64,000 bases of DNA, from the NCBI GenBank assembly GCA_963706595.1, contig OY970166.1, forward strand, positions 1,600,001 to 1,664,000, given 5' to 3'. Every line of letters begins with the position of its first letter. The stretch's first letter is position 1. The stretch is from an uncultured cyanobacterium (lineage in GTDB: Bacteria; Cyanobacteriota; Cyanobacteriia; Cyanobacteriales; Nostocaceae). Below, in pieces: positions 1-64,000 of the stretch. The notes below the pieces were generated by a model. The model did no database searches, was not told where the DNA came from, and worked only from the letters and a program-made list of their open reading frames with translations. Both the position numbers and the translations under genes were made by a program.

Positions 1-3000
1 TAGGAACAGTTGACAAGCTGTTCACTTGGAAAGTAGCAATTTTTTTAGGCTGTATTGTTAAGTTTTGTTGCTCAGATGAGTTGAATTCCAACAAATCTGC
101 TTCATTCCCTAGATACAGTCCTAAATTATTCTGTAAAGATAACTCGGCTATTTCTCCGTGACATTCGTAAAAGCGCAGGATAAATTGCTGGGGGTTATCT
201 TCAGAGGGTTTGAAAGCCATTAAAATTAAATTTTTAGCTGTTAAATTCAGAAAACTTACCCCTGCGGAACTGCTGAATTTTGGGGGGTGCGTTCCTGGCT
301 GGGTAGTCAGAGGATTAATAATTACTTGTAAGGGAATATTCAACTCATAGCCACGCTTGACTGTATTGGCTTCTTCCCAGCTACCTACGTGGGGATATAA
401 GGCGTAGGTAAATTCATGGAAGCCTCTATCTGTTTCTGGGTCAGGCCAGTTAGGACTGCGTAATAATGTGAGGCGTAATTGATTCGATTTACTATCATAA
501 CCATATTTACAATCATTGAGTAAACTCACACCGTAAATATTATCTGCTTCTGTTTCTCCGGTTAAATCAGCCCAACGCAAGGCGGGAACTTCCCATTTAG
601 CTTGTGCTGCTGGTGTTTGGGGTTTAGTTGGGCGACGAATTGCACCGCAAGGAATTTCATAAGTTGCAAAATCTGCTTCCACATTTAAAGGAAACGCCGC
701 TTTCACCATGACCTGATTTTCTTGCCAATTTACAGTGGAGGCAATTTTCAAGATTGGTGAACCTGCTTGTAGAATATAATCTTGGCAAAATTCCGATTCA
801 CCTAATTGACGCACTACCCGAACACGATTTTGGACTAAGCCTTGTTCTAGCCATTGGATAGATTTTAGCTTTGTGGGTGGTAACGGATGTTGGGCATAAT
901 TAGGATCAATATTCCACGCATCCCAATATTGTCCACTATCTTGGAAGGCTTGGAGTTGATTACCCGCACCAGTTAGCACTTCCCGTTGTTGGGTTTTGTC
1001 AAATACACTAGATAAGTCTCCGGTGTCAGCATTGACTGTAACCCGCAGGAATTCATTTTTTAAAATCCAGTCTGGGGAAATGGGAAGTTGGGGAGTGGGA
1101 GAACTGGGGGAAATCCAAAATATACGATAGCCTACGGGTGGAATTTCCGCAGCGAGAAATACCAGTTGAGATGATTGCGATAGTTGAGAGATAATTGGCT
1201 GTCCGGAAATATCCTGGATTTGCCAATGTGGGTGAGATGAGGGTAATGTGACAGATACGATCTCAGAACGCTGCCAATTGAGAGGATTGAAAATAAATAT
1301 TGGTTGGGCTTCAGGATGGGGCGGTGGTGGTAAAATGGCTTGGGATGCGATCGCCAACAAAGACTCTTGTAAAATTTGCGTTCCCACTTGTTCCACTTGC
1401 TGCCATTCTGGGAGTGCATCCTGATAAACTTGGGTAATGGAAGAACCGGGTAAAATATCGTGAAACTGGTTAAATAAGACTTTTTTCCAAGCGGTTTCAA
1501 TTTCGGCTTGGGGATATATCGCCCCACAGCTAACAGTGGCTAAAGTGGCAAATAATTCAACTTGATATAATAAATCTTCACAACGTCGATTCCAGCGTTT
1601 TTGGTCGGCGTGGGTAGTATAGCAACCGCGATGAAATTCTAAATATAGTTCATCATTCCAGGTGGGAAGAGACCTCTCCCCCAACCCCTCTCCTACAAGG
1701 AGAGGGGAGATATTTATATTTTCATTTTCCCCAATTCCCTCTCCTACAATTCGAGGTGAGATATTTTCCCCCATTCCCTCATAGGGAAGGGGGGCTAGGG
1801 GGGTTAGGTCTGCTTTAATTTGCTGTAAATACTTTTCTGCGGTGGTAAATTCCATCTCTGGGAAAACGCTCGAATTTTGCCAGCGTCGGGCAGTTTCTAA
1901 CATATCACGAGTGGGACCGCCGCCGTGGTCGCCGACACCGGGAAGCCAGAGAGAATCTTTTAAACCGGTTTTGCTTTGCCATTCACAGGCGTATTCTGCC
2001 ATTTTTACCGGGTCAATACCTTGACCGATAAGTGCAGACATCACACTAAAAATTTCACTGCCATCAGGCGATCGCCACCAAAAAGCGTCATACTCAAACT
2101 GAGTAGTATCATTCCAGCGCAACTTCTGAGTCACAAAAAACTCAATCCCAGCATTCACAAAAAACTGGGGTAAAGTCGCACAAAAACCAAAAGTATCAGG
2201 TAGCCAAGCCACAGCAGAAACCTTACCAAACTTTTCCTTTAGATAACGCTGACCATATAATAACTGACGCACAATCGACTCACCAGAAATCAAATTCAAT
2301 TCCGGTTCCACCCACAAACCGCCCACAACCTCCCAAACCCCAGCCGCTACCTGTGCTTGAATTTTCGCAAACAAATCCGGGCGATGTTCCTCAACCCAAG
2401 CATAAAGCGCCGGAGTAGAATGACAAAAAATCAACTCAGGAAAATCAGCCTGTAACTTCAACACCGACTCAAAAGTATTTTGCGCCGCCTTCCAAGTATC
2501 ACTCACAGGCCAAAGCCATGCTAAATCCAAATGAGCATGACCCAATAAATATATCTTAGGATTTAAAACGCCGATGAACGCCGATAAACGCTGATAAAGT
2601 TCGCGCAACCCTCTTCCCTCTTCCTTGGCGTTCTTGGCGACTTGGCGGTTCGTTACTCCCCCCAAACCCTCAGCCAAATCACCCAACCTATCCGGTGCAA
2701 ACCGAGTTAAAAAAACCTGTAACACAGCCAACTCATCAGCCAAAAAGCCCGGATCAGGATTATGATCATCATAAGACTCAAAAACAAGGAGCGATCGCAC
2801 CAAAGCACCAAAATCATGACCAGGACTCACCAAACGCAAAGCCACAACAAACTCCTCACCAGGAGTCACCCCTTGACTAAGCAGCACTCTTGGCGAACAA
2901 TCAAATAAATCTCCCTCCAGCACCAACTCCCCATTCACGTAAATCTCAGCCAAATCTGCCCACCAAAGCAACGACAGGCGCAAAGACAAACCAGCCAAAG

Positions 3001-3262
3001 GATACCCCTGTAAATTTTGGGGAACCACAAATCTTTGCACCAACCAAAGCACCTTTCTGCCCCCTGTCCAAGCAATATGTTCCTTAGCATTGAGTTGGAC
3101 AAGATGCCAATCAGACAAATCAGATGTGGAAATATCAGTAATATCCCCGTCAAATTCCTGGTATAGCCAACTAGATTTCACATTAACTTGACAAAAAGAA
3201 CGCAGTTGGTCAATAGTTGCCGAGATAAATTGAGAATGTGATTGCGATATGGGCAGAGTCAT
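1..3262 (-). CDS. Alpha-mannosidase, glycoside hydrolase family 38 (runs off the left edge of the window)
   Basis: Missing from the ORF track because it is open-ended. Manual translation of several segments in one frame gives GHAHLDLAWLW, WNDELYLEFHRGC and near the end IQPKKIATF; ATG at 3262. Confidence 0.9.
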   Translation of the reverse strand, partial: MTLPISQSHSQFISATIDQLRSFCQVNVKSSWLYQEFDGDITDISTSDLSDWHLVQLNAKEHIAWTGGRKVLWLVQRFVVPQNLQGYPLAGLSLRLSLLWWADLAEIYVNGELVLEGDLFDCSPRVLLSQGVTPGEEFVVALRLVSPGHDFGALVRSLLVFESYDDHNPDPGFLADELAVLQVFLTRFAPDRLGDLAEGLGGVTNRQVAKNAKEEGRGLRELYQRLSAFIGVLNPKIYLLGHAHLDLAWLWPVSDTWKAAQNTFESVLKLQADFPELIFCHSTPALYAWVEEHRPDLFAKIQAQVAAGVWEVVGGLWVEPELNLISGESIVRQLLYGQRYLKEKFGKVSAVAWLPDTFGFCATLPQFFVNAGIEFFVTQKLRWNDTTQFEYDAFWWRSPDGSEIFSVMSALIGQGIDPVKMAEYACEWQSKTGLKDSLWLPGVGDHGGGPTRDMLETARRWQNSSVFPEMEFTTAEKYLQQIKADLTPLAPLPYEGMGENISPRIVGEGIGENENINISPLLVGEGLGERSLPTWNDELYLEFHRGCYTTHADQKRWNRRCEDLLYQVELFATLATVSCGAIYPQAEIETAWKKVLFNQFHDILPGSSITQVYQDALPEWQQVEQVGTQILQESLLAIASQAILPPPPHPEAQPIFIFNPLNWQRSEIVSVTLPSSHPHWQIQDISGQPIISQLSQSSQLVFLAAEIPPVGYRIFWISPSSPTPQLPISPDWILKNEFLRVTVNADTGDLSSVFDKTQQREVLTGAGNQLQAFQDSGQYWDAWNIDPNYAQHPLPPTKLKSIQWLEQGLVQNRVRVVRQLGESEFCQDYILQAGSPILKIASTVNWQENQVMVKAAFPLNVEADFATYEIPCGAIRRPTKPQTPAAQAKWEVPALRWADLTGETEADNIYGVSLLNDCKYGYDSKSNQLRLTLLRSPNWPDPETDRGFHEFTYALYPHVGSWEEANTVKRGYELNIPLQVIINPLTTQPGTHPPKFSSSAGVSFLNLTAKNLILMAFKPSEDNPQQFILRFYECHGEIAELSLQNNLGLYLGNEADLLEFNSSEQQNLTIQPKKIATFQVNSLSTVP

Positions 3263-3317
3263 ATTTTCGTTAAAATTATGGTTGGGCGGGAGTCTTAACA
3301 ACTAACAAATCACCATC

Positions 3318-4748
3318 ATGTCTCCTGTTTCCTCTGGCCGTTATCAAAGCAGACTACTGAACTTTGTCCACCTGCAATCTCGGCGGTTGACACAACAGTG
3401 GGATCACACCTACCGGCATTTGCAAGTTGCAACCAAGTGGGGTGTAGAATTATTACTTTACCCCGTATATCTATTATTAAATCCTACAGAATCAGCCGGT
3501 AGAACTCTAGAGGGGAAAGAACCACAACCCAGGTTAAAGTTACAACCCGAAACTCCCCCCACGGCTGATACCCCAATTCAACAAGTCTTAGAAGCAGTTA
3601 AAAGTTTACCCTCCGAGTCAGACATTGCGGAACCCCCGAAAACATCTGCCCCTTGGAAGTTTGTGGGCTTTTTGTCGTCAAAACTGTTTCGTCGTCATCC
3701 CCCGACAAAACCCTTAATTTCTGAAAATTCGCCAGAAAATATCCAGCCCTATTTGCCAGTCATGCGCGGAATTGCCACAAATTTGGTCAGCCGCAACTTG
3801 GTACTTGTCACCGCCGACAACGAAATCTTGGATATTTTGACACCCCAACAACAGGCAAAATTAGCAGACAGGATTATTTGTGCAGTTGGTAATTACTGGC
3901 ATTCTTGGCAATTAGCGGCAAATAAACCACAGAGTCAAATACTACCAAAAATTGAGCGCATTTTCACAAAAATAACTGGACAAATTTCAGTTAATATGCT
4001 CTCACTGCCTGAAGGCACAGAAAAAGATTTACTTAATACTAATAAATTAATCGCCTTCTTGGACGCATCTATTGCCAACTGGGAAAGCAAAGGTTTATTA
4101 CCAGTACAACAGCGCAGTCAAGAAATTATCCGACTTGCCCAAACTCAGCTAAATATATTTGTTTATGGTAGAGAACAAGTAGCTGCTAGAGGTAATATGT
4201 CAGTTAATGCTGATAGTCTAGAAACTCAGATATTGAATATTCCGGCTTTAATTGCAGATGCAATTAATTACTTTTTCGGTGTTAGTAAAGATCAAAAAAT
4301 TGCTCAGGGACATAGTGATGGAGAATCACAATCTAGCCTACCCCATGATCGCCGCTTCCAGAATGAGGTTTTAGCAAAGGATTCTTGGTTGAATTTCAGT
4401 GATTTATTTGGTAACTCCCAGATTTCATCGGCAAACCGCAGTGAAAGTAAACCCAAAGCCAAATCTGGTTGGTTGCAAAAGTCAAAATCTAGCCCCCAAC
4501 TCGCCCCGACTGCCAAAAAATTGGGAAAACTCTCTGAAAACCTGAATTCCCAAGCTATAACTAAGAATCGCCACCGTAGCCAAGTGGAAGCCCAGCCAGA
4601 CTGGATAGACGTTGAAGCAACTTTTGTCGGATATGATAAACATCCTTTAGAACAACTTCTAGAGTGGCTTGATCATGCTATACTCTGGCTTGAAGAAATA
4701 ATTGTGAAAGTTTATCAGTTTTTCCAAAGGTTATGGCGCGGTAAGTGA
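3318..4748 (+). CDS. Conserved cyanobacterial hypothetical protein
   Basis: 476-aa ORF with GRYQSRLLNF N-terminus and HPLEQLLEWLD C-terminus typical of cyanobacterial hypotheticals. Confidence 0.8.
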   Translation: MSPVSSGRYQSRLLNFVHLQSRRLTQQWDHTYRHLQVATKWGVELLLYPVYLLLNPTESAGRTLEGKEPQPRLKLQPETPPTADTPIQQVLEAVKSLPSESDIAEPPKTSAPWKFVGFLSSKLFRRHPPTKPLISENSPENIQPYLPVMRGIATNLVSRNLVLVTADNEILDILTPQQQAKLADRIICAVGNYWHSWQLAANKPQSQILPKIERIFTKITGQISVNMLSLPEGTEKDLLNTNKLIAFLDASIANWESKGLLPVQQRSQEIIRLAQTQLNIFVYGREQVAARGNMSVNADSLETQILNIPALIADAINYFFGVSKDQKIAQGHSDGESQSSLPHDRRFQNEVLAKDSWLNFSDLFGNSQISSANRSESKPKAKSGWLQKSKSSPQLAPTAKKLGKLSENLNSQAITKNRHRSQVEAQPDWIDVEATFVGYDKHPLEQLLEWLDHAILWLEEIIVKVYQFFQRLWRGK

Positions 4749-4874
4749 GATTAAACTGACAAAGATTTAATTTGTTGCCACAAATCGGCATGATAGTTAC
4801 TATAATTAATTCTTATGTTTCAAACTTGGATGTTTGAAGTGAATTTTTTTTAGTACTATTGGTGGTTTTTTTCC

Positions 4875-5171
4875 GTGAAAATTATTGTCTACTGTAAATA
4901 CTTCAATTTTAAAAATCCACTAGATAAACCGAAACAGGAAACATTTGTGGTGAATTTACCGCAAATTCCCAAGATTGGAGAAACAATTGTACTTGAAAGA
5001 ATTTCCCCCCAGAAAGAGTTTGTGATAATTTTTGAGTACATTGTCACAGCCGTGCAGTTTAATGCTTCGAGGGAATTGAATGATGCGGCTGATGCTCAAA
5101 TTAGTGCATCTTTGAACCACTGTTGGGAAGGGACATCAAATTTTAAAGTGGATAACTTTTTGGAAAAATAA
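4875..5171 (+). CDS. Hypothetical protein
   Basis: 98-aa ORF occupying the intergenic space. Confidence 0.55.
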   Translation: MKIIVYCKYFNFKNPLDKPKQETFVVNLPQIPKIGETIVLERISPQKEFVIIFEYIVTAVQFNASRELNDAADAQISASLNHCWEGTSNFKVDNFLEK

Positions 5172-5418
5172 TAGCAGTAAGTAAGTGAGCGAAGGAAGCT
5201 TGAATTGTTGACGGTGCGTTGCGCTACGCGACAACACACCCTACATTAAAATTTCTTAACATATCTGGAAATATTAGTGCTGGCTTACTTTCCTTCTTCC
5301 TTCTTCCTTCGTGGTTCGTTCCTCTTACATAAAGAAGACGCGATAAATCGCGTCTCTACAAGTATCGTTCAATTAATTAACCACAGATAAACACAGATAT
5401 AAGCTGGAATTTTTGCTA

Positions 5419-6444
5419 TTACCACAAAATATGATTGAGAAAATGACGAAAAAGCTTGAGTCCTTGTGGTTCTTGATAATTACTTGGTAAAAGATTCAGC
5501 ATGGCGTTTTTTAATATCTCCAAAGCTGTATCTACTTCCTGGCGCTTGATTCTCGAAGTTTGAGCAAAATATAATGGTTCCCCAAAGCGCACAGTTAACT
5601 CTTTGCCTAAATAAAGGTCATGAGTGCCAATGAGTACCACTGGTATTATCGGTACACCAGCCCGCAAAGCATAAATTACAGTTCCTCGTTTCAAGGGGAG
5701 ATGTAATTGACCTTCAGTGCTTCCTAAACGTCCTTCGGGAAATACTACGAGTCCGTCACCCTGAGACAAAATTCCCTGTACGATGCGGTCGATTTGGCGC
5801 AGCGTCTGTATATCTCCCCCTGTGCGGACATTCTCCTCAATTGCTTTGGCTAGTTCCTGGAGGTCTTGTCTTCCAGCTTTAGCCGCTTCCATCACCGCTA
5901 CTTCTTCTTTCCATATCCGTTCTAAAGGTATTACACCTCCGACTAAACGCAGGATAAAACGTTTCCACACCTTGTTATAAAGAGTACGAGCATCACCTAG
6001 AACGTAGTAGTGGGGATGGGTGGGGAGTTCGCCCAGCAGCAGCAAGGGGTCGATATGGTGGAGATGGTTAGCAGCGAGGATGGCTGGTGTTTGAGGTATC
6101 CTGTCCAGGTTTTCGATTCGTACCCGAAACAGAGTATGGATGAGCGATCGCAACACAAAACGACGTACCATAGCATGGACTCTGGTTTCTCTATGTCCCT
6201 GAGCCATAGCTTCCAGACAATGCAGAATTTCTTCTATTGTATGACGAACAGTGCGATCGCTCGCCGCCGCCACACCCTCTTCTACTCGCCCAATGGTTGT
6301 CGGAGTTAAAGCGGCTGTTTTCTCATCGGGATGAATTGGGGAAGTTACCTCATCAGCTCGGTCTTCGGGAAAAGATTCGTTAGAAGAACTTTTGATAAAA
6401 CCCTCTTTGAATTCATGAATATATGATAATTGTTCATGGCACAA
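5419..6444 (-). CDS. Lysophospholipid / 1-acyl-sn-glycerol-3-phosphate acyltransferase (PlsC family)
   Basis: NHLHHID (NHxxxxD) and FPEGR motifs; start codon uncertain. Confidence 0.85.
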   Translation of the reverse strand: MCHEQLSYIHEFKEGFIKSSSNESFPEDRADEVTSPIHPDEKTAALTPTTIGRVEEGVAAASDRTVRHTIEEILHCLEAMAQGHRETRVHAMVRRFVLRSLIHTLFRVRIENLDRIPQTPAILAANHLHHIDPLLLLGELPTHPHYYVLGDARTLYNKVWKRFILRLVGGVIPLERIWKEEVAVMEAAKAGRQDLQELAKAIEENVRTGGDIQTLRQIDRIVQGILSQGDGLVVFPEGRLGSTEGQLHLPLKRGTVIYALRAGVPIIPVVLIGTHDLYLGKELTVRFGEPLYFAQTSRIKRQEVDTALEILKNAMLNLLPSNYQEPQGLKLFRHFLNHILW

Positions 6445-6588
6445 TCAAGGACTAACCGCCAGTTAGAAGGTTTTAAGCATCAATTACTCGTATCATCTGC
6501 GACAGAGTTAGAGTTAGAGTTAGAGTTAGAACGATAATTACAAGATTGTATTTTAATTAGAGTAGTGTATGAGTAAGGATTACAAAAA

Positions 6589-6933
6589 GTGCAAGTTCTA
6601 AAAAGAGCCATCAAACCACAACCCTATATATCGTTCCTCCACATCTACCCAACGACGTGGGGGACTGCTGGTGATATTTGTTTAGTCCGTAAATCTGTAG
6701 CTGATGAGAGTGTATCCAAGTTCGTAGGTTACAAACTCCAGCTAGTGATTCCCAAAGGGATGGAACGCAATCAATTGGCGGGTGTTCCCGTCATCAAAGT
6801 TGCAGGTCATGTCGGTGATGGACATCCTAAAGACCAGCATTCGGAATGGGAGGCTTATGAAGGTATAGATAGAGAACTAGCACTTGCGGCTATGAAACCT
6901 TGGGGCTTCAAGTTAATTGAGTTGACGAATTAA
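6589..6933 (+). CDS. Conserved cyanobacterial hypothetical protein
   Basis: 114-aa ORF with a GTG start preceded by AAGGA. Confidence 0.7.
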   Translation: MQVLKRAIKPQPYISFLHIYPTTWGTAGDICLVRKSVADESVSKFVGYKLQLVIPKGMERNQLAGVPVIKVAGHVGDGHPKDQHSEWEAYEGIDRELALAAMKPWGFKLIELTN

Positions 6934-7042
6934 CCCCCAATCACCAGAAAATTCAGGTTTTTAACCCGCCTGCGCGGGTTTTGCCTGTATTGCCTAATGA
7001 CCTGCGTTTGGTGTAGAACACAGCATATCTGATTTCATCTAA

Positions 7043-7215
7043 GAGGATGTTTTAAAAGTTTTGGGCGAATATAATTCGCTACTACACAGGCAAAGTCCAC
7101 CTACGTGGACTAATGAAGAATTAAGGTTTTTAACCCACGCAGGTGGGTTTCGTCTGTGTAGCCGCGACTTCTAGTCGCCAGGGTTAGTAATAAATTAGAC
7201 TTTTGAAACAACCTC
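7043..7215. mobile_element. MITE family A, copy 1
   Basis: Terminal inverted repeats GAGGATGTTTTAAAAGT / ACTTTTGAAACAACCTC with TAA on both sides; near-identical copies at 21763 and 44380. Confidence 0.8.
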
Positions 7216-7239
7216 TAAATCATGTACATAAGATTGGCA

Positions 7240-7563
7240 TTACGAATTATTAGAAAAATAAGTTGCTGATGTTTGAGCATTTTTTGCAACCACAACAGGT
7301 TCTCCCTTGACTGCGCCATGAGTCAGAGTACAAATCTTATAGAGGGTTTCACAGTCAAATATTGCCAAAACTAGCTCTTTACCAGTTAGATATGAGGATG
7401 GTAACGGTTTACCTACCTCACATTTCACATTCATGCCATTATCCAGCCAGTGTAACTGCCAAATCCGCTTTTGGGTGATTGGTGCTTGGGCAAATTTAGC
7501 AATAGCACTATAAACATCTTCGGCTCTAGTATGGTCATTGGCGGCGGGAATAAAAAATTTCAT
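7240..7563 (-). CDS. Hypothetical protein
   Basis: 107-aa ORF directly downstream of the SDR gene on the same strand. Confidence 0.7.
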   Translation of the reverse strand: MKFFIPAANDHTRAEDVYSAIAKFAQAPITQKRIWQLHWLDNGMNVKCEVGKPLPSSYLTGKELVLAIFDCETLYKICTLTHGAVKGEPVVVAKNAQTSATYFSNNS

Positions 7564-7595
7564 CGGCTTTGGTTTTTAGTATTAATTAATCTCAG

Positions 7596-8375
7596 CTACC
7601 AAGGTAACTTACTTCCATCCCACGAGAAAAATTTTCCACTATCACCGTCTTGAAGTTGGTCAATTACAGACAGCAATTGAGTTACACAAAGTTCGACTGA
7701 AAATAGCTTTTCCGGTGGTACGTTTTTCTGGAATGGACGCGATAGACGTGTATCTGTTGTTCCAGGATGTAAAGTTACTATTAATGTTTTCGGACAGCTT
7801 CTGCCATACTCAATTGCTGCTGTTCGCATAAACATATTGAGTGCCGTTTTAGAAGCCCGATAGCCATACCAGCCACCGATTTCGTTGTCGCCAATACTAG
7901 CCAATTTAGCAGAAATACTAGCAAAAACGCTATTTTCACTATGGCGAAATAAAGGTAATAAGTGTTTAGCTAGTAAAATAGATCCAATACTGTTAATTTG
8001 GAAGTAACGCAGCAAATTTTCCGAATTAATCTGTCTTAAACTTTTTTCAGGTTGGAAAGTGTCGTCATGCAATATTCCCACACAATTAATCACTAAATGT
8101 AACTTGTTGACTTCATTTTTAATGCGTTGGATAACTTCAGCAATTTGCGATTCTTCCGTAATATCCAAAGATAAACAAACTAATTTATCAAAATATTTAT
8201 TTTCTAAAGAAATTAATTCATCGGCTGATTCCAGTTGACGATAAGTTGCATAAACTTTGGCAATTCTATCATCTTGAAGCAGTTTTTTCACAAAACCTAA
8301 GCCGATACCTTGACTAGCACCAATAATCAAGGCGTTAGCAGAATTAAGAGTATTTCCAAAAGCCATATATTTCAT
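7596..8375 (-). CDS. Short-chain dehydrogenase/reductase (C-factor/CsgA-like)
   Basis: GASQGIG Rossmann motif, YRASK catalytic YxxxK, LHPGTTDT. Confidence 0.9.
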   Translation of the reverse strand: MKYMAFGNTLNSANALIIGASQGIGLGFVKKLLQDDRIAKVYATYRQLESADELISLENKYFDKLVCLSLDITEESQIAEVIQRIKNEVNKLHLVINCVGILHDDTFQPEKSLRQINSENLLRYFQINSIGSILLAKHLLPLFRHSENSVFASISAKLASIGDNEIGGWYGYRASKTALNMFMRTAAIEYGRSCPKTLIVTLHPGTTDTRLSRPFQKNVPPEKLFSVELCVTQLLSVIDQLQDGDSGKFFSWDGSKLPW

Positions 8376-8466
8376 CTTTGATAAAAGATTATAACATTTT
8401 CTAGTCTAATAAATTACAAAATTATCTGCGTTTATCTGCGTCCATCTGCGTTTAATTATTACTACT

Positions 8467-9858
8467 TTATTTACCAATACAAAATCTACTAAAAATCCGA
8501 TCAAGTACAGATTCAGTAACCTGCTCTCCAGTTATTTCTCCTAACGCTTGAATTGCACCACGTAAATCAATTGTCCAGAAATCAAGGGGTAATTGATCTG
8601 CAATTGTAACTTGTACTTGTTCTAGAGATATTTTAGCTTGAGTTAAGGCTGCTGCTTGCCTTTGGTTAATTGCTAAATCCATATCAGCAGCTTGCACTTT
8701 CCCCGTTTGCACAATGTTTAAAATTGCCGTTTCCAAAGCATCAATACCTTGATTTTCTGCCGCTACTGTGGTAACAATTTGGTTAATGTTTTGGGGATAT
8801 TTCAAACCAATATTAAAGGGTGTTTCTATTAGGTCAATTTTATTAATGACTAGAATTAAGGGGCGGTGTTGGACTTGTTGATAAATTTCCTGGTCAGCTT
8901 CAGTCCATCCTACTGATGCGTCAATAGTTAATAATACTAAATCAGCTGCATTTGCCGCACGACGCGATCGCTCTACGCCGATTTTTTCTACTTGGTCTAC
9001 TGTTTCCCGAATTCCGGCTGTATCTAGCACCTGCACAGGAATTCCCCCGACAACCAGCTGAGACTCCACCACATCGCGGGTTGTCCCTGGTAAATCAGTC
9101 ACAATGGCGCGATCGCTCTGACTCCAAGCATTTAATAAACTGGATTTACCGACATTTGGTCGTCCCACAATTGCCACTTTTAACCCAGTTCGCAGCAGTT
9201 CGCCTTTATCCTTTGTGGCTAAAAATCTGCTAATTTCTGCGGCAACGTGATCAATATCTGATATGATGGCTTCATGATCCAACGGAGGTAAGTCTTCCTC
9301 AAAGTCAATTCGAGCTTCAATCTCTGCCAAAATATCCAAACAGTTAGCGCGTAACTGCCGAATGGGAGATGCTAATTTTCCCTGTAAACCAGCTAAAGCC
9401 GTTTGAGCAGCTTGGGGCGATCGCGCACCCACTAAATCAGCAATGCTTTCAGATTGGGTTAAATCCAGCCGTCCATTCAAAAAGGCTCGGAGCGTAAATT
9501 CACCCGGTTGAGCAAGCCTAGCGCCCTGTTCTAGACACAATTGTAAGACCTGCTGCACTGCCATAATTCCGCCGTGACAATGGAATTCTACCACATCTTC
9601 ACGAGTGTAAGAACGGGGAGCTTGCATGATTAATAACAGCGCTTCATCCACCAATGCTTGTGTCTGGGGATGGCGGATATAACCGTAAAGGACACGGTGA
9701 CTTTCCCAAACTTGCTGCCCAGGGGCGGAAAATAGAGCTTGTGCGATCGCCATTGCTTGGGAACCAGACACCCGTACAATACTAACGCTACCCTGTTGGG
9801 GAATTACAGCCGTTGCGATCGCGGCGATGGTTCCAGTAATAGCTAAGAGTTCCGACAT
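8467..9858 (-). CDS. mnmE: tRNA uridine-34 modification GTPase MnmE
   Basis: [23 protein letters not shown]-terminal FCIGK. Confidence 0.97.
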
Positions 9859-10008
9859 GAGCGCCCTTGTTAGCAAAACATTTCATATATATGCTATTAG
9901 CGTAGCAGCAGTTTTATCATAGTCAATTAAGGAGACTTGATATTAAGAGTAGAGATTTACAGTATCAATCACAACTCTTAACTCATATTTTAAAGAGAGG
10001 AACTCACT

Positions 10009-10209
10009 GTGGAACAACAAATTGATTGCACTCAAGCCTGCGTAAACGGCTGTATATTAGGGGATAAATGCCCCCATATTGAGTTTAGAGAAGCCACGAG
10101 CAAATTTATCGAAGAGACTTCTTTAGACCAAATGCTGACGATGGCAGAAGAACGCTTGCGGAAAAAAATGACCGAACCACCAAAATGGGTTTTACCCGAA
10201 GACTTATAA
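10009..10209 (+). CDS. Small conserved hypothetical protein (Cys-rich N-terminus)
   Basis: 66-aa ORF with RBS GAGG and CTQACVNGC..CP motif. Confidence 0.7.
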   Translation: MEQQIDCTQACVNGCILGDKCPHIEFREATSKFIEETSLDQMLTMAEERLRKKMTEPPKWVLPEDL

Positions 10210-10226
10210 AAATTCTACATTCTTTC

Positions 10227-10265
10227 TCCCCTCCTCGCTTGCGGGGAGGGGCTGGGGGTGGGGTT
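10227..10265. repeat. Dispersed GC-rich hairpin repeat CCCCTCCTCGCTTGCGGGGAGGGG.TGGGGGTGGGGTT
   Basis: Further copies near 12045, 17555, 27695, 32440, 35810, 52140, 58865 and 62340, mostly at gene 3' ends or inside MITEs. Confidence 0.8.
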
Positions 10266-10274
10266 CCATATTTT

Positions 10275-11255
10275 CTACTGAGTTTGAAAGATATTTTGCA
10301 CCATTTTCTTATCCGTACTTGCAGCAGCTTGATCTAAAGCCGCAATTTCGCCAGAATCTAACAACCAACCCAAAGCATCAATATTCTGCTGCGCCTGTTC
10401 CAGACTTTTCGCCCCAGGGATAGGAATAGTACCCTTACAGATACACCAGTTAATTGCTACCTGAGACATAGTTTTATTTCTAAATTCTGCCACCTCTCGT
10501 AAACATTCTAAGAGCGATCGCACTCCAGGTAAAAGCTGCCTAAATAATAAACCCCGGATACCCTTGGGTAAACTCCCTTTTTCCGCATATTTCCCCGTTA
10601 AAATCCCCAACGCGAGAGGACTATAGGCAATTAACTTTATCCCCAATTCGTCACAAACATCCTTCAGCCCTAATTCCGTCACAGGATAGGTAGATAGTAA
10701 AGAATACTGAACTTGCAGCGTTTTAATAGGAACACCCCGCGCCGCAAACTTTTCATGTACCCGTTGCAGGCGTTTCGGTCCATAATTAGATAAACCGACC
10801 CCCTTCACTAGACCTTGTTCGTATAAATCAGCCAAACCATCTAACAAACCTGATTCTTGCCAAGGTGCATAATTAGCCGTAGACCAGTGCATTTGCACCA
10901 AATCGACATTTTTGCCCAAACGTTGCGCCGAAGCCTGACAAGCCTTAACCATAGCTTGACGAGTCCATCTCCAAGGGTAAGCCGCCAGCTTAGTAGCAAT
11001 GCAAATATTATCTTGATTTACCCCTTGATATTCTTTAGTAAATCGCCCCAACAGTAACTCACTGCGTCCATTTAATCGCCCAGTCCCGTAAGAATCGCCA
11101 GTATCAAACAAAGTTACACCATTGCTGACACAGAGATTAAAAACAGCCTGTAACTGTTCATCCATGCTTTCATCATATCCCCAGAGTAATTGATTACCCC
11201 ATGCCCAAGTGCCACAGCCCATACTGGGTAGAGATAGTTCTTGGCTAATCTGCAT
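10275..11255 (-). CDS. Aldo/keto reductase
   Basis: GCGTWAWG, FDTGDSYG, GVGLSNY, AYSPLALG, IPGAK. Confidence 0.92.
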   Translation of the reverse strand: MQISQELSLPSMGCGTWAWGNQLLWGYDESMDEQLQAVFNLCVSNGVTLFDTGDSYGTGRLNGRSELLLGRFTKEYQGVNQDNICIATKLAAYPWRWTRQAMVKACQASAQRLGKNVDLVQMHWSTANYAPWQESGLLDGLADLYEQGLVKGVGLSNYGPKRLQRVHEKFAARGVPIKTLQVQYSLLSTYPVTELGLKDVCDELGIKLIAYSPLALGILTGKYAEKGSLPKGIRGLLFRQLLPGVRSLLECLREVAEFRNKTMSQVAINWCICKGTIPIPGAKSLEQAQQNIDALGWLLDSGEIAALDQAAASTDKKMVQNIFQTQ

Positions 11256-11556
11256 ATTGACTCATTGTAGACATCCCTAACAACTAATTATCTTCATATC
11301 TTGTACCGGGCGACTAGAAGTCGCGGCTATACAAACAAAGTCCGCCTGCGCGGACTAAGAGAAAATTAGAGTTTTTAACCCACGGACGTGTGTTGTCGCT
11401 ACCCTTCTCTTCCTTCTTACCTTTGCGCCTTTGCGCCTTTGCGTGAAACAAATCCATATTCTCAAAGTTCAATTGAGACAACAAAAAACGCAATAAATGC
11501 TAAAGTCTGAAAATTGAGGTCAATTTAAGAACTTAAACCAAAAAACTAACTAAAGC

Positions 11557-12012
11557 ATGGAAGCGCAAATCAGTAGTAACGAAATCATGGCTATGCGGGA
11601 AATATTGCAAGATTACACACCTGCACAGTATGCCCTAGATAACTTAGCCAGACACAACGGTAAAGTTGAACGCTCATTTGAGGATTTATGGATTGAGAAA
11701 AATGGCAAAACATTAATGTCAGAGGGCAAATCAATCTGGAAAGTCACGCTGAATGTACTGCGTCAAGAACTCTGCGGTGATGATGGCTTTCGTGGTCAAC
11801 TCAAAGAATATACGAAAAATCCAGGGAGTTCACCCTTGCTATCCGGTTTGATTGTCTCTCTAGTCGGTCTTGCAACCACAAATGGATTACCAATTGATCC
11901 AGCCATCGCCACTGTAATTGTTTTGTATATACTCAAAATAGGATTAAATATATTTTGTGACTACACAGAACCACCTGCGGAAAAGGTTGGAACTCTCCCA
12001 CCGGGAGACTAA
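11557..12012 (+). CDS. Hypothetical protein with C-terminal hydrophobic hairpin
   Basis: 151-aa ORF with two hydrophobic segments near the C-terminus. Confidence 0.75.
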   Translation: MEAQISSNEIMAMREILQDYTPAQYALDNLARHNGKVERSFEDLWIEKNGKTLMSEGKSIWKVTLNVLRQELCGDDGFRGQLKEYTKNPGSSPLLSGLIVSLVGLATTNGLPIDPAIATVIVLYILKIGLNIFCDYTEPPAEKVGTLPPGD

Positions 12013-12167
12013 TATGGTTTAGTTTTATCTTTAAATTTTAGCCCTTTCTTCGCTTGCGGGGAGGGGGAATGCGTCACGTCGCTTCGCTCCGAATTCAAAA
12101 TTCAAAATTCAAAATTCAAAATTAAACACCCCACGGATAAATCCGGGGGCTTGAATTGCTGTAATGA

Positions 12168-15100
12168 TCAATCTGGTAATCTGTCTAAAATTTCCCGTGT
12201 CATCGCTGCATGATATTCATCCTGATACTCAACAAATATCTCTAACGCTGTCTGCAAGTTAGCCCTCGCCTCTGGGTAGTTTTCCTCTGCTTGTGCAAGT
12301 AGTCCTAATGATAAGTAGGTGAGGGATTGGGAATGGTGATCCCTATATTCGATAAAGATGTTCAAAGCCTGTTGATAATTGCGCCGTGCTTCTTCATATT
12401 CTCGCAATTGTTGGGCAACTGTTCCCAATTGGTGGTAGGTGCTGGCTTGGGAATAGCGATCACTATATTCGATTTTGATATTCAAAGCCTGTTGATAGTT
12501 GCGCCTTGCCTCTTCATATTTGTGCAATTCTTGGGCAACTCTTCCTAAGTTGTGGTAAGCACCGGCTTGGGAATAGCGAGCTTCCGAAGGAAGAGCTTCG
12601 CTACCGCCATATTCGATAAAAATATTCAAAGCCTGTTGATAATTGCGCCGTGCCTCTTCATATTCGTGTAATTTTAGAGCCACATTTCCCAACTCGTGGT
12701 AGGTGCTGGCCTGAAAATAGCGATCACTATATTCGATTTTGAGATTTAAAGCCTGTTGATAATTGCGCCGTGCCTCCTCATATTCGTGCAATTCTTCGGC
12801 AACACTTCCCAACTGATGGTAAGTGCTGGCTTGGGAATGATGGTCGCTATATTCGATGTCGATATTCAAAGCCTGTTGATAATTGCGCTGTGCCTCTTCA
12901 TATTCGTGCAATTTTTGGGCAACTATTCCCAAATTATGGTACGTTTTGGCAACTGTTGACTTTATTTGTGTTTCTTCTAGACCCCTAAGTTGTTGGCAAA
13001 ATGCTAGATTTTTTTGATAATATTCCCTCGCTTTCTTATAATTGCGTGTTGCTAGGTAGCTACTAGCCAACATACCAACTGCTATCAATATTTCATAATT
13101 ATGATCACTTATAATTTCAGATGGATAAGCTTCTTGAGTTTTGCAGACTAACTCTGCTAATTTCAACATCTTTTGGACATCACTTTTTAATTCTAAGTAT
13201 TTATATAAACAAAAATAGATACTAATACTTTCTTGATTATGTAAACAAATTTGCAACGCACTGTAAAGGTTTTCATATTCCCAGTTACATAATAATATAC
13301 CAACTTGACGCTTTTGAGCATCTTGAGAATCCATCAAATGCTGATAATTTCCTGCCAAACCTATATAATATTTATTAAAACCCTTTTGTAAAGCTTGACT
13401 GGTTGTCTCATTAATAGATGCTAACTTAGTCTTTAAAAAGTAGGGAAAAATAGGTTGAATCCTTAGTAAGTTATGATTATTCTCAATCAATGAGAGTAAA
13501 CCCCAGTTAATTGCTTCTTGAATGGCATCATTGAATTTATCGAAACAGTAATCATTTAATGGTTCTAGTTTTTCTAGTTCCTTGATGTAAACCGGAATAG
13601 TTCCACGACAAATAAACCCACTAAAATGAGCCAAACACAGCAACAACTTCTGTGCATCTGGTGACAAATTACTGTGAGAATATTCCACACATTTCAAAAT
13701 ACTCTTGGTCTTATCCTCACTCACCACATCCAAATTAACATCAGCCCCTTGCAACCCCTGCAAAATCTCCTGGGGTGATTGCCTTTGCAAATTCGTCAAC
13801 ACAACTTCCATCGCCAGGGGATACCCTGCCAACAATTTCATCAACTTTTCAAAATCGGCATCTTGACGAATCCCATCAACAAGGTGTGCAGCTACATTCC
13901 GTTCTAAAATTTTCTCTGCTAATTCCGTCCTGGCTTCTTTATCTAATCCTTGTAACTCATAAATATTTTGTTTAAAAGTCTGAGATTGTAGCCATTCTTC
14001 CCGACTACGTGAACCCAAAACCACCCGCGTTTTACCACCTACCAACTTCCCGACAAAATCCCGGATTTGCTGACGTTCTGCCTCTGGCAAAGTATTTTGA
14101 ATCGCCAGTTGTTGCCCAGTCACCGATTCCAAATTATCCAAAATCACAGCGTAAGCTGCACCCCGCAACTTTGCCACTAATTTCTGTACCTGTGCAGGCT
14201 GACTAATGGCTTGAAACTTCGCCTGTTCAACTCTACCATACACCTGCTGACCAATATCAAACAAAATTTGTGTCAGCGTCCAGGCTTTTTGGTCATAGCC
14301 AAAATAAAATACATCCTCAACAAAATGTGTCCTCTGCCACCATTCCCTTAAATAATTTAACAAAGTTGTTTTACCTGTTCCCCCCATACCTTGCAACAGC
14401 AAAACATTATGCCTGAGTAAGGCTTTCTCAATTTTGAGAATCTCCAAATCCCGACCAAAAAATCCATATTCCGGCAAGGAGAAACGATACTGAATAGCGA
14501 CAGATTCCCAATATTTCTCTTCTTCTTCTGGTGTAAACTGCCGTAAATTAAAATTCACTACCTGATGAGAATAAACCACAGGTAATAACCAATCTTCTAA
14601 ATTAATATAAATGGAAGAGGCTTTACGTTCTTTCTTATTGAACAGTTCCAGCCTCCCCAGCCTGATGGCTTCAGTCATGGGTTTATGATCAAACAAATGT
14701 TGATAAAGCTGTGACATCATCAACTCTGATGCCGACACAGTGACAGAATACCCCATAGCCACTACCATCTGCATCCCTGCGGTCATTAACCTGCTTCCCA
14801 GACTGGTTTCACGAGTATCTTCACTTAACCCCTCCTCGCTGGCGGAGTTCCTCACCTGTTTCCCCGATTGACAAGCATTGAGAATACACACAGGAATCCC
14901 CTTTCCGGTAAACAATGCGGCTAATTCTGAAGCTTCTACCAAATCAACCTTTCCCTGAGACTCGCCCTCAAAGCAGACAAAAGCTTTCACCCCATCAAAG
15001 GGCTGCAAATTACCACGTCCATAGCGCCCTTTATAGAAATAGCGTTCAGGTTTGCTGGGAGACTGAACCTGTTGATAATTTAGCAGCGCCCCGTGCATAT

Positions 15101-15758
15101 CCAAATGAACGATGTGATAAAATCCCGCACCTTTTTCTTGTAAATGCTTAGACAAACTTTCGTAAGTTCCCGGACGCAGCAACTCCACATTTACCCGCAA
15201 ATTGCTATTGTCAATCAACTCCAGCAACGGGCGAGAAATTGTCCGATAGCCCACATCCCTTTCCTCATCTGGACGCGCCACCACCACCAGCAGATTAATC
15301 ACAGGCGATAACTGCACATTAGCTGAAACTGGTGCAGGTGTGACATTCTTCCGCAACATTACACAGTCTACCGCCAGTGGTCGGCTTAAATCTGGGTCTT
15401 GTAGAGCTTCCCAGTGTAAAGCGTGAAATTCTGGGGTTTTTGCCACGATTTCAATCTGTACTTGACTCAGATTACCCCGCAGTTGTCGATATAAGTTGTA
15501 AGCATTGAAATCTGCCTGAAAAACTTGCTTAAATAGGCTTTCACCGTATATTTTAACGCTGGCTGCTGCCCTCTCTGCAATGACAGTATAACTAAAAGGA
15601 AACGTTACCCATTCTTCAAAATACCACTCTAGTTCTTTTTCTTCCTTTGCGGTAAAGGGGTCAGTAATCGTAACTGGGTATTCTCCGCCATCAAATTTGA
15701 GAATTGCTGCAAATCCGGTATCTATTCGCCCTTCTTCTCGAATTGTGATGACTGTCAT
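12168..15758 (-). CDS. CHAT (caspase-like) protease + NB-ARC/STAND NTPase + TPR repeat protein
   Basis: HLDMHG and LNACQS catalytic dyad; Walker A GMGGTGKT, Walker B VILDNLE; about seven C-terminal 40-aa TPR units. Confidence 0.9.
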   Translation of the reverse strand: MTVITIREEGRIDTGFAAILKFDGGEYPVTITDPFTAKEEKELEWYFEEWVTFPFSYTVIAERAAASVKIYGESLFKQVFQADFNAYNLYRQLRGNLSQVQIEIVAKTPEFHALHWEALQDPDLSRPLAVDCVMLRKNVTPAPVSANVQLSPVINLLVVVARPDEERDVGYRTISRPLLELIDNSNLRVNVELLRPGTYESLSKHLQEKGAGFYHIVHLDMHGALLNYQQVQSPSKPERYFYKGRYGRGNLQPFDGVKAFVCFEGESQGKVDLVEASELAALFTGKGIPVCILNACQSGKQVRNSASEEGLSEDTRETSLGSRLMTAGMQMVVAMGYSVTVSASELMMSQLYQHLFDHKPMTEAIRLGRLELFNKKERKASSIYINLEDWLLPVVYSHQVVNFNLRQFTPEEEEKYWESVAIQYRFSLPEYGFFGRDLEILKIEKALLRHNVLLLQGMGGTGKTTLLNYLREWWQRTHFVEDVFYFGYDQKAWTLTQILFDIGQQVYGRVEQAKFQAISQPAQVQKLVAKLRGAAYAVILDNLESVTGQQLAIQNTLPEAERQQIRDFVGKLVGGKTRVVLGSRSREEWLQSQTFKQNIYELQGLDKEARTELAEKILERNVAAHLVDGIRQDADFEKLMKLLAGYPLAMEVVLTNLQRQSPQEILQGLQGADVNLDVVSEDKTKSILKCVEYSHSNLSPDAQKLLLCLAHFSGFICRGTIPVYIKELEKLEPLNDYCFDKFNDAIQEAINWGLLSLIENNHNLLRIQPIFPYFLKTKLASINETTSQALQKGFNKYYIGLAGNYQHLMDSQDAQKRQVGILLCNWEYENLYSALQICLHNQESISIYFCLYKYLELKSDVQKMLKLAELVCKTQEAYPSEIISDHNYEILIAVGMLASSYLATRNYKKAREYYQKNLAFCQQLRGLEETQIKSTVAKTYHNLGIVAQKLHEYEEAQRNYQQALNIDIEYSDHHSQASTYHQLGSVAEELHEYEEARRNYQQALNLKIEYSDRYFQASTYHELGNVALKLHEYEEARRNYQQALNIFIEYGGSEALPSEARYSQAGAYHNLGRVAQELHKYEEARRNYQQALNIKIEYSDRYSQASTYHQLGTVAQQLREYEEARRNYQQALNIFIEYRDHHSQSLTYLSLGLLAQAEENYPEARANLQTALEIFVEYQDEYHAAMTREILDRLPD

Positions 15759-16272
15759 GGGTTAAGCTTGTCCGCACGTATGATTACACACCTACATACT
15801 ACATAATATTGTTTGGCGTTTTGCGGATAAGCATAAAAAACAGCACTTTGACTCAAAGTATGCAAGAATATTGATTTGAATCGATTTAATGTGATTTCCC
15901 CTCATATTCTGGAAAAATTCACCATATTTAGTGTTTAATTTGACTGAAACTTTAAAGGGAATTTAGTAAATTTACGAATAGTATATTTACTCTGACTTGT
16001 AGCTAGAAAACCCTAGAGTTACTACTAAACATAGTTATCGCCCTTTAGAGAAAAAAATTAGCGGACACTTTTGAGTTTCTAGCTACGTCACCTATATTAC
16101 CGTGCTAAGTCTGCTTCGGTTTCTCGGAAGCAAACATTTGTTGTGCATGGAACAAACAACTAACGACCAACAAACCCTTTAGTAAGCATAAATGTTCGTA
16201 GATGATATGGCTAGTAAATTTGCTCACACAAGAATATGGCAAGCATGGAGAGCTAACAGATTATTCCAGACA

Positions 16273-17472
16273 ATGAAGTTACCTTTGATTATGCGATCGC
16301 AATCGCTCAAGAGTTTCTTTCCCATTCTTGTCTTCATATCATTTATTACGGCACTGCTACTGAATAGTTTTAGTCCAGTAATGGCACAGCTACCGCGTCA
16401 AGAGATTCGCGGCGTTTGGATCACCAACAATGATTTTGACATCCTCAAAGATCGCACCAAAGTGCAAGAAGCCATGACTCAATTACGGGGGCTAAACTTC
16501 AACACGATCTATCCTGTGGTGTGGAACTCTGGCTATGTGATGTATCCCAGTGCCGTGGCACAACGAGCTGGTATCCAACCCTTTGTCTTTAAAGGTTCAG
16601 ATGGACATGATATTCTCGCAGACTTAATTACCCAAGCCCATCGTCGGGGACTCTTAGCCATTCCTTGGTTTGAGTTTGGTTTCATGGCTCCCCCCACCTC
16701 AGAACTGGCCTTGGAACACCCAGAATGGCTGACACAAAAGCGGGATGGTAGCCAAACTTCCATTAGTGCAGCTGGTGAAGTTGTGTGGCTCAATCCCTTC
16801 CATCCTGAAGTACAGCAATTTATTACTAGTCTTGTAGTAGAGAATGTGACTCAATATGATGTCGATGGCATTCAGTTCGATGATCACATGAGTTTGCCCC
16901 ACGAATTTGGTTACGATCCATATACCATTGCCTTATATACCGAAGAAACCAAAAATCGTCCCCCCAATAATCCCCAAGATGAAGCATGGGTACGCTGGCG
17001 GGCAGATAAAATTACAGCCTTTATGGTGCAACTCAACCAAGCTGTAAAAGCCAGAAAACCCAACGCGATTTTCTCGGTTGCTCCCAACTACTACGATTTT
17101 GCTTATAAGTTTCACCTCCAAGACTGGCTGGCTTGGATGCGGCAAAATATTGTAGACGAGCTAATTGTGCAGATTTATCGCCCCGATTTGCAAAGCTTCG
17201 TGTCTAATATTTCCCGCAGAGAAATTCAAGAAGCCCAACAAGTGATTCCCACAGGTATCGGTGTGATGACAGGTTTACGAAATCGACCTGTTTCCATCCA
17301 ACAAATTAAGGCTCAGGTCAGGGCTGCCCAAGAACGCGGTTTAGGTGTCACCTTCTTTTACTACGAAACACTTTGGAACTCTGCCCCAGAACCTGCAAGC
17401 CAAAGGATAGCCGGATTTAAAAGTCTTTTCCCGACTCCTGCCTTCCGTTCAGCAATGCAGTCAAGAAACTGA
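16273..17472 (+). CDS. Glycoside hydrolase-like family 10 (GHL10/DUF187) protein, secreted
   Basis: EIRGVW, LNFNTIYPVVWN, PWFEFG, YDVDGIQFDDH; N-terminal signal sequence. Confidence 0.88.
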   Translation: MKLPLIMRSQSLKSFFPILVFISFITALLLNSFSPVMAQLPRQEIRGVWITNNDFDILKDRTKVQEAMTQLRGLNFNTIYPVVWNSGYVMYPSAVAQRAGIQPFVFKGSDGHDILADLITQAHRRGLLAIPWFEFGFMAPPTSELALEHPEWLTQKRDGSQTSISAAGEVVWLNPFHPEVQQFITSLVVENVTQYDVDGIQFDDHMSLPHEFGYDPYTIALYTEETKNRPPNNPQDEAWVRWRADKITAFMVQLNQAVKARKPNAIFSVAPNYYDFAYKFHLQDWLAWMRQNIVDELIVQIYRPDLQSFVSNISRREIQEAQQVIPTGIGVMTGLRNRPVSIQQIKAQVRAAQERGLGVTFFYYETLWNSAPEPASQRIAGFKSLFPTPAFRSAMQSRN

Positions 17473-17606
17473 TACAGCAAATTTCATCTAATTGAAGTAT
17501 ACCAATGGCGGGCAAGATGCCCGCACCACAAGAGTTTTATGATTTGTATCATAGCCCCATCCTCGCTTGCGGGGAGGGGGTTGGGGGTGGGGTTCTTATC
17601 GCTCTC

Positions 17607-19118
17607 TTACCCCAAGAACAGCTTGTATGCAGGGTTTTGGCTTTCATCCCAATAGCGGTAGCCAAGGGTATCCAGAAATGCTTGCCACTCCTCCATCTCT
17701 TGGGGGGGTACTTGCATTCCTACGGCAATGCGCCCATAATCTGCCCCGTTGTTGCGGTAGTGGAACATACTGATATTCCAATTAGGACTCATGGAACCAA
17801 CAAATTTCATTAATGCGCCCGGACGTTCAGGAAACTCAAAACGATAAAGTAATTCGTTATGCGCTAGGGGAGAATGCCCACCAACCGTATGCCGCAGGTG
17901 TAACTTTGTCAGTTCATCATCTGTTAAGTCAATGGTTTTGAAACCGCTATTTTCAAAGGATTCCACCATTTTTTCAGCGTCGGCACGGTTTTGGATTTGC
18001 ACCCCTAAGAAAATATGAGCTTCTGTTTGATCAGCAATGCGATAATTAAACTCGGTGAGATTGCGTTTACCAATACATTCACAAAACTTTCGCAGACTAC
18101 CCTGTTCTTCAGGAATTGCTACTGCCAAGATAGCTTCGCGACGTTCCCCAAATTCGGCTCGTTCGGCGACAAACCGCAGACGGTCAAAGTTCATGTTAGC
18201 ACCGCAGGCAACGGCAATTAATGTTTGTCCTTGGATTTGTTCCCGTTCAGCGTAGGCTTTGGCAGCTGCGATCGCTAAAGCACCAGCTGGTTCTAAAATT
18301 GATCGTGTATCCTCAAATACATCTTTAATCGCCGCGCAGGTATCATCTGTATCCACCAGAATAATTTCATCTACATAGTTCTGGCACAAACGAAAAGTTT
18401 CCTCTCCCACTTCCCGCACCGCCACCCCGTCAGCAAATAAACCCACCTGAGACAACCGCACCCGATGTCCAGCTTTCAGCGATTGCGACATTGCATCAGC
18501 ATCCACAGGTTCCACACCAATAATCTTAATTTCTGGACGCAAGCGTTTTACATAAGCCGCAATTCCAGAAATCAATCCCCCACCACCAATAGCCACAAAA
18601 ATCGCATGAATAGGTTGCTGATATTGGCGCAAAATTTCCATCCCAATTGTCCCCTGTCCCGCTATCACATCAGGATCATCAAAAGGATGAATAAAAGTTA
18701 ATCCTTTTTCTGCCTCCACTTCACGGGCGTAAGCATAAGCATCATCATAGGTATTTCCATGTAATAGCACCTCTCCCCCCCTGGCTTTGACTGCATCTAT
18801 TTTCACCTGGGGAGTAGTCACCGGCATGACAATAATCGCTCGTGTTCCTAGCCGACTAGCAGCCAGGGCGACACCTTGGGCATGATTTCCCGCAGATGCA
18901 GCAATGACACCCTGCGCCAGCAATTCCGGTGAAAGGTTGACCATTTTGTTGTAAGCACCCCGCAGCTTAAAAGAAAAAACTGACTGCATATCCTCCCGCT
19001 TCAGCAAGAGTTGATTATTCAGTCGTTTCGAGAGGTTGGGCGCATACTCCAGTGGTGTTTCCTGGGCAACATCGTACACACGGGCAGTCAGAATTTGTAC
19101 CAGGTAGTCGCAATACAT
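17607..19118 (-). CDS. ilvA: Threonine ammonia-lyase, biosynthetic
   Basis: SFKLRGAYN PLP-lysine motif, ASAGNHAQG, C-terminal regulatory ACT-like domains. Confidence 0.97.
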   Translation of the reverse strand: MYCDYLVQILTARVYDVAQETPLEYAPNLSKRLNNQLLLKREDMQSVFSFKLRGAYNKMVNLSPELLAQGVIAASAGNHAQGVALAASRLGTRAIIVMPVTTPQVKIDAVKARGGEVLLHGNTYDDAYAYAREVEAEKGLTFIHPFDDPDVIAGQGTIGMEILRQYQQPIHAIFVAIGGGGLISGIAAYVKRLRPEIKIIGVEPVDADAMSQSLKAGHRVRLSQVGLFADGVAVREVGEETFRLCQNYVDEIILVDTDDTCAAIKDVFEDTRSILEPAGALAIAAAKAYAEREQIQGQTLIAVACGANMNFDRLRFVAERAEFGERREAILAVAIPEEQGSLRKFCECIGKRNLTEFNYRIADQTEAHIFLGVQIQNRADAEKMVESFENSGFKTIDLTDDELTKLHLRHTVGGHSPLAHNELLYRFEFPERPGALMKFVGSMSPNWNISMFHYRNNGADYGRIAVGMQVPPQEMEEWQAFLDTLGYRYWDESQNPAYKLFLG

Positions 19119-19319
19119 CGGGTTAACAGGTAGGCCAATTTGAGATGGATTGTTAATTTTACCGTTATTCGGTGTACCTGTTTTGCAGACATTGTTTAAC
19201 TTGTGAGGAAAGATGCTGATATTTTCGACTTATGAGGAGACTTGATTTTTAGGAGACGGAGCTTAGGAGGACTAATTGATTTGAGTTATATTTTGAGTAT
19301 AAAAAATGTCCAACTTTCT

Positions 19320-20897
19320 ATGCCTAGTAATCCCTCGCCTCAATTATCCTCAGAGCCAGAAAACTCTTTTCAAGAGAAACTGATCCGATCAATTTGGCTG
19401 CACAAAGACAAATACTGTTATTTGTTTGAACCCGATGGCTCTTATCGATTGTTAAGCACTGATCGCCGAGGTAGGTACACCATCTGTGCCAATGGTCGAT
19501 CTGTTTTGCTAACTTGGACAACTGATCCCTTCACTGAGGAATTGCTGGTGCTGGAGGATGGAAGTTTGTTGATGAGTGGGAGGGCGTTTGTGGAAATTGG
19601 TATGCGATCGCCTGCTCCTTCCCAGACTGCTAATCCTCTACCCCAGCCTGATGCTGAGATTCCTGCTCCCACTCCATCACAGAGTTACGACTTTGAGATA
19701 GACACAGGCAAAATGCCTAATTATGGCACCATTATCCTACAGGGTTCCCAAGTGAGACTGATTCATAAAGGTTACGGTGGGAATGTTTTGTCTGACGAAG
19801 TGCGTGAGTTTGATTCTCAAGAGGAAGCAGAAGACTACTACCACTCCACCATTCTCAGCAATGATCCTTACTATTCGCCTCCTTCTCACATCGAACCTGT
19901 CTACATGGAATTCTCCGACGACCATTCCCACAAGTTCTATGAAGTCACTGTTAAAGGATTAGCTGTCATCATCCACTATGGGCGCATTGGCACTACCGGA
20001 CAAACCTCCAGCACCACCTACAGCAGTCCTAAAAAAGCCGCCGCCGCCGCCGAGAAGAAAATCAATGAAAAGTTGAAAAAAGGCTACGTCATCACGACGA
20101 TGACCCCACCTCCCCGACCTGAACCAGATTTGGATATTGCCCAATTTATTCGTCCCGCCTGGAAACCGGTGGTTACTGAAGGAGATGGCGATCGCCTAGC
20201 TTCCAAGTTTTGTGGTCGTCCTTGGCTGGCGGAAGACGAAACCTGGCCTACTTGCCCCAAGTGCGCCCAGCCAATGCAACTCTTTTTTCAACTGAATCTG
20301 GCTGAGTTGCCAGAACCTGTGCGTGAGGAGTTTGGTACAGGTCTACTACAAATGTTTTACTGCATTCCTGGTGACTGCCAGCTAGAGGGGGAATATGGAA
20401 CTATCTATTACGGTAGAGAACCTTACCTGATTAAAAATGTCAGGATTCGTCTGGTGCAGCCATTAGGCAACGGTTCAACCCCTCCCTTACCCAAAATCAG
20501 TGGCGAAGACTATGGAATAGATTTTCCAGCCAAGACCATCACCGACTGGGTAGAAATTGAAGACTATCCCCACCCTGATGATCTCGTAGCACTGGTATAC
20601 GGCTGGGATCAGGTCACAAACTATGACCTGGGGAATGAATTGGCTGGGCGGTTAGGCTTGGAGCAATACGATGAGGTATACCCCACCGATGAAGGCGATA
20701 AGCTGGGGGGCTACCCGCGCTGGGTTCAGGATATGGAGTGTCCAGGCTGTCCCATTTGTCAAGCTCCCATGCGGCAAGTATTTCAACTGGCTTCTTGTGA
20801 CAACCTTCCCTATACCTTTGGCGATATGGGTATTGCCCACGTTCTGCAATGCAAAACCCACAAAGATCAGTTTGCGTTTGTTTGGGCTGGCTGCTAA
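19320..20897 (+). CDS. WGR-domain + DUF1963 (YwqG-like) protein
   Basis: KFYEV..HYGRIGTTGQ..KLKKGY WGR domain; SKFCGRPW/CPKC and KLGGYPRWVQ/CPIC motifs of DUF1963. Confidence 0.8.
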   Translation: MPSNPSPQLSSEPENSFQEKLIRSIWLHKDKYCYLFEPDGSYRLLSTDRRGRYTICANGRSVLLTWTTDPFTEELLVLEDGSLLMSGRAFVEIGMRSPAPSQTANPLPQPDAEIPAPTPSQSYDFEIDTGKMPNYGTIILQGSQVRLIHKGYGGNVLSDEVREFDSQEEAEDYYHSTILSNDPYYSPPSHIEPVYMEFSDDHSHKFYEVTVKGLAVIIHYGRIGTTGQTSSTTYSSPKKAAAAAEKKINEKLKKGYVITTMTPPPRPEPDLDIAQFIRPAWKPVVTEGDGDRLASKFCGRPWLAEDETWPTCPKCAQPMQLFFQLNLAELPEPVREEFGTGLLQMFYCIPGDCQLEGEYGTIYYGREPYLIKNVRIRLVQPLGNGSTPPLPKISGEDYGIDFPAKTITDWVEIEDYPHPDDLVALVYGWDQVTNYDLGNELAGRLGLEQYDEVYPTDEGDKLGGYPRWVQDMECPGCPICQAPMRQVFQLASCDNLPYTFGDMGIAHVLQCKTHKDQFAFVWAGC

Positions 20898-21035
20898 GTA
20901 TAGCAGGGGGCAGGGAGCAGGGAGCAGGGGGAAAGAGGATTTTCCGGTTTTTGCACCGATGCGGGAATTATAAATAATTAGGCGAACATGATATCACTGG
21001 TTGGATCACAATCTATTTAAAAAACCACCGTAATC

Positions 21036-21362
21036 ATGATTGGATTCTTGTTGCTTGTCATAGTATTAATTAGTCCCACTCTGCTGATTCTCTGGAGTGC
21101 CTTGGCGCGGTTTGGGTTTACCTGGAATCTGCTATTGATTCCAGTAGGTAGTATAGTTGGGTTTGTGCTGATGGCGATCGCTGGGGCTTCTTTCTATGAG
21201 TTGATCATCTGGTTAAGCGATCGCCAAACTGGTCCACCTCCGGCTGGTTCACTGGGAGCGGGAACTGGTAGGGCGATCTTGACGTTTATTTTGATGATTT
21301 TATTTGGCTGGATTGGTTCAGGAATTGGCGCTTGGTTAGTCAGGAAGTATTGGATAGGTTAG
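21036..21362 (+). CDS. Hypothetical membrane protein
   Basis: 108 aa with about three hydrophobic helices. Confidence 0.7.
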   Translation: MIGFLLLVIVLISPTLLILWSALARFGFTWNLLLIPVGSIVGFVLMAIAGASFYELIIWLSDRQTGPPPAGSLGAGTGRAILTFILMILFGWIGSGIGAWLVRKYWIG

Positions 21363-21419
21363 GAAATCGTGTTGTGAATAAAGTCTCAGAGTCGGTTCAA
21401 AAATCAAATAGTAGTCTTA

Positions 21420-21737
21420 CTATATTGGCTTTTTGATCCTATTTTCCTCTTTAGCAAACAGTTCTATTAAAGCCACTGTCCCCACAAAAAACGTATAAAT
21501 CGCATATTTGAATGGTGCTTTTTGTTTCCCCGACGCATAAACAGCAGCAATTACCGCTTCCATTAAATGTGCTGTTATGGCAAAACGTTCAATCCAAAAG
21601 ATAAAATTCAGACTACTGGGAGTAGTAATGTTATTGATGATTGCATAAATATTCCATAATTCCCAGGCGATCGCACCAGAAATAAAAATTGTGGAGATCA
21701 CTTTGATTATCGTCGCTAGTGTTTTCAGGATATTCAT
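21420..21737 (-). CDS. Hypothetical membrane protein
   Basis: 105 aa, hydrophobic, AHLMEAVIA..YTFFVG motif. Confidence 0.7.
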   Translation of the reverse strand: MNILKTLATIIKVISTIFISGAIAWELWNIYAIINNITTPSSLNFIFWIERFAITAHLMEAVIAAVYASGKQKAPFKYAIYTFFVGTVALIELFAKEENRIKKPI

Positions 21738-21762
21738 GCAGTTTCAGAGTAACTTTACTTAA

Positions 21763-21937
21763 GAGGTTGTTTGAACAGTCTAATTTATTACTAGCCCTGG
21801 CGACTAGAAGTCGCGGAACCACCCAGACAAAACCCGCCTGCGCGGGTTAAAAACCTTAATTTTTCATTAGTCCACGGAGGTGGACTTGGCCTGTGTAGTA
21901 GCGAATTATATTCGCCCAAAACTTTTCAAACACCCTC
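21763..21937. mobile_element. MITE family A, copy 2 (inverted)
   Basis: Reverse complement of 7043-7215 with the same terminal repeats; flanks TAA/TTA. Confidence 0.8.
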
Positions 21938-21941
21938 TTAA

Positions 21942-23255
21942 TTAAAACATTATCCGGCAAATTGCCAAAGATGCCAGCATTCCGGCTGCATCAGCACACA
22001 GCGCCGCCGGGAGTGTGTAGCTTGTGCGAACAATACCAATACTGCCAAAATAAACCGCCATTACATAAAAGGTAGTTTCTGTTGAACCTTGCATGGTGGA
22101 AACGAGAAAAGACAGAAAACTGTCTGGGTCATTTTTGACAATTTCTGACATCAACCCATAAGAACCACTACCTGAAAGGGGGCGAATTAATGCCATTGGT
22201 AAGGCTTCTGGTGGCAGGGTTATCAGTGAAGTAATGGGAGAAACTATAGCTGTGAGGATATCAAGAGCGCCACTAGCACGAAACATTCCAATCGCCACAA
22301 AAATTGCAACTAAAAACGGAATAATCCGAATGGCAATTTCAAAGCCTTCTTTTGCTCCGTCGGTGAGAACTTCATAAACTTTCACGCCTCGAAAATAGCC
22401 GAATAACAGGAATAAACAAATTAAAATAGGCAGTAGCCAGTTGGAAAGGTTACTGAGAAAAACCATACTGAATATATACGGAAATCCACGGATTGACAGA
22501 CGGTAAAATACAGCCGCCAAAAATGCCACAATTAGACCGCCGAAAACGATATTACCAATCATTCCGGGAGGAATTAATTCAGATTCGGGAGTTTCATCGG
22601 CTGCGGTTTTGCTGTCTGTTTCGGTAGTTTCTAATTCAGATTCTAAAGGAGTCAGCTTAGAGGATGTCCGACGGGCTAAAAGTTTACTAGCAATAATAGC
22701 CACGGCTGTGGAAATGATAGTGGCAATAATTGAGGGTAAAACAATTGCTGCCGGATTGCTAGCCCCAGCACTGGCGCGGACAGTAATTACACCCAGGGGT
22801 AACAGCGTCACAGAGGAGGTATTAATGGCTAAAAACAAACACATCGCAGGTGTTGCGGTTCCCGGATTTGGGTTGAGTTTATTCAGTTCTGCCATTGCTT
22901 TTAAACCCATTGGTGTAGCGGCGTTTCCTAATCCCAGGGCGTTGGCTGCCATATTCATCACCATTGCGGACATAGCCGGGTGATTTACGGGAACTTCGGG
23001 GAAAAGTCGGCTCATGAGTGGACGAATTAAACGGGCGATGAATCGCATCATCCCTGCGGCTTCGGCAACTTTCATAATTCCTAACCACAGCGCCATCGCC
23101 CCAATTAGTCCAATGGCTAGGGTGACAGCACTTTCTGCGGCTTTGAAAGAGGCTTCTGTTAAAGCGGCCATGTTGCCGTTATAAGCTGCTACTACTGTCG
23201 CGGAAACAATCAGGAACAGCCAAATGGCATTGAGTGGCGATGATGATTTTTTCAT
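21942..23255 (-). CDS. SpmA/SpmB fusion, nucleoside-recognition (Gate) domain membrane protein
   Basis: ANALGLGNAATPMG and RPLSGSG/STETTFYV motifs. Confidence 0.9.
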   Translation of the reverse strand: MKKSSSPLNAIWLFLIVSATVVAAYNGNMAALTEASFKAAESAVTLAIGLIGAMALWLGIMKVAEAAGMMRFIARLIRPLMSRLFPEVPVNHPAMSAMVMNMAANALGLGNAATPMGLKAMAELNKLNPNPGTATPAMCLFLAINTSSVTLLPLGVITVRASAGASNPAAIVLPSIIATIISTAVAIIASKLLARRTSSKLTPLESELETTETDSKTAADETPESELIPPGMIGNIVFGGLIVAFLAAVFYRLSIRGFPYIFSMVFLSNLSNWLLPILICLFLLFGYFRGVKVYEVLTDGAKEGFEIAIRIIPFLVAIFVAIGMFRASGALDILTAIVSPITSLITLPPEALPMALIRPLSGSGSYGLMSEIVKNDPDSFLSFLVSTMQGSTETTFYVMAVYFGSIGIVRTSYTLPAALCADAAGMLASLAICRIMF

Positions 23256-23412
23256 CTAAATGTTTAAATCTGAATAAATAATTTTCTGCATAGTAAGCTA
23301 TAGGACGACCAATTGTGAAGACCACGGTATTTCTGTTTTTGCTAATGGCTCCACAAATACCCTTGAGTGTTTGCTTATCTGACTTTTCACGGGATGTGGA
23401 AAAGAAAAAGCG

Positions 23413-23883
23413 GTTCGCGAATAAAGGTGGCGAACCAATCCCCCTCATTTTTTGTATTTAGAGGTTTCTTCAAGTAAATCTTTCAAACCCTGGTTGAGAG
23501 TTTCAATAGAACGGGCTAAAGCTTCGATTTTAGCTCTGGCTGTAATTTGCTCAAGAGCCTCTAAGTATGCTTGACTACCAGCCTTACCTAGATGTGGGGA
23601 TTTAGAAAGCTTGCCATCAGTTAAAGTAGGAAAAATCGGGTCAGTTGCTTGTAGTTTATAATACGGATAAAATCCTTTTCGTCCTTTGGCTAGATAACGA
23701 GCAATCCAACATCCTCCTGGAGCGATGGTAACACTGTCCATAATTGCTTGAATTTCTTGCTCCAGGCGCTCTTTGAGGGAAGCAACTTTCACTATACGCC
23801 CATACAATTCTTCTTTGTCTGTGGGTAGGTTTTGGTTTTTAATGATCAACAAAAGAAATGGTTCGCCACTCTTATTCGCGAAC
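23413..23883. mobile_element. Single-gene element bounded by 25-bp inverted repeats
   Basis: GTTCGCGAATAAAGGTGGCGAACCA (23413-23437) matches the reverse complement of 23859-23883 at 23/25 positions. Confidence 0.7.
23445..23852 (-). CDS. Mobile-element-associated hypothetical protein (basic, coiled-coil)
   Basis: 135 aa, APGGCWIARY..YYKLQA..HLGKAGS; fills the inverted-repeat interval. Confidence 0.7.
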   Translation of the reverse strand: MLIIKNQNLPTDKEELYGRIVKVASLKERLEQEIQAIMDSVTIAPGGCWIARYLAKGRKGFYPYYKLQATDPIFPTLTDGKLSKSPHLGKAGSQAYLEALEQITARAKIEALARSIETLNQGLKDLLEETSKYKK

Positions 23884-24030
23884 AGAAGTTAGTAGCATCC
23901 ACTCCACAGGTTCACATCCGAATGGGGCGTTAATTTCTTGTGCATAAACTGCGTAAACGTTAAAACTGCCTGAATTCTTGAGTCGAGAGGGAGGTTGAAT
24001 TGATACTGGACAATATCTGACTTCGGGGAA
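23884..24030 (-). pseudogene. IS4-family (IS50/Tn5-group) transposase internal fragment
   Basis: Manual translation EVRYCPVSIQPPSRLKNSGSFNVYAVYAQEINAPFGCEPVEWMLLTS matches the Tn5-like 'E..PP.G.EP.EW.LLT' motif; truncated at the inverted repeat. Confidence 0.75.
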
Positions 24031-24286
24031 TTTATATTAGCCTCGATTTACAGCAGCCGCCAAGGAGATTAGGACATAGGAAAAGTCTAAAACCCAGTCA
24101 AAGCAAGTCTTTCACTTTTGATTTTTGACTTTTGACTTTTGCTATACCTACCAGATATTTTTTCAAGCTGCAAAAATAATTTTCATCCTGAATTTCTCAG
24201 CACAAATCTAGCTCATAAATTGATGAGTGTTTTGTATAACTCAGCTTTCACAAATAACAAAAAATTAATTTTTACTCTCGAAAGTA

Positions 24287-25834
24287 TTAAGACAACTTCG
24301 TTAGCAATTCTAAAATTCTTTTTGATGTTGGTGTTAACAAAGTACGGCGATAAGCATCGGCTGCTTTTTTAATCGCTTCTGCTTGAGTTGGGTAAGGATG
24401 AATTACTCCAGATAACCCATTTAACCCAATTTTATTCACAATTGCTGTAGTTATTTCACTAATTGTTTCTCCAGCATGACGGGAGACAATTGTTGCTCCT
24501 AAAATTTGGTCGGAACCTTTTTTGTGGATAATTTTCACAAATCCATCTTCTTCACCATCTGTAATCGCTCGGTCTACACTACTAAAAGGAATTTTGATTG
24601 TATTGATATCAAAACCTTTTTTTTGAGCCTCATGTTCGTACATTCCTACATGGGCAATTTCTGGGTCAGTAAATGTTACCCAAGGCATCACTATACTACT
24701 AAGTTTGGATTTCCCAAAGCCAAAGGGAGAAAACAGAGTATTCTTAATTACAATTCGCGCTGCTGCATCCGCCGCATGAGTAAATTTCCAGTTCATGCAG
24801 ATGTCGCCGGCTGCATAAATTTTGGGGTTTGTTGTCTGGAGGTAATCATTAACTTTTACTCCTTGACGTTGGTCGAATTCTACCCCAACTGCTTCTAAGT
24901 TTAAACCTTCAACATTCGGTGCGCGTCCTGCACCAACTAAAATTTCATCAACAACAATTGACCTTTGAGAACCATTGCTGAGAAAGTTAATCAGCTTTCC
25001 TTCTGGGGTTTTTTCTACACTTTGGATTTGGCTATTCAAAACCAAATGTATATTTTCCTGGATAAAACGATTTTGAATAATTTCTGCGGCTTCGCTATCT
25101 TCTTTATTTAAAATGTGAGAATCCTTATGAAACAAGATCACTTGAGAACCCAAACGTTGGAAAGCTTGAGCCAATTCACAACCGATAGGTCCACCACCAA
25201 TTACAGCTAGACGTGGAGGAAGTTCGGTGAGAGAAAATACTGTTTCATTAGTCAGAAATCCAGATGCTTCTAATCCCTGAATAGATGGTCGCACAGCCCT
25301 AGCACCAGTAGCAATCACAGCTTTTTTAAAGCGAAGTTTTTGATTACCAACTTCAATGATATTATCACCCTCAAACCGACCACTACCCAAGAAAATATCA
25401 ACTCCCAGTTTTTGAAACCGATGTGCAGAATCATGATGGCTAATACCCGACCTTAAACGGCGCATCCGTTCCATCACTGCTGGGAAATCAACGTCTATTT
25501 TTTCTGGAGGATTAATTCCCAAAGCCTTCGCTTCCCACATTTCGCCGACAACGCGAGATGAGCGAATAATACATTTTGAGGGAACACAACCGACATTTAA
25601 ACAATCCCCACCCATTAAATGCTTTTCAATTAAAGCAACTTTTAATCCCACATCTAAACCTGCTGCACCTGCGGCTACGACTAATCCCGCCGTACCAGCA
25701 CCAATCACAACTAAATCATAACAATCAACAGGTTGAGGATTAACCCAATCCGGTGGATGAACATAGGAAATTAATTTTTGGTTATACTCATCCATTGGTG
25801 GAAGAGTAACTTTTTGAGATGCAGAATTTGACAT
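24287..25834 (-). CDS. Mercuric reductase-like pyridine nucleotide-disulfide oxidoreductase
   Basis: GAGTAG, GGDCLNVGCVPSK, GGGPIG, HPYPT; lacks the C-terminal CC of true MerA. Confidence 0.88.
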   Translation of the reverse strand: MSNSASQKVTLPPMDEYNQKLISYVHPPDWVNPQPVDCYDLVVIGAGTAGLVVAAGAAGLDVGLKVALIEKHLMGGDCLNVGCVPSKCIIRSSRVVGEMWEAKALGINPPEKIDVDFPAVMERMRRLRSGISHHDSAHRFQKLGVDIFLGSGRFEGDNIIEVGNQKLRFKKAVIATGARAVRPSIQGLEASGFLTNETVFSLTELPPRLAVIGGGPIGCELAQAFQRLGSQVILFHKDSHILNKEDSEAAEIIQNRFIQENIHLVLNSQIQSVEKTPEGKLINFLSNGSQRSIVVDEILVGAGRAPNVEGLNLEAVGVEFDQRQGVKVNDYLQTTNPKIYAAGDICMNWKFTHAADAAARIVIKNTLFSPFGFGKSKLSSIVMPWVTFTDPEIAHVGMYEHEAQKKGFDINTIKIPFSSVDRAITDGEEDGFVKIIHKKGSDQILGATIVSRHAGETISEITTAIVNKIGLNGLSGVIHPYPTQAEAIKKAADAYRRTLLTPTSKRILELLTKLS

Positions 25835-26007
25835 TTAAAACCTCATTGAATGATTAATAAGCTGTTTCACATTTAACTTGGATGACATGGGCGGGCAAGA
25901 TGCCCACCCCACAAGAATTTAATCTAATTAAAATATGCAAACTAGATGTTTTTCAGTTTAGAATATTACGAATTACGAATTACGAATTACGAATTACGAA
26001 TTACAAA

Positions 26008-26544
26008 CTAATCTGCTCCCCGCACAGGATAATTTTTTTTCAAAATAAAATCGATGGCAGAAAGCATATCTGATATCGGTGGGCGACCAAAGGGGGCGCT
26101 ATTGACAGCAGCATAGGAAAGTCTGCCATCAGGCTTAACTAAGAAAAAACCCGGTTCACAAAATAAGGGGGGTTCTTTTTCAAATGCGCCTTTGGAAATA
26201 TAAAGCCCCCAACTACGAAATAAGTCTATGCTGGCTTCATAGCCAATGGTGAGATTTTTAATTCCCCATTCTGAGATTGATTTTTGAGCATCTGCTTGAC
26301 TGTCTCCACTAATAGCGATCGCTTCTACCCCAAGTTTAGTAAAATTCTCTAGGAGACGTTCAAGTTCTGCAAGATAAGTTTGACAAATTGGGCAGAACCA
26401 ACCACGATAAAAAATAATTAATGTGAAGTTTTGGGGTTGCTGGTCAGAAAGTTGCCAAAGTTTACCATCCAGGGTTTTTACTTCCAATTCGGGAACTTGA
26501 GTACCAGTTAGCAATTTGGTTGTCTTTGTTGTATTTGTGATCAT
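26008..26544 (-). CDS. Peroxiredoxin-like (AhpC/TSA) protein
   Basis: FYRGWFCPIC, YPVRG C-terminus. Confidence 0.85.
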   Translation of the reverse strand: MITNTTKTTKLLTGTQVPELEVKTLDGKLWQLSDQQPQNFTLIIFYRGWFCPICQTYLAELERLLENFTKLGVEAIAISGDSQADAQKSISEWGIKNLTIGYEASIDLFRSWGLYISKGAFEKEPPLFCEPGFFLVKPDGRLSYAAVNSAPFGRPPISDMLSAIDFILKKNYPVRGAD

Positions 26545-26584
26545 TATTTATTTCTCACTTCTCAAATTAGTAATCAGTGCAGCT

Positions 26585-27433
26585 TTAATTCAGATTAATT
26601 TGTTGATTTTCGTCATTGTCTGTAGATTCTAAAACTTCATCTTCTAAAGCCTTACGAGCAACTTTAGTAACATAAACTGTCACCGCAACTGTAGCAATAA
26701 AACCTATAATGCGAATTGCCCACTGTACACCGGGGTTATCGGGTTGAGCCTCAGTACCGATTGTGGCAATGTTACCAGCCAAGGAACCGATATAAACATA
26801 CATGATTGTGCCGGGAATCATGCCAACGGAACCAAGAAAGTAGTCTTTGAGTGAAACGCCTGTTACGCCATAAGCATAGTTCAATAAGTTGAAGGGGAAG
26901 ATAGGAGAAAGTCGCGTTAATAGGACAATTTTCAATCCTTCCCTACCCACAGCTTCATCAATTGCCCGAAATTTGTTATTTCCGGCAATTTTCTTAGCCA
27001 CCCAACCCCTGGCTAAATAACGCCCAACTAAGAAAGCGGCGGTTGCTCCGATGGTTGCACCAATGAAGACATAAAGCGAACCCATAACCACGCCAAAAAC
27101 AACACCCGCACCGAGTGTGAGGATTGACCCTGGTAAAAAGGCGACAGTGGCAACGATATAAAGTAGGATAAATGCCAATGCTCCTACAGCACCCAAACCA
27201 TCAATCCACTGCAAAGCATTTCGCAACCAGATTTGGGGATTAAATCCTGAAGCATTTTGAGCAGATTCTTGTCCCCAAGCTGGTTCGGCGGTAAATATCA
27301 CAGCAACGATAAATGCCATCAGCATCAGAAAAGTAAATTTAACCAGCCTTTGCCAATTCTTCGTGAAGATATCTGCAATAGTTGGCTTTTGACTTTGGGG
27401 AAAGAACAAATTAGTGATAGCAGGTTTTAACAT
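26585..27433 (-). CDS. TVP38/TMEM64 (DedA/SNARE-associated) membrane protein
   Basis: LLTRLSPIFPFNLLNYAYG motif. Confidence 0.9.
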   Translation of the reverse strand: MLKPAITNLFFPQSQKPTIADIFTKNWQRLVKFTFLMLMAFIVAVIFTAEPAWGQESAQNASGFNPQIWLRNALQWIDGLGAVGALAFILLYIVATVAFLPGSILTLGAGVVFGVVMGSLYVFIGATIGATAAFLVGRYLARGWVAKKIAGNNKFRAIDEAVGREGLKIVLLTRLSPIFPFNLLNYAYGVTGVSLKDYFLGSVGMIPGTIMYVYIGSLAGNIATIGTEAQPDNPGVQWAIRIIGFIATVAVTVYVTKVARKALEDEVLESTDNDENQQINLN

Positions 27434-27650
27434 AAGTGATTACTCTCTATAAAATAGTTCTGTTTACAGCTTTCTTGGCTAAGTGTGCTAACTTGTCAAT
27501 TGTTTGTAACTTAGATTATCAAAAATTATACGAAGCTAAAATCAAAATGGATTTACTCAAAATTGATAGATGCAAATTCTGTAGGGGCGGATTTACAGAT
27601 ATGCTCAATTACCCATAAGTGATGCCAAAAATTTTGTAGCGTCTTAAGGA

Positions 27651-27804
27651 TACGGTGTACACACAAGTCGGAAAATTCTCTTTTGTGTCATGAAACCCCA
27701 CCCCTAACCCCTCCCCGCAAGCGAGGAGGGGAATAAGATTTACAGTTAAATTCTATTTTTAGGGCTGAAAACTCGCTCTAATCGAATTTGTGTGTACACG
27801 GTAG
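27651..27804. mobile_element. MITE family C (IS50-like ends), copy 1
   Basis: Ends TACGGTGTACACACAAGT / TGTGTGTACACGGTAG; similar to the copies at 58820 and 62267. Confidence 0.75.
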
Positions 27805-27859
27805 CGTTTTAAAGAGAGGACTGAAGTCCTCACTAAGAACTTTGATTACGCTGTTTTAA

Positions 27860-28201
27860 TTAGAGCGCGGATTGAATTATTTCTGTGTATTGTTTTTTCG
27901 GTTTTAAGCCGACAATTTGTGATAATACTTGCTGATTTTTCAGTAATACTACTGTGGGAGCGCTTCTGACACTATATTTAATTGCCAGTTCAGGTTCTTC
28001 GCTCATATCAAGTTCAACTAAATGTAAGCTGTCTGTATGATCAACAGCTATTTGATGTAGTACAGGTTTAAGTGTTTCGCAGGAAGGACAGTAGGGAGCG
28101 ACAAATTTGACAATGATTAGCTGCTCGGATTCCTGCATTAACCATTCAAAAGCTGCTCGTCCGGTGAAGAATGTTTGATCAATAGAAAAAGTGTCTTGCA
28201 T
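27860..28201 (-). CDS. Thioredoxin resembling the C-terminal Trx domain of NTRC
   Basis: YCPSC active site, SAPT cis-Pro loop. Confidence 0.85.
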   Translation of the reverse strand: MQDTFSIDQTFFTGRAAFEWLMQESEQLIIVKFVAPYCPSCETLKPVLHQIAVDHTDSLHLVELDMSEEPELAIKYSVRSAPTVVLLKNQQVLSQIVGLKPKKQYTEIIQSAL

Positions 28202-28236
28202 ATTTTTTCCCTAATAATTGTGATAAAAAGTACTAT

Positions 28237-29315
<1,079 letters not shown>

Positions 29316-29326
29316 TTTTCGTTGAT

Positions 29327-29896
29327 TTATTGAGTCAAAGCAGTGTCAAGAACCGTTTGATAATCTGCTAAATTTGGATTGTTGCGGTGCTGTGCTAGTA
29401 TTTTCCCGGTTTTAGGCTCAACGATGGTCAGCATTCCCGTTTGAGACTTATTGGCAGATAAAAATTCGCTTAGTCCTAATTCTTTTGCTTTCGCTTCTGC
29501 TTCAGCTGTGGTGGCTTTATCGCTAACATCCAAAACTACAAAATGGACTTTTCCTTCATAGTCTTTTTCCAGTTGGGATAATGTCGGCGCAATATTCTTA
29601 CAAGCAGAACACCAACTAGCAAACACATCTACTAATACTGGTTTATCCTGAATTTCTTGGGCGAGGGGACCCCCTACAGATTTGGCTTTAGCAGCACAGG
29701 GATTTTTAGATGCACAGGGGTTTTTAGACGCACAGGGGTTTTTAGACGCGCAGGGATTTGACTGAGCAACATCTGTAGTTGATGGGGAGGCTTGATTTTG
29801 AGAAATATTATTTGGGTTGGTTGCGCTGCATGATACTGTCAAAACCAGTCCACTCAAACACAGTAGACTTAAGAAAAATTTGCTCGGTTTGTACAT
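29327..29896 (-). CDS. Thioredoxin-domain lipoprotein with 4x NPCA(S/A)K repeats
   Basis: Lipobox TVSC, WCSAC active site, tandem 18-bp repeats. Confidence 0.85.
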   Translation of the reverse strand: MYKPSKFFLSLLCLSGLVLTVSCSATNPNNISQNQASPSTTDVAQSNPCASKNPCASKNPCASKNPCAAKAKSVGGPLAQEIQDKPVLVDVFASWCSACKNIAPTLSQLEKDYEGKVHFVVLDVSDKATTAEAEAKAKELGLSEFLSANKSQTGMLTIVEPKTGKILAQHRNNPNLADYQTVLDTALTQ

Positions 29897-30014
29897 TGTT
29901 CTTTTCCTCACACTTCAACGATATAGTTCTGACACAATGCGCCTTACCTAGATTTCCGGTTGTTTCCCTGAATTGAGGGATGGTAACTGTGAATTGTGGC
30001 GCATCTGTTTATAA

Positions 30015-30039
30015 GACGAGTGAAGATCAGAATTGGATT
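30015..30039 (-). promoter_or_regulatory. Putative ECF sigma promoter AATCC-N15-TCGTC for the trx-ccdA operon
   Basis: Same motif and spacing found three times at this locus. Confidence 0.7.
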
Positions 30040-30137
30040 TAATTAAATTCAAAATGACTTTTCAGCATCTGACGGGGCGTTTGCAGTCATGAAAAATTAG
30101 CTTTACCCCTATTGTTAGGAGTAAAGCCATAATTCAA

Positions 30138-30653
30138 TTAATTGTTTGCTAAAGCGGTTTCGAGTATTTTTTTGTAGTCAGCCTTGTTAGCATTGTTTTG
30201 GTACAAAGCTAAAATGTTGCCAGTAGCCGGGTCAACGATCGCTACTGTACTTGTTTTGCTCTTATTCGCTGCGAGGAATTTCCCTAGACCTAATTTTTCG
30301 GCTTTAGCTTCCGTTTTTTTGAGTTTGGCTTTATCAGTTACATCCAAGACAACAAAGTTAACCTTGCCGGAGTATTCCTGTTTTAACTGCGACAGGGTAG
30401 GCGCAATATTTTTACAGCCAGAACACCAAGTAGCAAACACATCCACCACTACTGGTTTACCTTGAAGTTCTTTGGCTAGGGGTCCCCCTACAGAATTGGT
30501 TTTAGCTGCACCAGAATTTGCCTGAGCAATTTTTGTAATTGATGATTGAGCTTCAGTTGCAGAAATACTAGCTGAGGTCGTTGCTACCGTCGATACGGTA
30601 AAAACAAGGCTGCTCAAACAAATTTTGAGCAAGAAGTTCGCGTGTTTGTGCAT
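30138..30653 (-). CDS. Secreted thioredoxin-domain protein (paralog of 29327-29896)
   Basis: WCSGC; SVGGPLA..KPV.VDVFA shared with the neighbouring gene. Confidence 0.85.
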   Translation of the reverse strand: MHKHANFLLKICLSSLVFTVSTVATTSASISATEAQSSITKIAQANSGAAKTNSVGGPLAKELQGKPVVVDVFATWCSGCKNIAPTLSQLKQEYSGKVNFVVLDVTDKAKLKKTEAKAEKLGLGKFLAANKSKTSTVAIVDPATGNILALYQNNANKADYKKILETALANN

Positions 30654-30768
30654 AAAATTTTTCCTGTTTTATAGCTTCAATTGCTGGACGGATGCTGCCA
30701 CAATGCAAAATACAAAGTTTTGTGGTATTGGGAACTGGAACTGTGAATTGTGGAGCCTCTGTTTATAG

Positions 30769-30793
30769 GACGACTGAAGATCAGAATTGGATT
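30769..30793 (-). promoter_or_regulatory. Putative ECF sigma promoter AATCC-N15-TCGTC
   Basis: Lies in a ~70-bp segment duplicated at 29985-30054. Confidence 0.7.
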
Positions 30794-30815
30794 TAATTAA
30801 ATTTAAAAATTCAGC

Positions 30816-30840
30816 AATCCGATTGTCTTTGCCAGTCGTC
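30816..30840 (+). promoter_or_regulatory. Putative autoregulatory ECF promoter AATCC-N15-TCGTC
   Basis: aatcc-gattgtctttgccag-tcgtc upstream of the sigma gene; unrelated spacer but identical boxes. Confidence 0.7.
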
Positions 30841-30962
30841 ATTAGAATAGATGGTATTTTCTAGAGGAAAGATTTACTTGTTTGAGTTTTGGAGAAAGGT
30901 GATGGAACAAAGCTTATCGCTAACTTGCTCCGGTATCTGTTCAGTCCTGTTTTTAACACAGC

Positions 30963-31568
30963 ATGGAGCCTAAACTTCCCCAGCCAAATTCCAGCGAACC
31001 TTCATCTACTACAGATGAAGCCTTATTTGTGGCGCTCAAAAATGGCGACTCCTCAGCATTAAGCATTTTGTTTAATCGTCATGGTCGTCTGGTATATGGA
31101 TTAGCATTGAAAATATTGGCTAACTCCCAAGAAGCCGAAGATTTAACTCAGGAAATTTTTCTGACGCTGTGGCGAAAAGCATCTAGTAATCCAGATTGTC
31201 GCTTTTTTGTGCGCTATCTGGTGACGGTAACGCGATCGCGCGCCATTGATAAGCTGCGCGATCGCAACAGACAACTCAAACTTGTGGAACGGTGGGGACA
31301 AACCATGTCAAATGAAGCAACACCTTCTCCAACGCCTGTTGAACAAGCAACCTTTGCAGAGCGATCTGGGCGAATTTACAAAGCATTGAGACAACTTCCC
31401 GAAAAACAGCGTCAAGTAATTGAACTGGCTTATAACCAAGGATTAAGTCAGTCAGAAATTGCCAAACAAATTGATATCCCTCTGGGTACAGTCAAAACCT
31501 GCACCCGTCAAGGATTACTAAAACTCAAGCGCATTTTAATAGATTCGGATTTATCAATATATGAATAA
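30963..31568 (+). CDS. ECF RNA polymerase sigma factor (SigK-like)
   Basis: EAEDLTQEIFL region 2; LPEKQRQVIELAY..GLSQSEIA..IPLGTVKT region 4. Confidence 0.92.
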   Translation: MEPKLPQPNSSEPSSTTDEALFVALKNGDSSALSILFNRHGRLVYGLALKILANSQEAEDLTQEIFLTLWRKASSNPDCRFFVRYLVTVTRSRAIDKLRDRNRQLKLVERWGQTMSNEATPSPTPVEQATFAERSGRIYKALRQLPEKQRQVIELAYNQGLSQSEIAKQIDIPLGTVKTCTRQGLLKLKRILIDSDLSIYE

Positions 31569-32391
31569 ATCTTTCGATCCCGAATACATCAAAAACCTAG
31601 CTGCGGGGTTTGTCGTAGATGATCTCACCCCTGAAGAAATGGCAGAATTTCGGCTGTTGCTGGATCAAAATCCCGAACTTATAGCTGAAGTGGAGGATTT
31701 GCAGGAAGTTTTGCGACAAGTTGTAGATGGTTTCACCGAGGTAGAAGCACCAGCCCATTTATTACCAAAAATTCTAGAACAAGCTCAAGATTCCACCAAA
31801 AAAGCTACTGTGATTCAAGGAAACTTTCCAGGAGTCGCTACGCGAAACTCCCCCGGAGTCGCTACGCGAACGCCTCAACGGTGGATAAAAATGGCTGGTA
31901 GTATCGCAGCATTATTTGTAGTGGTTCTAGGAGTTGATAACTATCGACTACGGCAAAATCTGGGTATTGTCACAGCCGATAACCAGCGTTTACGCCAGGA
32001 TTTTACCCAAGCTCAAATGGTTAAAAGCCTACTCCAAAATTCGCAAACGCGATTATTTACTTTTCAAGCAGTCAACTCCACAGATAACATTTCAGGAAGC
32101 ATGATGATAAATCCTGAAAAAGAAAAAGCGGTGATGGTTTTTCAAAATCTTCCCGCCCCACCTCCTGGATATTTTTACTTTTTGTGGACTGTTGTGGCTA
32201 ACAAAAAGTTACCCTGTGGTGAAGTTAAGCCCTATGCTTGGGGAACTGCTTCTCATGAGCTACCGTTTACTCCTCAAATGTACAAAGAGTTTTATCACCC
32301 ACAATTTTCCGGGCTAGTTGTCACCTTGGAAACAGATCCAAATGTCTCTCGTCCCACCGGCACTGTAGTTATGCAAAGTTCACAAATTTGA
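31561..32391 (+). CDS. Anti-sigma factor, RskA family
   Basis: Overlaps the sigma stop; single TM; NLPAPPPG.Y.LW and VTLE..P..PTG RskA motifs. Confidence 0.88.
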   Translation: MNKSFDPEYIKNLAAGFVVDDLTPEEMAEFRLLLDQNPELIAEVEDLQEVLRQVVDGFTEVEAPAHLLPKILEQAQDSTKKATVIQGNFPGVATRNSPGVATRTPQRWIKMAGSIAALFVVVLGVDNYRLRQNLGIVTADNQRLRQDFTQAQMVKSLLQNSQTRLFTFQAVNSTDNISGSMMINPEKEKAVMVFQNLPAPPPGYFYFLWTVVANKKLPCGEVKPYAWGTASHELPFTPQMYKEFYHPQFSGLVVTLETDPNVSRPTGTVVMQSSQI

Positions 32392-32610
32392 CATTTAGGG
32401 TGCGTTACAGCGATTTCCAATTATATAAGGTACATCTTAGCCCCCTCATCGCTTGCGGGGAGGGGGTTGGGGGTGGGGTTCTTGTACCTCATAACACCGG
32501 GAAGTGCGTTATGGGTGATTTGGCAGAAATCATATTAGTCCTAACGCACTGAGAATCTATGATGGTGCGTTGCGCTACGCGACAACACACCCTACATAAA
32601 AGTTTTTAGG

Positions 32611-33624
32611 TTAAATTAAAGTACCGCCACAACTAGAACCAGACCCAGCCGTACAACCGTAACAGTAATGTGCAGTTCTGATTTCTGTAATTAAATCTAA
32701 TGTGCCAGCAGCTAACAACTTAGCAACATTTAAGGTTTCGCCATCATCAGTTTTTGAAGGCAAATTTTCCATTTGGTTAAAGTCGCAGTCATAGACGTTA
32801 CCCAAATAGTCAATGGAAAGTTCATCTCTACACATTAAATGCTCAATCGTCGTAGAGTTGAAATGAGATTCTAAAAACTGGAGATAAGGTCTGTACAGTT
32901 TTTTGTGTTCTAGATGAAACTTAGTTCTGCCAATGGGTAGGTTAGTAATTGCAAACAAGTCATTAAAACTAATACCAAAATGTTCTTGTAAGAACATTTT
33001 ATAATCTTGTTTAAGTTTAGCTTGATTGGGTGTGAGAGAGAAATTCTCAGAAGTGGGAATTTGCGGGTTATAAACTAAATCAATAATTAAATTGGGGTCT
33101 TTTCCATAGCCAAGACGGTTCAGCCATTGCAAAGCGCGAATTGAGGCATCATATACACCATTTCCTCGCATTTTATCAACGTTATCAGAGAGATAGCAAG
33201 GTAGAGAAGCCACAATTCTGACTTGATTTTGAGCGCAATATTCGGGAATATCTCCAAAACCAGCTTCAAAATAAATAGTCAAGTTAGAGCGCACAATTAC
33301 CTGTTTACCATGCGATCGCGCTGCTTCTACAATTGGTTTAAAGCCATAGAGCATTTCGGGAGCGCCACCTGTCAGGTCTACAACCTTAATTTGGGGAAAT
33401 TTCTCAATTAATTCAATTAATTGCTGGCAAATTTCCGGAGAAAGTTCCTCAGTGCGTTTGGGACTGGCTTCTACATGACAATGGCTACAAGCCAAATTAC
33501 AACGTTTACCCAAATTAAGTTGTAAAACAGTAATTGGGTTTTTTGTTAGGGGTAAATTCAGCTTTTTTCTAAAGGGTGTGATGTCTGAATTTAAGGACAA
33601 AGGATTTACTTTTTGTTGAACCAT
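32611..33624 (-). CDS. arsS: Arsenosugar biosynthesis radical SAM protein ArsS
   Basis: CNLACSHC radical-SAM motif, DCDFNQ, HCYGCTAGSGSSCGG C-terminus; adjacent to arsM. Confidence 0.9.
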   Translation of the reverse strand: MVQQKVNPLSLNSDITPFRKKLNLPLTKNPITVLQLNLGKRCNLACSHCHVEASPKRTEELSPEICQQLIELIEKFPQIKVVDLTGGAPEMLYGFKPIVEAARSHGKQVIVRSNLTIYFEAGFGDIPEYCAQNQVRIVASLPCYLSDNVDKMRGNGVYDASIRALQWLNRLGYGKDPNLIIDLVYNPQIPTSENFSLTPNQAKLKQDYKMFLQEHFGISFNDLFAITNLPIGRTKFHLEHKKLYRPYLQFLESHFNSTTIEHLMCRDELSIDYLGNVYDCDFNQMENLPSKTDDGETLNVAKLLAAGTLDLITEIRTAHYCYGCTAGSGSSCGGTLI

Positions 33625-33663
33625 TCTTAATCTTCATTCTGTGCTACAAAAAAAACTAATTAA

Positions 33664-33807
33664 GGGAACACCAATAAATAAATCACCCAAAAATTGTAGG
33701 GTGGGTGAGCGCAGCGTAACCCACCTTAAATTGAAGGATAATGGTGGGTTACGGACTACCGTCCTAACCCACCCTACAAATTGAGGATTTTATTATTTGG
33801 AAGTCCC
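33664..33807. mobile_element. MITE family B (GGGAC.TCCA ends) carrying REP-like GTAG hairpins
   Basis: GGGAACACCAATAAATAAAT ... ATTATTTGGAAGTCCC; ends similar to 44580-44700. Confidence 0.6.
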
Positions 33808-33820
33808 CAAGGAATAATTA

Positions 33821-34789
33821 CTAACAACATCCACCACCATTGTAATGCCAAGTTGAATCTGTAATCAGGATTTCTTCAGGAGCGGCTTTACCTAAATTCC
33901 TAGCAGTTTTATCACATACCGCAGCAGGTACTCCCGATTGCAGAATATGTCCGGCTTGGTCATCAAAGAAGGATTCTACTCCGGAGTAGATTGCTGTTTT
34001 TCCTGTAAAAATACAAGCTCCATCTTCAGGAATTGCTACTTTAAAAGCTACGGAGTCGAGACTTTCTAGCAGTAAGTTTTCTGCTAAATTATAAGTTTGG
34101 CGATTCAGGAGACGATAAGGACGACGCGCCCGGATTTCTACTTGACCAAAGCCCGCATTTACCAGATGTTCAATATACTGTTCGTAGGTCATTGCTCCTG
34201 ATAGACACATAGCGCGTAACCTGTCATCATTTTGCAGGTGTTCGGGAATGGGACGAGTCGCAATAGGATCACTCATTAGTAAGCGTCCGTTGGGCTTTAA
34301 AACTCGAAAGGTTTCCTGTAAAGCTAACTGCAAATCTGCGGGTTTAAAGATATTAAATAGACAATTTTGTGCTACCACATCGACAGAAGCATCGGGAACC
34401 GGTAAAGCAAAGGCATCTCCTTCCCGAATTTCGACAAAATTCGACTCAAACCAATCATTTTCTTGAGCAGCAAGTTCTAAATTCCGCATCGCTGCTGACC
34501 GCATAGCCGCTACCGGTTCAATCGCAATTACTGACCCTGGACGACGGGAGAAGTAAGCAAATTGTAATGCTTCCAAGCCACCACCAACGCCTACATAAAG
34601 TACGGTTGGGTCCTTAGTTAGTTCTGTGGGATGTACGGTTGTACCGCAACCATAGTTCATTTCCTGCATCTGGGAGGAAATTTTGAGTCCTGGTAGTTGT
34701 AACGGACTGCTTTGGACGCAACATAATCCCACTTGTGGGGTTTCGGCGACTTCACTATAAAAGTTAGCGGTTGTTTCAAGATAGGTCAT
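33821..34789 (-). CDS. arsM: Arsenite S-adenosylmethionine methyltransferase ArsM (arsenosugar type)
   Basis: GLCC, YGCG, YVGVGGG SAM motif, QNCLFN, MCLSGA, terminal GGGCC. Confidence 0.9.
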   Translation of the reverse strand: MTYLETTANFYSEVAETPQVGLCCVQSSPLQLPGLKISSQMQEMNYGCGTTVHPTELTKDPTVLYVGVGGGLEALQFAYFSRRPGSVIAIEPVAAMRSAAMRNLELAAQENDWFESNFVEIREGDAFALPVPDASVDVVAQNCLFNIFKPADLQLALQETFRVLKPNGRLLMSDPIATRPIPEHLQNDDRLRAMCLSGAMTYEQYIEHLVNAGFGQVEIRARRPYRLLNRQTYNLAENLLLESLDSVAFKVAIPEDGACIFTGKTAIYSGVESFFDDQAGHILQSGVPAAVCDKTARNLGKAAPEEILITDSTWHYNGGGCC

Positions 34790-34903
34790 GATAATTTTTT
34801 GGTTGTATCACAAAGGTGTGAGTTAGTTTCACGCAAAGAAGCAAAGAAGCAAAGTCTGAATTAGGACTTTGTAGACTAATACGAAACTGAAGCTAAAAAG
34901 GAT

Positions 34904-35701
34904 TTAACCGCGAATACCGTTGACATAAGCAGCAGTTAGGGCGTGCTGTGGGGTGGTAAAAATCTGCTCGATAGTACCATATTCGATTAATCGCCCGACT
35001 TCAGTTTGTACCCAAAATAGCGCCGCATAATCACCAATGCGTCTAGCTTGGGCGAGGTTGTGGGTGACAATTACTACTGTATAACGTCCTCGCAGACTGG
35101 CAATTAAATCTTCTACTATTCCACTGGAAATGGGGTCAAGGGCGCTACAGGGTTCATCAAATAATAAAACTTCTGGTTGCAAAACTAAAGCACGGGCAAT
35201 ACATAAGCGCTGCTTTTGTCCACCTGATAAAGATAAGGCGGAGGTATTCAGCCGATCTTTAACTTCTGTCCATAGTCCCACGTCTTGCAGTGCGGTTTCA
35301 ATCAGCCAGTCCAGTTTTTCGCGGTTTTTGATTCCGTGTTCTTGTAGGGGAAATGCGAGGTTTTTCCAAATTGAGAAGGGGAAAGGGTTGGGCTTTTGGA
35401 AGATTGTACCTATCCGCCGACGCAGTGCGATCGCATCGACAGAATTATGCAGAATGTCCCCAGCGTCTAAGCGGATACTTCCGGAAATTTTGGTGTGCGG
35501 GATTAATTCAGTTAAGCGATTCAGACAACTTAAAAAGCTACTTTTACCACAACCAGAAGGTCCCACCAGTGCGGTAATTTTACCTGCTGCGATTGGCATG
35601 GTGATATCTGTAAAAGCGGCTTTTTTTCCGTAATATAAACTTAGTTTCTCGGTTTGCATTGAGGGTAGATGTGACCGGGATTTTTGTGTGGGTTGAGACA
35701 T
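34904..35701 (-). CDS. pstB: Phosphate-type ABC transporter ATPase
   Basis: GPSGCGKS, FQKPNPFP, LSGGQKQR, DEPCSALDP. Confidence 0.9.
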   Translation of the reverse strand: MSQPTQKSRSHLPSMQTEKLSLYYGKKAAFTDITMPIAAGKITALVGPSGCGKSSFLSCLNRLTELIPHTKISGSIRLDAGDILHNSVDAIALRRRIGTIFQKPNPFPFSIWKNLAFPLQEHGIKNREKLDWLIETALQDVGLWTEVKDRLNTSALSLSGGQKQRLCIARALVLQPEVLLFDEPCSALDPISSGIVEDLIASLRGRYTVVIVTHNLAQARRIGDYAALFWVQTEVGRLIEYGTIEQIFTTPQHALTAAYVNGIRG

Positions 35702-35878
35702 CAGGGATAAACGAACCACAGAGGCGCAGAGGACACAGAGGAAAGAGATTTTGAGAGGTTTTTTATTTGGAGGTTCTTATAGCGTTTCCTACTTTAGTGA
35801 GATATAAGAACCCCACCCCCAACCCCCTCCCCGCAAGCGAGGAGGGGGCTATGATATACGTTATATGATTAGGAAACG

Positions 35879-36691
35879 CTATAACCAAAACTGGGTTGTC
35901 CAGGTTGCTATACCATTTACTAGTAGTAATAAAATTAAGAGGACTAGGGCTGAGGCGTAGGCGTTAGCGTCTCCTCCAGCAATATTCATGGATAAATCGA
36001 AAATGTGAACGGATAGCGATCGCCCGGAATCTAGTAAGGACTCTGGCATTCTATCTACATAACCACTGGTAAAAATTAATGCGGCTGTTTCGGCGATCGC
36101 GCGTCCAATTCCCAAGACTAAACCCACTATTAACCCCGGTGTGGCTGCTGGTAAAAGTAGTTTCCATAATGTGGTAGTCCGTGATAATCCCAAGGCTGCT
36201 GCCCCTAATCGATACTCTGCGGGAACCGCCTGCAATCCTGCTTCTGTGGAACGAATTAGTATAGGCAACACCATACAAGCTAATGTCAAACCACCAGATA
36301 AAATGGAAAAGCCGAGTCCCAATTTTATTGAGAAAAAGGCGTTCCCAAACAAGCCAAATACAATCGATGGGACTCCGGCTAAGACATCTAAACTGCGACG
36401 CACTAAACGCCCAAAGGCATTTTCTGTACTAGTAAATTCGGCTAATAATATGGCTGTACCCACACCCAGGGGAAGAGAAACGGCCAGACAAACTCCTAAT
36501 ATTAAACCAGTAGAAATCAGTATCGGGGCAATTCCGCCTTCACGCCCAGCATTTCGCGGTTCTGTTGTTAAGAATTCTACAGAAATTTGCCCGATACCAT
36601 GCCAAATGATATCGCCTAAAATCCAGCAAAAAATGGCGGTGACAAAGAGAGCGATCGCCCACATAATCAGAGTAGGTAATGGCAGTTTCAT
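35879..36691 (-). CDS. pstA: Phosphate-type ABC permease PstA
   Basis: LAGVPSIVFGLFG, GRAIAETAA. Confidence 0.9.
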   Translation of the reverse strand: MKLPLPTLIMWAIALFVTAIFCWILGDIIWHGIGQISVEFLTTEPRNAGREGGIAPILISTGLILGVCLAVSLPLGVGTAILLAEFTSTENAFGRLVRRSLDVLAGVPSIVFGLFGNAFFSIKLGLGFSILSGGLTLACMVLPILIRSTEAGLQAVPAEYRLGAAALGLSRTTTLWKLLLPAATPGLIVGLVLGIGRAIAETAALIFTSGYVDRMPESLLDSGRSLSVHIFDLSMNIAGGDANAYASALVLLILLLLVNGIATWTTQFWL

Positions 36692-37566
36692 GGATAAATG
36701 TTTCTCCTGCTGACACCTTCGGCTATGACTACTAAGAAGGCGATCGCCATCATTAACAACAAGCCACTCACAAACAATGCTGAACGGTGGTTTCCGGTAG
36801 CGTAAGCCATCTCTAAAGCGATATTAGCAGTGAGGGTGCGAACAGGATCAAATAAGCTGGTGGGAGTCTGGACTACATTGCCACAAACCATTAAAACTGC
36901 CATTGTTTCCCCAATGGCGCGTCCTGTGCCTAAAATCAACCCAGTCAATAAACCAGATTTAGCCGCAGGTAAAACAACGCCTCGGATGGTTCCCCAATGA
37001 GAGATTCCCAAGGCGGCTGCACCTTGTAGATACTCTTGGGGAACTTTGGCAAAACTGGCTTCTGCGGTGAGTGCAATTGTCGGCAAAATCATGAATGTCA
37101 AAATAGCGATTCCTGCTAACAAACTGGTTCCGGGTGGTTGCAATTTGCCAATCAGGGGGACAAGCACAACTAAACCCCAAAACCCGTAAACGACAGAGGG
37201 AATTCCTGCCAGTAAATTAATTAATTGCCGATAAAATACAGCAATGAAAGCAGGTGCATAATACTGACAAAATATCGCCGAACTTATGCCTATAGGTGCA
37301 GCTAAAATTACCGCACCAAGTGTTACTAACAAACTTCCCCACAACATTGGCAACAAATTATAAAATTCTTGCACTGGATGCCAAGATGGATCAGTGAAAA
37401 AACGTAACCATCCTATCTGTTGTAATACTGGTAATGCTTCGAGTAAGAAGAATCCCGTAATTAAGATAACTATAATACCTGTGATTGCAGCAAATAGCCG
37501 TAATATCCACAGGAGAAGGATATCACTTTGAGATGGGGACAAAATCTTGTTTTTGAACAATATCAT
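36688..37566 (-). CDS. pstC: Phosphate-type ABC permease PstC
   Basis: LAGIPSVVYGFWG, GRAIGETMAV, RTLTANIA. Confidence 0.9.
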   Translation of the reverse strand: MILFKNKILSPSQSDILLLWILRLFAAITGIIVILITGFFLLEALPVLQQIGWLRFFTDPSWHPVQEFYNLLPMLWGSLLVTLGAVILAAPIGISSAIFCQYYAPAFIAVFYRQLINLLAGIPSVVYGFWGLVVLVPLIGKLQPPGTSLLAGIAILTFMILPTIALTAEASFAKVPQEYLQGAAALGISHWGTIRGVVLPAAKSGLLTGLILGTGRAIGETMAVLMVCGNVVQTPTSLFDPVRTLTANIALEMAYATGNHRSALFVSGLLLMMAIAFLVVIAEGVSRRNIYP

Positions 37567-38374
37567 GGACTTGTGGCGACTGGGCAAACTCGATAAATGC
37601 TTGTTTTAAGCCTTGGGGCTGAGTTTTAGTAACCAAATTTAGGGGACGGGAAAGGGGAAATGTCTGATTTTGGATATTCTCAGTAGTCGCGGCGATTTCA
37701 TTTAGTGGTAATAATTTGATAGTAATTCCACTACTCAGGCTAAATTCAGCCGTCCCAATTGATACATAACCAATGGCGTTGGGGTTCCCTGCTACTGTTT
37801 TAATTCCCTGCTGATTGTCGCCAATCACAACCGATGATTTGATATCGCTATTCTGGATTTGGAAGTAATTGAGAAACAATTCCAGGGTAGAACGTCCCTC
37901 AGCTTTATTCACAACTGTAATGGGGGCATTTTTGCCGTTAACCTGTAGCCAGTTGTCAATTTTGCCAGTGTAAATATCTACAACTTGTTGATTTGATAGA
38001 GATTTTACTGGATTGTCTTTATGTAGGATAATGCCAATTCCATCACGCGCGATCGCAAAAGCTTGTAAATCTTCTTCGGCTTTCAGAGAACGAGACACCA
38101 TCCCAATGTCGGCGACTCCTGTCCGCACATCAGCCATACCGCGAGATGAACCTCCTGTTTGCACATCCACTCGTACATTAGGATGTTTTGACTCAAATCG
38201 CTTACCAATTTCTGCTGCTAATGGTGCAACTGTACTAGAACCTGTTAAAACCAACTTTCCTTGTAATTCATTTGTTGATTGAGTCGCTATTTGGGATGGT
38301 TGCGTACAAGATTTTAGCCCCAAGCAAATTGTGAAACCGACAGCAATAAATGCTAGGGTTTTGAGTTGTTTCAT
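37523..38374 (-). CDS. pstS: PstS-like oxyanion-binding lipoprotein
   Basis: Lipobox LKSC, GSSTVAP, GGSSRG, FPLSRPL. Confidence 0.85.
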   Translation of the reverse strand: MKQLKTLAFIAVGFTICLGLKSCTQPSQIATQSTNELQGKLVLTGSSTVAPLAAEIGKRFESKHPNVRVDVQTGGSSRGMADVRTGVADIGMVSRSLKAEEDLQAFAIARDGIGIILHKDNPVKSLSNQQVVDIYTGKIDNWLQVNGKNAPITVVNKAEGRSTLELFLNYFQIQNSDIKSSVVIGDNQQGIKTVAGNPNAIGYVSIGTAEFSLSSGITIKLLPLNEIAATTENIQNQTFPLSRPLNLVTKTQPQGLKQAFIEFAQSPQVHDIVQKQDFVPISK

Positions 38375-38392
38375 CGAGAAAATTTTTAATTT

Positions 38393-38701
38393 CTATTCAA
38401 AGGAAAGGAGACAACAGCCTAAATCAATTACCTGACCAGTATTGACTTGTCGAACCGTTGGCACAAAATGGTAAAGTACCGCCTTACCATCTCTTTTCGC
38501 CTCCACAAAACCTGCTGATCGCAAAATTTTTAAATGGTGAGATAATAAACTTTGTTCTAGCTGCAAGACAGCGTTTATTTCCCCCACGTGTTTAGGACTT
38601 TCCATGAGAATTTTCAGGACAGATAGACGAGTTGTATCTGCTAAAACCTTGAGTTGTTCGGCGCAAAAGGATGGAGACGATATATTTTTAGGCTTCATCA
38701 T
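38393..38701 (-). CDS. arsR: ArsR/SmtB family transcriptional repressor
   Basis: LKVLADTTRL, QSLLSHHLKILR winged HTH; N-terminal Cys and C-terminal CC. Confidence 0.88.
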   Translation of the reverse strand: MMKPKNISSPSFCAEQLKVLADTTRLSVLKILMESPKHVGEINAVLQLEQSLLSHHLKILRSAGFVEAKRDGKAVLYHFVPTVRQVNTGQVIDLGCCLLSFE

Positions 38702-38734
38702 ACACCATGAGAATGGCTTGAATAGTTATTGATA

Positions 38735-38748
38735 TGAAAATATTTTCA
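38735..38748. promoter_or_regulatory. Candidate ArsR operator
   Basis: Perfect palindrome TGAAAATATTTTCA 34 bp upstream of arsR. Confidence 0.5.
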
Positions 38749-38910
38749 ATTCATTTAGAATATACCACAATTCTTCAATCTTTTCAGAAAAATAAAAGAG
38801 GGCTGTAAAATCTGCTTTTTGAATTCTCAACTGTGTACAGGGTATCTAAATCTCGGAGATGTCTAATATATCAGTCGTTCTCGAAGACGCTGAACTGTCT
38901 AACATCGACA

Positions 38911-39516
38911 TCAAAAATTTATCGCAGTTCCGGTAACAGGATCAAATTCAAAACGCTGTTGATAGTTGGTTTCACCATATAAATTGAAGCTAATTGTCGG
39001 TTGATCACCCAGGGCTTCAACATGATGAATTGCATCAGGCATTAAGCCAATAATTTCGCCTGGATTTAAAATAATATCTCCGGCTTTTTCAATGCTGCCG
39101 TTTTTATTAGTCCGTCTCCAAATAGTATTTTTTTCTTCTCCACTAATCAGTGCGACAACTCCCCAAGTAGCATGGTTGTGAATCGGTGAAACTTTTCCCG
39201 GTAACCAGGCGACTGTCTGCACAGTCAAGGGGAAATCCGGTTCATCATATAGTGTAAGCACTGACCAGCCTGTTTCGGGATTTGGTTCGAGATATTCACC
39301 TTGCAACCATTCTGAACTGGTCAATAATCGCCGCACTAGGGGACAAATCGCTTGGAGTCGAAGGCGATCGCTTTGGAATTTCTGAAGAATATCTTCGAGA
39401 TCCGTTAAAAACCGATAGAGTCGATATTGACCTGTCAATAATTCTAAATTATCTGGCGATTCTTCCCAGGCTTCACACTCACCATCATCTGTTACTAACC
39501 AATCTTGACTTAACAT
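38911..39516 (-). CDS. Cupin / cysteine dioxygenase-like protein
   Basis: SPIHNHATWG and DAIHHV 3-His motif. Confidence 0.82.
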   Translation of the reverse strand: MLSQDWLVTDDGECEAWEESPDNLELLTGQYRLYRFLTDLEDILQKFQSDRLRLQAICPLVRRLLTSSEWLQGEYLEPNPETGWSVLTLYDEPDFPLTVQTVAWLPGKVSPIHNHATWGVVALISGEEKNTIWRRTNKNGSIEKAGDIILNPGEIIGLMPDAIHHVEALGDQPTISFNLYGETNYQQRFEFDPVTGTAINF

Positions 39517-39596
39517 ACTACTTTTATTCAGACAGACAACAAACATCATGCTTTAAATATTATGTCAATATTTAGGCATTAAATAATATTTCTTGA

Positions 39597-42500
39597 TCAA
39601 GCGGTAACTTTGTATAGTTCTCCGTCAAGACGTTTTTTAGCTAGTAGTAATCTGCCTTCAGACTGATGACTATGGAAAGGTTTCTCAATAATCTGATTGA
39701 GTAAAGATACCGTTTGTTTCACTGAGAAGTAAGACGAGAAAACACGTCTATTATCGAAGGTTTCGATAATACTCACTAACAACCAGTCTTGGAGATTATC
39801 GTTAAATGCCTGATGATCGTATTGTTGACTGACTGGAACAAAAGGCTCATCAACCTTGATTAATCTGCCAGAGTTTATATTGGCTAATAGTTGTTCTAGT
39901 ATTTCCACACTTACTTTTCTCTGACCTAACTCTGCTGCTACTCTGGCTAAACTGCAATATCTAAACAACGAAGCTTTAGCTTGAACAGCTTGCTGGATAC
40001 ATTCAAAGGAATGTTTTAAAGTTGCTAACTGTTGTGCTGGTGAAAGGCTGGCTGATTTCGCTAGAAAGAAGTAATTTAGCCCTTCTAAGTAAATTTTAGT
40101 ATCAGCATTGGAAACCGTTGTGTATTCTTGCCACTGATTGAGAAAAGGTATAGCATAATTTAAAGTTGCTATTGCTTCTAACCAATAGGATGAGTTCGGT
40201 AGTAACGGCTTATCTGTGATTTTTTGAACAAGTAAACCACGTTCAGCTAATTGTTGCGATCGCTCTACTTTACAAGCAAACAAGTTTAGTTGGTAGCCAT
40301 CCACTGGCTGATTCACATCAAAAGGAACTAAACACCCAATACCAGAAACTAAATAGTAAATTTCATAGTTTAAGTCTTGGAATAGCTGAATTAGCCGCAT
40401 ATTAATATGTTTGCCATGCTTCAGTTCAAACATAATTAATGGCGATTGCTCAGAGAAGAAATTTTTACCGCCTGCCAGTATTTTAGCTTCTTCCCCTTCC
40501 GCATCTAACTTAATAAAGTCAATTTGCTGCCAGTTATGCTGTTCTAATTCTCTATCCAGATTTAGCAGTTTAATAGTTTCTTTTTCTTGGGATAAACCAT
40601 CTTGCTTGAGTGAATTTAATTCACTATTACTTGATAGAAATAAACTTGCTTCTCCCTCACAATCTGATAAGCCAGCATTAACTAACTCTACATTGTTGAA
40701 ATTGTTAGCTTCTACACCTTTTCGCAGTAAGTAAAACACTGAACTCGCAGGTTCATAAGCAGTAATTTTACCCTGTCCTTGGAGTAACTTAGCCATAGTT
40801 AGAGTATATACTCCATGATTAGCACCAATATCTAGTATTTGCATTCCTGGTGTAATCAATTTCCGCACAAACTCCATTTCTGGCTCAAACCAATCACCCT
40901 GTTCTAGTAAAACATAACCTGTCAGACTGTTGATATCATTCTTCACGCAGACCTTAACTTCACCTTCAATCTCAACTAGGCATTCATCAGGCTCAAGATG
41001 ATCAGCATCAATGAATTTAAAATATTTAATTTCCTCAGAATTATTACCATTTTTCTGAAAAATCGGAGTAACTTTATTAGCAGGTTTAGAGCAATACTGC
41101 TGCAAGAAAACCTTTAAATTTTCCCGGATTTCACTATTATCTGGTTCTACTAACAGCGCACACCGATAATATTTTTCAGCCTGATCAATTAATTCCTGTT
41201 CTTCTAACAGCTTACCTAGTGCTTGATAAGTTGCAGCCGCACAACGATTAATAGCCAGGGATTGCAAATAAGATGAAATAGCATTTTCTACATCATCTAA
41301 CTTTTGATACATCTGACCTAAATAATAGTAAGCCTGAGCATCATTAGGATGATTTTCCAGATACTGTTGATAATAATTAATAGCATTGTCAGCGTCTAAA
41401 TCAACAGGCAAAGCAACATTAATATGAGTCTTTTCACTGTTAGATTCTGCGGTTTCTTTCGCTAAATAAACCTGCCACATTTGGCGATAAGCCGCCTCTA
41501 AAGTGCTGGCCATGTTTTTCACATCCAACAGAGGAGAGTCCAGCAATCTTTCACGCATAGTTGAGCGCAAAGATGCAAGATAGTCTCGATTTTGGGCTAA
41601 TTCAATCGCTTTCTGCACATAATCTGCCGCACTATGGGTAATGCAATCATCCAAACCCACACTGTGGAGAATACTTGCACTCATGCGCTCCATTTTCCGA
41701 GTCCCTGCTAAAGTTAAAGTTGGTACTCCCATCCACAAAGCTTCACAAGTCGTAGTACATCCTGTATAGGGAATACTATCCAAATGCAGATCAACTTGAT
41801 TATAAAGATTCAAGTGGTCTTTATCAGACGCATAGCCACCATACAAGAAAATCCGTTTAGGATCAATACCCTGTTCCACAAAGGGAGTTTGAATTCTTTC
41901 AGCAATTAAGGGGCTGAAAATATCAGAACTAGCACATTTTAATACCAAGCGAGAATGAGGAACTGCTTTGAGGATTTCAACCCACAGAGCAAAAGTTTCT
42001 GGTGTGAGTTTGCGTAAATTATTAAAAGATGCAAAAGTGAAAATACCAGTTTTTTTACAAGGAAGTTCAGTAATATTCGGTGCAGCTTTCAGGGTTTCAT
42101 AACCCACATAACAACGGGGTAAACGCCAAATGCTTTCGCTGGTTTTTTCGAGTGTATCATCAGGATGAAGAACTTCATCAGTAATCCAATAGTCAATAGT
42201 CGATAAGCCTGTCGTAGCAAAATAACCCAAATAAGTCACTTGAATCGGGGCTGGTTTCATCCCCAAGACAATCATCCGGTTATTTGCAGTATGTCCTGCC
42301 AAATCAACCAGAACATCTATCCGGTCTGCTTGAATCAACTCAGCTACTTCCAAATCCGAAAGACCAACCGTAGAACGCCAAGCATCACAGATATCTATAA
42401 TTTCATCTGTAATTTCATCAGGTGTATTCACTTCTCCATAGCAGAAAACTTCCACTTGGGTGCGGTCATGGTGTTGGAAGACAGGTTTTATAAATCCACT

Positions 42501-44318
42501 AACTGAATGTCTCCGGAAATCAGGAGAAATATAGCCAATGCGTAAGCGACGTTGTGGATTTCTATCATTTCTGTGAGTAATGAGAGTTGGTAGCCATTGA
42601 TTAACTACTTGCTGCTGATACCACAATTTAGCAGAGTCTAAAATCTGTTGAGGAGTAAAACTAATCAACGAACTTAAATTAAACAGAAAACAACAATGTA
42701 GTTTAGGATTATTGGGATTAATTTTTAACGCTTCATTTAACAGACTTATGCACTCTGACAACTTACCTTGTTCCCCGGAAAGAAATCCTAAAAGTTCGTA
42801 GGTTTCGCCATGATTAGGGTCTAATTGCAGGACTTGTTGGAAACATTCGAGAGCTAAATCAATCTGGGCATTTCTGTAGTAAGCATAGCCTAAGTTGTTT
42901 AGAGAATCAATGTGATTTGGATTAATCTTTACAGCCTGACGGTAAGAAGAAATAGCTGCGGGATAATCTTTTTGATTTTGGAAAATCACACCTAAATTAT
43001 AATGTGCTAACACACAATCTGGGTCAAGCTCTATCACAGATTTAAAATAACTTTTCGCTTGTTCCCATTGACTCTGACGCACCAACATTACCCCAGTATC
43101 ATTAATTTTTTCCGTGAGACTAGGTAATAATTCTAGGTCTGTTTGTGTTAACAGATTTTCAATATAATCCCCACCTTCCCCTTGTTGCCAAAGTAAAGCT
43201 AAATTGAACTTTGCACCCTGATAATCTGGATCTATTTTCAATACTTCAGAAAACTGCTCTATTGCCTTTGCAAACTGCTTTTGCCGCTTCAAAATTAATC
43301 CTAAACGATAGTGAGCCTTAGAATAATTGGGTTTGATGCTAATAGCATGAGTATAATTATCAATAGCCTTGTCCCACTCATCTTGTTGTTCATAGACAAA
43401 GCCCAAATTATAGTGAGATTTTGCTAACTGGGGTTGGATACTCAGAGCGCGTAAATACCATTTTGCGGCTAGGGTTAAATCATTTTGTAAAGTCAGGGCT
43501 GTTCCTAGCAAATGGCATACTTCCGCCGCTTCCGTTAACCGCCCCATTGCAGTTAAATGAGAAACAAGATATTGATCAATAGATTCATAAAACTGCACCC
43601 GCATTTCTGCCTTAAAATTGCGAGTTTGAGCGAGAAGTTGGTCAATTTGTCTTAGTAGAGCTTCTAATTGAATTGATGCTAAATGTTGCTCTAGTCTTTG
43701 AGCTAAACTCAAATTGTCTTCATGAGCAAATTGCTGTAGTAATGGTTGAAGTAAAGTTTCAATAATTAAGCATTGTTGAGGATTCAGAACCTCTTGCCAT
43801 TGCTCTGGTATCTCTGACTCTAATGGATAATTCTTTAATAACAGTGAAATATCAGTTTCAGTCAGGGCAATTTCTAAATATTTGGCTAATTGCTCAATTT
43901 CTAAATGTTCTTTTAAAATTAAGTTTTTTTTAGAGATTAATAAAGTTTTACTTAAATCAGGAAACCTCTTTTCTTGGTATAATTGCCAAAGTTCCAGAAA
44001 AGTAGATTCAAAAGTTGCCTTTTCTTTTGGGCAAGTAATGACAGCAGCCAGAATTTCACGGGGGTCTTGATGCAGATAAATACTCTTAGCTTGGCCTTGC
44101 TGAATTTTTTCTAACGCTAATTCTGAAGGAATTTGATATTGAATCAGCGTTAGTAGTGTGGGTTCTCCGATTATTTTAAAATAAGCGTCAATCTCAGCCG
44201 CCGCTTTACAAGCAGTGCCTTGAATATTTATTTTACCAGTTTGAGTCAGTAGAGCTTGACAAAGATTGTGACACAAACTTCTTAAATCCTGAGTTATTCC
44301 ACCACAAAAAATAATCAT
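39597..44318 (-). CDS. Multidomain TPR + GT41 (O-GlcNAc transferase/SPINDLY-like) + TPR + FkbM methyltransferase
   Basis: RIGYISPDFRRHSV, DLAGHT, PAPIQVTYLGY, FNNLRK, EALWMGVP; LDIGANHG and IKLDAEGEE FkbM motifs. Confidence 0.92.
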   Translation of the reverse strand: MIIFCGGITQDLRSLCHNLCQALLTQTGKINIQGTACKAAAEIDAYFKIIGEPTLLTLIQYQIPSELALEKIQQGQAKSIYLHQDPREILAAVITCPKEKATFESTFLELWQLYQEKRFPDLSKTLLISKKNLILKEHLEIEQLAKYLEIALTETDISLLLKNYPLESEIPEQWQEVLNPQQCLIIETLLQPLLQQFAHEDNLSLAQRLEQHLASIQLEALLRQIDQLLAQTRNFKAEMRVQFYESIDQYLVSHLTAMGRLTEAAEVCHLLGTALTLQNDLTLAAKWYLRALSIQPQLAKSHYNLGFVYEQQDEWDKAIDNYTHAISIKPNYSKAHYRLGLILKRQKQFAKAIEQFSEVLKIDPDYQGAKFNLALLWQQGEGGDYIENLLTQTDLELLPSLTEKINDTGVMLVRQSQWEQAKSYFKSVIELDPDCVLAHYNLGVIFQNQKDYPAAISSYRQAVKINPNHIDSLNNLGYAYYRNAQIDLALECFQQVLQLDPNHGETYELLGFLSGEQGKLSECISLLNEALKINPNNPKLHCCFLFNLSSLISFTPQQILDSAKLWYQQQVVNQWLPTLITHRNDRNPQRRLRIGYISPDFRRHSVSGFIKPVFQHHDRTQVEVFCYGEVNTPDEITDEIIDICDAWRSTVGLSDLEVAELIQADRIDVLVDLAGHTANNRMIVLGMKPAPIQVTYLGYFATTGLSTIDYWITDEVLHPDDTLEKTSESIWRLPRCYVGYETLKAAPNITELPCKKTGIFTFASFNNLRKLTPETFALWVEILKAVPHSRLVLKCASSDIFSPLIAERIQTPFVEQGIDPKRIFLYGGYASDKDHLNLYNQVDLHLDSIPYTGCTTTCEALWMGVPTLTLAGTRKMERMSASILHSVGLDDCITHSAADYVQKAIELAQNRDYLASLRSTMRERLLDSPLLDVKNMASTLEAAYRQMWQVYLAKETAESNSEKTHINVALPVDLDADNAINYYQQYLENHPNDAQAYYYLGQMYQKLDDVENAISSYLQSLAINRCAAATYQALGKLLEEQELIDQAEKYYRCALLVEPDNSEIRENLKVFLQQYCSKPANKVTPIFQKNGNNSEEIKYFKFIDADHLEPDECLVEIEGEVKVCVKNDINSLTGYVLLEQGDWFEPEMEFVRKLITPGMQILDIGANHGVYTLTMAKLLQGQGKITAYEPASSVFYLLRKGVEANNFNNVELVNAGLSDCEGEASLFLSSNSELNSLKQDGLSQEKETIKLLNLDRELEQHNWQQIDFIKLDAEGEEAKILAGGKNFFSEQSPLIMFELKHGKHINMRLIQLFQDLNYEIYYLVSGIGCLVPFDVNQPVDGYQLNLFACKVERSQQLAERGLLVQKITDKPLLPNSSYWLEAIATLNYAIPFLNQWQEYTTVSNADTKIYLEGLNYFFLAKSASLSPAQQLATLKHSFECIQQAVQAKASLFRYCSLARVAAELGQRKVSVEILEQLLANINSGRLIKVDEPFVPVSQQYDHQAFNDNLQDWLLVSIIETFDNRRVFSSYFSVKQTVSLLNQIIEKPFHSHQSEGRLLLAKKRLDGELYKVTA

Positions 44319-44379
44319 AAAAGCCTTCCACTGATAATAAGTTCACTAAAAATGATCAATCCAGCCAAATATCCAGTTA

Positions 44380-44576
44380 GAGGATGTTTTAAAAGTTTTG
44401 GGCGAATATAATATGGCTACGCCACGCCAAGGGCGAACGCTACTACACAAGCAAAGTCCAGCGACCTGGACTAATGAAGAATTAAGGTTTTTAACCCGCG
44501 TAGGCGGGTTTTGTCTGTATAGCTGCGACTTCTAGTCGCCGAGGCTCGTAATAAATTAGACTTTACAAACATCCTC
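44380..44576. mobile_element. MITE family A, copy 3, with an internal micro-insertion
   Basis: Same terminal repeats, TTA target duplication; extra ~24 nt at 44413-44437. Confidence 0.8.
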
Positions 44577-44579
44577 TTA

Positions 44580-44700
44580 GGGACTTCCAAATAAAAAAAA
44601 CTCCACAACCTAACCCAAAAACCTCTCAAACTCTCATGACTCTGTGTCCTCTGTGCCTCCGTGGTTAGTTTATTTGGATCATTTATTTCTGGAAAGTCCC
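44580..44700. mobile_element. MITE family B
   Basis: GGGACTTCCA ... TGGAAAGTCCC flanked by TTA on both sides. Confidence 0.7.
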
Positions 44701-44878
44701 TTATACAGCAGGTTGCAGGTATATGAAGTACAAAAGCAATAGTGAAAATATTGTGGGGGAGGGCAAAGATGCCCGCCCTTGTGTACCTCACAAAAATGAA
44801 ATGTGCTGTATGATCTCTAGTTAATTACTTATATCACAAGTAACCCAGGAGCAAATTACCATATAACTGAGTCCATAG

Positions 44879-45331
44879 CTAATCTAAAGCAGAAGAACCG
44901 CCACTTTGCCATGATTTAACAATGCCAATAATATCACCAAAGCGATTCTGATGCATAGCAGTATTAATGGCGCGAGCAATAGCAGATTGAATGGTTTGAT
45001 CTGTATGATTTACAGTCCCAGCATACATATTTCCCCTGATAATTACCACCTGACTAGAATCATGTCCGACAGCAGCATAGGTAACTCCCAGGGTCAGTTG
45101 ACCACTAGGGCTGACAGAACTTTGTGGAAATACGATTTCAGAGGCAAAACTGCTAGTTGTACCATTGGATAAAATGCTAGTAACTGCCGCCGAGGTTCTA
45201 GACTGGGAATCTGTACCAATAAACTGAGCCTGAGCAGGTTTTCCCGCTATAAATGAGCTGACAATAGCTCCCCCTAGCAAGAGAAACGCAATCACAGATT
45301 TGCTTGGTGTGTAGCTACAGTTGGTATTCAT
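44879..45331 (-). CDS. Secreted Ser/Thr/Ala-rich protein (paralog B), C-terminus KSWQSGGSSALD
   Basis: Signal peptide ending AQA; 150 aa. Confidence 0.85.
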   Translation of the reverse strand: MNTNCSYTPSKSVIAFLLLGGAIVSSFIAGKPAQAQFIGTDSQSRTSAAVTSILSNGTTSSFASEIVFPQSSVSPSGQLTLGVTYAAVGHDSSQVVIIRGNMYAGTVNHTDQTIQSAIARAINTAMHQNRFGDIIGIVKSWQSGGSSALD

Positions 45332-45566
45332 GATTGGGAAGTTCTAGTTGTTCACTATCCCAAGATTCACAACTTCAACTTTCACATCAGAATAAAAAAA
45401 GATGACATTGAGTCAAATTAAGAATAAAATAACCTCATCCCCTGGTTGAACTCACGGGGATGAAGTATGTGGGATAGGTCTTTGACTTTCTGTCCTATCT
45501 ACCATGAAGTTCGTTGATGATTCCTGCTATGTTCTCTTATGAGTAGGAATTATCGACTTTCTCTGA

Positions 45567-46019
45567 CTAATCCAAGGCAGAAGAACCGCCACTTTGCCAT
45601 GATTTAACAATGCCGATAACGTCACCAAATCTTGATGAAGTCGCAGCAAGATCAATAGAACGAGCAGTAGCAGCTTCTACTGTGCTAGCACTATAAATTG
45701 CAGTAGCAGCACTCATACTTGCGTTCACAATCGCGATTTGACTAACGTCAGTACCAATTGTAGCATATGTAAGATCAAGCTCTAAAGCACCAGTCGAAGC
45801 AATACTTGATTCTGGAAATACAATTTCAGCCGCAAAGCTGTTAGTATTGTCATTCGATAAAATACTAGTCACAGCCGCAGATACTCTTGATTGAGACTCA
45901 GCACCGATGAACTGAGCTTTAGCTGGTTCAGCAGAAATGAATGATGCTGCAACTGCGCTACCTGCTAAAAGGGAGGAAATAGCAGCAGCTTTTAATGTCT
46001 TGTTAGATTTTACGCTCAT
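45567..46019 (-). CDS. Secreted Ser/Thr/Ala-rich protein (paralog A), C-terminus KSWQSGGSSALD
   Basis: Signal peptide ending AKA; AGGTGA RBS; 150 aa. Confidence 0.85.
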   Translation of the reverse strand: MSVKSNKTLKAAAISSLLAGSAVAASFISAEPAKAQFIGAESQSRVSAAVTSILSNDNTNSFAAEIVFPESSIASTGALELDLTYATIGTDVSQIAIVNASMSAATAIYSASTVEAATARSIDLAATSSRFGDVIGIVKSWQSGGSSALD

Positions 46020-47023
46020 GGTTATATCACCTGATTTTGTTTACTAAAATCTACTCGCTACAAAAAATAGCCATCTTCTGTATTCAAGAAAAACCTTAAT
46101 TTTCAGCTTTTCAACCTTCAGATAGAGATTCAATTTCTGAGCATAAAGGAAGCATTTTTTAGTTCAGACATCCTCAGAAAAATAATCAAGGAAAAATTTA
46201 ATTTTTCCTGAAACCTGAAAGTAGAGATTACACAGATTGCGTGTCTAGGTTCTAGCAACGAGTAAGAATATGCTTCATAGCTTAAGCGAAGCATAATCAG
46301 TTTGTCAAGAAGAAAAATGTTTTATTATTAACTAAATTTTGTGAAGCTTTTACATAAAATTACTTAGGTAAAATTTCTGTAATTTTATGATTAAAAATAT
46401 TTATTTACCAAGTAATATTGCTTGAATTGCAGGCTGAAAGTAAATCTTTGCTTCAATTTGACTCTTAATATCAAGTTAGTATAATTAGCTATGTTTGCCT
46501 CTAGCAGCCCTAGTCATACCCTCCCCTGACTAATTAATTATTCACAAATACATTGTAAAACCTATACAGAGTAACGATTTAAGGGTTTCAATTTTTATTA
46601 CATGGTGAGATGTATTCGTGCCTACCGATTGAGAAAGGAATTATCTTCAATTTTATACAAGAAATATTTAGCCTCAAAAATACTCATCAGTGCAGTTACA
46701 CAAGTACAAATATACTTATTACATAATATTACTTGTTCAAGACCAACGAAATCAAATTATTAATTAAGTGACTTTACATAATTTATGTCCCAATAAAAAT
46801 ATATTAGAAATCAAAAATATTTGCTATCTTAAGACATAAAGTTTTTAGATATAAGCATTTGAGTGAGGTGCAACGCCCTTGCTATATGCTATGTAACTTT
46901 TTTTAACGAATTAGGTCAAAATTATCGGAACCTATCTCGGATGAAGGTGATATTTTGCCAGTTCTTTAGCTCATAAATATCTTTTTCGTTGTAATTGTTA
47001 CAAAGAATTTATATAAGAATATT

Positions 47024-50000
47024 ATGGATACACAACGTCTTTTCTGGTTTGCTGGGATTTTATTGAGTCTATTGGCCTCAGAATCCTTATCGGCACAAGC
47101 TTTGACAACAGGGAAAAAAAAAGTAGAGACTCTGAACAGTATCAATATAATCAGTCAGGATAATGAAACTAAAAAACAGTCAGAATTAACAAAAAAAGCG
47201 TTTGGGGAAAAACACATCACTCCTTCTAATCCAGAAATAATAACTTTTATTGGTTTTTCCCCAAAACAAACATCGTTTAATGCAGAAATCAATCGCAGTC
47301 AAGATTCTGCATATAAGTTACTAGAAAAATTGCTACATAAAAACTCTAGTTGTCAGAAACATTCTCAGAAGAATTCACCACCAATACCCGTCACGAAGGA
47401 AGATAACACCGATACTCAGCAATACATTCAGCCAGAACTCTCTGATTGTGAAGAGGATAGTATTTCCTTTCGGCTATCTAACTCTAATAATAGTCAGATT
47501 TTGAATGAGGATTCAAAGCTTAAGTTAAATCTCAAAGATTCCGCCAATTTACAGGTTGAAAAGTTAGATTCTGAACCCACCTTTTCGCCTCAGTTATTGA
47601 TTGCACAAGAAACAAATAATCAAAGCCAAGTACCGTTGATTCCCCTTCAACCAAATCTACCTATAGTTCCCGATGAATTACCTTCTTTACCCATTCCAGA
47701 AGATATACCAGAAGATAAACCCGCATTAACACCTGAAGATACACCAGAGGATAAACCAGTATTAACACCTGAAGAAAATCAAAAACTGCTGAGGACTTTA
47801 ATCCGTAGCTTGTTAGAAAACAGCGCCTCCAGATATCCATTCCTGGTAAACACCAGCGATAAGCTTATTATTAACCCTCGTAATTTTCGACCTTTGAAAT
47901 TTGATTTTTATTCAAATTTTAATTTTGATTTGGATAAGTTTGAGCCTAGTGGTCCCTCTCAACCAGAACAATTTAGTGATCCTCTAATTAAATCAGCTAA
48001 TATTTCTTTTTATCCTGATGATAATCAGTTCTATTGGGTTTTAGATGGGAATCGAGTGGTGATTTCGACTGAAGGAAAACATTTTAACCTTGGTTATCAG
48101 GGAAGGAGTACTCAAGAAAATAGTAGACAAGTTGCTAAAGTCTCTACAGTTTTTTGGGGCGTGCAAACAGTATTTGGTATTCCTAATATCTTTGGAGATT
48201 TAGTTGGTGATAAGAAGTTAGAGGATTTAAATATTATTAGCGGTGCTGCGGAAATAGTATTACCTCCGGGAGCTACTTTAGCTGATAATGCCAGCTTTAC
48301 TATTAATGTAACTCAACAAGATGGAAGTTTTTTTAAAAACTTTATTCCTCTAGATGACACACGCAAAGCCACTACAGGTACACTTTTGGGAGGAGGTTCT
48401 TTCTTTGATAATTTAGATGCTACGAATGCGCCTAAATTTTTACAAGGGTTTCCTACTATCAATTTACAACCTTTGTTAAATAATGGTGTGAAGCTAGAAA
48501 TTGGCACTATTATTCCCCCTGAAAATCTTACTGCTGCTGGACTGACATTCGGTGATTTTTTCACTAAGGAAGGATTTCAATTTAATTCTCCAATTAGTTC
48601 TTTACCTGGGATAAAGAATTTACGTATTAATCAAACTGATAATGATGATATTGTAGCGATTCTCAGCAATCCTTTTTTAACTAAGGAAGAAAGAGATTTT
48701 CATTATCTCAATTCTTTGCAGTGGTATAACTTTGGTCAACAAAGTCCTGACGTTACTAGTTCGCCTACATCAGATATTAATAATCAAGATTGGCAGAGAT
48801 ATACTGTCAGTTGGTCAAAGAACCGGACTTTATTGGAATATGATCCAGAAAATATTAAACTTAGTTATTTAAATGTTTTTTCTAATCCTGGTTTATCTAT
48901 AACTACAACCCAATGGAAAAATACTGATTTTAATCAAACTATAAATGCTAGTTTAGGTTTAATGATGGGTAGCGTCTTTAATTTAATTAATCCGGGGAAT
49001 TTAAATGAAACTATTGGTGAGGCTAAGGAAAAGTATAAAAATTTGCAACCGTTAGCTACTTTGAATACTAAAGCTACATCTCAACAACGAAGACAAATGA
49101 ATGAACGGTTAAATAGCACGCTGAATTATGGTAATAGCAATAGTAAACTTGCTCAAGTTTCAGGAAGTTATACTTTTGCGGGAAATGTGACTCCAGAGAG
49201 TTCATTGTTATTACAAATGAGAACTGGTATTTACCAAAGAAGTGTGCAATTTATTCAGCAAGATATACAAGACTGGACTCCTGAAACTCCTGTGTTTATA
49301 GATTTTGCTCGTCCCAGTGATTTGGGTCCGATATTTTTTACTGGTGTTAATATTCCTACTAATGGAACTCAAATTAATGCCCCTCAAACGTTTGAAGTTA
49401 GTTTTCTTCGGGCTGAAACTTCAGATGGAGAAGTTTTAATTGATCAATCTTATGTTTTTGACAATAATTTGGCTAGTCTATTTACAGCAGTGCCAATTTT
49501 GGGGGCGGGTAAAACCTATGATATAGATTTTGGACGGATAAAACTGAGCAAGTTTCGACAAAGAGATATTTCAACATCTTCTTATGTCGGACATCTCTAT
49601 TTACCATCGATTGAATTTGTGATGACAGGAAGTGTTAACAATCTTAGTTATGCTTTATCTACGGGAATGTGGTTTAATTTCTCTCCAGATTCTGCACCTC
49701 TTGTTAATAATAATTTGGGTAATTTGAATGCTAATGCTACTACAGAAAGTTTTATGGGAGGAATGTTGAAGTTTTCGGCTAAAGCAGATTTTAATAATAT
49801 ATTTTATGATAATAATAAACAGTGGAATACTATTATATCTAATGCACCTTTTGTTTCGCTAGATTATAATACTAATCCTAATCGTCTTAATCTTTCAAAT
49901 ATTTCTATTGGTAATGTGTTTCAGTTTGTCAAACCAGATTTTAATATAGTTTTTTATCCGATTCTAACTTATTATCCTAAATTACTCAATTCTGGTGTTG

Positions 50001-50344
50001 ATTCTAACAGTGTGGGTGACATTAATGCTTTTTTTCTCCTGAGTTTTTCCCATAAAGTGGGGTTAAACTTTAATGGTTCTTTATCTCTGGGTAATCAAGC
50101 TTTCTACAAGTTTGAAACTACTTATGATGTGATTAAGAATAAAAATTTTGGGACTTTAAAAGTTGGTCCTTACTATTCTAATCATTCTTCGGCTACTAGA
50201 GGGTTTGAAAGCCAATTTGAAGATCCTAATTATGGAATGGTATTTGGCTATGAAAGTGCTAATTCTGGTTTGTTGTTAAATTCTCGTTTAGGAACTAGCA
50301 ATTATGGTCTTAGAGGAGAAGTGAACTTGGAGTTTAAATTTTAG
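47024..50344 (+). CDS. Large exported protein, probable outer-membrane beta-barrel
   Basis: Signal peptide, Pro/Glu-rich linker, amphipathic C-terminal strands ending in GEVNLEFKF (terminal Phe). Confidence 0.75.
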   Translation: MDTQRLFWFAGILLSLLASESLSAQALTTGKKKVETLNSINIISQDNETKKQSELTKKAFGEKHITPSNPEIITFIGFSPKQTSFNAEINRSQDSAYKLLEKLLHKNSSCQKHSQKNSPPIPVTKEDNTDTQQYIQPELSDCEEDSISFRLSNSNNSQILNEDSKLKLNLKDSANLQVEKLDSEPTFSPQLLIAQETNNQSQVPLIPLQPNLPIVPDELPSLPIPEDIPEDKPALTPEDTPEDKPVLTPEENQKLLRTLIRSLLENSASRYPFLVNTSDKLIINPRNFRPLKFDFYSNFNFDLDKFEPSGPSQPEQFSDPLIKSANISFYPDDNQFYWVLDGNRVVISTEGKHFNLGYQGRSTQENSRQVAKVSTVFWGVQTVFGIPNIFGDLVGDKKLEDLNIISGAAEIVLPPGATLADNASFTINVTQQDGSFFKNFIPLDDTRKATTGTLLGGGSFFDNLDATNAPKFLQGFPTINLQPLLNNGVKLEIGTIIPPENLTAAGLTFGDFFTKEGFQFNSPISSLPGIKNLRINQTDNDDIVAILSNPFLTKEERDFHYLNSLQWYNFGQQSPDVTSSPTSDINNQDWQRYTVSWSKNRTLLEYDPENIKLSYLNVFSNPGLSITTTQWKNTDFNQTINASLGLMMGSVFNLINPGNLNETIGEAKEKYKNLQPLATLNTKATSQQRRQMNERLNSTLNYGNSNSKLAQVSGSYTFAGNVTPESSLLLQMRTGIYQRSVQFIQQDIQDWTPETPVFIDFARPSDLGPIFFTGVNIPTNGTQINAPQTFEVSFLRAETSDGEVLIDQSYVFDNNLASLFTAVPILGAGKTYDIDFGRIKLSKFRQRDISTSSYVGHLYLPSIEFVMTGSVNNLSYALSTGMWFNFSPDSAPLVNNNLGNLNANATTESFMGGMLKFSAKADFNNIFYDNNKQWNTIISNAPFVSLDYNTNPNRLNLSNISIGNVFQFVKPDFNIVFYPILTYYPKLLNSGVDSNSVGDINAFFLLSFSHKVGLNFNGSLSLGNQAFYKFETTYDVIKNKNFGTLKVGPYYSNHSSATRGFESQFEDPNYGMVFGYESANSGLLLNSRLGTSNYGLRGEVNLEFKF

Positions 50345-50492
50345 GATGTCTCTGATTTATCTGTGTTAAATGGCGGAGGTTTTCTGGCTGATTTGAGTTA
50401 TGGCTGGGCAGTGGGTTAAAACTCTTTTGGTCTCTAAGTTTGATTATCCGTTTATGTCTTAACCTCCTTGGCGGTTGCTATAACTCAAAGAT

Positions 50493-51050
50493 TCAGTCTA
50501 AAGCTGGGATGGGAAATGAAAGTGTAGTATTGGTGATCAAGGAACCGGCGGTGGTGACATTAAAATTTACATCCGCAGGTGCAACAATCTGATTAGAAGG
50601 TATAACAACATTAATATTAGCGCTGCTAACTGTAGTGGAAATATCAATATTCACACTTCCTGTCCCTGTTTTTATTTCAGGTTCATTAGTTCCTCGTTTG
50701 ATAGCAGATACAAAGCTAGGGCGTGTCGGACTTGTTCCTTGAATTTTAAATTCAGTTGGTGGCTGATTATTTGGGATATTTATTACTGATGGAGTTGGTA
50801 TTTGAACAGTTGTAATGGGAACGCTGATGGTGGAAATATTTTGTGTGGGGATTCTTGGTATTGTAACGGTTGGTATGGGAACGCTGATGGTGGGTTGTAC
50901 GATGGAAATTTTGGGTATTGTTATGGTGGGAATCTTCGGTCTGGGTATGGATTGGGCTTGAGCAGTTTCAGATATGAAAGCGGATAGAAGGAGTGTTAAG
51001 AGTAAGCTTTTAATTTCCATATTTGGTAGAGGTTTGATTGTGGGTGTCAT
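50493..51050 (-). CDS. Secreted Pro/Thr/Ile-rich protein ending IPALD
   Basis: Signal peptide ending AQA; IPT/IP repeats. Confidence 0.7.
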   Translation of the reverse strand: MTPTIKPLPNMEIKSLLLTLLLSAFISETAQAQSIPRPKIPTITIPKISIVQPTISVPIPTVTIPRIPTQNISTISVPITTVQIPTPSVINIPNNQPPTEFKIQGTSPTRPSFVSAIKRGTNEPEIKTGTGSVNIDISTTVSSANINVVIPSNQIVAPADVNFNVTTAGSLITNTTLSFPIPALD

Positions 51051-51382
51051 GGAATTTACTCCGATGAGGTTTTTTGGAATAGCTCCTCGTATTTTTACGG
51101 TGATTATTCCAGAAAAGGTTTAATATATGCATGAGTATTTGCTGAGATTTTAGCAGAATAATTCTGAGAAGACAAGTATAAAAATGAAAATCAGCAGTGT
51201 GTAAAAAATGCTTAGTCTGTAGTTATTTGGGATATGCTGTGCTAACAGACTTGCTCTGATCACAATACTATCTGAAAAAATGTGGTTTTAACTACGCTAT
51301 TCAATTGAATGAGTAAGATAAACTTGCTCTATGCCTGTCATCAAAATACTGACCTTCATTTAGTAATAAAACAGGAGAAGCA

Positions 51383-51607
51383 ATGAGCCAAGAGATCGCC
51401 AAAGTAATATTATGGGAAGAAAAACAAAAAAACTATCTAAAAAAGTTCTATGACCTACAATTTACTCCCAGAATAGGTGAGGAAGTTTACCTCAACAAGG
51501 AAAATTGGAAAGTTACCAGAATTGAGCATGATTTAGAAGTTAGCGAGGTTAATATCTATATGGAATTAATCAAAAAAGCGAAGCCGGAGAAATCGTCTCA
51601 TTCATAA
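51383..51607 (+). CDS. Small hypothetical protein
   Basis: 74 aa with AGGAG RBS. Confidence 0.7.
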   Translation: MSQEIAKVILWEEKQKNYLKKFYDLQFTPRIGEEVYLNKENWKVTRIEHDLEVSEVNIYMELIKKAKPEKSSHS

Positions 51608-51941
51608 ATCAATCTGTACTTGCATCTAAAATTGCTCAGGAATTATGCGCCAAATCCTTGATTTTCGCCTGCATCAGTCCTGAACTGCTATGTGTTTTTG
51701 GTTTGATTTTTAGCCAGTTGCAGTGAAGTGGTGATCTCGTGCTGTAACTACCTGTATCAACCATTTAGAGGCGTTCTACAGCGCGACGATCAGCAACTGG
51801 CAATTGTGTGGGATTTCTGAGACTAGAGGTATTTTATCCCTCAGACTACGAAGCTGTTTGTCTCAGTGACCCGGCTGATATATTTATTAAAACTGCAATA
51901 GGCAAATTTTGTCTGCCAAATTGCCATAATGTCAAACAGCA

Positions 51942-51983
51942 GTGGGGAGTGGGGAGTGGGGAGTGGGGAGTGGGGAGTGGGGG
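51942..51983. repeat. Heptamer tandem repeat (GTGGGGA)n, STRR-like
   Basis: About six tandem copies. Other heptamer runs at 12093-12123 (AATTCAA) and 25966-26005 (TTACGAA). Confidence 0.8.
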
Positions 51984-52215
51984 AGAAGAGGAATGGTTGT
52001 GAAGTAACCGGAAGTTTAAAATAATTTCTTACTCCCCCTTGCTCCCTGCGCCCTGCTCCCCTGCTTCTTCTGGGGAGTGGGTTAAAAGCCGAATGAAGTT
52101 TGATTATCCGTTTATGTCTTACTATAAGTGAGATACAAGAACCCCACCCCCAACCCCCTCCCCGCAAGCGAGGAGGGGGCTATGATTTACTTCATTGAAG
52201 TGCATACCGCTAGAT

Positions 52216-53157
52216 TTACGCAAAGAATAATAATCCAATGCCGATGATGGCAATAATTACGCCTGCGATCGCGCGCCAACTAACTTTCTCACCAATGCAC
52301 ATAGCAATAGGAATCACAAATATGGGACTAGTCTGGAGTAAGGTGGAGGCAATTCCGGCGGCTGTGAATTTAATTGCTGTTTGTTGTAGCCAAATGCCTA
52401 AGTAAGTGCCACAAAAAGCCGCAAAGCAAGCGGCAAAAATGATTCTCTTAGTTTGCTGGTTGGGTGAGGGTAGTGCTTGCGCCTCACGCTTGGGTAAGCA
52501 TATCCACCCGAAAAGAATCAATTCGGCTGCACCTAAACGCAATAAGGCAGCCCAGAGTGGGGTAATGCTGCCAGTAGTAAATGCTACGCGAGAGATGACT
52601 GTACCAATGGCATTGGCGATCGCAGCTAATAAGCCTAAGCCAATACCTCGCCATAGGTGCGCGGGTGAATGATCGCTGCTACCGGGAACTCTTTCTGTGA
52701 CTACCCAAGCCACTCCCAAAATCGTGATCAAAATTCCACACCAAGCGGTGGTATTTATACTTTCTTTCAGCCAAATCATGGCCGCGATCGCAGTCATGGG
52801 CGGCGCAAGAGTACCGATGAGTAAAACACGCCGTGCGCCCAAGTAATTAATCGCCCCCAAAAAAGCCGTATCACCCCAGCTAATCCCAATCACCCCACTC
52901 AAGCACAGCAGCAAAATTGGCTTGGGGGCGGAGATGGGCAAGGATTCGCCTGTTAGTAAAATGGTGAAAATCAGCAAGGCGATCGCCACTATTCCTTTGA
53001 GTAAGTTTAAGCGTAGCGGCGGAATCTGCTGCCCCACAATCCCATATACCACCGATGCGATCGCCCATAAACCAGCAGCAGCTAAAGCGGCTAATTCACC
53101 TCTGCCATTTATTAAGAAATTATTAAAAATATAATTTCCCCCTGAAATAATCCGCAA
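52216..53157 (-). CDS. DMT/EamA family transporter
   Basis: About ten TM helices in two EamA repeats. Confidence 0.88.
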   Translation of the reverse strand: MRIISGGNYIFNNFLINGRGELAALAAAGLWAIASVVYGIVGQQIPPLRLNLLKGIVAIALLIFTILLTGESLPISAPKPILLLCLSGVIGISWGDTAFLGAINYLGARRVLLIGTLAPPMTAIAAMIWLKESINTTAWCGILITILGVAWVVTERVPGSSDHSPAHLWRGIGLGLLAAIANAIGTVISRVAFTTGSITPLWAALLRLGAAELILFGWICLPKREAQALPSPNQQTKRIIFAACFAAFCGTYLGIWLQQTAIKFTAAGIASTLLQTSPIFVIPIAMCIGEKVSWRAIAGVIIAIIGIGLLFFA

Positions 53158-53194
53158 AAATCTTTAATAATACAGATAAATAACCTAAATAATT

Positions 53195-53221
53195 ATAGCA
53201 CTCGCTGGCTGAGAGTGCTAA
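53195..53221. promoter_or_regulatory. CIRCE element (HrcA operator)
   Basis: ATAGCACTC-N9-GAGTGCTAA, one mismatch to TTAGCACTC-N9-GAGTGCTAA. Confidence 0.75.
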
Positions 53222-53354
53222 TCTACCAAAAAAGAATATTGCCAGTTCATCGGCAAAAAATAGTGTTTCTAAATAGCTTTAGAGGTTCTTGCTAAAAATT
53301 TCACAGCAGCATAAAGATTTTCACCACAACTGATTAATCATTGGGAGGACTGGA

Positions 53355-53699
53355 ATGAAATATACTTTTGATATTGTCGGTGTATCTCCTGTTTGGCAAT
53401 TTTTTAGTCAACAGCAACAGGTCATAAACCAAGCAAACAGAGGCGGGGTAGAATATTTAAGTACCCATAGATGTACATTGGATGCCTTGTTAGAAACTGT
53501 GGAACCGCTACCAATTAAATTGGGTTGGAATACAGAACAAGTCAGAGATACTGTAGTGCAGTTTTGGTTAAACAACGCCGAGACTATTCGTTATTGGAAA
53601 GTCCGATTAATTGATGCTGGTAATGAGAATATACTCGTAGCTAGACTGGCAGACATGACCTCTTTACAAGCTGAATTTGAATCTTTATTCGGTAAATAG
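53355..53699 (+). CDS. Conserved cyanobacterial hypothetical protein
   Basis: 114 aa with GGAGG RBS. Confidence 0.8.
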   Translation: MKYTFDIVGVSPVWQFFSQQQQVINQANRGGVEYLSTHRCTLDALLETVEPLPIKLGWNTEQVRDTVVQFWLNNAETIRYWKVRLIDAGNENILVARLADMTSLQAEFESLFGK

Positions 53700-53729
53700 A
53701 TGGGGGAGGGGGTTAATTTAAAATAGCCC

Positions 53730-54572
53730 CTACTGCCCCAACTCTCTAATATTGTTCATGACTTGTTTATATAAGTCATTGTTATTTTGTTGTTGAAAAA
53801 TGCCTGCGGCTTGTTGCAAGTCTTGGAGCGCGCCTTGTTTGTCTCCCTGAGTCGCACGAGCATTTCCGCGATTATTGTAGGCGGGGCCAAAAGTGGAATT
53901 GAGACGAATGGCTTGATTGTAATCGGCGATCGCACCCTGTTGATCTCCTTGAGCCGCGCGGGCATTGCCTCGGTTATTGTAAGCAATGGCATAGCGAGAA
54001 TCGAGGCTAATGGCTTGATTGAAGTCCTGGAGCGCCCCTTCATTGTCTCCTTGGGCGGCGCGAGCATTTCCGCGATTATTATAGGCTTCCGCATAGCTAG
54101 GAGAGAGGCGAATGGCTTCGTTATAATCGGCGATCGCCCGTTGGTGATCTCCTAGAGAAGCGAGAGAATTTCCCCGACTATTGTAGGCTTCCGCATCGTC
54201 AGGAGAAAGATTAAGAGCTTGATTGTAATCAGCGATCGCTCTTTGCTTGTCCCCCGCATCAAAGTAAGCTAGTCCCCGACTCTTATAGGCTGGGGCATAA
54301 TTTGCATCTGCATCAATAACTTTAGTATAGGTAGCGATCGCACCTTGCAAGTCACCTCTGAGGTGTTGATTCTTTCCCTGAACATAGAGATTACCAGATG
54401 CAGATGTTTGAGCTATCCGATTATTAGGAGGACTAATCCCAATTTCTGTTACCAATACATCTTTGTTTTGACTACAAGAAAGGCTGGTAATTGCACTCAA
54501 CGCAGTCACCACAGCTATAGTCAATGTTCTCTTCACCTTCACCTGTTCTTGCTCAAATAGCCGCAGTTTCAT
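53730..54572 (-). CDS. TPR repeat lipoprotein
   Basis: Lipobox-like SLSC; repeated AYNNRGNA TPRs. Confidence 0.88.
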   Translation of the reverse strand: MKLRLFEQEQVKVKRTLTIAVVTALSAITSLSCSQNKDVLVTEIGISPPNNRIAQTSASGNLYVQGKNQHLRGDLQGAIATYTKVIDADANYAPAYKSRGLAYFDAGDKQRAIADYNQALNLSPDDAEAYNSRGNSLASLGDHQRAIADYNEAIRLSPSYAEAYNNRGNARAAQGDNEGALQDFNQAISLDSRYAIAYNNRGNARAAQGDQQGAIADYNQAIRLNSTFGPAYNNRGNARATQGDKQGALQDLQQAAGIFQQQNNNDLYKQVMNNIRELGQ

Positions 54573-54870
54573 AAGTCACCTTAAATCGTCATTACACCTG
54601 GATTACAATTAGCACTAAATTTAGTTGCCCTTACCCTTATCTAAACTTTCTTACCTCATATATTTTAAATTAAATCAATGTTAAGAAATTCAATTAGTCA
54701 TGAAACATAAGTATATTTATCTGGGATGAATTATCTATTTGTTAGTGAATCATATTCTAGAGAAATATCGGAAATTTTTCTGTTTTTCCTGATACTTTAT
54801 GCAGAATTGCTTGTTAGAATCGAAAGTTTAATTAATCTTAAATTTTCTGAAAAAAATTTGCTTAACCTAT

Positions 54871-55791
54871 TTACTCCTGCGGCTGATCATGCTCTTGATT
54901 TTTGGTAGACAGTCGCCAGGATGTAGTTGTGTCAATATCCACAGACAATTGCTGCAAATTCTCACCTAAATCTTTTTGAATTTTCTGAGTCAGTGTGATG
55001 GGAAAATCTAAACCTACATCTTGGTTTTGTACCAGTTTAACTAACTCCGTAAATGGCACTTTTACCGTTTGACGCTCATAACTAGTTAACTTACAAACAG
55101 AGGTTTCCATGACATTTTGAGCCTGCATAGCTTTTTTTAAACGTTCTTGCAGATGCTCATATTCTGATTTTAACAACTGCCAATGTTCTGACAATTCTGT
55201 ATATCTAGCATCGAGTCTAGTTAAATCTTCTCTTTTGGGGTCTGGGTTACTTGCTACCTGTAATTCTAATAACTGCAAATGTACTTGAGCTAGATAAATA
55301 CAATCCAAGTAAGCATATTCAATCTGCCCTTCAGTTAAAGGTCGCCTGCCCCAATCACTGCTTTGCTCCTGTTTATCAATATAATTAAATCTGCACAGTG
55401 CCGTCGCTAAAGTTTTCAGTTGATAGTTAGGTATTGGTAAAATATAATAGGGTATTTTCTGAGCTATTTCTAAAGTGCAAGTGATATTTGTCGCTTTCTT
55501 CTTACCCAGAAACTTGAGATCATAATTGGCATTGTGAAATACCTTCTCAATATCAGGATTTTCCATAATTTGCTCAATAAATTCATCCACCAAATCAGGC
55601 TGATTCAGCACATCTAAAAGAGCAACACGCTCGCCACTCATATCTGTAGGATCATCTAATACCTGAATCAGTGACAGTCGCGGATGACGAGATTTATAAT
55701 CAGCCACTTCTGTATCAATCCACAAAGTTTTGCCATTGGTATATTCAGCGACTTTGGCACGAATATTACTAACAGAATTTAAGTATGGCAT
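54871..55791 (-). CDS. Ribonuclease D-like 3'-5' exonuclease
   Basis: DTE, KVFHNANYDL, SDWGRRPL, YAYLD DEDDy motifs. Confidence 0.88.
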   Translation of the reverse strand: MPYLNSVSNIRAKVAEYTNGKTLWIDTEVADYKSRHPRLSLIQVLDDPTDMSGERVALLDVLNQPDLVDEFIEQIMENPDIEKVFHNANYDLKFLGKKKATNITCTLEIAQKIPYYILPIPNYQLKTLATALCRFNYIDKQEQSSDWGRRPLTEGQIEYAYLDCIYLAQVHLQLLELQVASNPDPKREDLTRLDARYTELSEHWQLLKSEYEHLQERLKKAMQAQNVMETSVCKLTSYERQTVKVPFTELVKLVQNQDVGLDFPITLTQKIQKDLGENLQQLSVDIDTTTSWRLSTKNQEHDQPQE

Positions 55792-55893
55792 GAGCGAATA
55801 TTTCCTGATCCTTGAGTAAGATAAAGTTAATCCCAGTTTTCTAAATTAACATTTTGCATATCCACGCTGATACCTTGAGCGGTTGATATACGC

Positions 55894-57429
55894 ATGAAAA
55901 CAGATTATCTCATCTTAGGTAGTGGCTTGTCAGCATTGGTATTTGGCTCACTGATGGCTAAATCTGGCCATAAAGTTCAAATCTTGGAAGTTCATGAACA
56001 TCCGGGAGGATTTGGACACACCTTTACGATGGCAAAAAAATATAAATTCAATGCCCAATTACATTACGTTTGGGATTGTGGCGAAGGACATACCGTGAAT
56101 CGTGTCTTGAAAAAACTCAACTTAGATCAAGATGTCACCTTTACTCGCTATGATCCTGAAGGTTTTGATCACATGAGAATGCCGGGTTACTCATTAGATA
56201 TTCCTTCTGAACCCGCAGAGTTAATTCGACGGCTATCTGCTCTTTTTCCCCAAGATGCTGAACAGATAAGTAAATTTGTCTGGGAAGTGCAAAAAGTTAG
56301 TCGGGGACTCAAGAAGTTATCACCGCCAATGATTCCGGCGGAAATCTTCGCACATCTGGGTGAAGTATCCAGTGCTGTTATGTATCTCAACAGTACGCTG
56401 CAAGATGTATTCGACAAATTCCAATTACCGCCAGCAGCACAAACTCTTTTAGCACTGCAATGGCCTGATTTTCTATTACCTCCAAATCAACTCTCTTTTT
56501 ACGCTTGGGTAATTTTATTTACTGGATATCAACAAGGTGCATTCTACCCCGAACAGCATTTTGATCATGTGATCAATTCATTGGTTAAGGTAATTGAGGA
56601 TAATGGCGGCGAAGTTTTGTTAAATCAGGAAGTTACTGATTTTGAACTCATCAACAAAACTATCACTAAAGTTCAAGCAATTGATAGAATCACCCATCAA
56701 AAGCGTGAATTCACTGGGGAAAATATTATCTGCAATATAGATCCTCAAAAAGCTGCTCAGATGATTGGAGTAGAAAAGTTTTCCAGCAAGGTACGCCGTA
56801 AACTTAATTATGAATATTCACCTTCAAATTTTATGGCTTACTGCGTTGTCAAAGATATTGATCTCCGCGACTACGGATTTGGAAAATGGAATATCTTTCA
56901 TACCAGTCATGATAACTTGAATACAGCATTTGCTCAGATGTATGAAAAGCATGATTTTTCTGCTCCTAGTTTTGCCATAACAACACCTTCTTTAATCACA
57001 GCGCAGCCAGACTGTCCAGAAGGATGTCAAATTATCGAGTTTTTGACAGTTGCTAATTATGATTACTTTAAACAACTTAAAGATACGGATGTCAAGGCTT
57101 ATAGACAGAAAAAAGCCGAAATCTTAGATGCGATTTTAGATGTCGTCGAAAAACACTATATTCCCAATATTAGAAACCATCTTGTTTTTAAAATCACTGG
57201 AAGTCCCACAACAAATGAAAGATATTGTTGGTGTCCCCAAGGAAATTCCTATGGTTCCAATCTCACACCTCGCAATATGGGTATTGGTAGACTGAATTAC
57301 CAGACATCTTTAAAAAACTTCTACTTTTGTAATGCTTCATCTGGCTATCCAGGGTTTGCGCCGACATTTTGGACTGGAGCAAGTTTATATCAAAAGTTAT
57401 CAGGAGATGCAATTTTACCAAAAGGTTAA
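55894..57429 (+). CDS. Phytoene desaturase-like FAD-dependent oxidoreductase
   Basis: GSGLS..LEVHEHPGG dinucleotide motif; SPTTNERY. Confidence 0.8.
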   Translation: MKTDYLILGSGLSALVFGSLMAKSGHKVQILEVHEHPGGFGHTFTMAKKYKFNAQLHYVWDCGEGHTVNRVLKKLNLDQDVTFTRYDPEGFDHMRMPGYSLDIPSEPAELIRRLSALFPQDAEQISKFVWEVQKVSRGLKKLSPPMIPAEIFAHLGEVSSAVMYLNSTLQDVFDKFQLPPAAQTLLALQWPDFLLPPNQLSFYAWVILFTGYQQGAFYPEQHFDHVINSLVKVIEDNGGEVLLNQEVTDFELINKTITKVQAIDRITHQKREFTGENIICNIDPQKAAQMIGVEKFSSKVRRKLNYEYSPSNFMAYCVVKDIDLRDYGFGKWNIFHTSHDNLNTAFAQMYEKHDFSAPSFAITTPSLITAQPDCPEGCQIIEFLTVANYDYFKQLKDTDVKAYRQKKAEILDAILDVVEKHYIPNIRNHLVFKITGSPTTNERYCWCPQGNSYGSNLTPRNMGIGRLNYQTSLKNFYFCNASSGYPGFAPTFWTGASLYQKLSGDAILPKG

Positions 57430-57515
57430 TAAAATAGATCCCCGACTTCTCCGAGAAGTCGGGGATTTGAGCCTCGTCATTTTTTCAAATCATCCCATTA
57501 ATTTGGTAATGAGAT

Positions 57516-58739
57516 ATGAAAATAGCGATTATTGGGGGCGGAGCTAGTGGTATGGTGACAGCATATCTGCTCAATAAACATGGTCATGAAGTCACAGTCT
57601 TAGAAAAACAACCGATTTTAGGTGGACATATTCGGACATTAAATAAAAACGTTAAACCCAATCAATCAGACTGTGATCAAATTTTAGAATGTGGTGTGCT
57701 GGAATTTCCCTGTGCATTTCATAACTTTCTCAAATTAATGCAAGAGCTAGAAGTAGAATTAGAAGCTGTTGATATTGCTTCAGGATTGTTTCTGCAAGAT
57801 GGTCGTCATTTGCTGTCAGCGTTGATGATCCACAAGAATTTTACAGGAATACAGCATTTAATTGAATTTTTTAAACTCAATGCCCTCTATACTGGTGCTA
57901 TTAAATTATCGATAAAAACGCATTTTATCCCTAAGCAAAATCTAGTAAATCAGCCACTTTCCCAATATTTGCCCCAAAAATCTCTCCGAAATTATTGGTT
58001 AAAACTATTGGTGATGTATAGTTATTCCATGCCCTTTGAGTTAATTGATAATTGCCCCTTAGAACTGGTAATTCCTACACTGCGAGACTATATATTTGTC
58101 AAATGGGTGAGGATAAAAGGCGGGGTGTATTCCTATATTGAAAAAATCTTATCCCGCTTTCAGGGAAGAATTTGGCTCAATGTTAAAATTGCTGGTATTA
58201 TTAGACAAAATGATGCCGTTGAAATCAGGTTAACGGATGGTGTAACCCATATTTTTGACAAAGTTGTTTTAGCGACACCACCTGATCAGGTGATGAAATT
58301 ATTATCTGATCCGACAAATGAAGAGATTAAACGGTTTTCAGCATGGCAAAAAAACCAAGCCACAACAATTATACATACAGACACTTCAATACATACTAGA
58401 TACGGCATCAAACAAGGTGCAGAATTTGGTTTTTTCCAAACAGAACAAGGATGGGGGTATAATGCTTATCTCAACCAGCTATGCGGAATATCATCACCTC
58501 CTGAATACAGCTTGGCTTTTAACCTAGATCATGTGATCGCTGAGGATAAAATTCTGCACAGACAGTCACACCACACACCTCTGTACACAGTAGATTCCTT
58601 TAAATACAGAAACGAAATTATCAGCAGCAATGGCGAAAATAATACCTACCATGCGGGAGCTTACCTTGGAGATGGATTGCATGAAGGAGCTATCATATCT
58701 GCAATGCGAGTTGCTCAATTAATTCCTCAGCGTTGCTAA
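57516..58739 (+). CDS. FAD-dependent oxidoreductase (amine oxidase-like)
   Basis: IAIIGGGASG, LGGH, GAYLGDGLHEGAI. Confidence 0.8.
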   Translation: MKIAIIGGGASGMVTAYLLNKHGHEVTVLEKQPILGGHIRTLNKNVKPNQSDCDQILECGVLEFPCAFHNFLKLMQELEVELEAVDIASGLFLQDGRHLLSALMIHKNFTGIQHLIEFFKLNALYTGAIKLSIKTHFIPKQNLVNQPLSQYLPQKSLRNYWLKLLVMYSYSMPFELIDNCPLELVIPTLRDYIFVKWVRIKGGVYSYIEKILSRFQGRIWLNVKIAGIIRQNDAVEIRLTDGVTHIFDKVVLATPPDQVMKLLSDPTNEEIKRFSAWQKNQATTIIHTDTSIHTRYGIKQGAEFGFFQTEQGWGYNAYLNQLCGISSPPEYSLAFNLDHVIAEDKILHRQSHHTPLYTVDSFKYRNEIISSNGENNTYHAGAYLGDGLHEGAIISAMRVAQLIPQRC

Positions 58740-58819
58740 AACCAAGTATGAATTTACAGCAGTTTTTATGTATTTCAACCACAATTATTAGACCTAACCC
58801 CCAGCCCCTTCCCTACAAG

Positions 58820-58974
58820 CTACGGTGTACACACAAGTCTTAAAATTCTCTTTTGTGTCATAAGACCCCACCCCTAACCCCTCCCCGCAAGCGAGGAGGG
58901 GAACAAGATTTAAGCAGAAATCTTGTTTTTAGGACTGGAAACTGTCTTTAATCCAGGATGTGTGTACACCGTAG
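58820..58974. mobile_element. MITE family C (IS50-like ends), copy 2
   Basis: CTACGGTGTACACACAAGT ... TGTGTACACCGTAG flanked by direct repeat CTTCCCTACAAG. Confidence 0.8.
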
Positions 58975-59152
58975 CTTCCCTACAAGGGAAGGGGGGTCAA
59001 TCAAAGCCTCTCTCCTTGCAGGAGAGAGGTTTGGAGAGAGGTCGGTTTGTGGTCTATTTACCTGAAAATAGCTGTAAATGTAGAGACGTGACATGGAAGG
59101 TCTCTACAATGGTTATGGGAAACGCACATTTAATTCTCACCAGATGTCTAAT

Positions 59153-60010
59153 CTATTGAGGCGTGGCGCTGCGAGGGGGAACAGAAACTACCTTTTTAGC
59201 TAAACCCAAAGTCTGCAAAAGTTTAATACTCCACCAAGTTAGATCAATTTCCCACCAAGATAATCCGGATTTCGCCATGTGGGGATAAGTGTGATGGTTA
59301 TTGTGCCAGCCTTCTCCGTAAGTTACCAGGGATACCCACCAAAGATTACGTGCGCCATCATTGGCCTCAAAGGTGCGATAACCCCACAGGTGTGATGCTG
59401 AGTTGACAAACCAAGTGGAATGCCACAGTAAGACAGACCTCAGAAATGTGCCATAAATTACAAATGACCAACCGCCTAAGACATACAGCAGCACACCGAG
59501 GGGAATTTGCAAAAGCACGAAGTAGCGATCCAGCCAGCGATAGTAAGGTTCTCGTGCTAAATCAGGCGCATATTTTTGATATGACTGATAGTCAAAAAAC
59601 TCAGTCCGGGGGTAAAAAATCCACAACATATGACTCCACCAAAATCCTCGCTGGGCGGAGTATGGATCTAGGTTGATATCTTCTGTGTGGGCGTGATGCT
59701 GGCGGTGTCCACCTACCCAAAAAATCGGACCTCCTTGTAAAGCCAACGCTCCAATTGTGGCGATCGCATATTCTAACCACTTAGGTACTTGAAAACTTTT
59801 ATGGCTCAGTAGTCGATGATATCCTAGACAAATACCAATGCTCCCGAATAACCAGTGGAGAAACACCAACACACCTAATGCTGACCAAGAGAAAAACCAA
59901 GGCGCGAGGAGCGCTAAGGCATGAAAAGCCCCAAAAAATGCCACATTCACCCAGCTTAGACGAGGTAAATTTTCTTTCTCAGCAGTCAACGCCATAAATT
60001 TCGCAGTCAT
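59153..60010 (-). CDS. desC: Acyl-lipid/acyl-CoA delta-9 desaturase (DesC family)
   Basis: His boxes HRLLSH, HRQHH, HNNHH. Confidence 0.88.
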   Translation of the reverse strand: MTAKFMALTAEKENLPRLSWVNVAFFGAFHALALLAPWFFSWSALGVLVFLHWLFGSIGICLGYHRLLSHKSFQVPKWLEYAIATIGALALQGGPIFWVGGHRQHHAHTEDINLDPYSAQRGFWWSHMLWIFYPRTEFFDYQSYQKYAPDLAREPYYRWLDRYFVLLQIPLGVLLYVLGGWSFVIYGTFLRSVLLWHSTWFVNSASHLWGYRTFEANDGARNLWWVSLVTYGEGWHNNHHTYPHMAKSGLSWWEIDLTWWSIKLLQTLGLAKKVVSVPPRSATPQ

Positions 60011-60134
60011 AAAAATTCCTATTGATAAATGTTTAAGCGATTTACTATTTCTGGATGCAATCTCGGTCTGCACAGCAGTTAGAGAAAAGCAAGTGTTACT
60101 TACATTTATAATGCTAACAGCCCAATGGTTTTTG

Positions 60135-60151
60135 TGCAAGTGCTACTTGCA
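60135..60151. promoter_or_regulatory. Candidate TetR operator
   Basis: Perfect TGCAAGT-N3-ACTTGCA; imperfect second copy at 60089-60104. Confidence 0.6.
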
Positions 60152-60160
60152 TTATTTTTT

Positions 60161-61377
60161 ATGACATCTCAACCAATTTCAGCTCGTCAACGTTTGATTG
60201 AATCAGCACTAGAGTTATTTACCTTGCAGGGAGTGAGCGCCACCACAACCCGCCAAATCGCTGAAAAAGCTGAAGTCAACGAAGTTACGTTATTCCGAAA
60301 TTTTGGGAATAAGCATGGGCTATTGTTGTCTGTGCTGGAAGAATCCGCAGCTTTGAAGAATTTAGGAGAGTCGCTGGTGCAAAGGGCTACTCCTGCTGGT
60401 GACATCCACCAAGCACTGAAAGATTATGCAAGCAACACTTTACACGCATTGGAACGGATACCGGAGTTAGTTCGCTCTGTGGTGGGTGAGGCTAACCAGT
60501 ACCCGATGGAAAATCGCCGCGCTTTGGGACGTGGGTTAACTGAAGCTAATCGCTATGTAGCTGAGTATTTAACCACTGTCATCCAGCCAGGAGATTTAAA
60601 TACCGATCTCCCCACCGAAAAATTAGCTAGTTTACTCAATGGAATGATTTTGGGGTATGCGGTAATTGAATTTACCACTGAATTTAACGAGCTTTGGGTG
60701 GATCGGGATGATTTTTTGGAGAATTTAGTTGAGTTGTTTTTACACGGTGCGATGTCAGCTTCCGGGACATCAGCACAGTTCGAGAAAATGTGCAGGAAGT
60801 GGCTGATTTACCTGTGGGTTTAGTTCACCAAATTTTGCACCAAGCCAAGAAGTTGGGAACACAAGATTATGCTTTGGCTTATGTGTTATTTGGTGCTGGT
60901 TTATCTGCGAAAGAAATTGTCAGTTTGCAGCAAAGCCACCAAATCTGTGATGTTTCTGGACATTTTCTGCAAATTACCACGCCAGAATTTCGCCGCCAAG
61001 TGCCTGTTAATCAGTGGATTCTGGGTAAACGCTATGGTTCTTACAGCAATAATCCTTTAATTAAATGGCTGAAAAGTCGTAAAGATGATCAACCTGCGAT
61101 GTTTCTCAGCGAAACGGGCGCAGCGATGACAGAATCAGATTTATTGCCACATTGGCAACGATGGACAGAGGGATTGTTAACGCCTCAAGGAGAACCGCCT
61201 GCGATCGCCCAAACACAACATACTTGGTGTGTAGAAATGTTAATGCGGGGGATGAGTTGGGAAAATTTGACGATTCTGACTGGTTGCGATCGCACCCAAT
61301 TACAATTATATGCCCAAAGAGCCAAAGAAAAAGCCGCCCTAGAGCAAGCAAATCGTTTAGATCATAAGCCTACATAG
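60161..61377 (+). pseudogene. TetR-family regulator fused to an integrase-like C-terminal domain, split by a frameshift near 60770-60800
   Basis: TetR HTH (TTRQIAEKAEVNEVTLFRNF) in ORF 60125-60823; continuation (LFGAGL..EIV, HTWCVEML..LTG) in overlapping ORF 60790-61377. Confidence 0.65.
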
Positions 61378-61859
61378 TGTGATTTCCTACTGATTAATCT
61401 ATCTATTAGCTGATACTTTGATAATTTTTATTCCCAATGTGTAATGTTAGAAACATTGCCACTTTAGCTATGAATATTTATAATCAATCTAACCACTTTA
61501 ACAACCTCCATGAAACCCAATTTTTTCTGGTTATATTTTCAGTAAATTCGCCGAAATAAACCTAGCTATATCTGGATAAAATTAACAGTTTACAGTGATC
61601 ATACAATCACCCATATTCAATAGCAACTATGTTGCATATAGGTTGCACTTGCATAGCAATCAGTTTATTCTCTGTAAATAAATAATGTAACTCTATAGTA
61701 GTATTGAGCGAAATTGAGGTATGCACAGTCAATAAACATCTCATATTTTAATTCGCGATTAAACTCACAGAGTTACAGTGAAATTTAAAACTCTGAAACT
61801 CTAGTGCATAAAGCATTCCAGATAATTGGAATCATAGAAAAATATAAGAGCTTGCTGGC

Positions 61860-62183
61860 ATGAAACTATCGAAGCTAGATCCACTTATCCCGCTCACAGA
61901 ATTAAAAGAAAAACTCATGAAATTGCCCAAAGATTATTCCTTGCATGAGGATGAGTTAATCGAGTTTCTATCCCAACGAAGATGGCCTGATAGCAATCGG
62001 CGCATTGATCGCACAACATTCTGGCGGTGGAGAACTGACAACAAAATCGAGCATCAAAAAGTATTCAGCAGATTAGATATTTTCAAACTTTGCCAAATTT
62101 GCGACCACTACCGATTAGATGGAACTCGCAATGAATACTTGGAGATAGTTAACCATCAAAAAGAGTTGTCTGTCAAAAAGTAA
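61860..62183 (+). CDS. Conserved cyanobacterial hypothetical protein, possible DNA-binding
   Basis: 107 aa; IDRTTFWRWR resembles an HTH recognition helix. Confidence 0.75.
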   Translation: MKLSKLDPLIPLTELKEKLMKLPKDYSLHEDELIEFLSQRRWPDSNRRIDRTTFWRWRTDNKIEHQKVFSRLDIFKLCQICDHYRLDGTRNEYLEIVNHQKELSVKK

Positions 62184-62214
62184 AAAACTTTTCTCCCCTC
62201 TCCTTACTCAGGAA

Positions 62215-62558
62215 CCATCCTGTACACACAAGTGATCTAATCCCCCTCTAACTCCCCCTTAGTAAGCTACAGTGTACACACATCCTGAGTCAAAGAGAGT
62301 TTCCAGCCCTAAAAACAAAATTTCTGATTCAATCTTGTTCCCCTCCTCGCTTGCGGGGAGGGGCTAGGGGTGGGGTCTTATGACCCAAAAGAAAATTTCC
62401 CGACTTGTGTGTACACCGTAGCTTAGTAAGGGGGAGAACCGAATTTTCCCCCCTAAACCCCTTCGGGGATGCGCCTTCGGCGTAGTGCAAGGGGGGATTA
62501 AGGGAAGTAAATTCCGGGTCTGTAGTTGATTGATTGCCAAGATGTGTGTACACGATAG
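62215..62558. mobile_element. Nested family C MITEs (inner copy 62267-62421)
   Basis: Inner element has 9-bp target duplication CTTAGTAAG; outer element flanked by C(C/T)TTACTCAGGAA. Confidence 0.78.
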
Positions 62559-62723
62559 CTTTACTCAGGAAAGGGGTTGAAGGTGAGATTCTGGATGTGA
62601 GTCCATACCTGAAAAAAGAGGACTAAAGTCCTCACTACGAGCGAATTATTTTGCCTAGTGACTTGGCGTACTTGGCTTCTTGGCGGTTCGTTAATTAAAA
62701 TAGGATTTTAATATTTATTGATC

Positions 62724-63221
62724 ATGGTGTCTCCCCAACCCATTAACCCTGCTCCCGGACAAGAATCAGTGTGGGATTACCCCCGTCCCCCTCGCCTAGA
62801 AGACACAAGCAAACATATTCAAATCATCTTTAATGAAGTCATAATTGCGGACACCCACAACGCCAAGCGAGTATTAGAAACCAGTCATCCACCGGGTTAC
62901 TACATTCCCCCTGCGGATATTAAAATGGAACACCTAATACGGATGCCAAAATCCAGTTTTTGTGAATGGAAAGGCTCTGCTGGTTACTACACCATCCGCG
63001 TAGGTGATAAAGAAGCACAGAATGCAGCTTGGTTCTATCCCGACCCCACACCAACCTTTGCATCTATTAAAGATTACGTAGCATTTTATGCCCATCTCAT
63101 GGATGCTTGCTACGTCGATGGCGAAAAAGTTCAACCGCAACCCGGTAACTTTTACGGTGGTTGGGTTACGAATGATATTGTTGGACCATTCAAAGGTAGT
63201 CCTGGCACTTGGGGATGGTAA
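62724..63221 (+). CDS. DUF427 domain protein
   Basis: ESVWDYPRPP, VLETSHPP, CEWKG, FYGGW. Confidence 0.88.
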   Translation: MVSPQPINPAPGQESVWDYPRPPRLEDTSKHIQIIFNEVIIADTHNAKRVLETSHPPGYYIPPADIKMEHLIRMPKSSFCEWKGSAGYYTIRVGDKEAQNAAWFYPDPTPTFASIKDYVAFYAHLMDACYVDGEKVQPQPGNFYGGWVTNDIVGPFKGSPGTWGW

Positions 63222-63298
63222 TACAGTAGTAGAGACGTTCTATGGAACGTCTCTACTTTGTCGGAGATGTCTAATACTAAAATATGTTTGCACTTTCG

Positions 63299-63391
63299 TA
63301 AACTGGGTACTTCTACCACAAAGTAACCATCTTCACCAGGATATAACAGCACTTGACGCTTAAATTCGGCTTGAGATTTTGCCACTGTCAT
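63299..63391 (-). pseudogene. HicB-family antitoxin N-terminal fragment
   Basis: RQVLLYPGEDGYFVVEVPSL, after which similarity stops. Confidence 0.6.
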
Positions 63392-63478
63392 TACTCAACA
63401 CCTACTCAATTACTTCCTCAAATCTTAGCACTCATCTGGTATTGGCGACTTGCTGTGAAATAACATATAGCGCTATTA

Positions 63479-63493
63479 TGATAATGATTATCA
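63479..63493. promoter_or_regulatory. Zur (FurB) box
   Basis: TGATAATGATTATCA fits the TGATAATNATTATCA consensus, 21 bp before the ATG. Confidence 0.75.
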
Positions 63494-63514
63494 CTATATT
63501 TAAAAGATTTATTA

Positions 63515-64000
63515 ATGGATATTTATCCATCACAGTTACCCAGTCAAATTGACTTGGCGATTATCGGTGCTGGGCCTCATGCTTTAACTTTGGTAACGCA
63601 TCTGCTGCAAAAACGCCAAACTATGCGGGGGCGATTTTTGGTGTTTGACCCCAGTGGGACATGGATGAGTCGATGGCAACAACAATTTGCTGCTTTAGAT
63701 ATACCACATTTAAGATCGCCTGCCGTACATCATCCCGATCCTAATCCTTTCGCTTTGCGGAAATTTGCTGAGTCTCGCCCTGATGAGTTATTTCCTCCCT
63801 ACGATTTACCGGGAACTCAGCTTTTTGAGGATATGTGTGCAGATGTGATTCAACGCTGGGATTTACAAAATCAAGTTGTCAAGGCGGAAATAATCCGTCT
63901 TGAACCTTTATCTCAGGGTTTTCGGCTGTGGTTACATGATGGACGTTCTATCATAGCCCGACGGGTGGTACTGGCGACTGGAAGCGGTAAAATTCAGATA
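63515..64000 (+). CDS. FAD/NAD(P)-binding oxidoreductase (runs off the right edge)
   Basis: Manual translation MDIYPSQLPSQIDLAIIGAGPHAL...HLRSPAVHHPDP...VVLATG. Confidence 0.85.
   Translation, partial: MDIYPSQLPSQIDLAIIGAGPHALTLVTHLLQKRQTMRGRFLVFDPSGTWMSRWQQQFAALDIPHLRSPAVHHPDPNPFALRKFAESRPDELFPPYDLPGTQLFEDMCADVIQRWDLQNQVVKAEIIRLEPLSQGFRLWLHDGRSIIARRVVLATGSGKIQI

Follow-up and report, generated by a model that had tools for sequence, protein, structure and literature searches.

A probable cyanobacterial tubular (CT) pilus gene cluster, with a predicted outer-membrane barrel and a shared C-terminal tail, in a Nodularia-type cyanobacterium

The locus described here is, at odds that we would put at roughly four in five, a gene cluster for a cyanobacterial tubular (CT) pilus; the prediction is that its two pilins build a rigid extracellular tube bearing glycans. 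It lies in a window of 64,000 nucleotides (the whole stretch of DNA that was analysed; assembly GCA_963706595.1, contig OY970166.1, positions 1,600,001 to 1,664,000) from an uncultured member of the Nostocaceae, whose genome of 5.57 Mb is 94% complete. A first-pass annotation had proposed an undescribed secretion and glycosylation system at this place. The system is already known, because a Microcystis cluster with the same parts was published in August 2025 and Nodularia is named there among the genera that carry it (Ricca et al., Nat Commun 2025, PMC12397347). That annotation had placed all the genes as the ORF map does (Table 1), and its overall interpretation is partly supported: the model of a fibre, its glycosylation and a barrel agrees with published CT-pilus biology, but the curli-like or fimbria-like fibre that was envisaged gives way to a rigid tube with its own fold, as seen in the homologous CT pilus (PMC12397347).

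Table 1. Genes and other features of the locus, with positions in the window
Feature	Position	Strand	Size and ends	Basis
TPR-GT41-FkbM enzyme	39597-44318	-	1573 aa	Pfam, NCBIfam
Open reading frame, probably not a gene	44471-44791		106 aa; within dispersed repeat, up to 56 genomic copies	
CT pilin paralog A	44879-45331	-	150 aa	phmmer against 9btq_A
CT pilin paralog B	45567-46019	-	150 aa	phmmer, Foldseek against 9btq
Spacer between divergent pilin and barrel genes	46020-47023	.	1004 bp, AT-rich	ORF map
Predicted outer-membrane beta-barrel protein	47024-50344	+	1106 aa; C-terminus NLEFKF	AF2, structural matches
Secreted adhesin-like protein	50493-51050	-	185 aa; C-terminus FPIPALD	Homologs at barrel loci

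The reference system is that of Microcystis aeruginosa PCC 7806SL (cluster BH695_0836-0841, with the pilin MrpC/BH695_0841, PDB 9btq), which comprises a pilin, a pilin-like protein, an O-GlcNAc transferase, an FkbM methyltransferase, a beta-rich adhesin-like protein and an outer-membrane (cell-surface/porin) protein (PMC12397347). All of these parts were found between 39597 and 51050, and every one could be matched to a gene in the Microcystis loci that we examined, where the rebuilt gene order is two pilins ending SVLD, a TPR-GT41 protein, a GT41+FkbM protein, a protein ending PPVLD and the barrel. Nodularia is mentioned 16 times in supplement file 2 of the publication, and the supplement gives pilins of Nodularia spumigena (PMC12397347). 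Between the genes of our locus, the spacer presumably contains the promoters of both the pilin and the barrel genes; none of it is repeated at other places in the genome, and it lies within a stretch with a GC content of 0.324 (46001-48000). The 106-aa open reading frame lies inside a multi-copy dispersed repeat and is probably no gene.

Support for the identification can be found above all in the pilins. Paralogs A and B are 55% identical (82/150, E 5e-59), share the mature N-terminus QFIG..SQSR.SAAVTSILSN and the C-terminus RFGD.IGIVKSWQSGGSSALD, and both end SSALD, which bears out the earlier observation of two exported 150-aa paralogs with conserved termini. In phmmer searches each had a single PDB match, 9btq_A ("pilin"), with E 2.7e-22 and 83 bits for paralog B and E 3e-18 and 69.4 bits for paralog A, and the pilin family profile (A2) matched 9btq at E 2.7e-16. 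When the AF2 model of paralog B was searched with Foldseek, 9btq likewise ranked first (E 3.1e-07, 46% identity), the next match having an E of 0.58. The model (pLDDT 67.7) has strands at 45-53, 59-67, 73-87 and 95-108 and helices at 114-128 and 131-148, an order that agrees with the published fold of two beta-hairpins and a helix-turn-helix (PMC12397347). Given this pLDDT and a poor superposition of the model on 9btq (TM 0.37/0.44, rmsd 11.2), the match covers topology only; poor AlphaFold models of the CT pilin family are also reported in PMC12397347.

Sec signal peptides were assigned to both paralogs by inspection and alignment (basic N-region, hydrophobic core, A-x-A site), with predicted cleavage after AQA in paralog A and after AKA in paralog B, which would leave a mature paralog B of 115 aa; Ala35 is invariant in 32/32 pilin sequences, and the 9btq chain counts 124 residues in the Foldseek table versus 158 in its sequence record. 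The mature parts consist of Ser and Thr to 26-27%, in line with the description of the subunits as Ser/Thr-rich, and the two proteins are homologs of the glycosylated pilus subunit MrpC. The database relatives of paralog B number 108, and in the ESM Atlas the best score for the pilin was 0.75, to a cyanobacterial cluster. A single-sequence search with paralog B gave no match in 40 related genomes, which reflects a limit of sensitivity: the family profile detected a divergent pilin, together with a barrel, in a same-genus genome that this search had missed. As to the NCBI label "TEK-like protein", the phrase was not found in the papers searched, where TEK combined with Anabaena gave irrelevant matches only, and no NCBIfam model matched any of six family members.

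Paralog B is likely the major pilin. Paralog A neighbours the GT41 gene, an arrangement also seen for the pilin-like gene of Microcystis, and probably represents the minor or "pilin-like" subunit. In Microcystis, MrpC forms an extracellular tubular pilus with ten O-linked monosaccharides per subunit, and two glycosylation sites, Ser132 and Ser138, were confirmed by MS/MS (PMC12397347). Aligned to 9btq_A, paralog B has Asp at the position of Ser132 and Ser at that of Ser138, whereas paralog A has Asn at both. Two residue masses given for the Microcystis glycan, 160 and 174 Da (PMC12397347), are 14 Da apart, which would correspond to a single methyl group; in the main text of that publication methyl occurs once, as part of the enzyme name. 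Paralog A, parts of the GT41 gene and the barrel gene at its 3′ end are represented in contigs from the RNA libraries of two studies, one covered stretch being 44897-45606 with 7 differences in 710 bases; presence in such contigs is not proof of transcription. At a likeness of at least 95%, metatranscriptome contigs reach only the last 40 bases of paralog B and leave most of the barrel gene uncovered; such a gap is uninformative and, therefore, gives no ranking of the two paralogs by expression.

Protein glycosyltransferases of the GT41 family include eukaryotic OGT and SPINDLY and bacterial HMW1C, which modifies the HMW1 adhesin. The 1573-aa protein of our locus is, from its domains, a predicted cytoplasmic modification enzyme, and its earlier description as a TPR-GT41-FkbM protein is upheld, with all three domain types above their cut-offs: Glyco_transf_41 (PF13844) at 184.4 bits (cut-off 25), several TPR families, and the FkbM domain both as Methyltransf_21 (52.3 bits, cut-off 22.7) and as NCBIfam fkbM_fam (92.6 bits, cut-off 37.7). 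An N-terminal region is followed by TPRs (about 255-545), the GT41 catalytic domain (about 560-960), a second TPR block, the FkbM domain (about 1161-1319) and a C-terminal region. Against the equivalog for HMW1C-type N-glucosyltransferases (NF049992) the enzyme scored 31.3 bits, below the cut-off of 1000. Microcystis has distinct genes for the O-GlcNAc transferase and FkbM, with the functions split between a TPR-GT41 protein (1067 aa) and a GT41+FkbM protein (1251 aa), and the present enzyme corresponds to these in fused form; its catalytic part is 60-86% identical to barrel-adjacent genes in nine loci, three of them from Microcystis. Across the barrel loci as a whole, a homolog of the GT41 catalytic domain lies at most 10 kb from the barrel gene in only 12 of 80, from which it follows that GT41 glycosylation is not core to the family; glycosyl- and methyltransferase genes vary from lineage to lineage.

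The 185-aa protein has a signal peptide, Pro-rich repeats of the I-P-T-I type and a Ser/Thr-rich C-terminal domain, and belongs to no Pfam or NCBIfam family. In Microcystis the "beta-sheet-rich adhesion protein" corresponds to it, and its homologs directly adjoin the barrel gene in 10/80 loci, three of them again from Microcystis; an ESM Atlas look-up gave no usable match. The claim that a third exported protein ends in -ALD and is otherwise unrelated to the paralogs was right on both counts: no BLASTP alignment to the 150-aa paralogs was obtained, and hhalign gave a probability of 0.45%, with no profile relation to the pilins beyond the signal peptide.

A major question arising from these observations is "What is the shared tail for?" Among the 4736 non-overlapping ORFs of at least 80 aa in the 5.57-Mb genome only three end in ALD, and that all three sit at this one locus is beyond chance; LD ends occur in 22 of the 4736, and among these a signal-peptide-like start combined with a length below 400 aa is seen in those three genes alone. 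Terminal [LM][DE] is found in 113 of 115 pilin ORFs and terminal LD in all 108 close pilin relatives. It is quite possible, if short of probable, that the tail is a filament contact, namely the C-terminal loop of a hook and latch, rather than an export signal, and that the adhesin-like protein mimics it to dock on the tube. Two observations point to such a contact: the hook of the axial interface in the solved pilus is made up of the helix-turn-helix together with the C-terminal loop (PMC12397347), and in a four-domain fused pilin (7077-8711 of locus L086) the internal domains have IRAG.G and the last domain alone has the end GLE. Against it stands the adhesin-like family, an unrelated fold in which 92/95 members keep both terminal residues (LD), at an identity of about 30% between Nostocales and Microcystis; a tail kept across unrelated folds is more typical of a tag recognised by its free carboxylate.

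Such a tag could belong to a new outer-membrane pathway that builds the CT pilus without a chaperone: a barrel of about 850 residues, confined to cyanobacteria, would recognise the free carboxylate of the terminal [LM][DE], and the two-residue tail would act as a sorting signal. In that reading, which we regard as possible if rather doubtful, the signal is portable because it is found on unrelated cargo (pilins, fused multi-pilin proteins and the adhesin-like protein); if true, it would amount to a secretion route not recognised before. Pilin and adhesin-like tails were also compared for covariation of their third-last residue, which was set aside as inconsistent across loci: the pairs are VLD/VLD in Microcystis and ALD/ALD here, with ALD pilins beside a VLD tail in L003 and beside TLD tails in L006 and L007. 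The portions of PMC12397347 drawn on here mention neither the near-universal [LM][DE] of the pilins nor the -LD ends of the unrelated adhesin-like family, nor, for that matter, strict co-occurrence of pilin and barrel or the lineage differences in glycosyl- and methyltransferase genes.

Modelling predicts that the 1106-aa protein is an outer-membrane beta-barrel. It has a signal peptide (by eye), a disordered part rich in Pro, Ser, Lys and Glu up to about 245, and a beta-rich body (295-1106) with conserved non-barrel inserts and a terminal Phe; the signal peptide, strand-rich body and aromatic C-terminal end are those of outer-membrane barrels generally, and the final F is present in 59 of 68 relatives. 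In the AF2 model, residues 1-244 have pLDDT <50, and 565-1106 contain long strands with blocks of pLDDT 85-94. Foldseek returned LptD and TonB-receptor barrels (E about 1e-4, TM only 0.15/0.25), and VIA-align returned generic barrels at Z 10-13.6, among them the FimD usher at Z 11.1, a value that dozens of unrelated porins equal or exceed. The protein has no Pfam or NCBIfam family, is encoded by a single-copy gene in this genome and is 45-46% identical to Microcystis proteins. A complex prediction for residues 245-1106 with mature pilin B (36-150), run from our own alignments and without controls, gave a score of 0.00 and a mark of 0.32, which speaks neither for nor against binding.

It is the linkage of its gene, and that alone, that makes this barrel a candidate platform for pilus assembly and secretion. 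Pilin genes occur in 63/80 barrel loci by BLAST clustering and in 64/80 by HMM, or 60/66 once loci are required to have 3 kb or more on each side. A barrel was found in 26 of the 401 cyanobacterial genomes sampled and a pilin in 23, every one of which also has the barrel; in 22 the two share a contig and lie no more than about 10 kb apart, and the linkage spans Microcystis, Nostoc, Moorena and Scytonema. Pilin and barrel are a strictly coupled core. The first-pass annotation had suggested that co-occurrence of subunits, barrel and GT41 would tell: the first two do go together, and the GT41 gene is linked at a minority of loci. Could the CT pili be made while the barrel serves as a base anchor, a porin or the exporter of some other surface polymer, the pilins crossing the outer membrane otherwise? 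This is improbable, although the barrel has no specific fold match to a known usher or secretin (only generic barrels, with low TM-scores), three of the 26 barrel genomes gave no pilin match, and the authors of the Microcystis study themselves state that CT-pilus biogenesis is unclear (PMC12397347). The strictness of the linkage argues against it, and the barrel loci contain no other conserved candidate for an outer-membrane component. Also, the barrel family is compact and isolated, as expected of a dedicated part: a profile search of 1.84 billion representative proteins gave 74 matches, 70 with an E no higher than 1e-10, and no link to a known outer-membrane family. That the locus encodes a classical chaperone-usher pilus, as secreted subunits with conserved termini beside a large outer-membrane protein and the FimD match might suggest, is very improbable indeed, that match being nothing special, the barrel being outside any Pfam family and the identity being contradicted by the genome, which at 5.57 Mb and 94% completeness gave 0 matches to PapD_N (PF00345; control genomes respond) and 0 to Usher (PF00577; the E. 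coli control responds).

If we assume that the locus makes a CT pilus, then its parts could act as follows. The cytoplasmic TPR-GT41-FkbM enzyme would O-glycosylate Ser and Thr of the pilin precursors before export and would probably methylate the sugars as well; the precursors would be exported by Sec and cleaved by signal peptidase after A-x-A to give 115-aa subunits starting QFIG. The 1106-aa barrel would take up these subunits from the periplasm and act, without a PapD-type chaperone, as the assembly and secretion pore, and the pilin subunits would stack via antiparallel beta-hairpins, giving a tube with a width of about 11 nm. Paralog B would provide the bulk of that tube, with paralog A and the 185-aa protein as minor, tip or base components, and either the machinery or the growing filament would recognise the common hydrophobic-acidic end ([LM][DE]-COOH).

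All that is said here of function is transferred from Microcystis. CT pilus functions in Microcystis are micro-colony formation, staying up in the water column and microcystin binding (PMC12397347), and a CT pilus here would likely bridge filaments into aggregates and hold position in the water column. Finding the cluster complete in a bloom-former of the Nodularia type suggests that the same appendage may serve filamentous bloom-formers for aggregation, which makes the parts of the cluster candidate targets for studying or disrupting blooms.

How does this locus compare with known systems? The sole packing described as remotely similar to that of the CT pilus is the gas vesicle shell of GvpA, which is hollow and built of tight antiparallel beta-hairpins (PMC12397347), but GvpA forms single-layer rather than double-layer sheets and is intracellular and gas-filled; our searches with the present proteins revealed no sequence relation to GvpA. 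With chaperone-usher pili (Fim, Pap) the locus has in common Sec-exported subunits, a co-encoded outer-membrane barrel, and major together with minor or adhesin-type subunits, and the CT-pilus authors also draw this analogy, comparing the outer-membrane protein of their cluster to an usher (PMC12397347). It differs in that the genome has neither the PapD chaperone nor the Usher family, and the CT pilus has another pilin fold, being a hollow tube of antiparallel beta-sheet without donor-strand exchange (PMC12397347). As in the GT41 glycosyltransferases OGT/SPINDLY and HMW1C, TPRs are combined with a GT41 catalytic domain, in an enzyme predicted to be cytoplasmic with a substrate protein that would be exported afterwards by Sec; unlike in those, an FkbM methyltransferase is fused on, which is peculiar to the present clade, and HMW1C in particular is set apart by the NF049992 score and by the O-linked sugars of the Microcystis pilin (PMC12397347). 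Closest is the CT pilus of Microcystis itself. There GT41 and FkbM are spread over two proteins rather than fused, the genes lie on a single strand whereas here the pilin and enzyme genes diverge from the barrel gene, the barrel has about 1240-1470 aa as against 1106, and the glycosylation sites confirmed by MS are only partly retained in our pilins. Yet the two systems share homologous pilins (46% identity in the Foldseek alignment) present as two paralogs in each, a GT41 O-GlcNAc-transferase homolog with 60% identity in the catalytic domain together with an FkbM domain, an adhesin-like protein with an -LD end, and a large outer-membrane protein with 45-46% identity.

The five-gene map (see table), the likeness of two of its products and their common ALD ending, all described in the first-pass annotation, were borne out by our analysis. 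Paralogs A and B, the two 150-aa proteins, are 55% identical (82/150, E 5e-59), with the closest agreement where the mature protein begins and at its C-terminal end, as that annotation had noted. In the 1573-aa protein, TPR repeats are joined by GT41 (184.4 bits) and FkbM domains, and no Pfam or NCBIfam family matched the 1106-aa barrel protein or the 185-aa adhesin-like protein. BLASTP gave no alignment of the latter with the paralogs, and profile-profile comparison gave a probability of 0.45%, covering signal peptides only; judged by sequence, it is unrelated to them although all three end in ALD. That ending occurs in 3 of the 4736 non-overlapping ORFs of the 5.57-Mb genome, and because these are exactly paralogs A and B and the 185-aa protein, the shared tail is not due to chance.

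Genes of the cluster and dispersed repeats in the spacers around them (window coordinates)
Feature	Position	Strand	Source or genome copies
TPR-GT41-FkbM enzyme, 1573 aa	39597-44318	-	ORF map
Dispersed repeat	44370-44811		up to 56 copies
Paralog A, 150 aa	44879-45331	-	ORF map
Paralog B, 150 aa	45567-46019	-	ORF map
Barrel protein, 1106 aa	47024-50344	+	ORF map
Dispersed repeat	50404-50489		up to 52 copies
Adhesin-like protein, 185 aa	50493-51050	-	ORF map
Dispersed repeat	51939-52215		up to 188 copies

Short dispersed repeats occupy the spacers that border the cluster genes, and a 106-aa ORF (44471-44791) was discounted as a gene because it sits within the first of them. Immediately upstream (35879-38701) lie genes for a phosphate ABC transporter, recognized by eye from translations as two permeases plus a PstS-like binding protein, and for a small ArsR-like regulator, followed by a 212-aa protein (38911-39549) with weak cupin or cysteine-dioxygenase-like matches; none of these genes is conserved beside the barrel in the other loci.

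The identity of the cluster emerged from its pilins. The AF2 model of paralog B (pLDDT 67.7) has four strands followed by two helices, and Foldseek matched it to PDB 9btq, an "extracellular tube from Microcystis aeruginosa PCC 7806SL" (E 3.1e-07, 46% identity; the second match had E 0.58). Chain 9btq_A ("pilin") was also the sole match in PDB sequence searches with paralog B (E 2.7e-22), paralog A (E 3e-18) and a 32-sequence family profile (E 2.7e-16). Homology thus shows paralogs A and B to be pilins of the tubular pilus of cyanobacteria (CT pilus), and the window cluster to be a CT pilus cluster. PMC12397347, the paper behind 9btq, names the pilin MrpC, reports ten O-linked monosaccharides on the outer face of each subunit, and lists as cluster parts a pilin, a pilin-like protein, an O-GlcNAc transferase, an FkbM methyltransferase, a beta-sheet-rich adhesion protein and a cell-surface/porin protein that its authors liken to an usher. 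Nodularia is among the genera it names as having homologous clusters (16 mentions in supplement file 2, the row shown being a Nodularia spumigena pilin homolog) and, since the window barrel shares 94% identity with a protein of Nodularia spumigena, the locus belongs to the published system. The first-pass annotation, which had proposed an undescribed system exporting glycosylated subunits to form a fibre or surface coat, was therefore largely right in its interpretation, given the pilin homology and the matching cluster, but not as to novelty. In the literature searched, the terms "CT pilus" and "CT pili" were found in no paper other than PMC12397347.

How closely are pilin and barrel coupled? 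We found 106 barrel relatives in one-genome-per-species contigs and kept 80 loci from genera such as Nostoc, Microcystis, Moorena, Scytonema, Phormidium and Snowella. When all their neighboring ORFs were clustered by BLAST, one dominant family emerged, the pilins (113 ORFs, 63/80 loci). A pilin HMM, built partly from the same loci, found 115 ORFs in 64/80 loci; of the 66 loci flanked by 3 kb or more on each side, 60 were positive. Among the 64 loci, 40 have two pilin copies, 20 a single one, 3 have four and 1 has three. Three of the six well-flanked loci lacking a pilin are from Microcystis, and in one of these three (L012) the pilins sit just past the fetched flank. Among 401 evenly sampled cyanobacterial genomes the pilin occurs in 23 and the barrel in 26; related genomes are not independent, and counted by genus they occur in 14 and 15 of 155. 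The co-occurrence that the first-pass annotation proposed to test holds for this pair, as all 23 pilin genomes carry the barrel, in 22 of them on the same contig and at most ~10 kb away. Three genomes of one family (G166, G208 and G225, ~3.3-3.4 Mb) have a barrel homolog with E between 1e-196 and 1e-126, which in G225 lies partly on each of two contigs, and no pilin detected at E 1e-4 or better, so that either their pilins are very divergent or their barrel has another use. In Chrysosporum bergii the barrel occurs at two distinct loci (L005 and L013). At L086 (G262:C1:3688500-3698500), a 544-aa secreted protein (7077-8711, + strand) with four tandem CT-pilin domains, ending IIRAGAGSGLE, adjoins an ordinary 148-aa pilin and a 1225-aa barrel and resembles a pilin tetramer joined covalently; long frames of this kind (373-555 aa), each matching the pilin domain several times, occur in G250, G212 and G231.

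A terminal [LM][DE] marks all but two of the 115 pilin ORFs (LE 64, LD 43, ME 5, MD 1), the exceptions being a 58-aa fragment and an ORF ending LL. LD ends 108/108 close database relatives of the pilin and 92/95 members of the adhesin-like family, one of the other three having four residues added after PPVLD. The tail may serve as a recognition tag or, alternatively, as a contact within the filament. Searches for "C-terminal" and "C-terminus" found no mention of the shared tail in the main text of PMC12397347.

The AF2 model of the barrel is disordered up to residue 244 and has a strand-rich body, of high confidence over 565-1106. Its structural matches, LptD and TonB receptors by Foldseek (E ~1e-4, TM 0.15/0.25) and VDAC, porins and FimD (Z 10-13.6), are large barrels of a generic kind, and the PapD_N and Usher families were searched for in this genome and not found. 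The family is small and has sharp limits: among 1.84 billion proteins, 74 representatives were found. Its invariant residues are densest in 450-499 (12 of 78 counted, from a list of 79), a stretch that falls mostly, up to residue 479, in a low-confidence non-barrel insert and might act as a plug or as a docking module. Ser, Leu, Pro, Lys and Glu abound in residues 1-245 (window 47024-47760), which are predicted disordered and contain PEDxPEDKP-type repeats; this N-terminal quarter is not conserved and differs in length among relatives, whose overall sizes range from 900 to ~1470 aa, and the matching region of the G262 barrel comprises five near-identical repeats of ~50 residues.

In the route we propose, the GT41-FkbM enzyme would glycosylate the pilin in the cytoplasm before export, a location suggested by its 30 cysteines and lack, by eye, of a signal peptide; earlier work cited by PMC12397347 placed O-GlcNAc on the immature Microcystis pilin. 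The pilin would then be exported via Sec, with cleavage after A-x-A, and taken up by the barrel, after which subunits would polymerize into the tube. Paralog B is probably, if tentatively, the major pilin, because it scores higher against MrpC (83 vs 69.4 bits for paralog A) and is the farther of the two from the enzyme gene, the position of BH695_0841. In RNA libraries of two studies (runs X1-X4), contigs span paralog A together with the spacer (44897-45606, with 7 differences over 710 bases), parts of the GT41 gene and the barrel gene's 3′ end, which is presence and not proof of transcription. Points at which many such contigs break off or diverge are 44488-44540 and 44809. For the assembly route, pilin-barrel coupling and the tail motif are the most useful leads.

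The modification genes vary. Within 10 kb, a GT41 catalytic homolog is present at 12/80 barrel loci and an FkbM homolog at 8/80; nine of the 12 GT41 homologs, from six loci close to the window's own and three Microcystis loci, are 60-86% identical to the window enzyme. Elsewhere we found a TPR-GT41 protein with a GT2-methyltransferase (L054) and, with no GT41, a 1400-aa FkbM+GT4 protein in Sphaerospermopsis (L006) and, at L013, a 1532-aa protein with TylF and several methyltransferase domains beside a 792-aa GT1 protein. Judging from these domains, what recurs across lineages is the pairing of a sugar-transferring enzyme with a methyltransferase, not particular enzyme families. These comparative results on pairing, tail, barrel and modification genes were not found in the portions of PMC12397347 consulted. 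In Microcystis, as rebuilt here, two 152-aa pilins with SVLD ends lie just upstream of a 1067-aa TPR-GT41 protein, followed by a 1251-aa GT41+FkbM protein, a 232-269-aa protein ending PVLD and then the barrel. The Microcystis CT cluster thus has two enzyme proteins, whereas in the window both functions are fused in a single protein.
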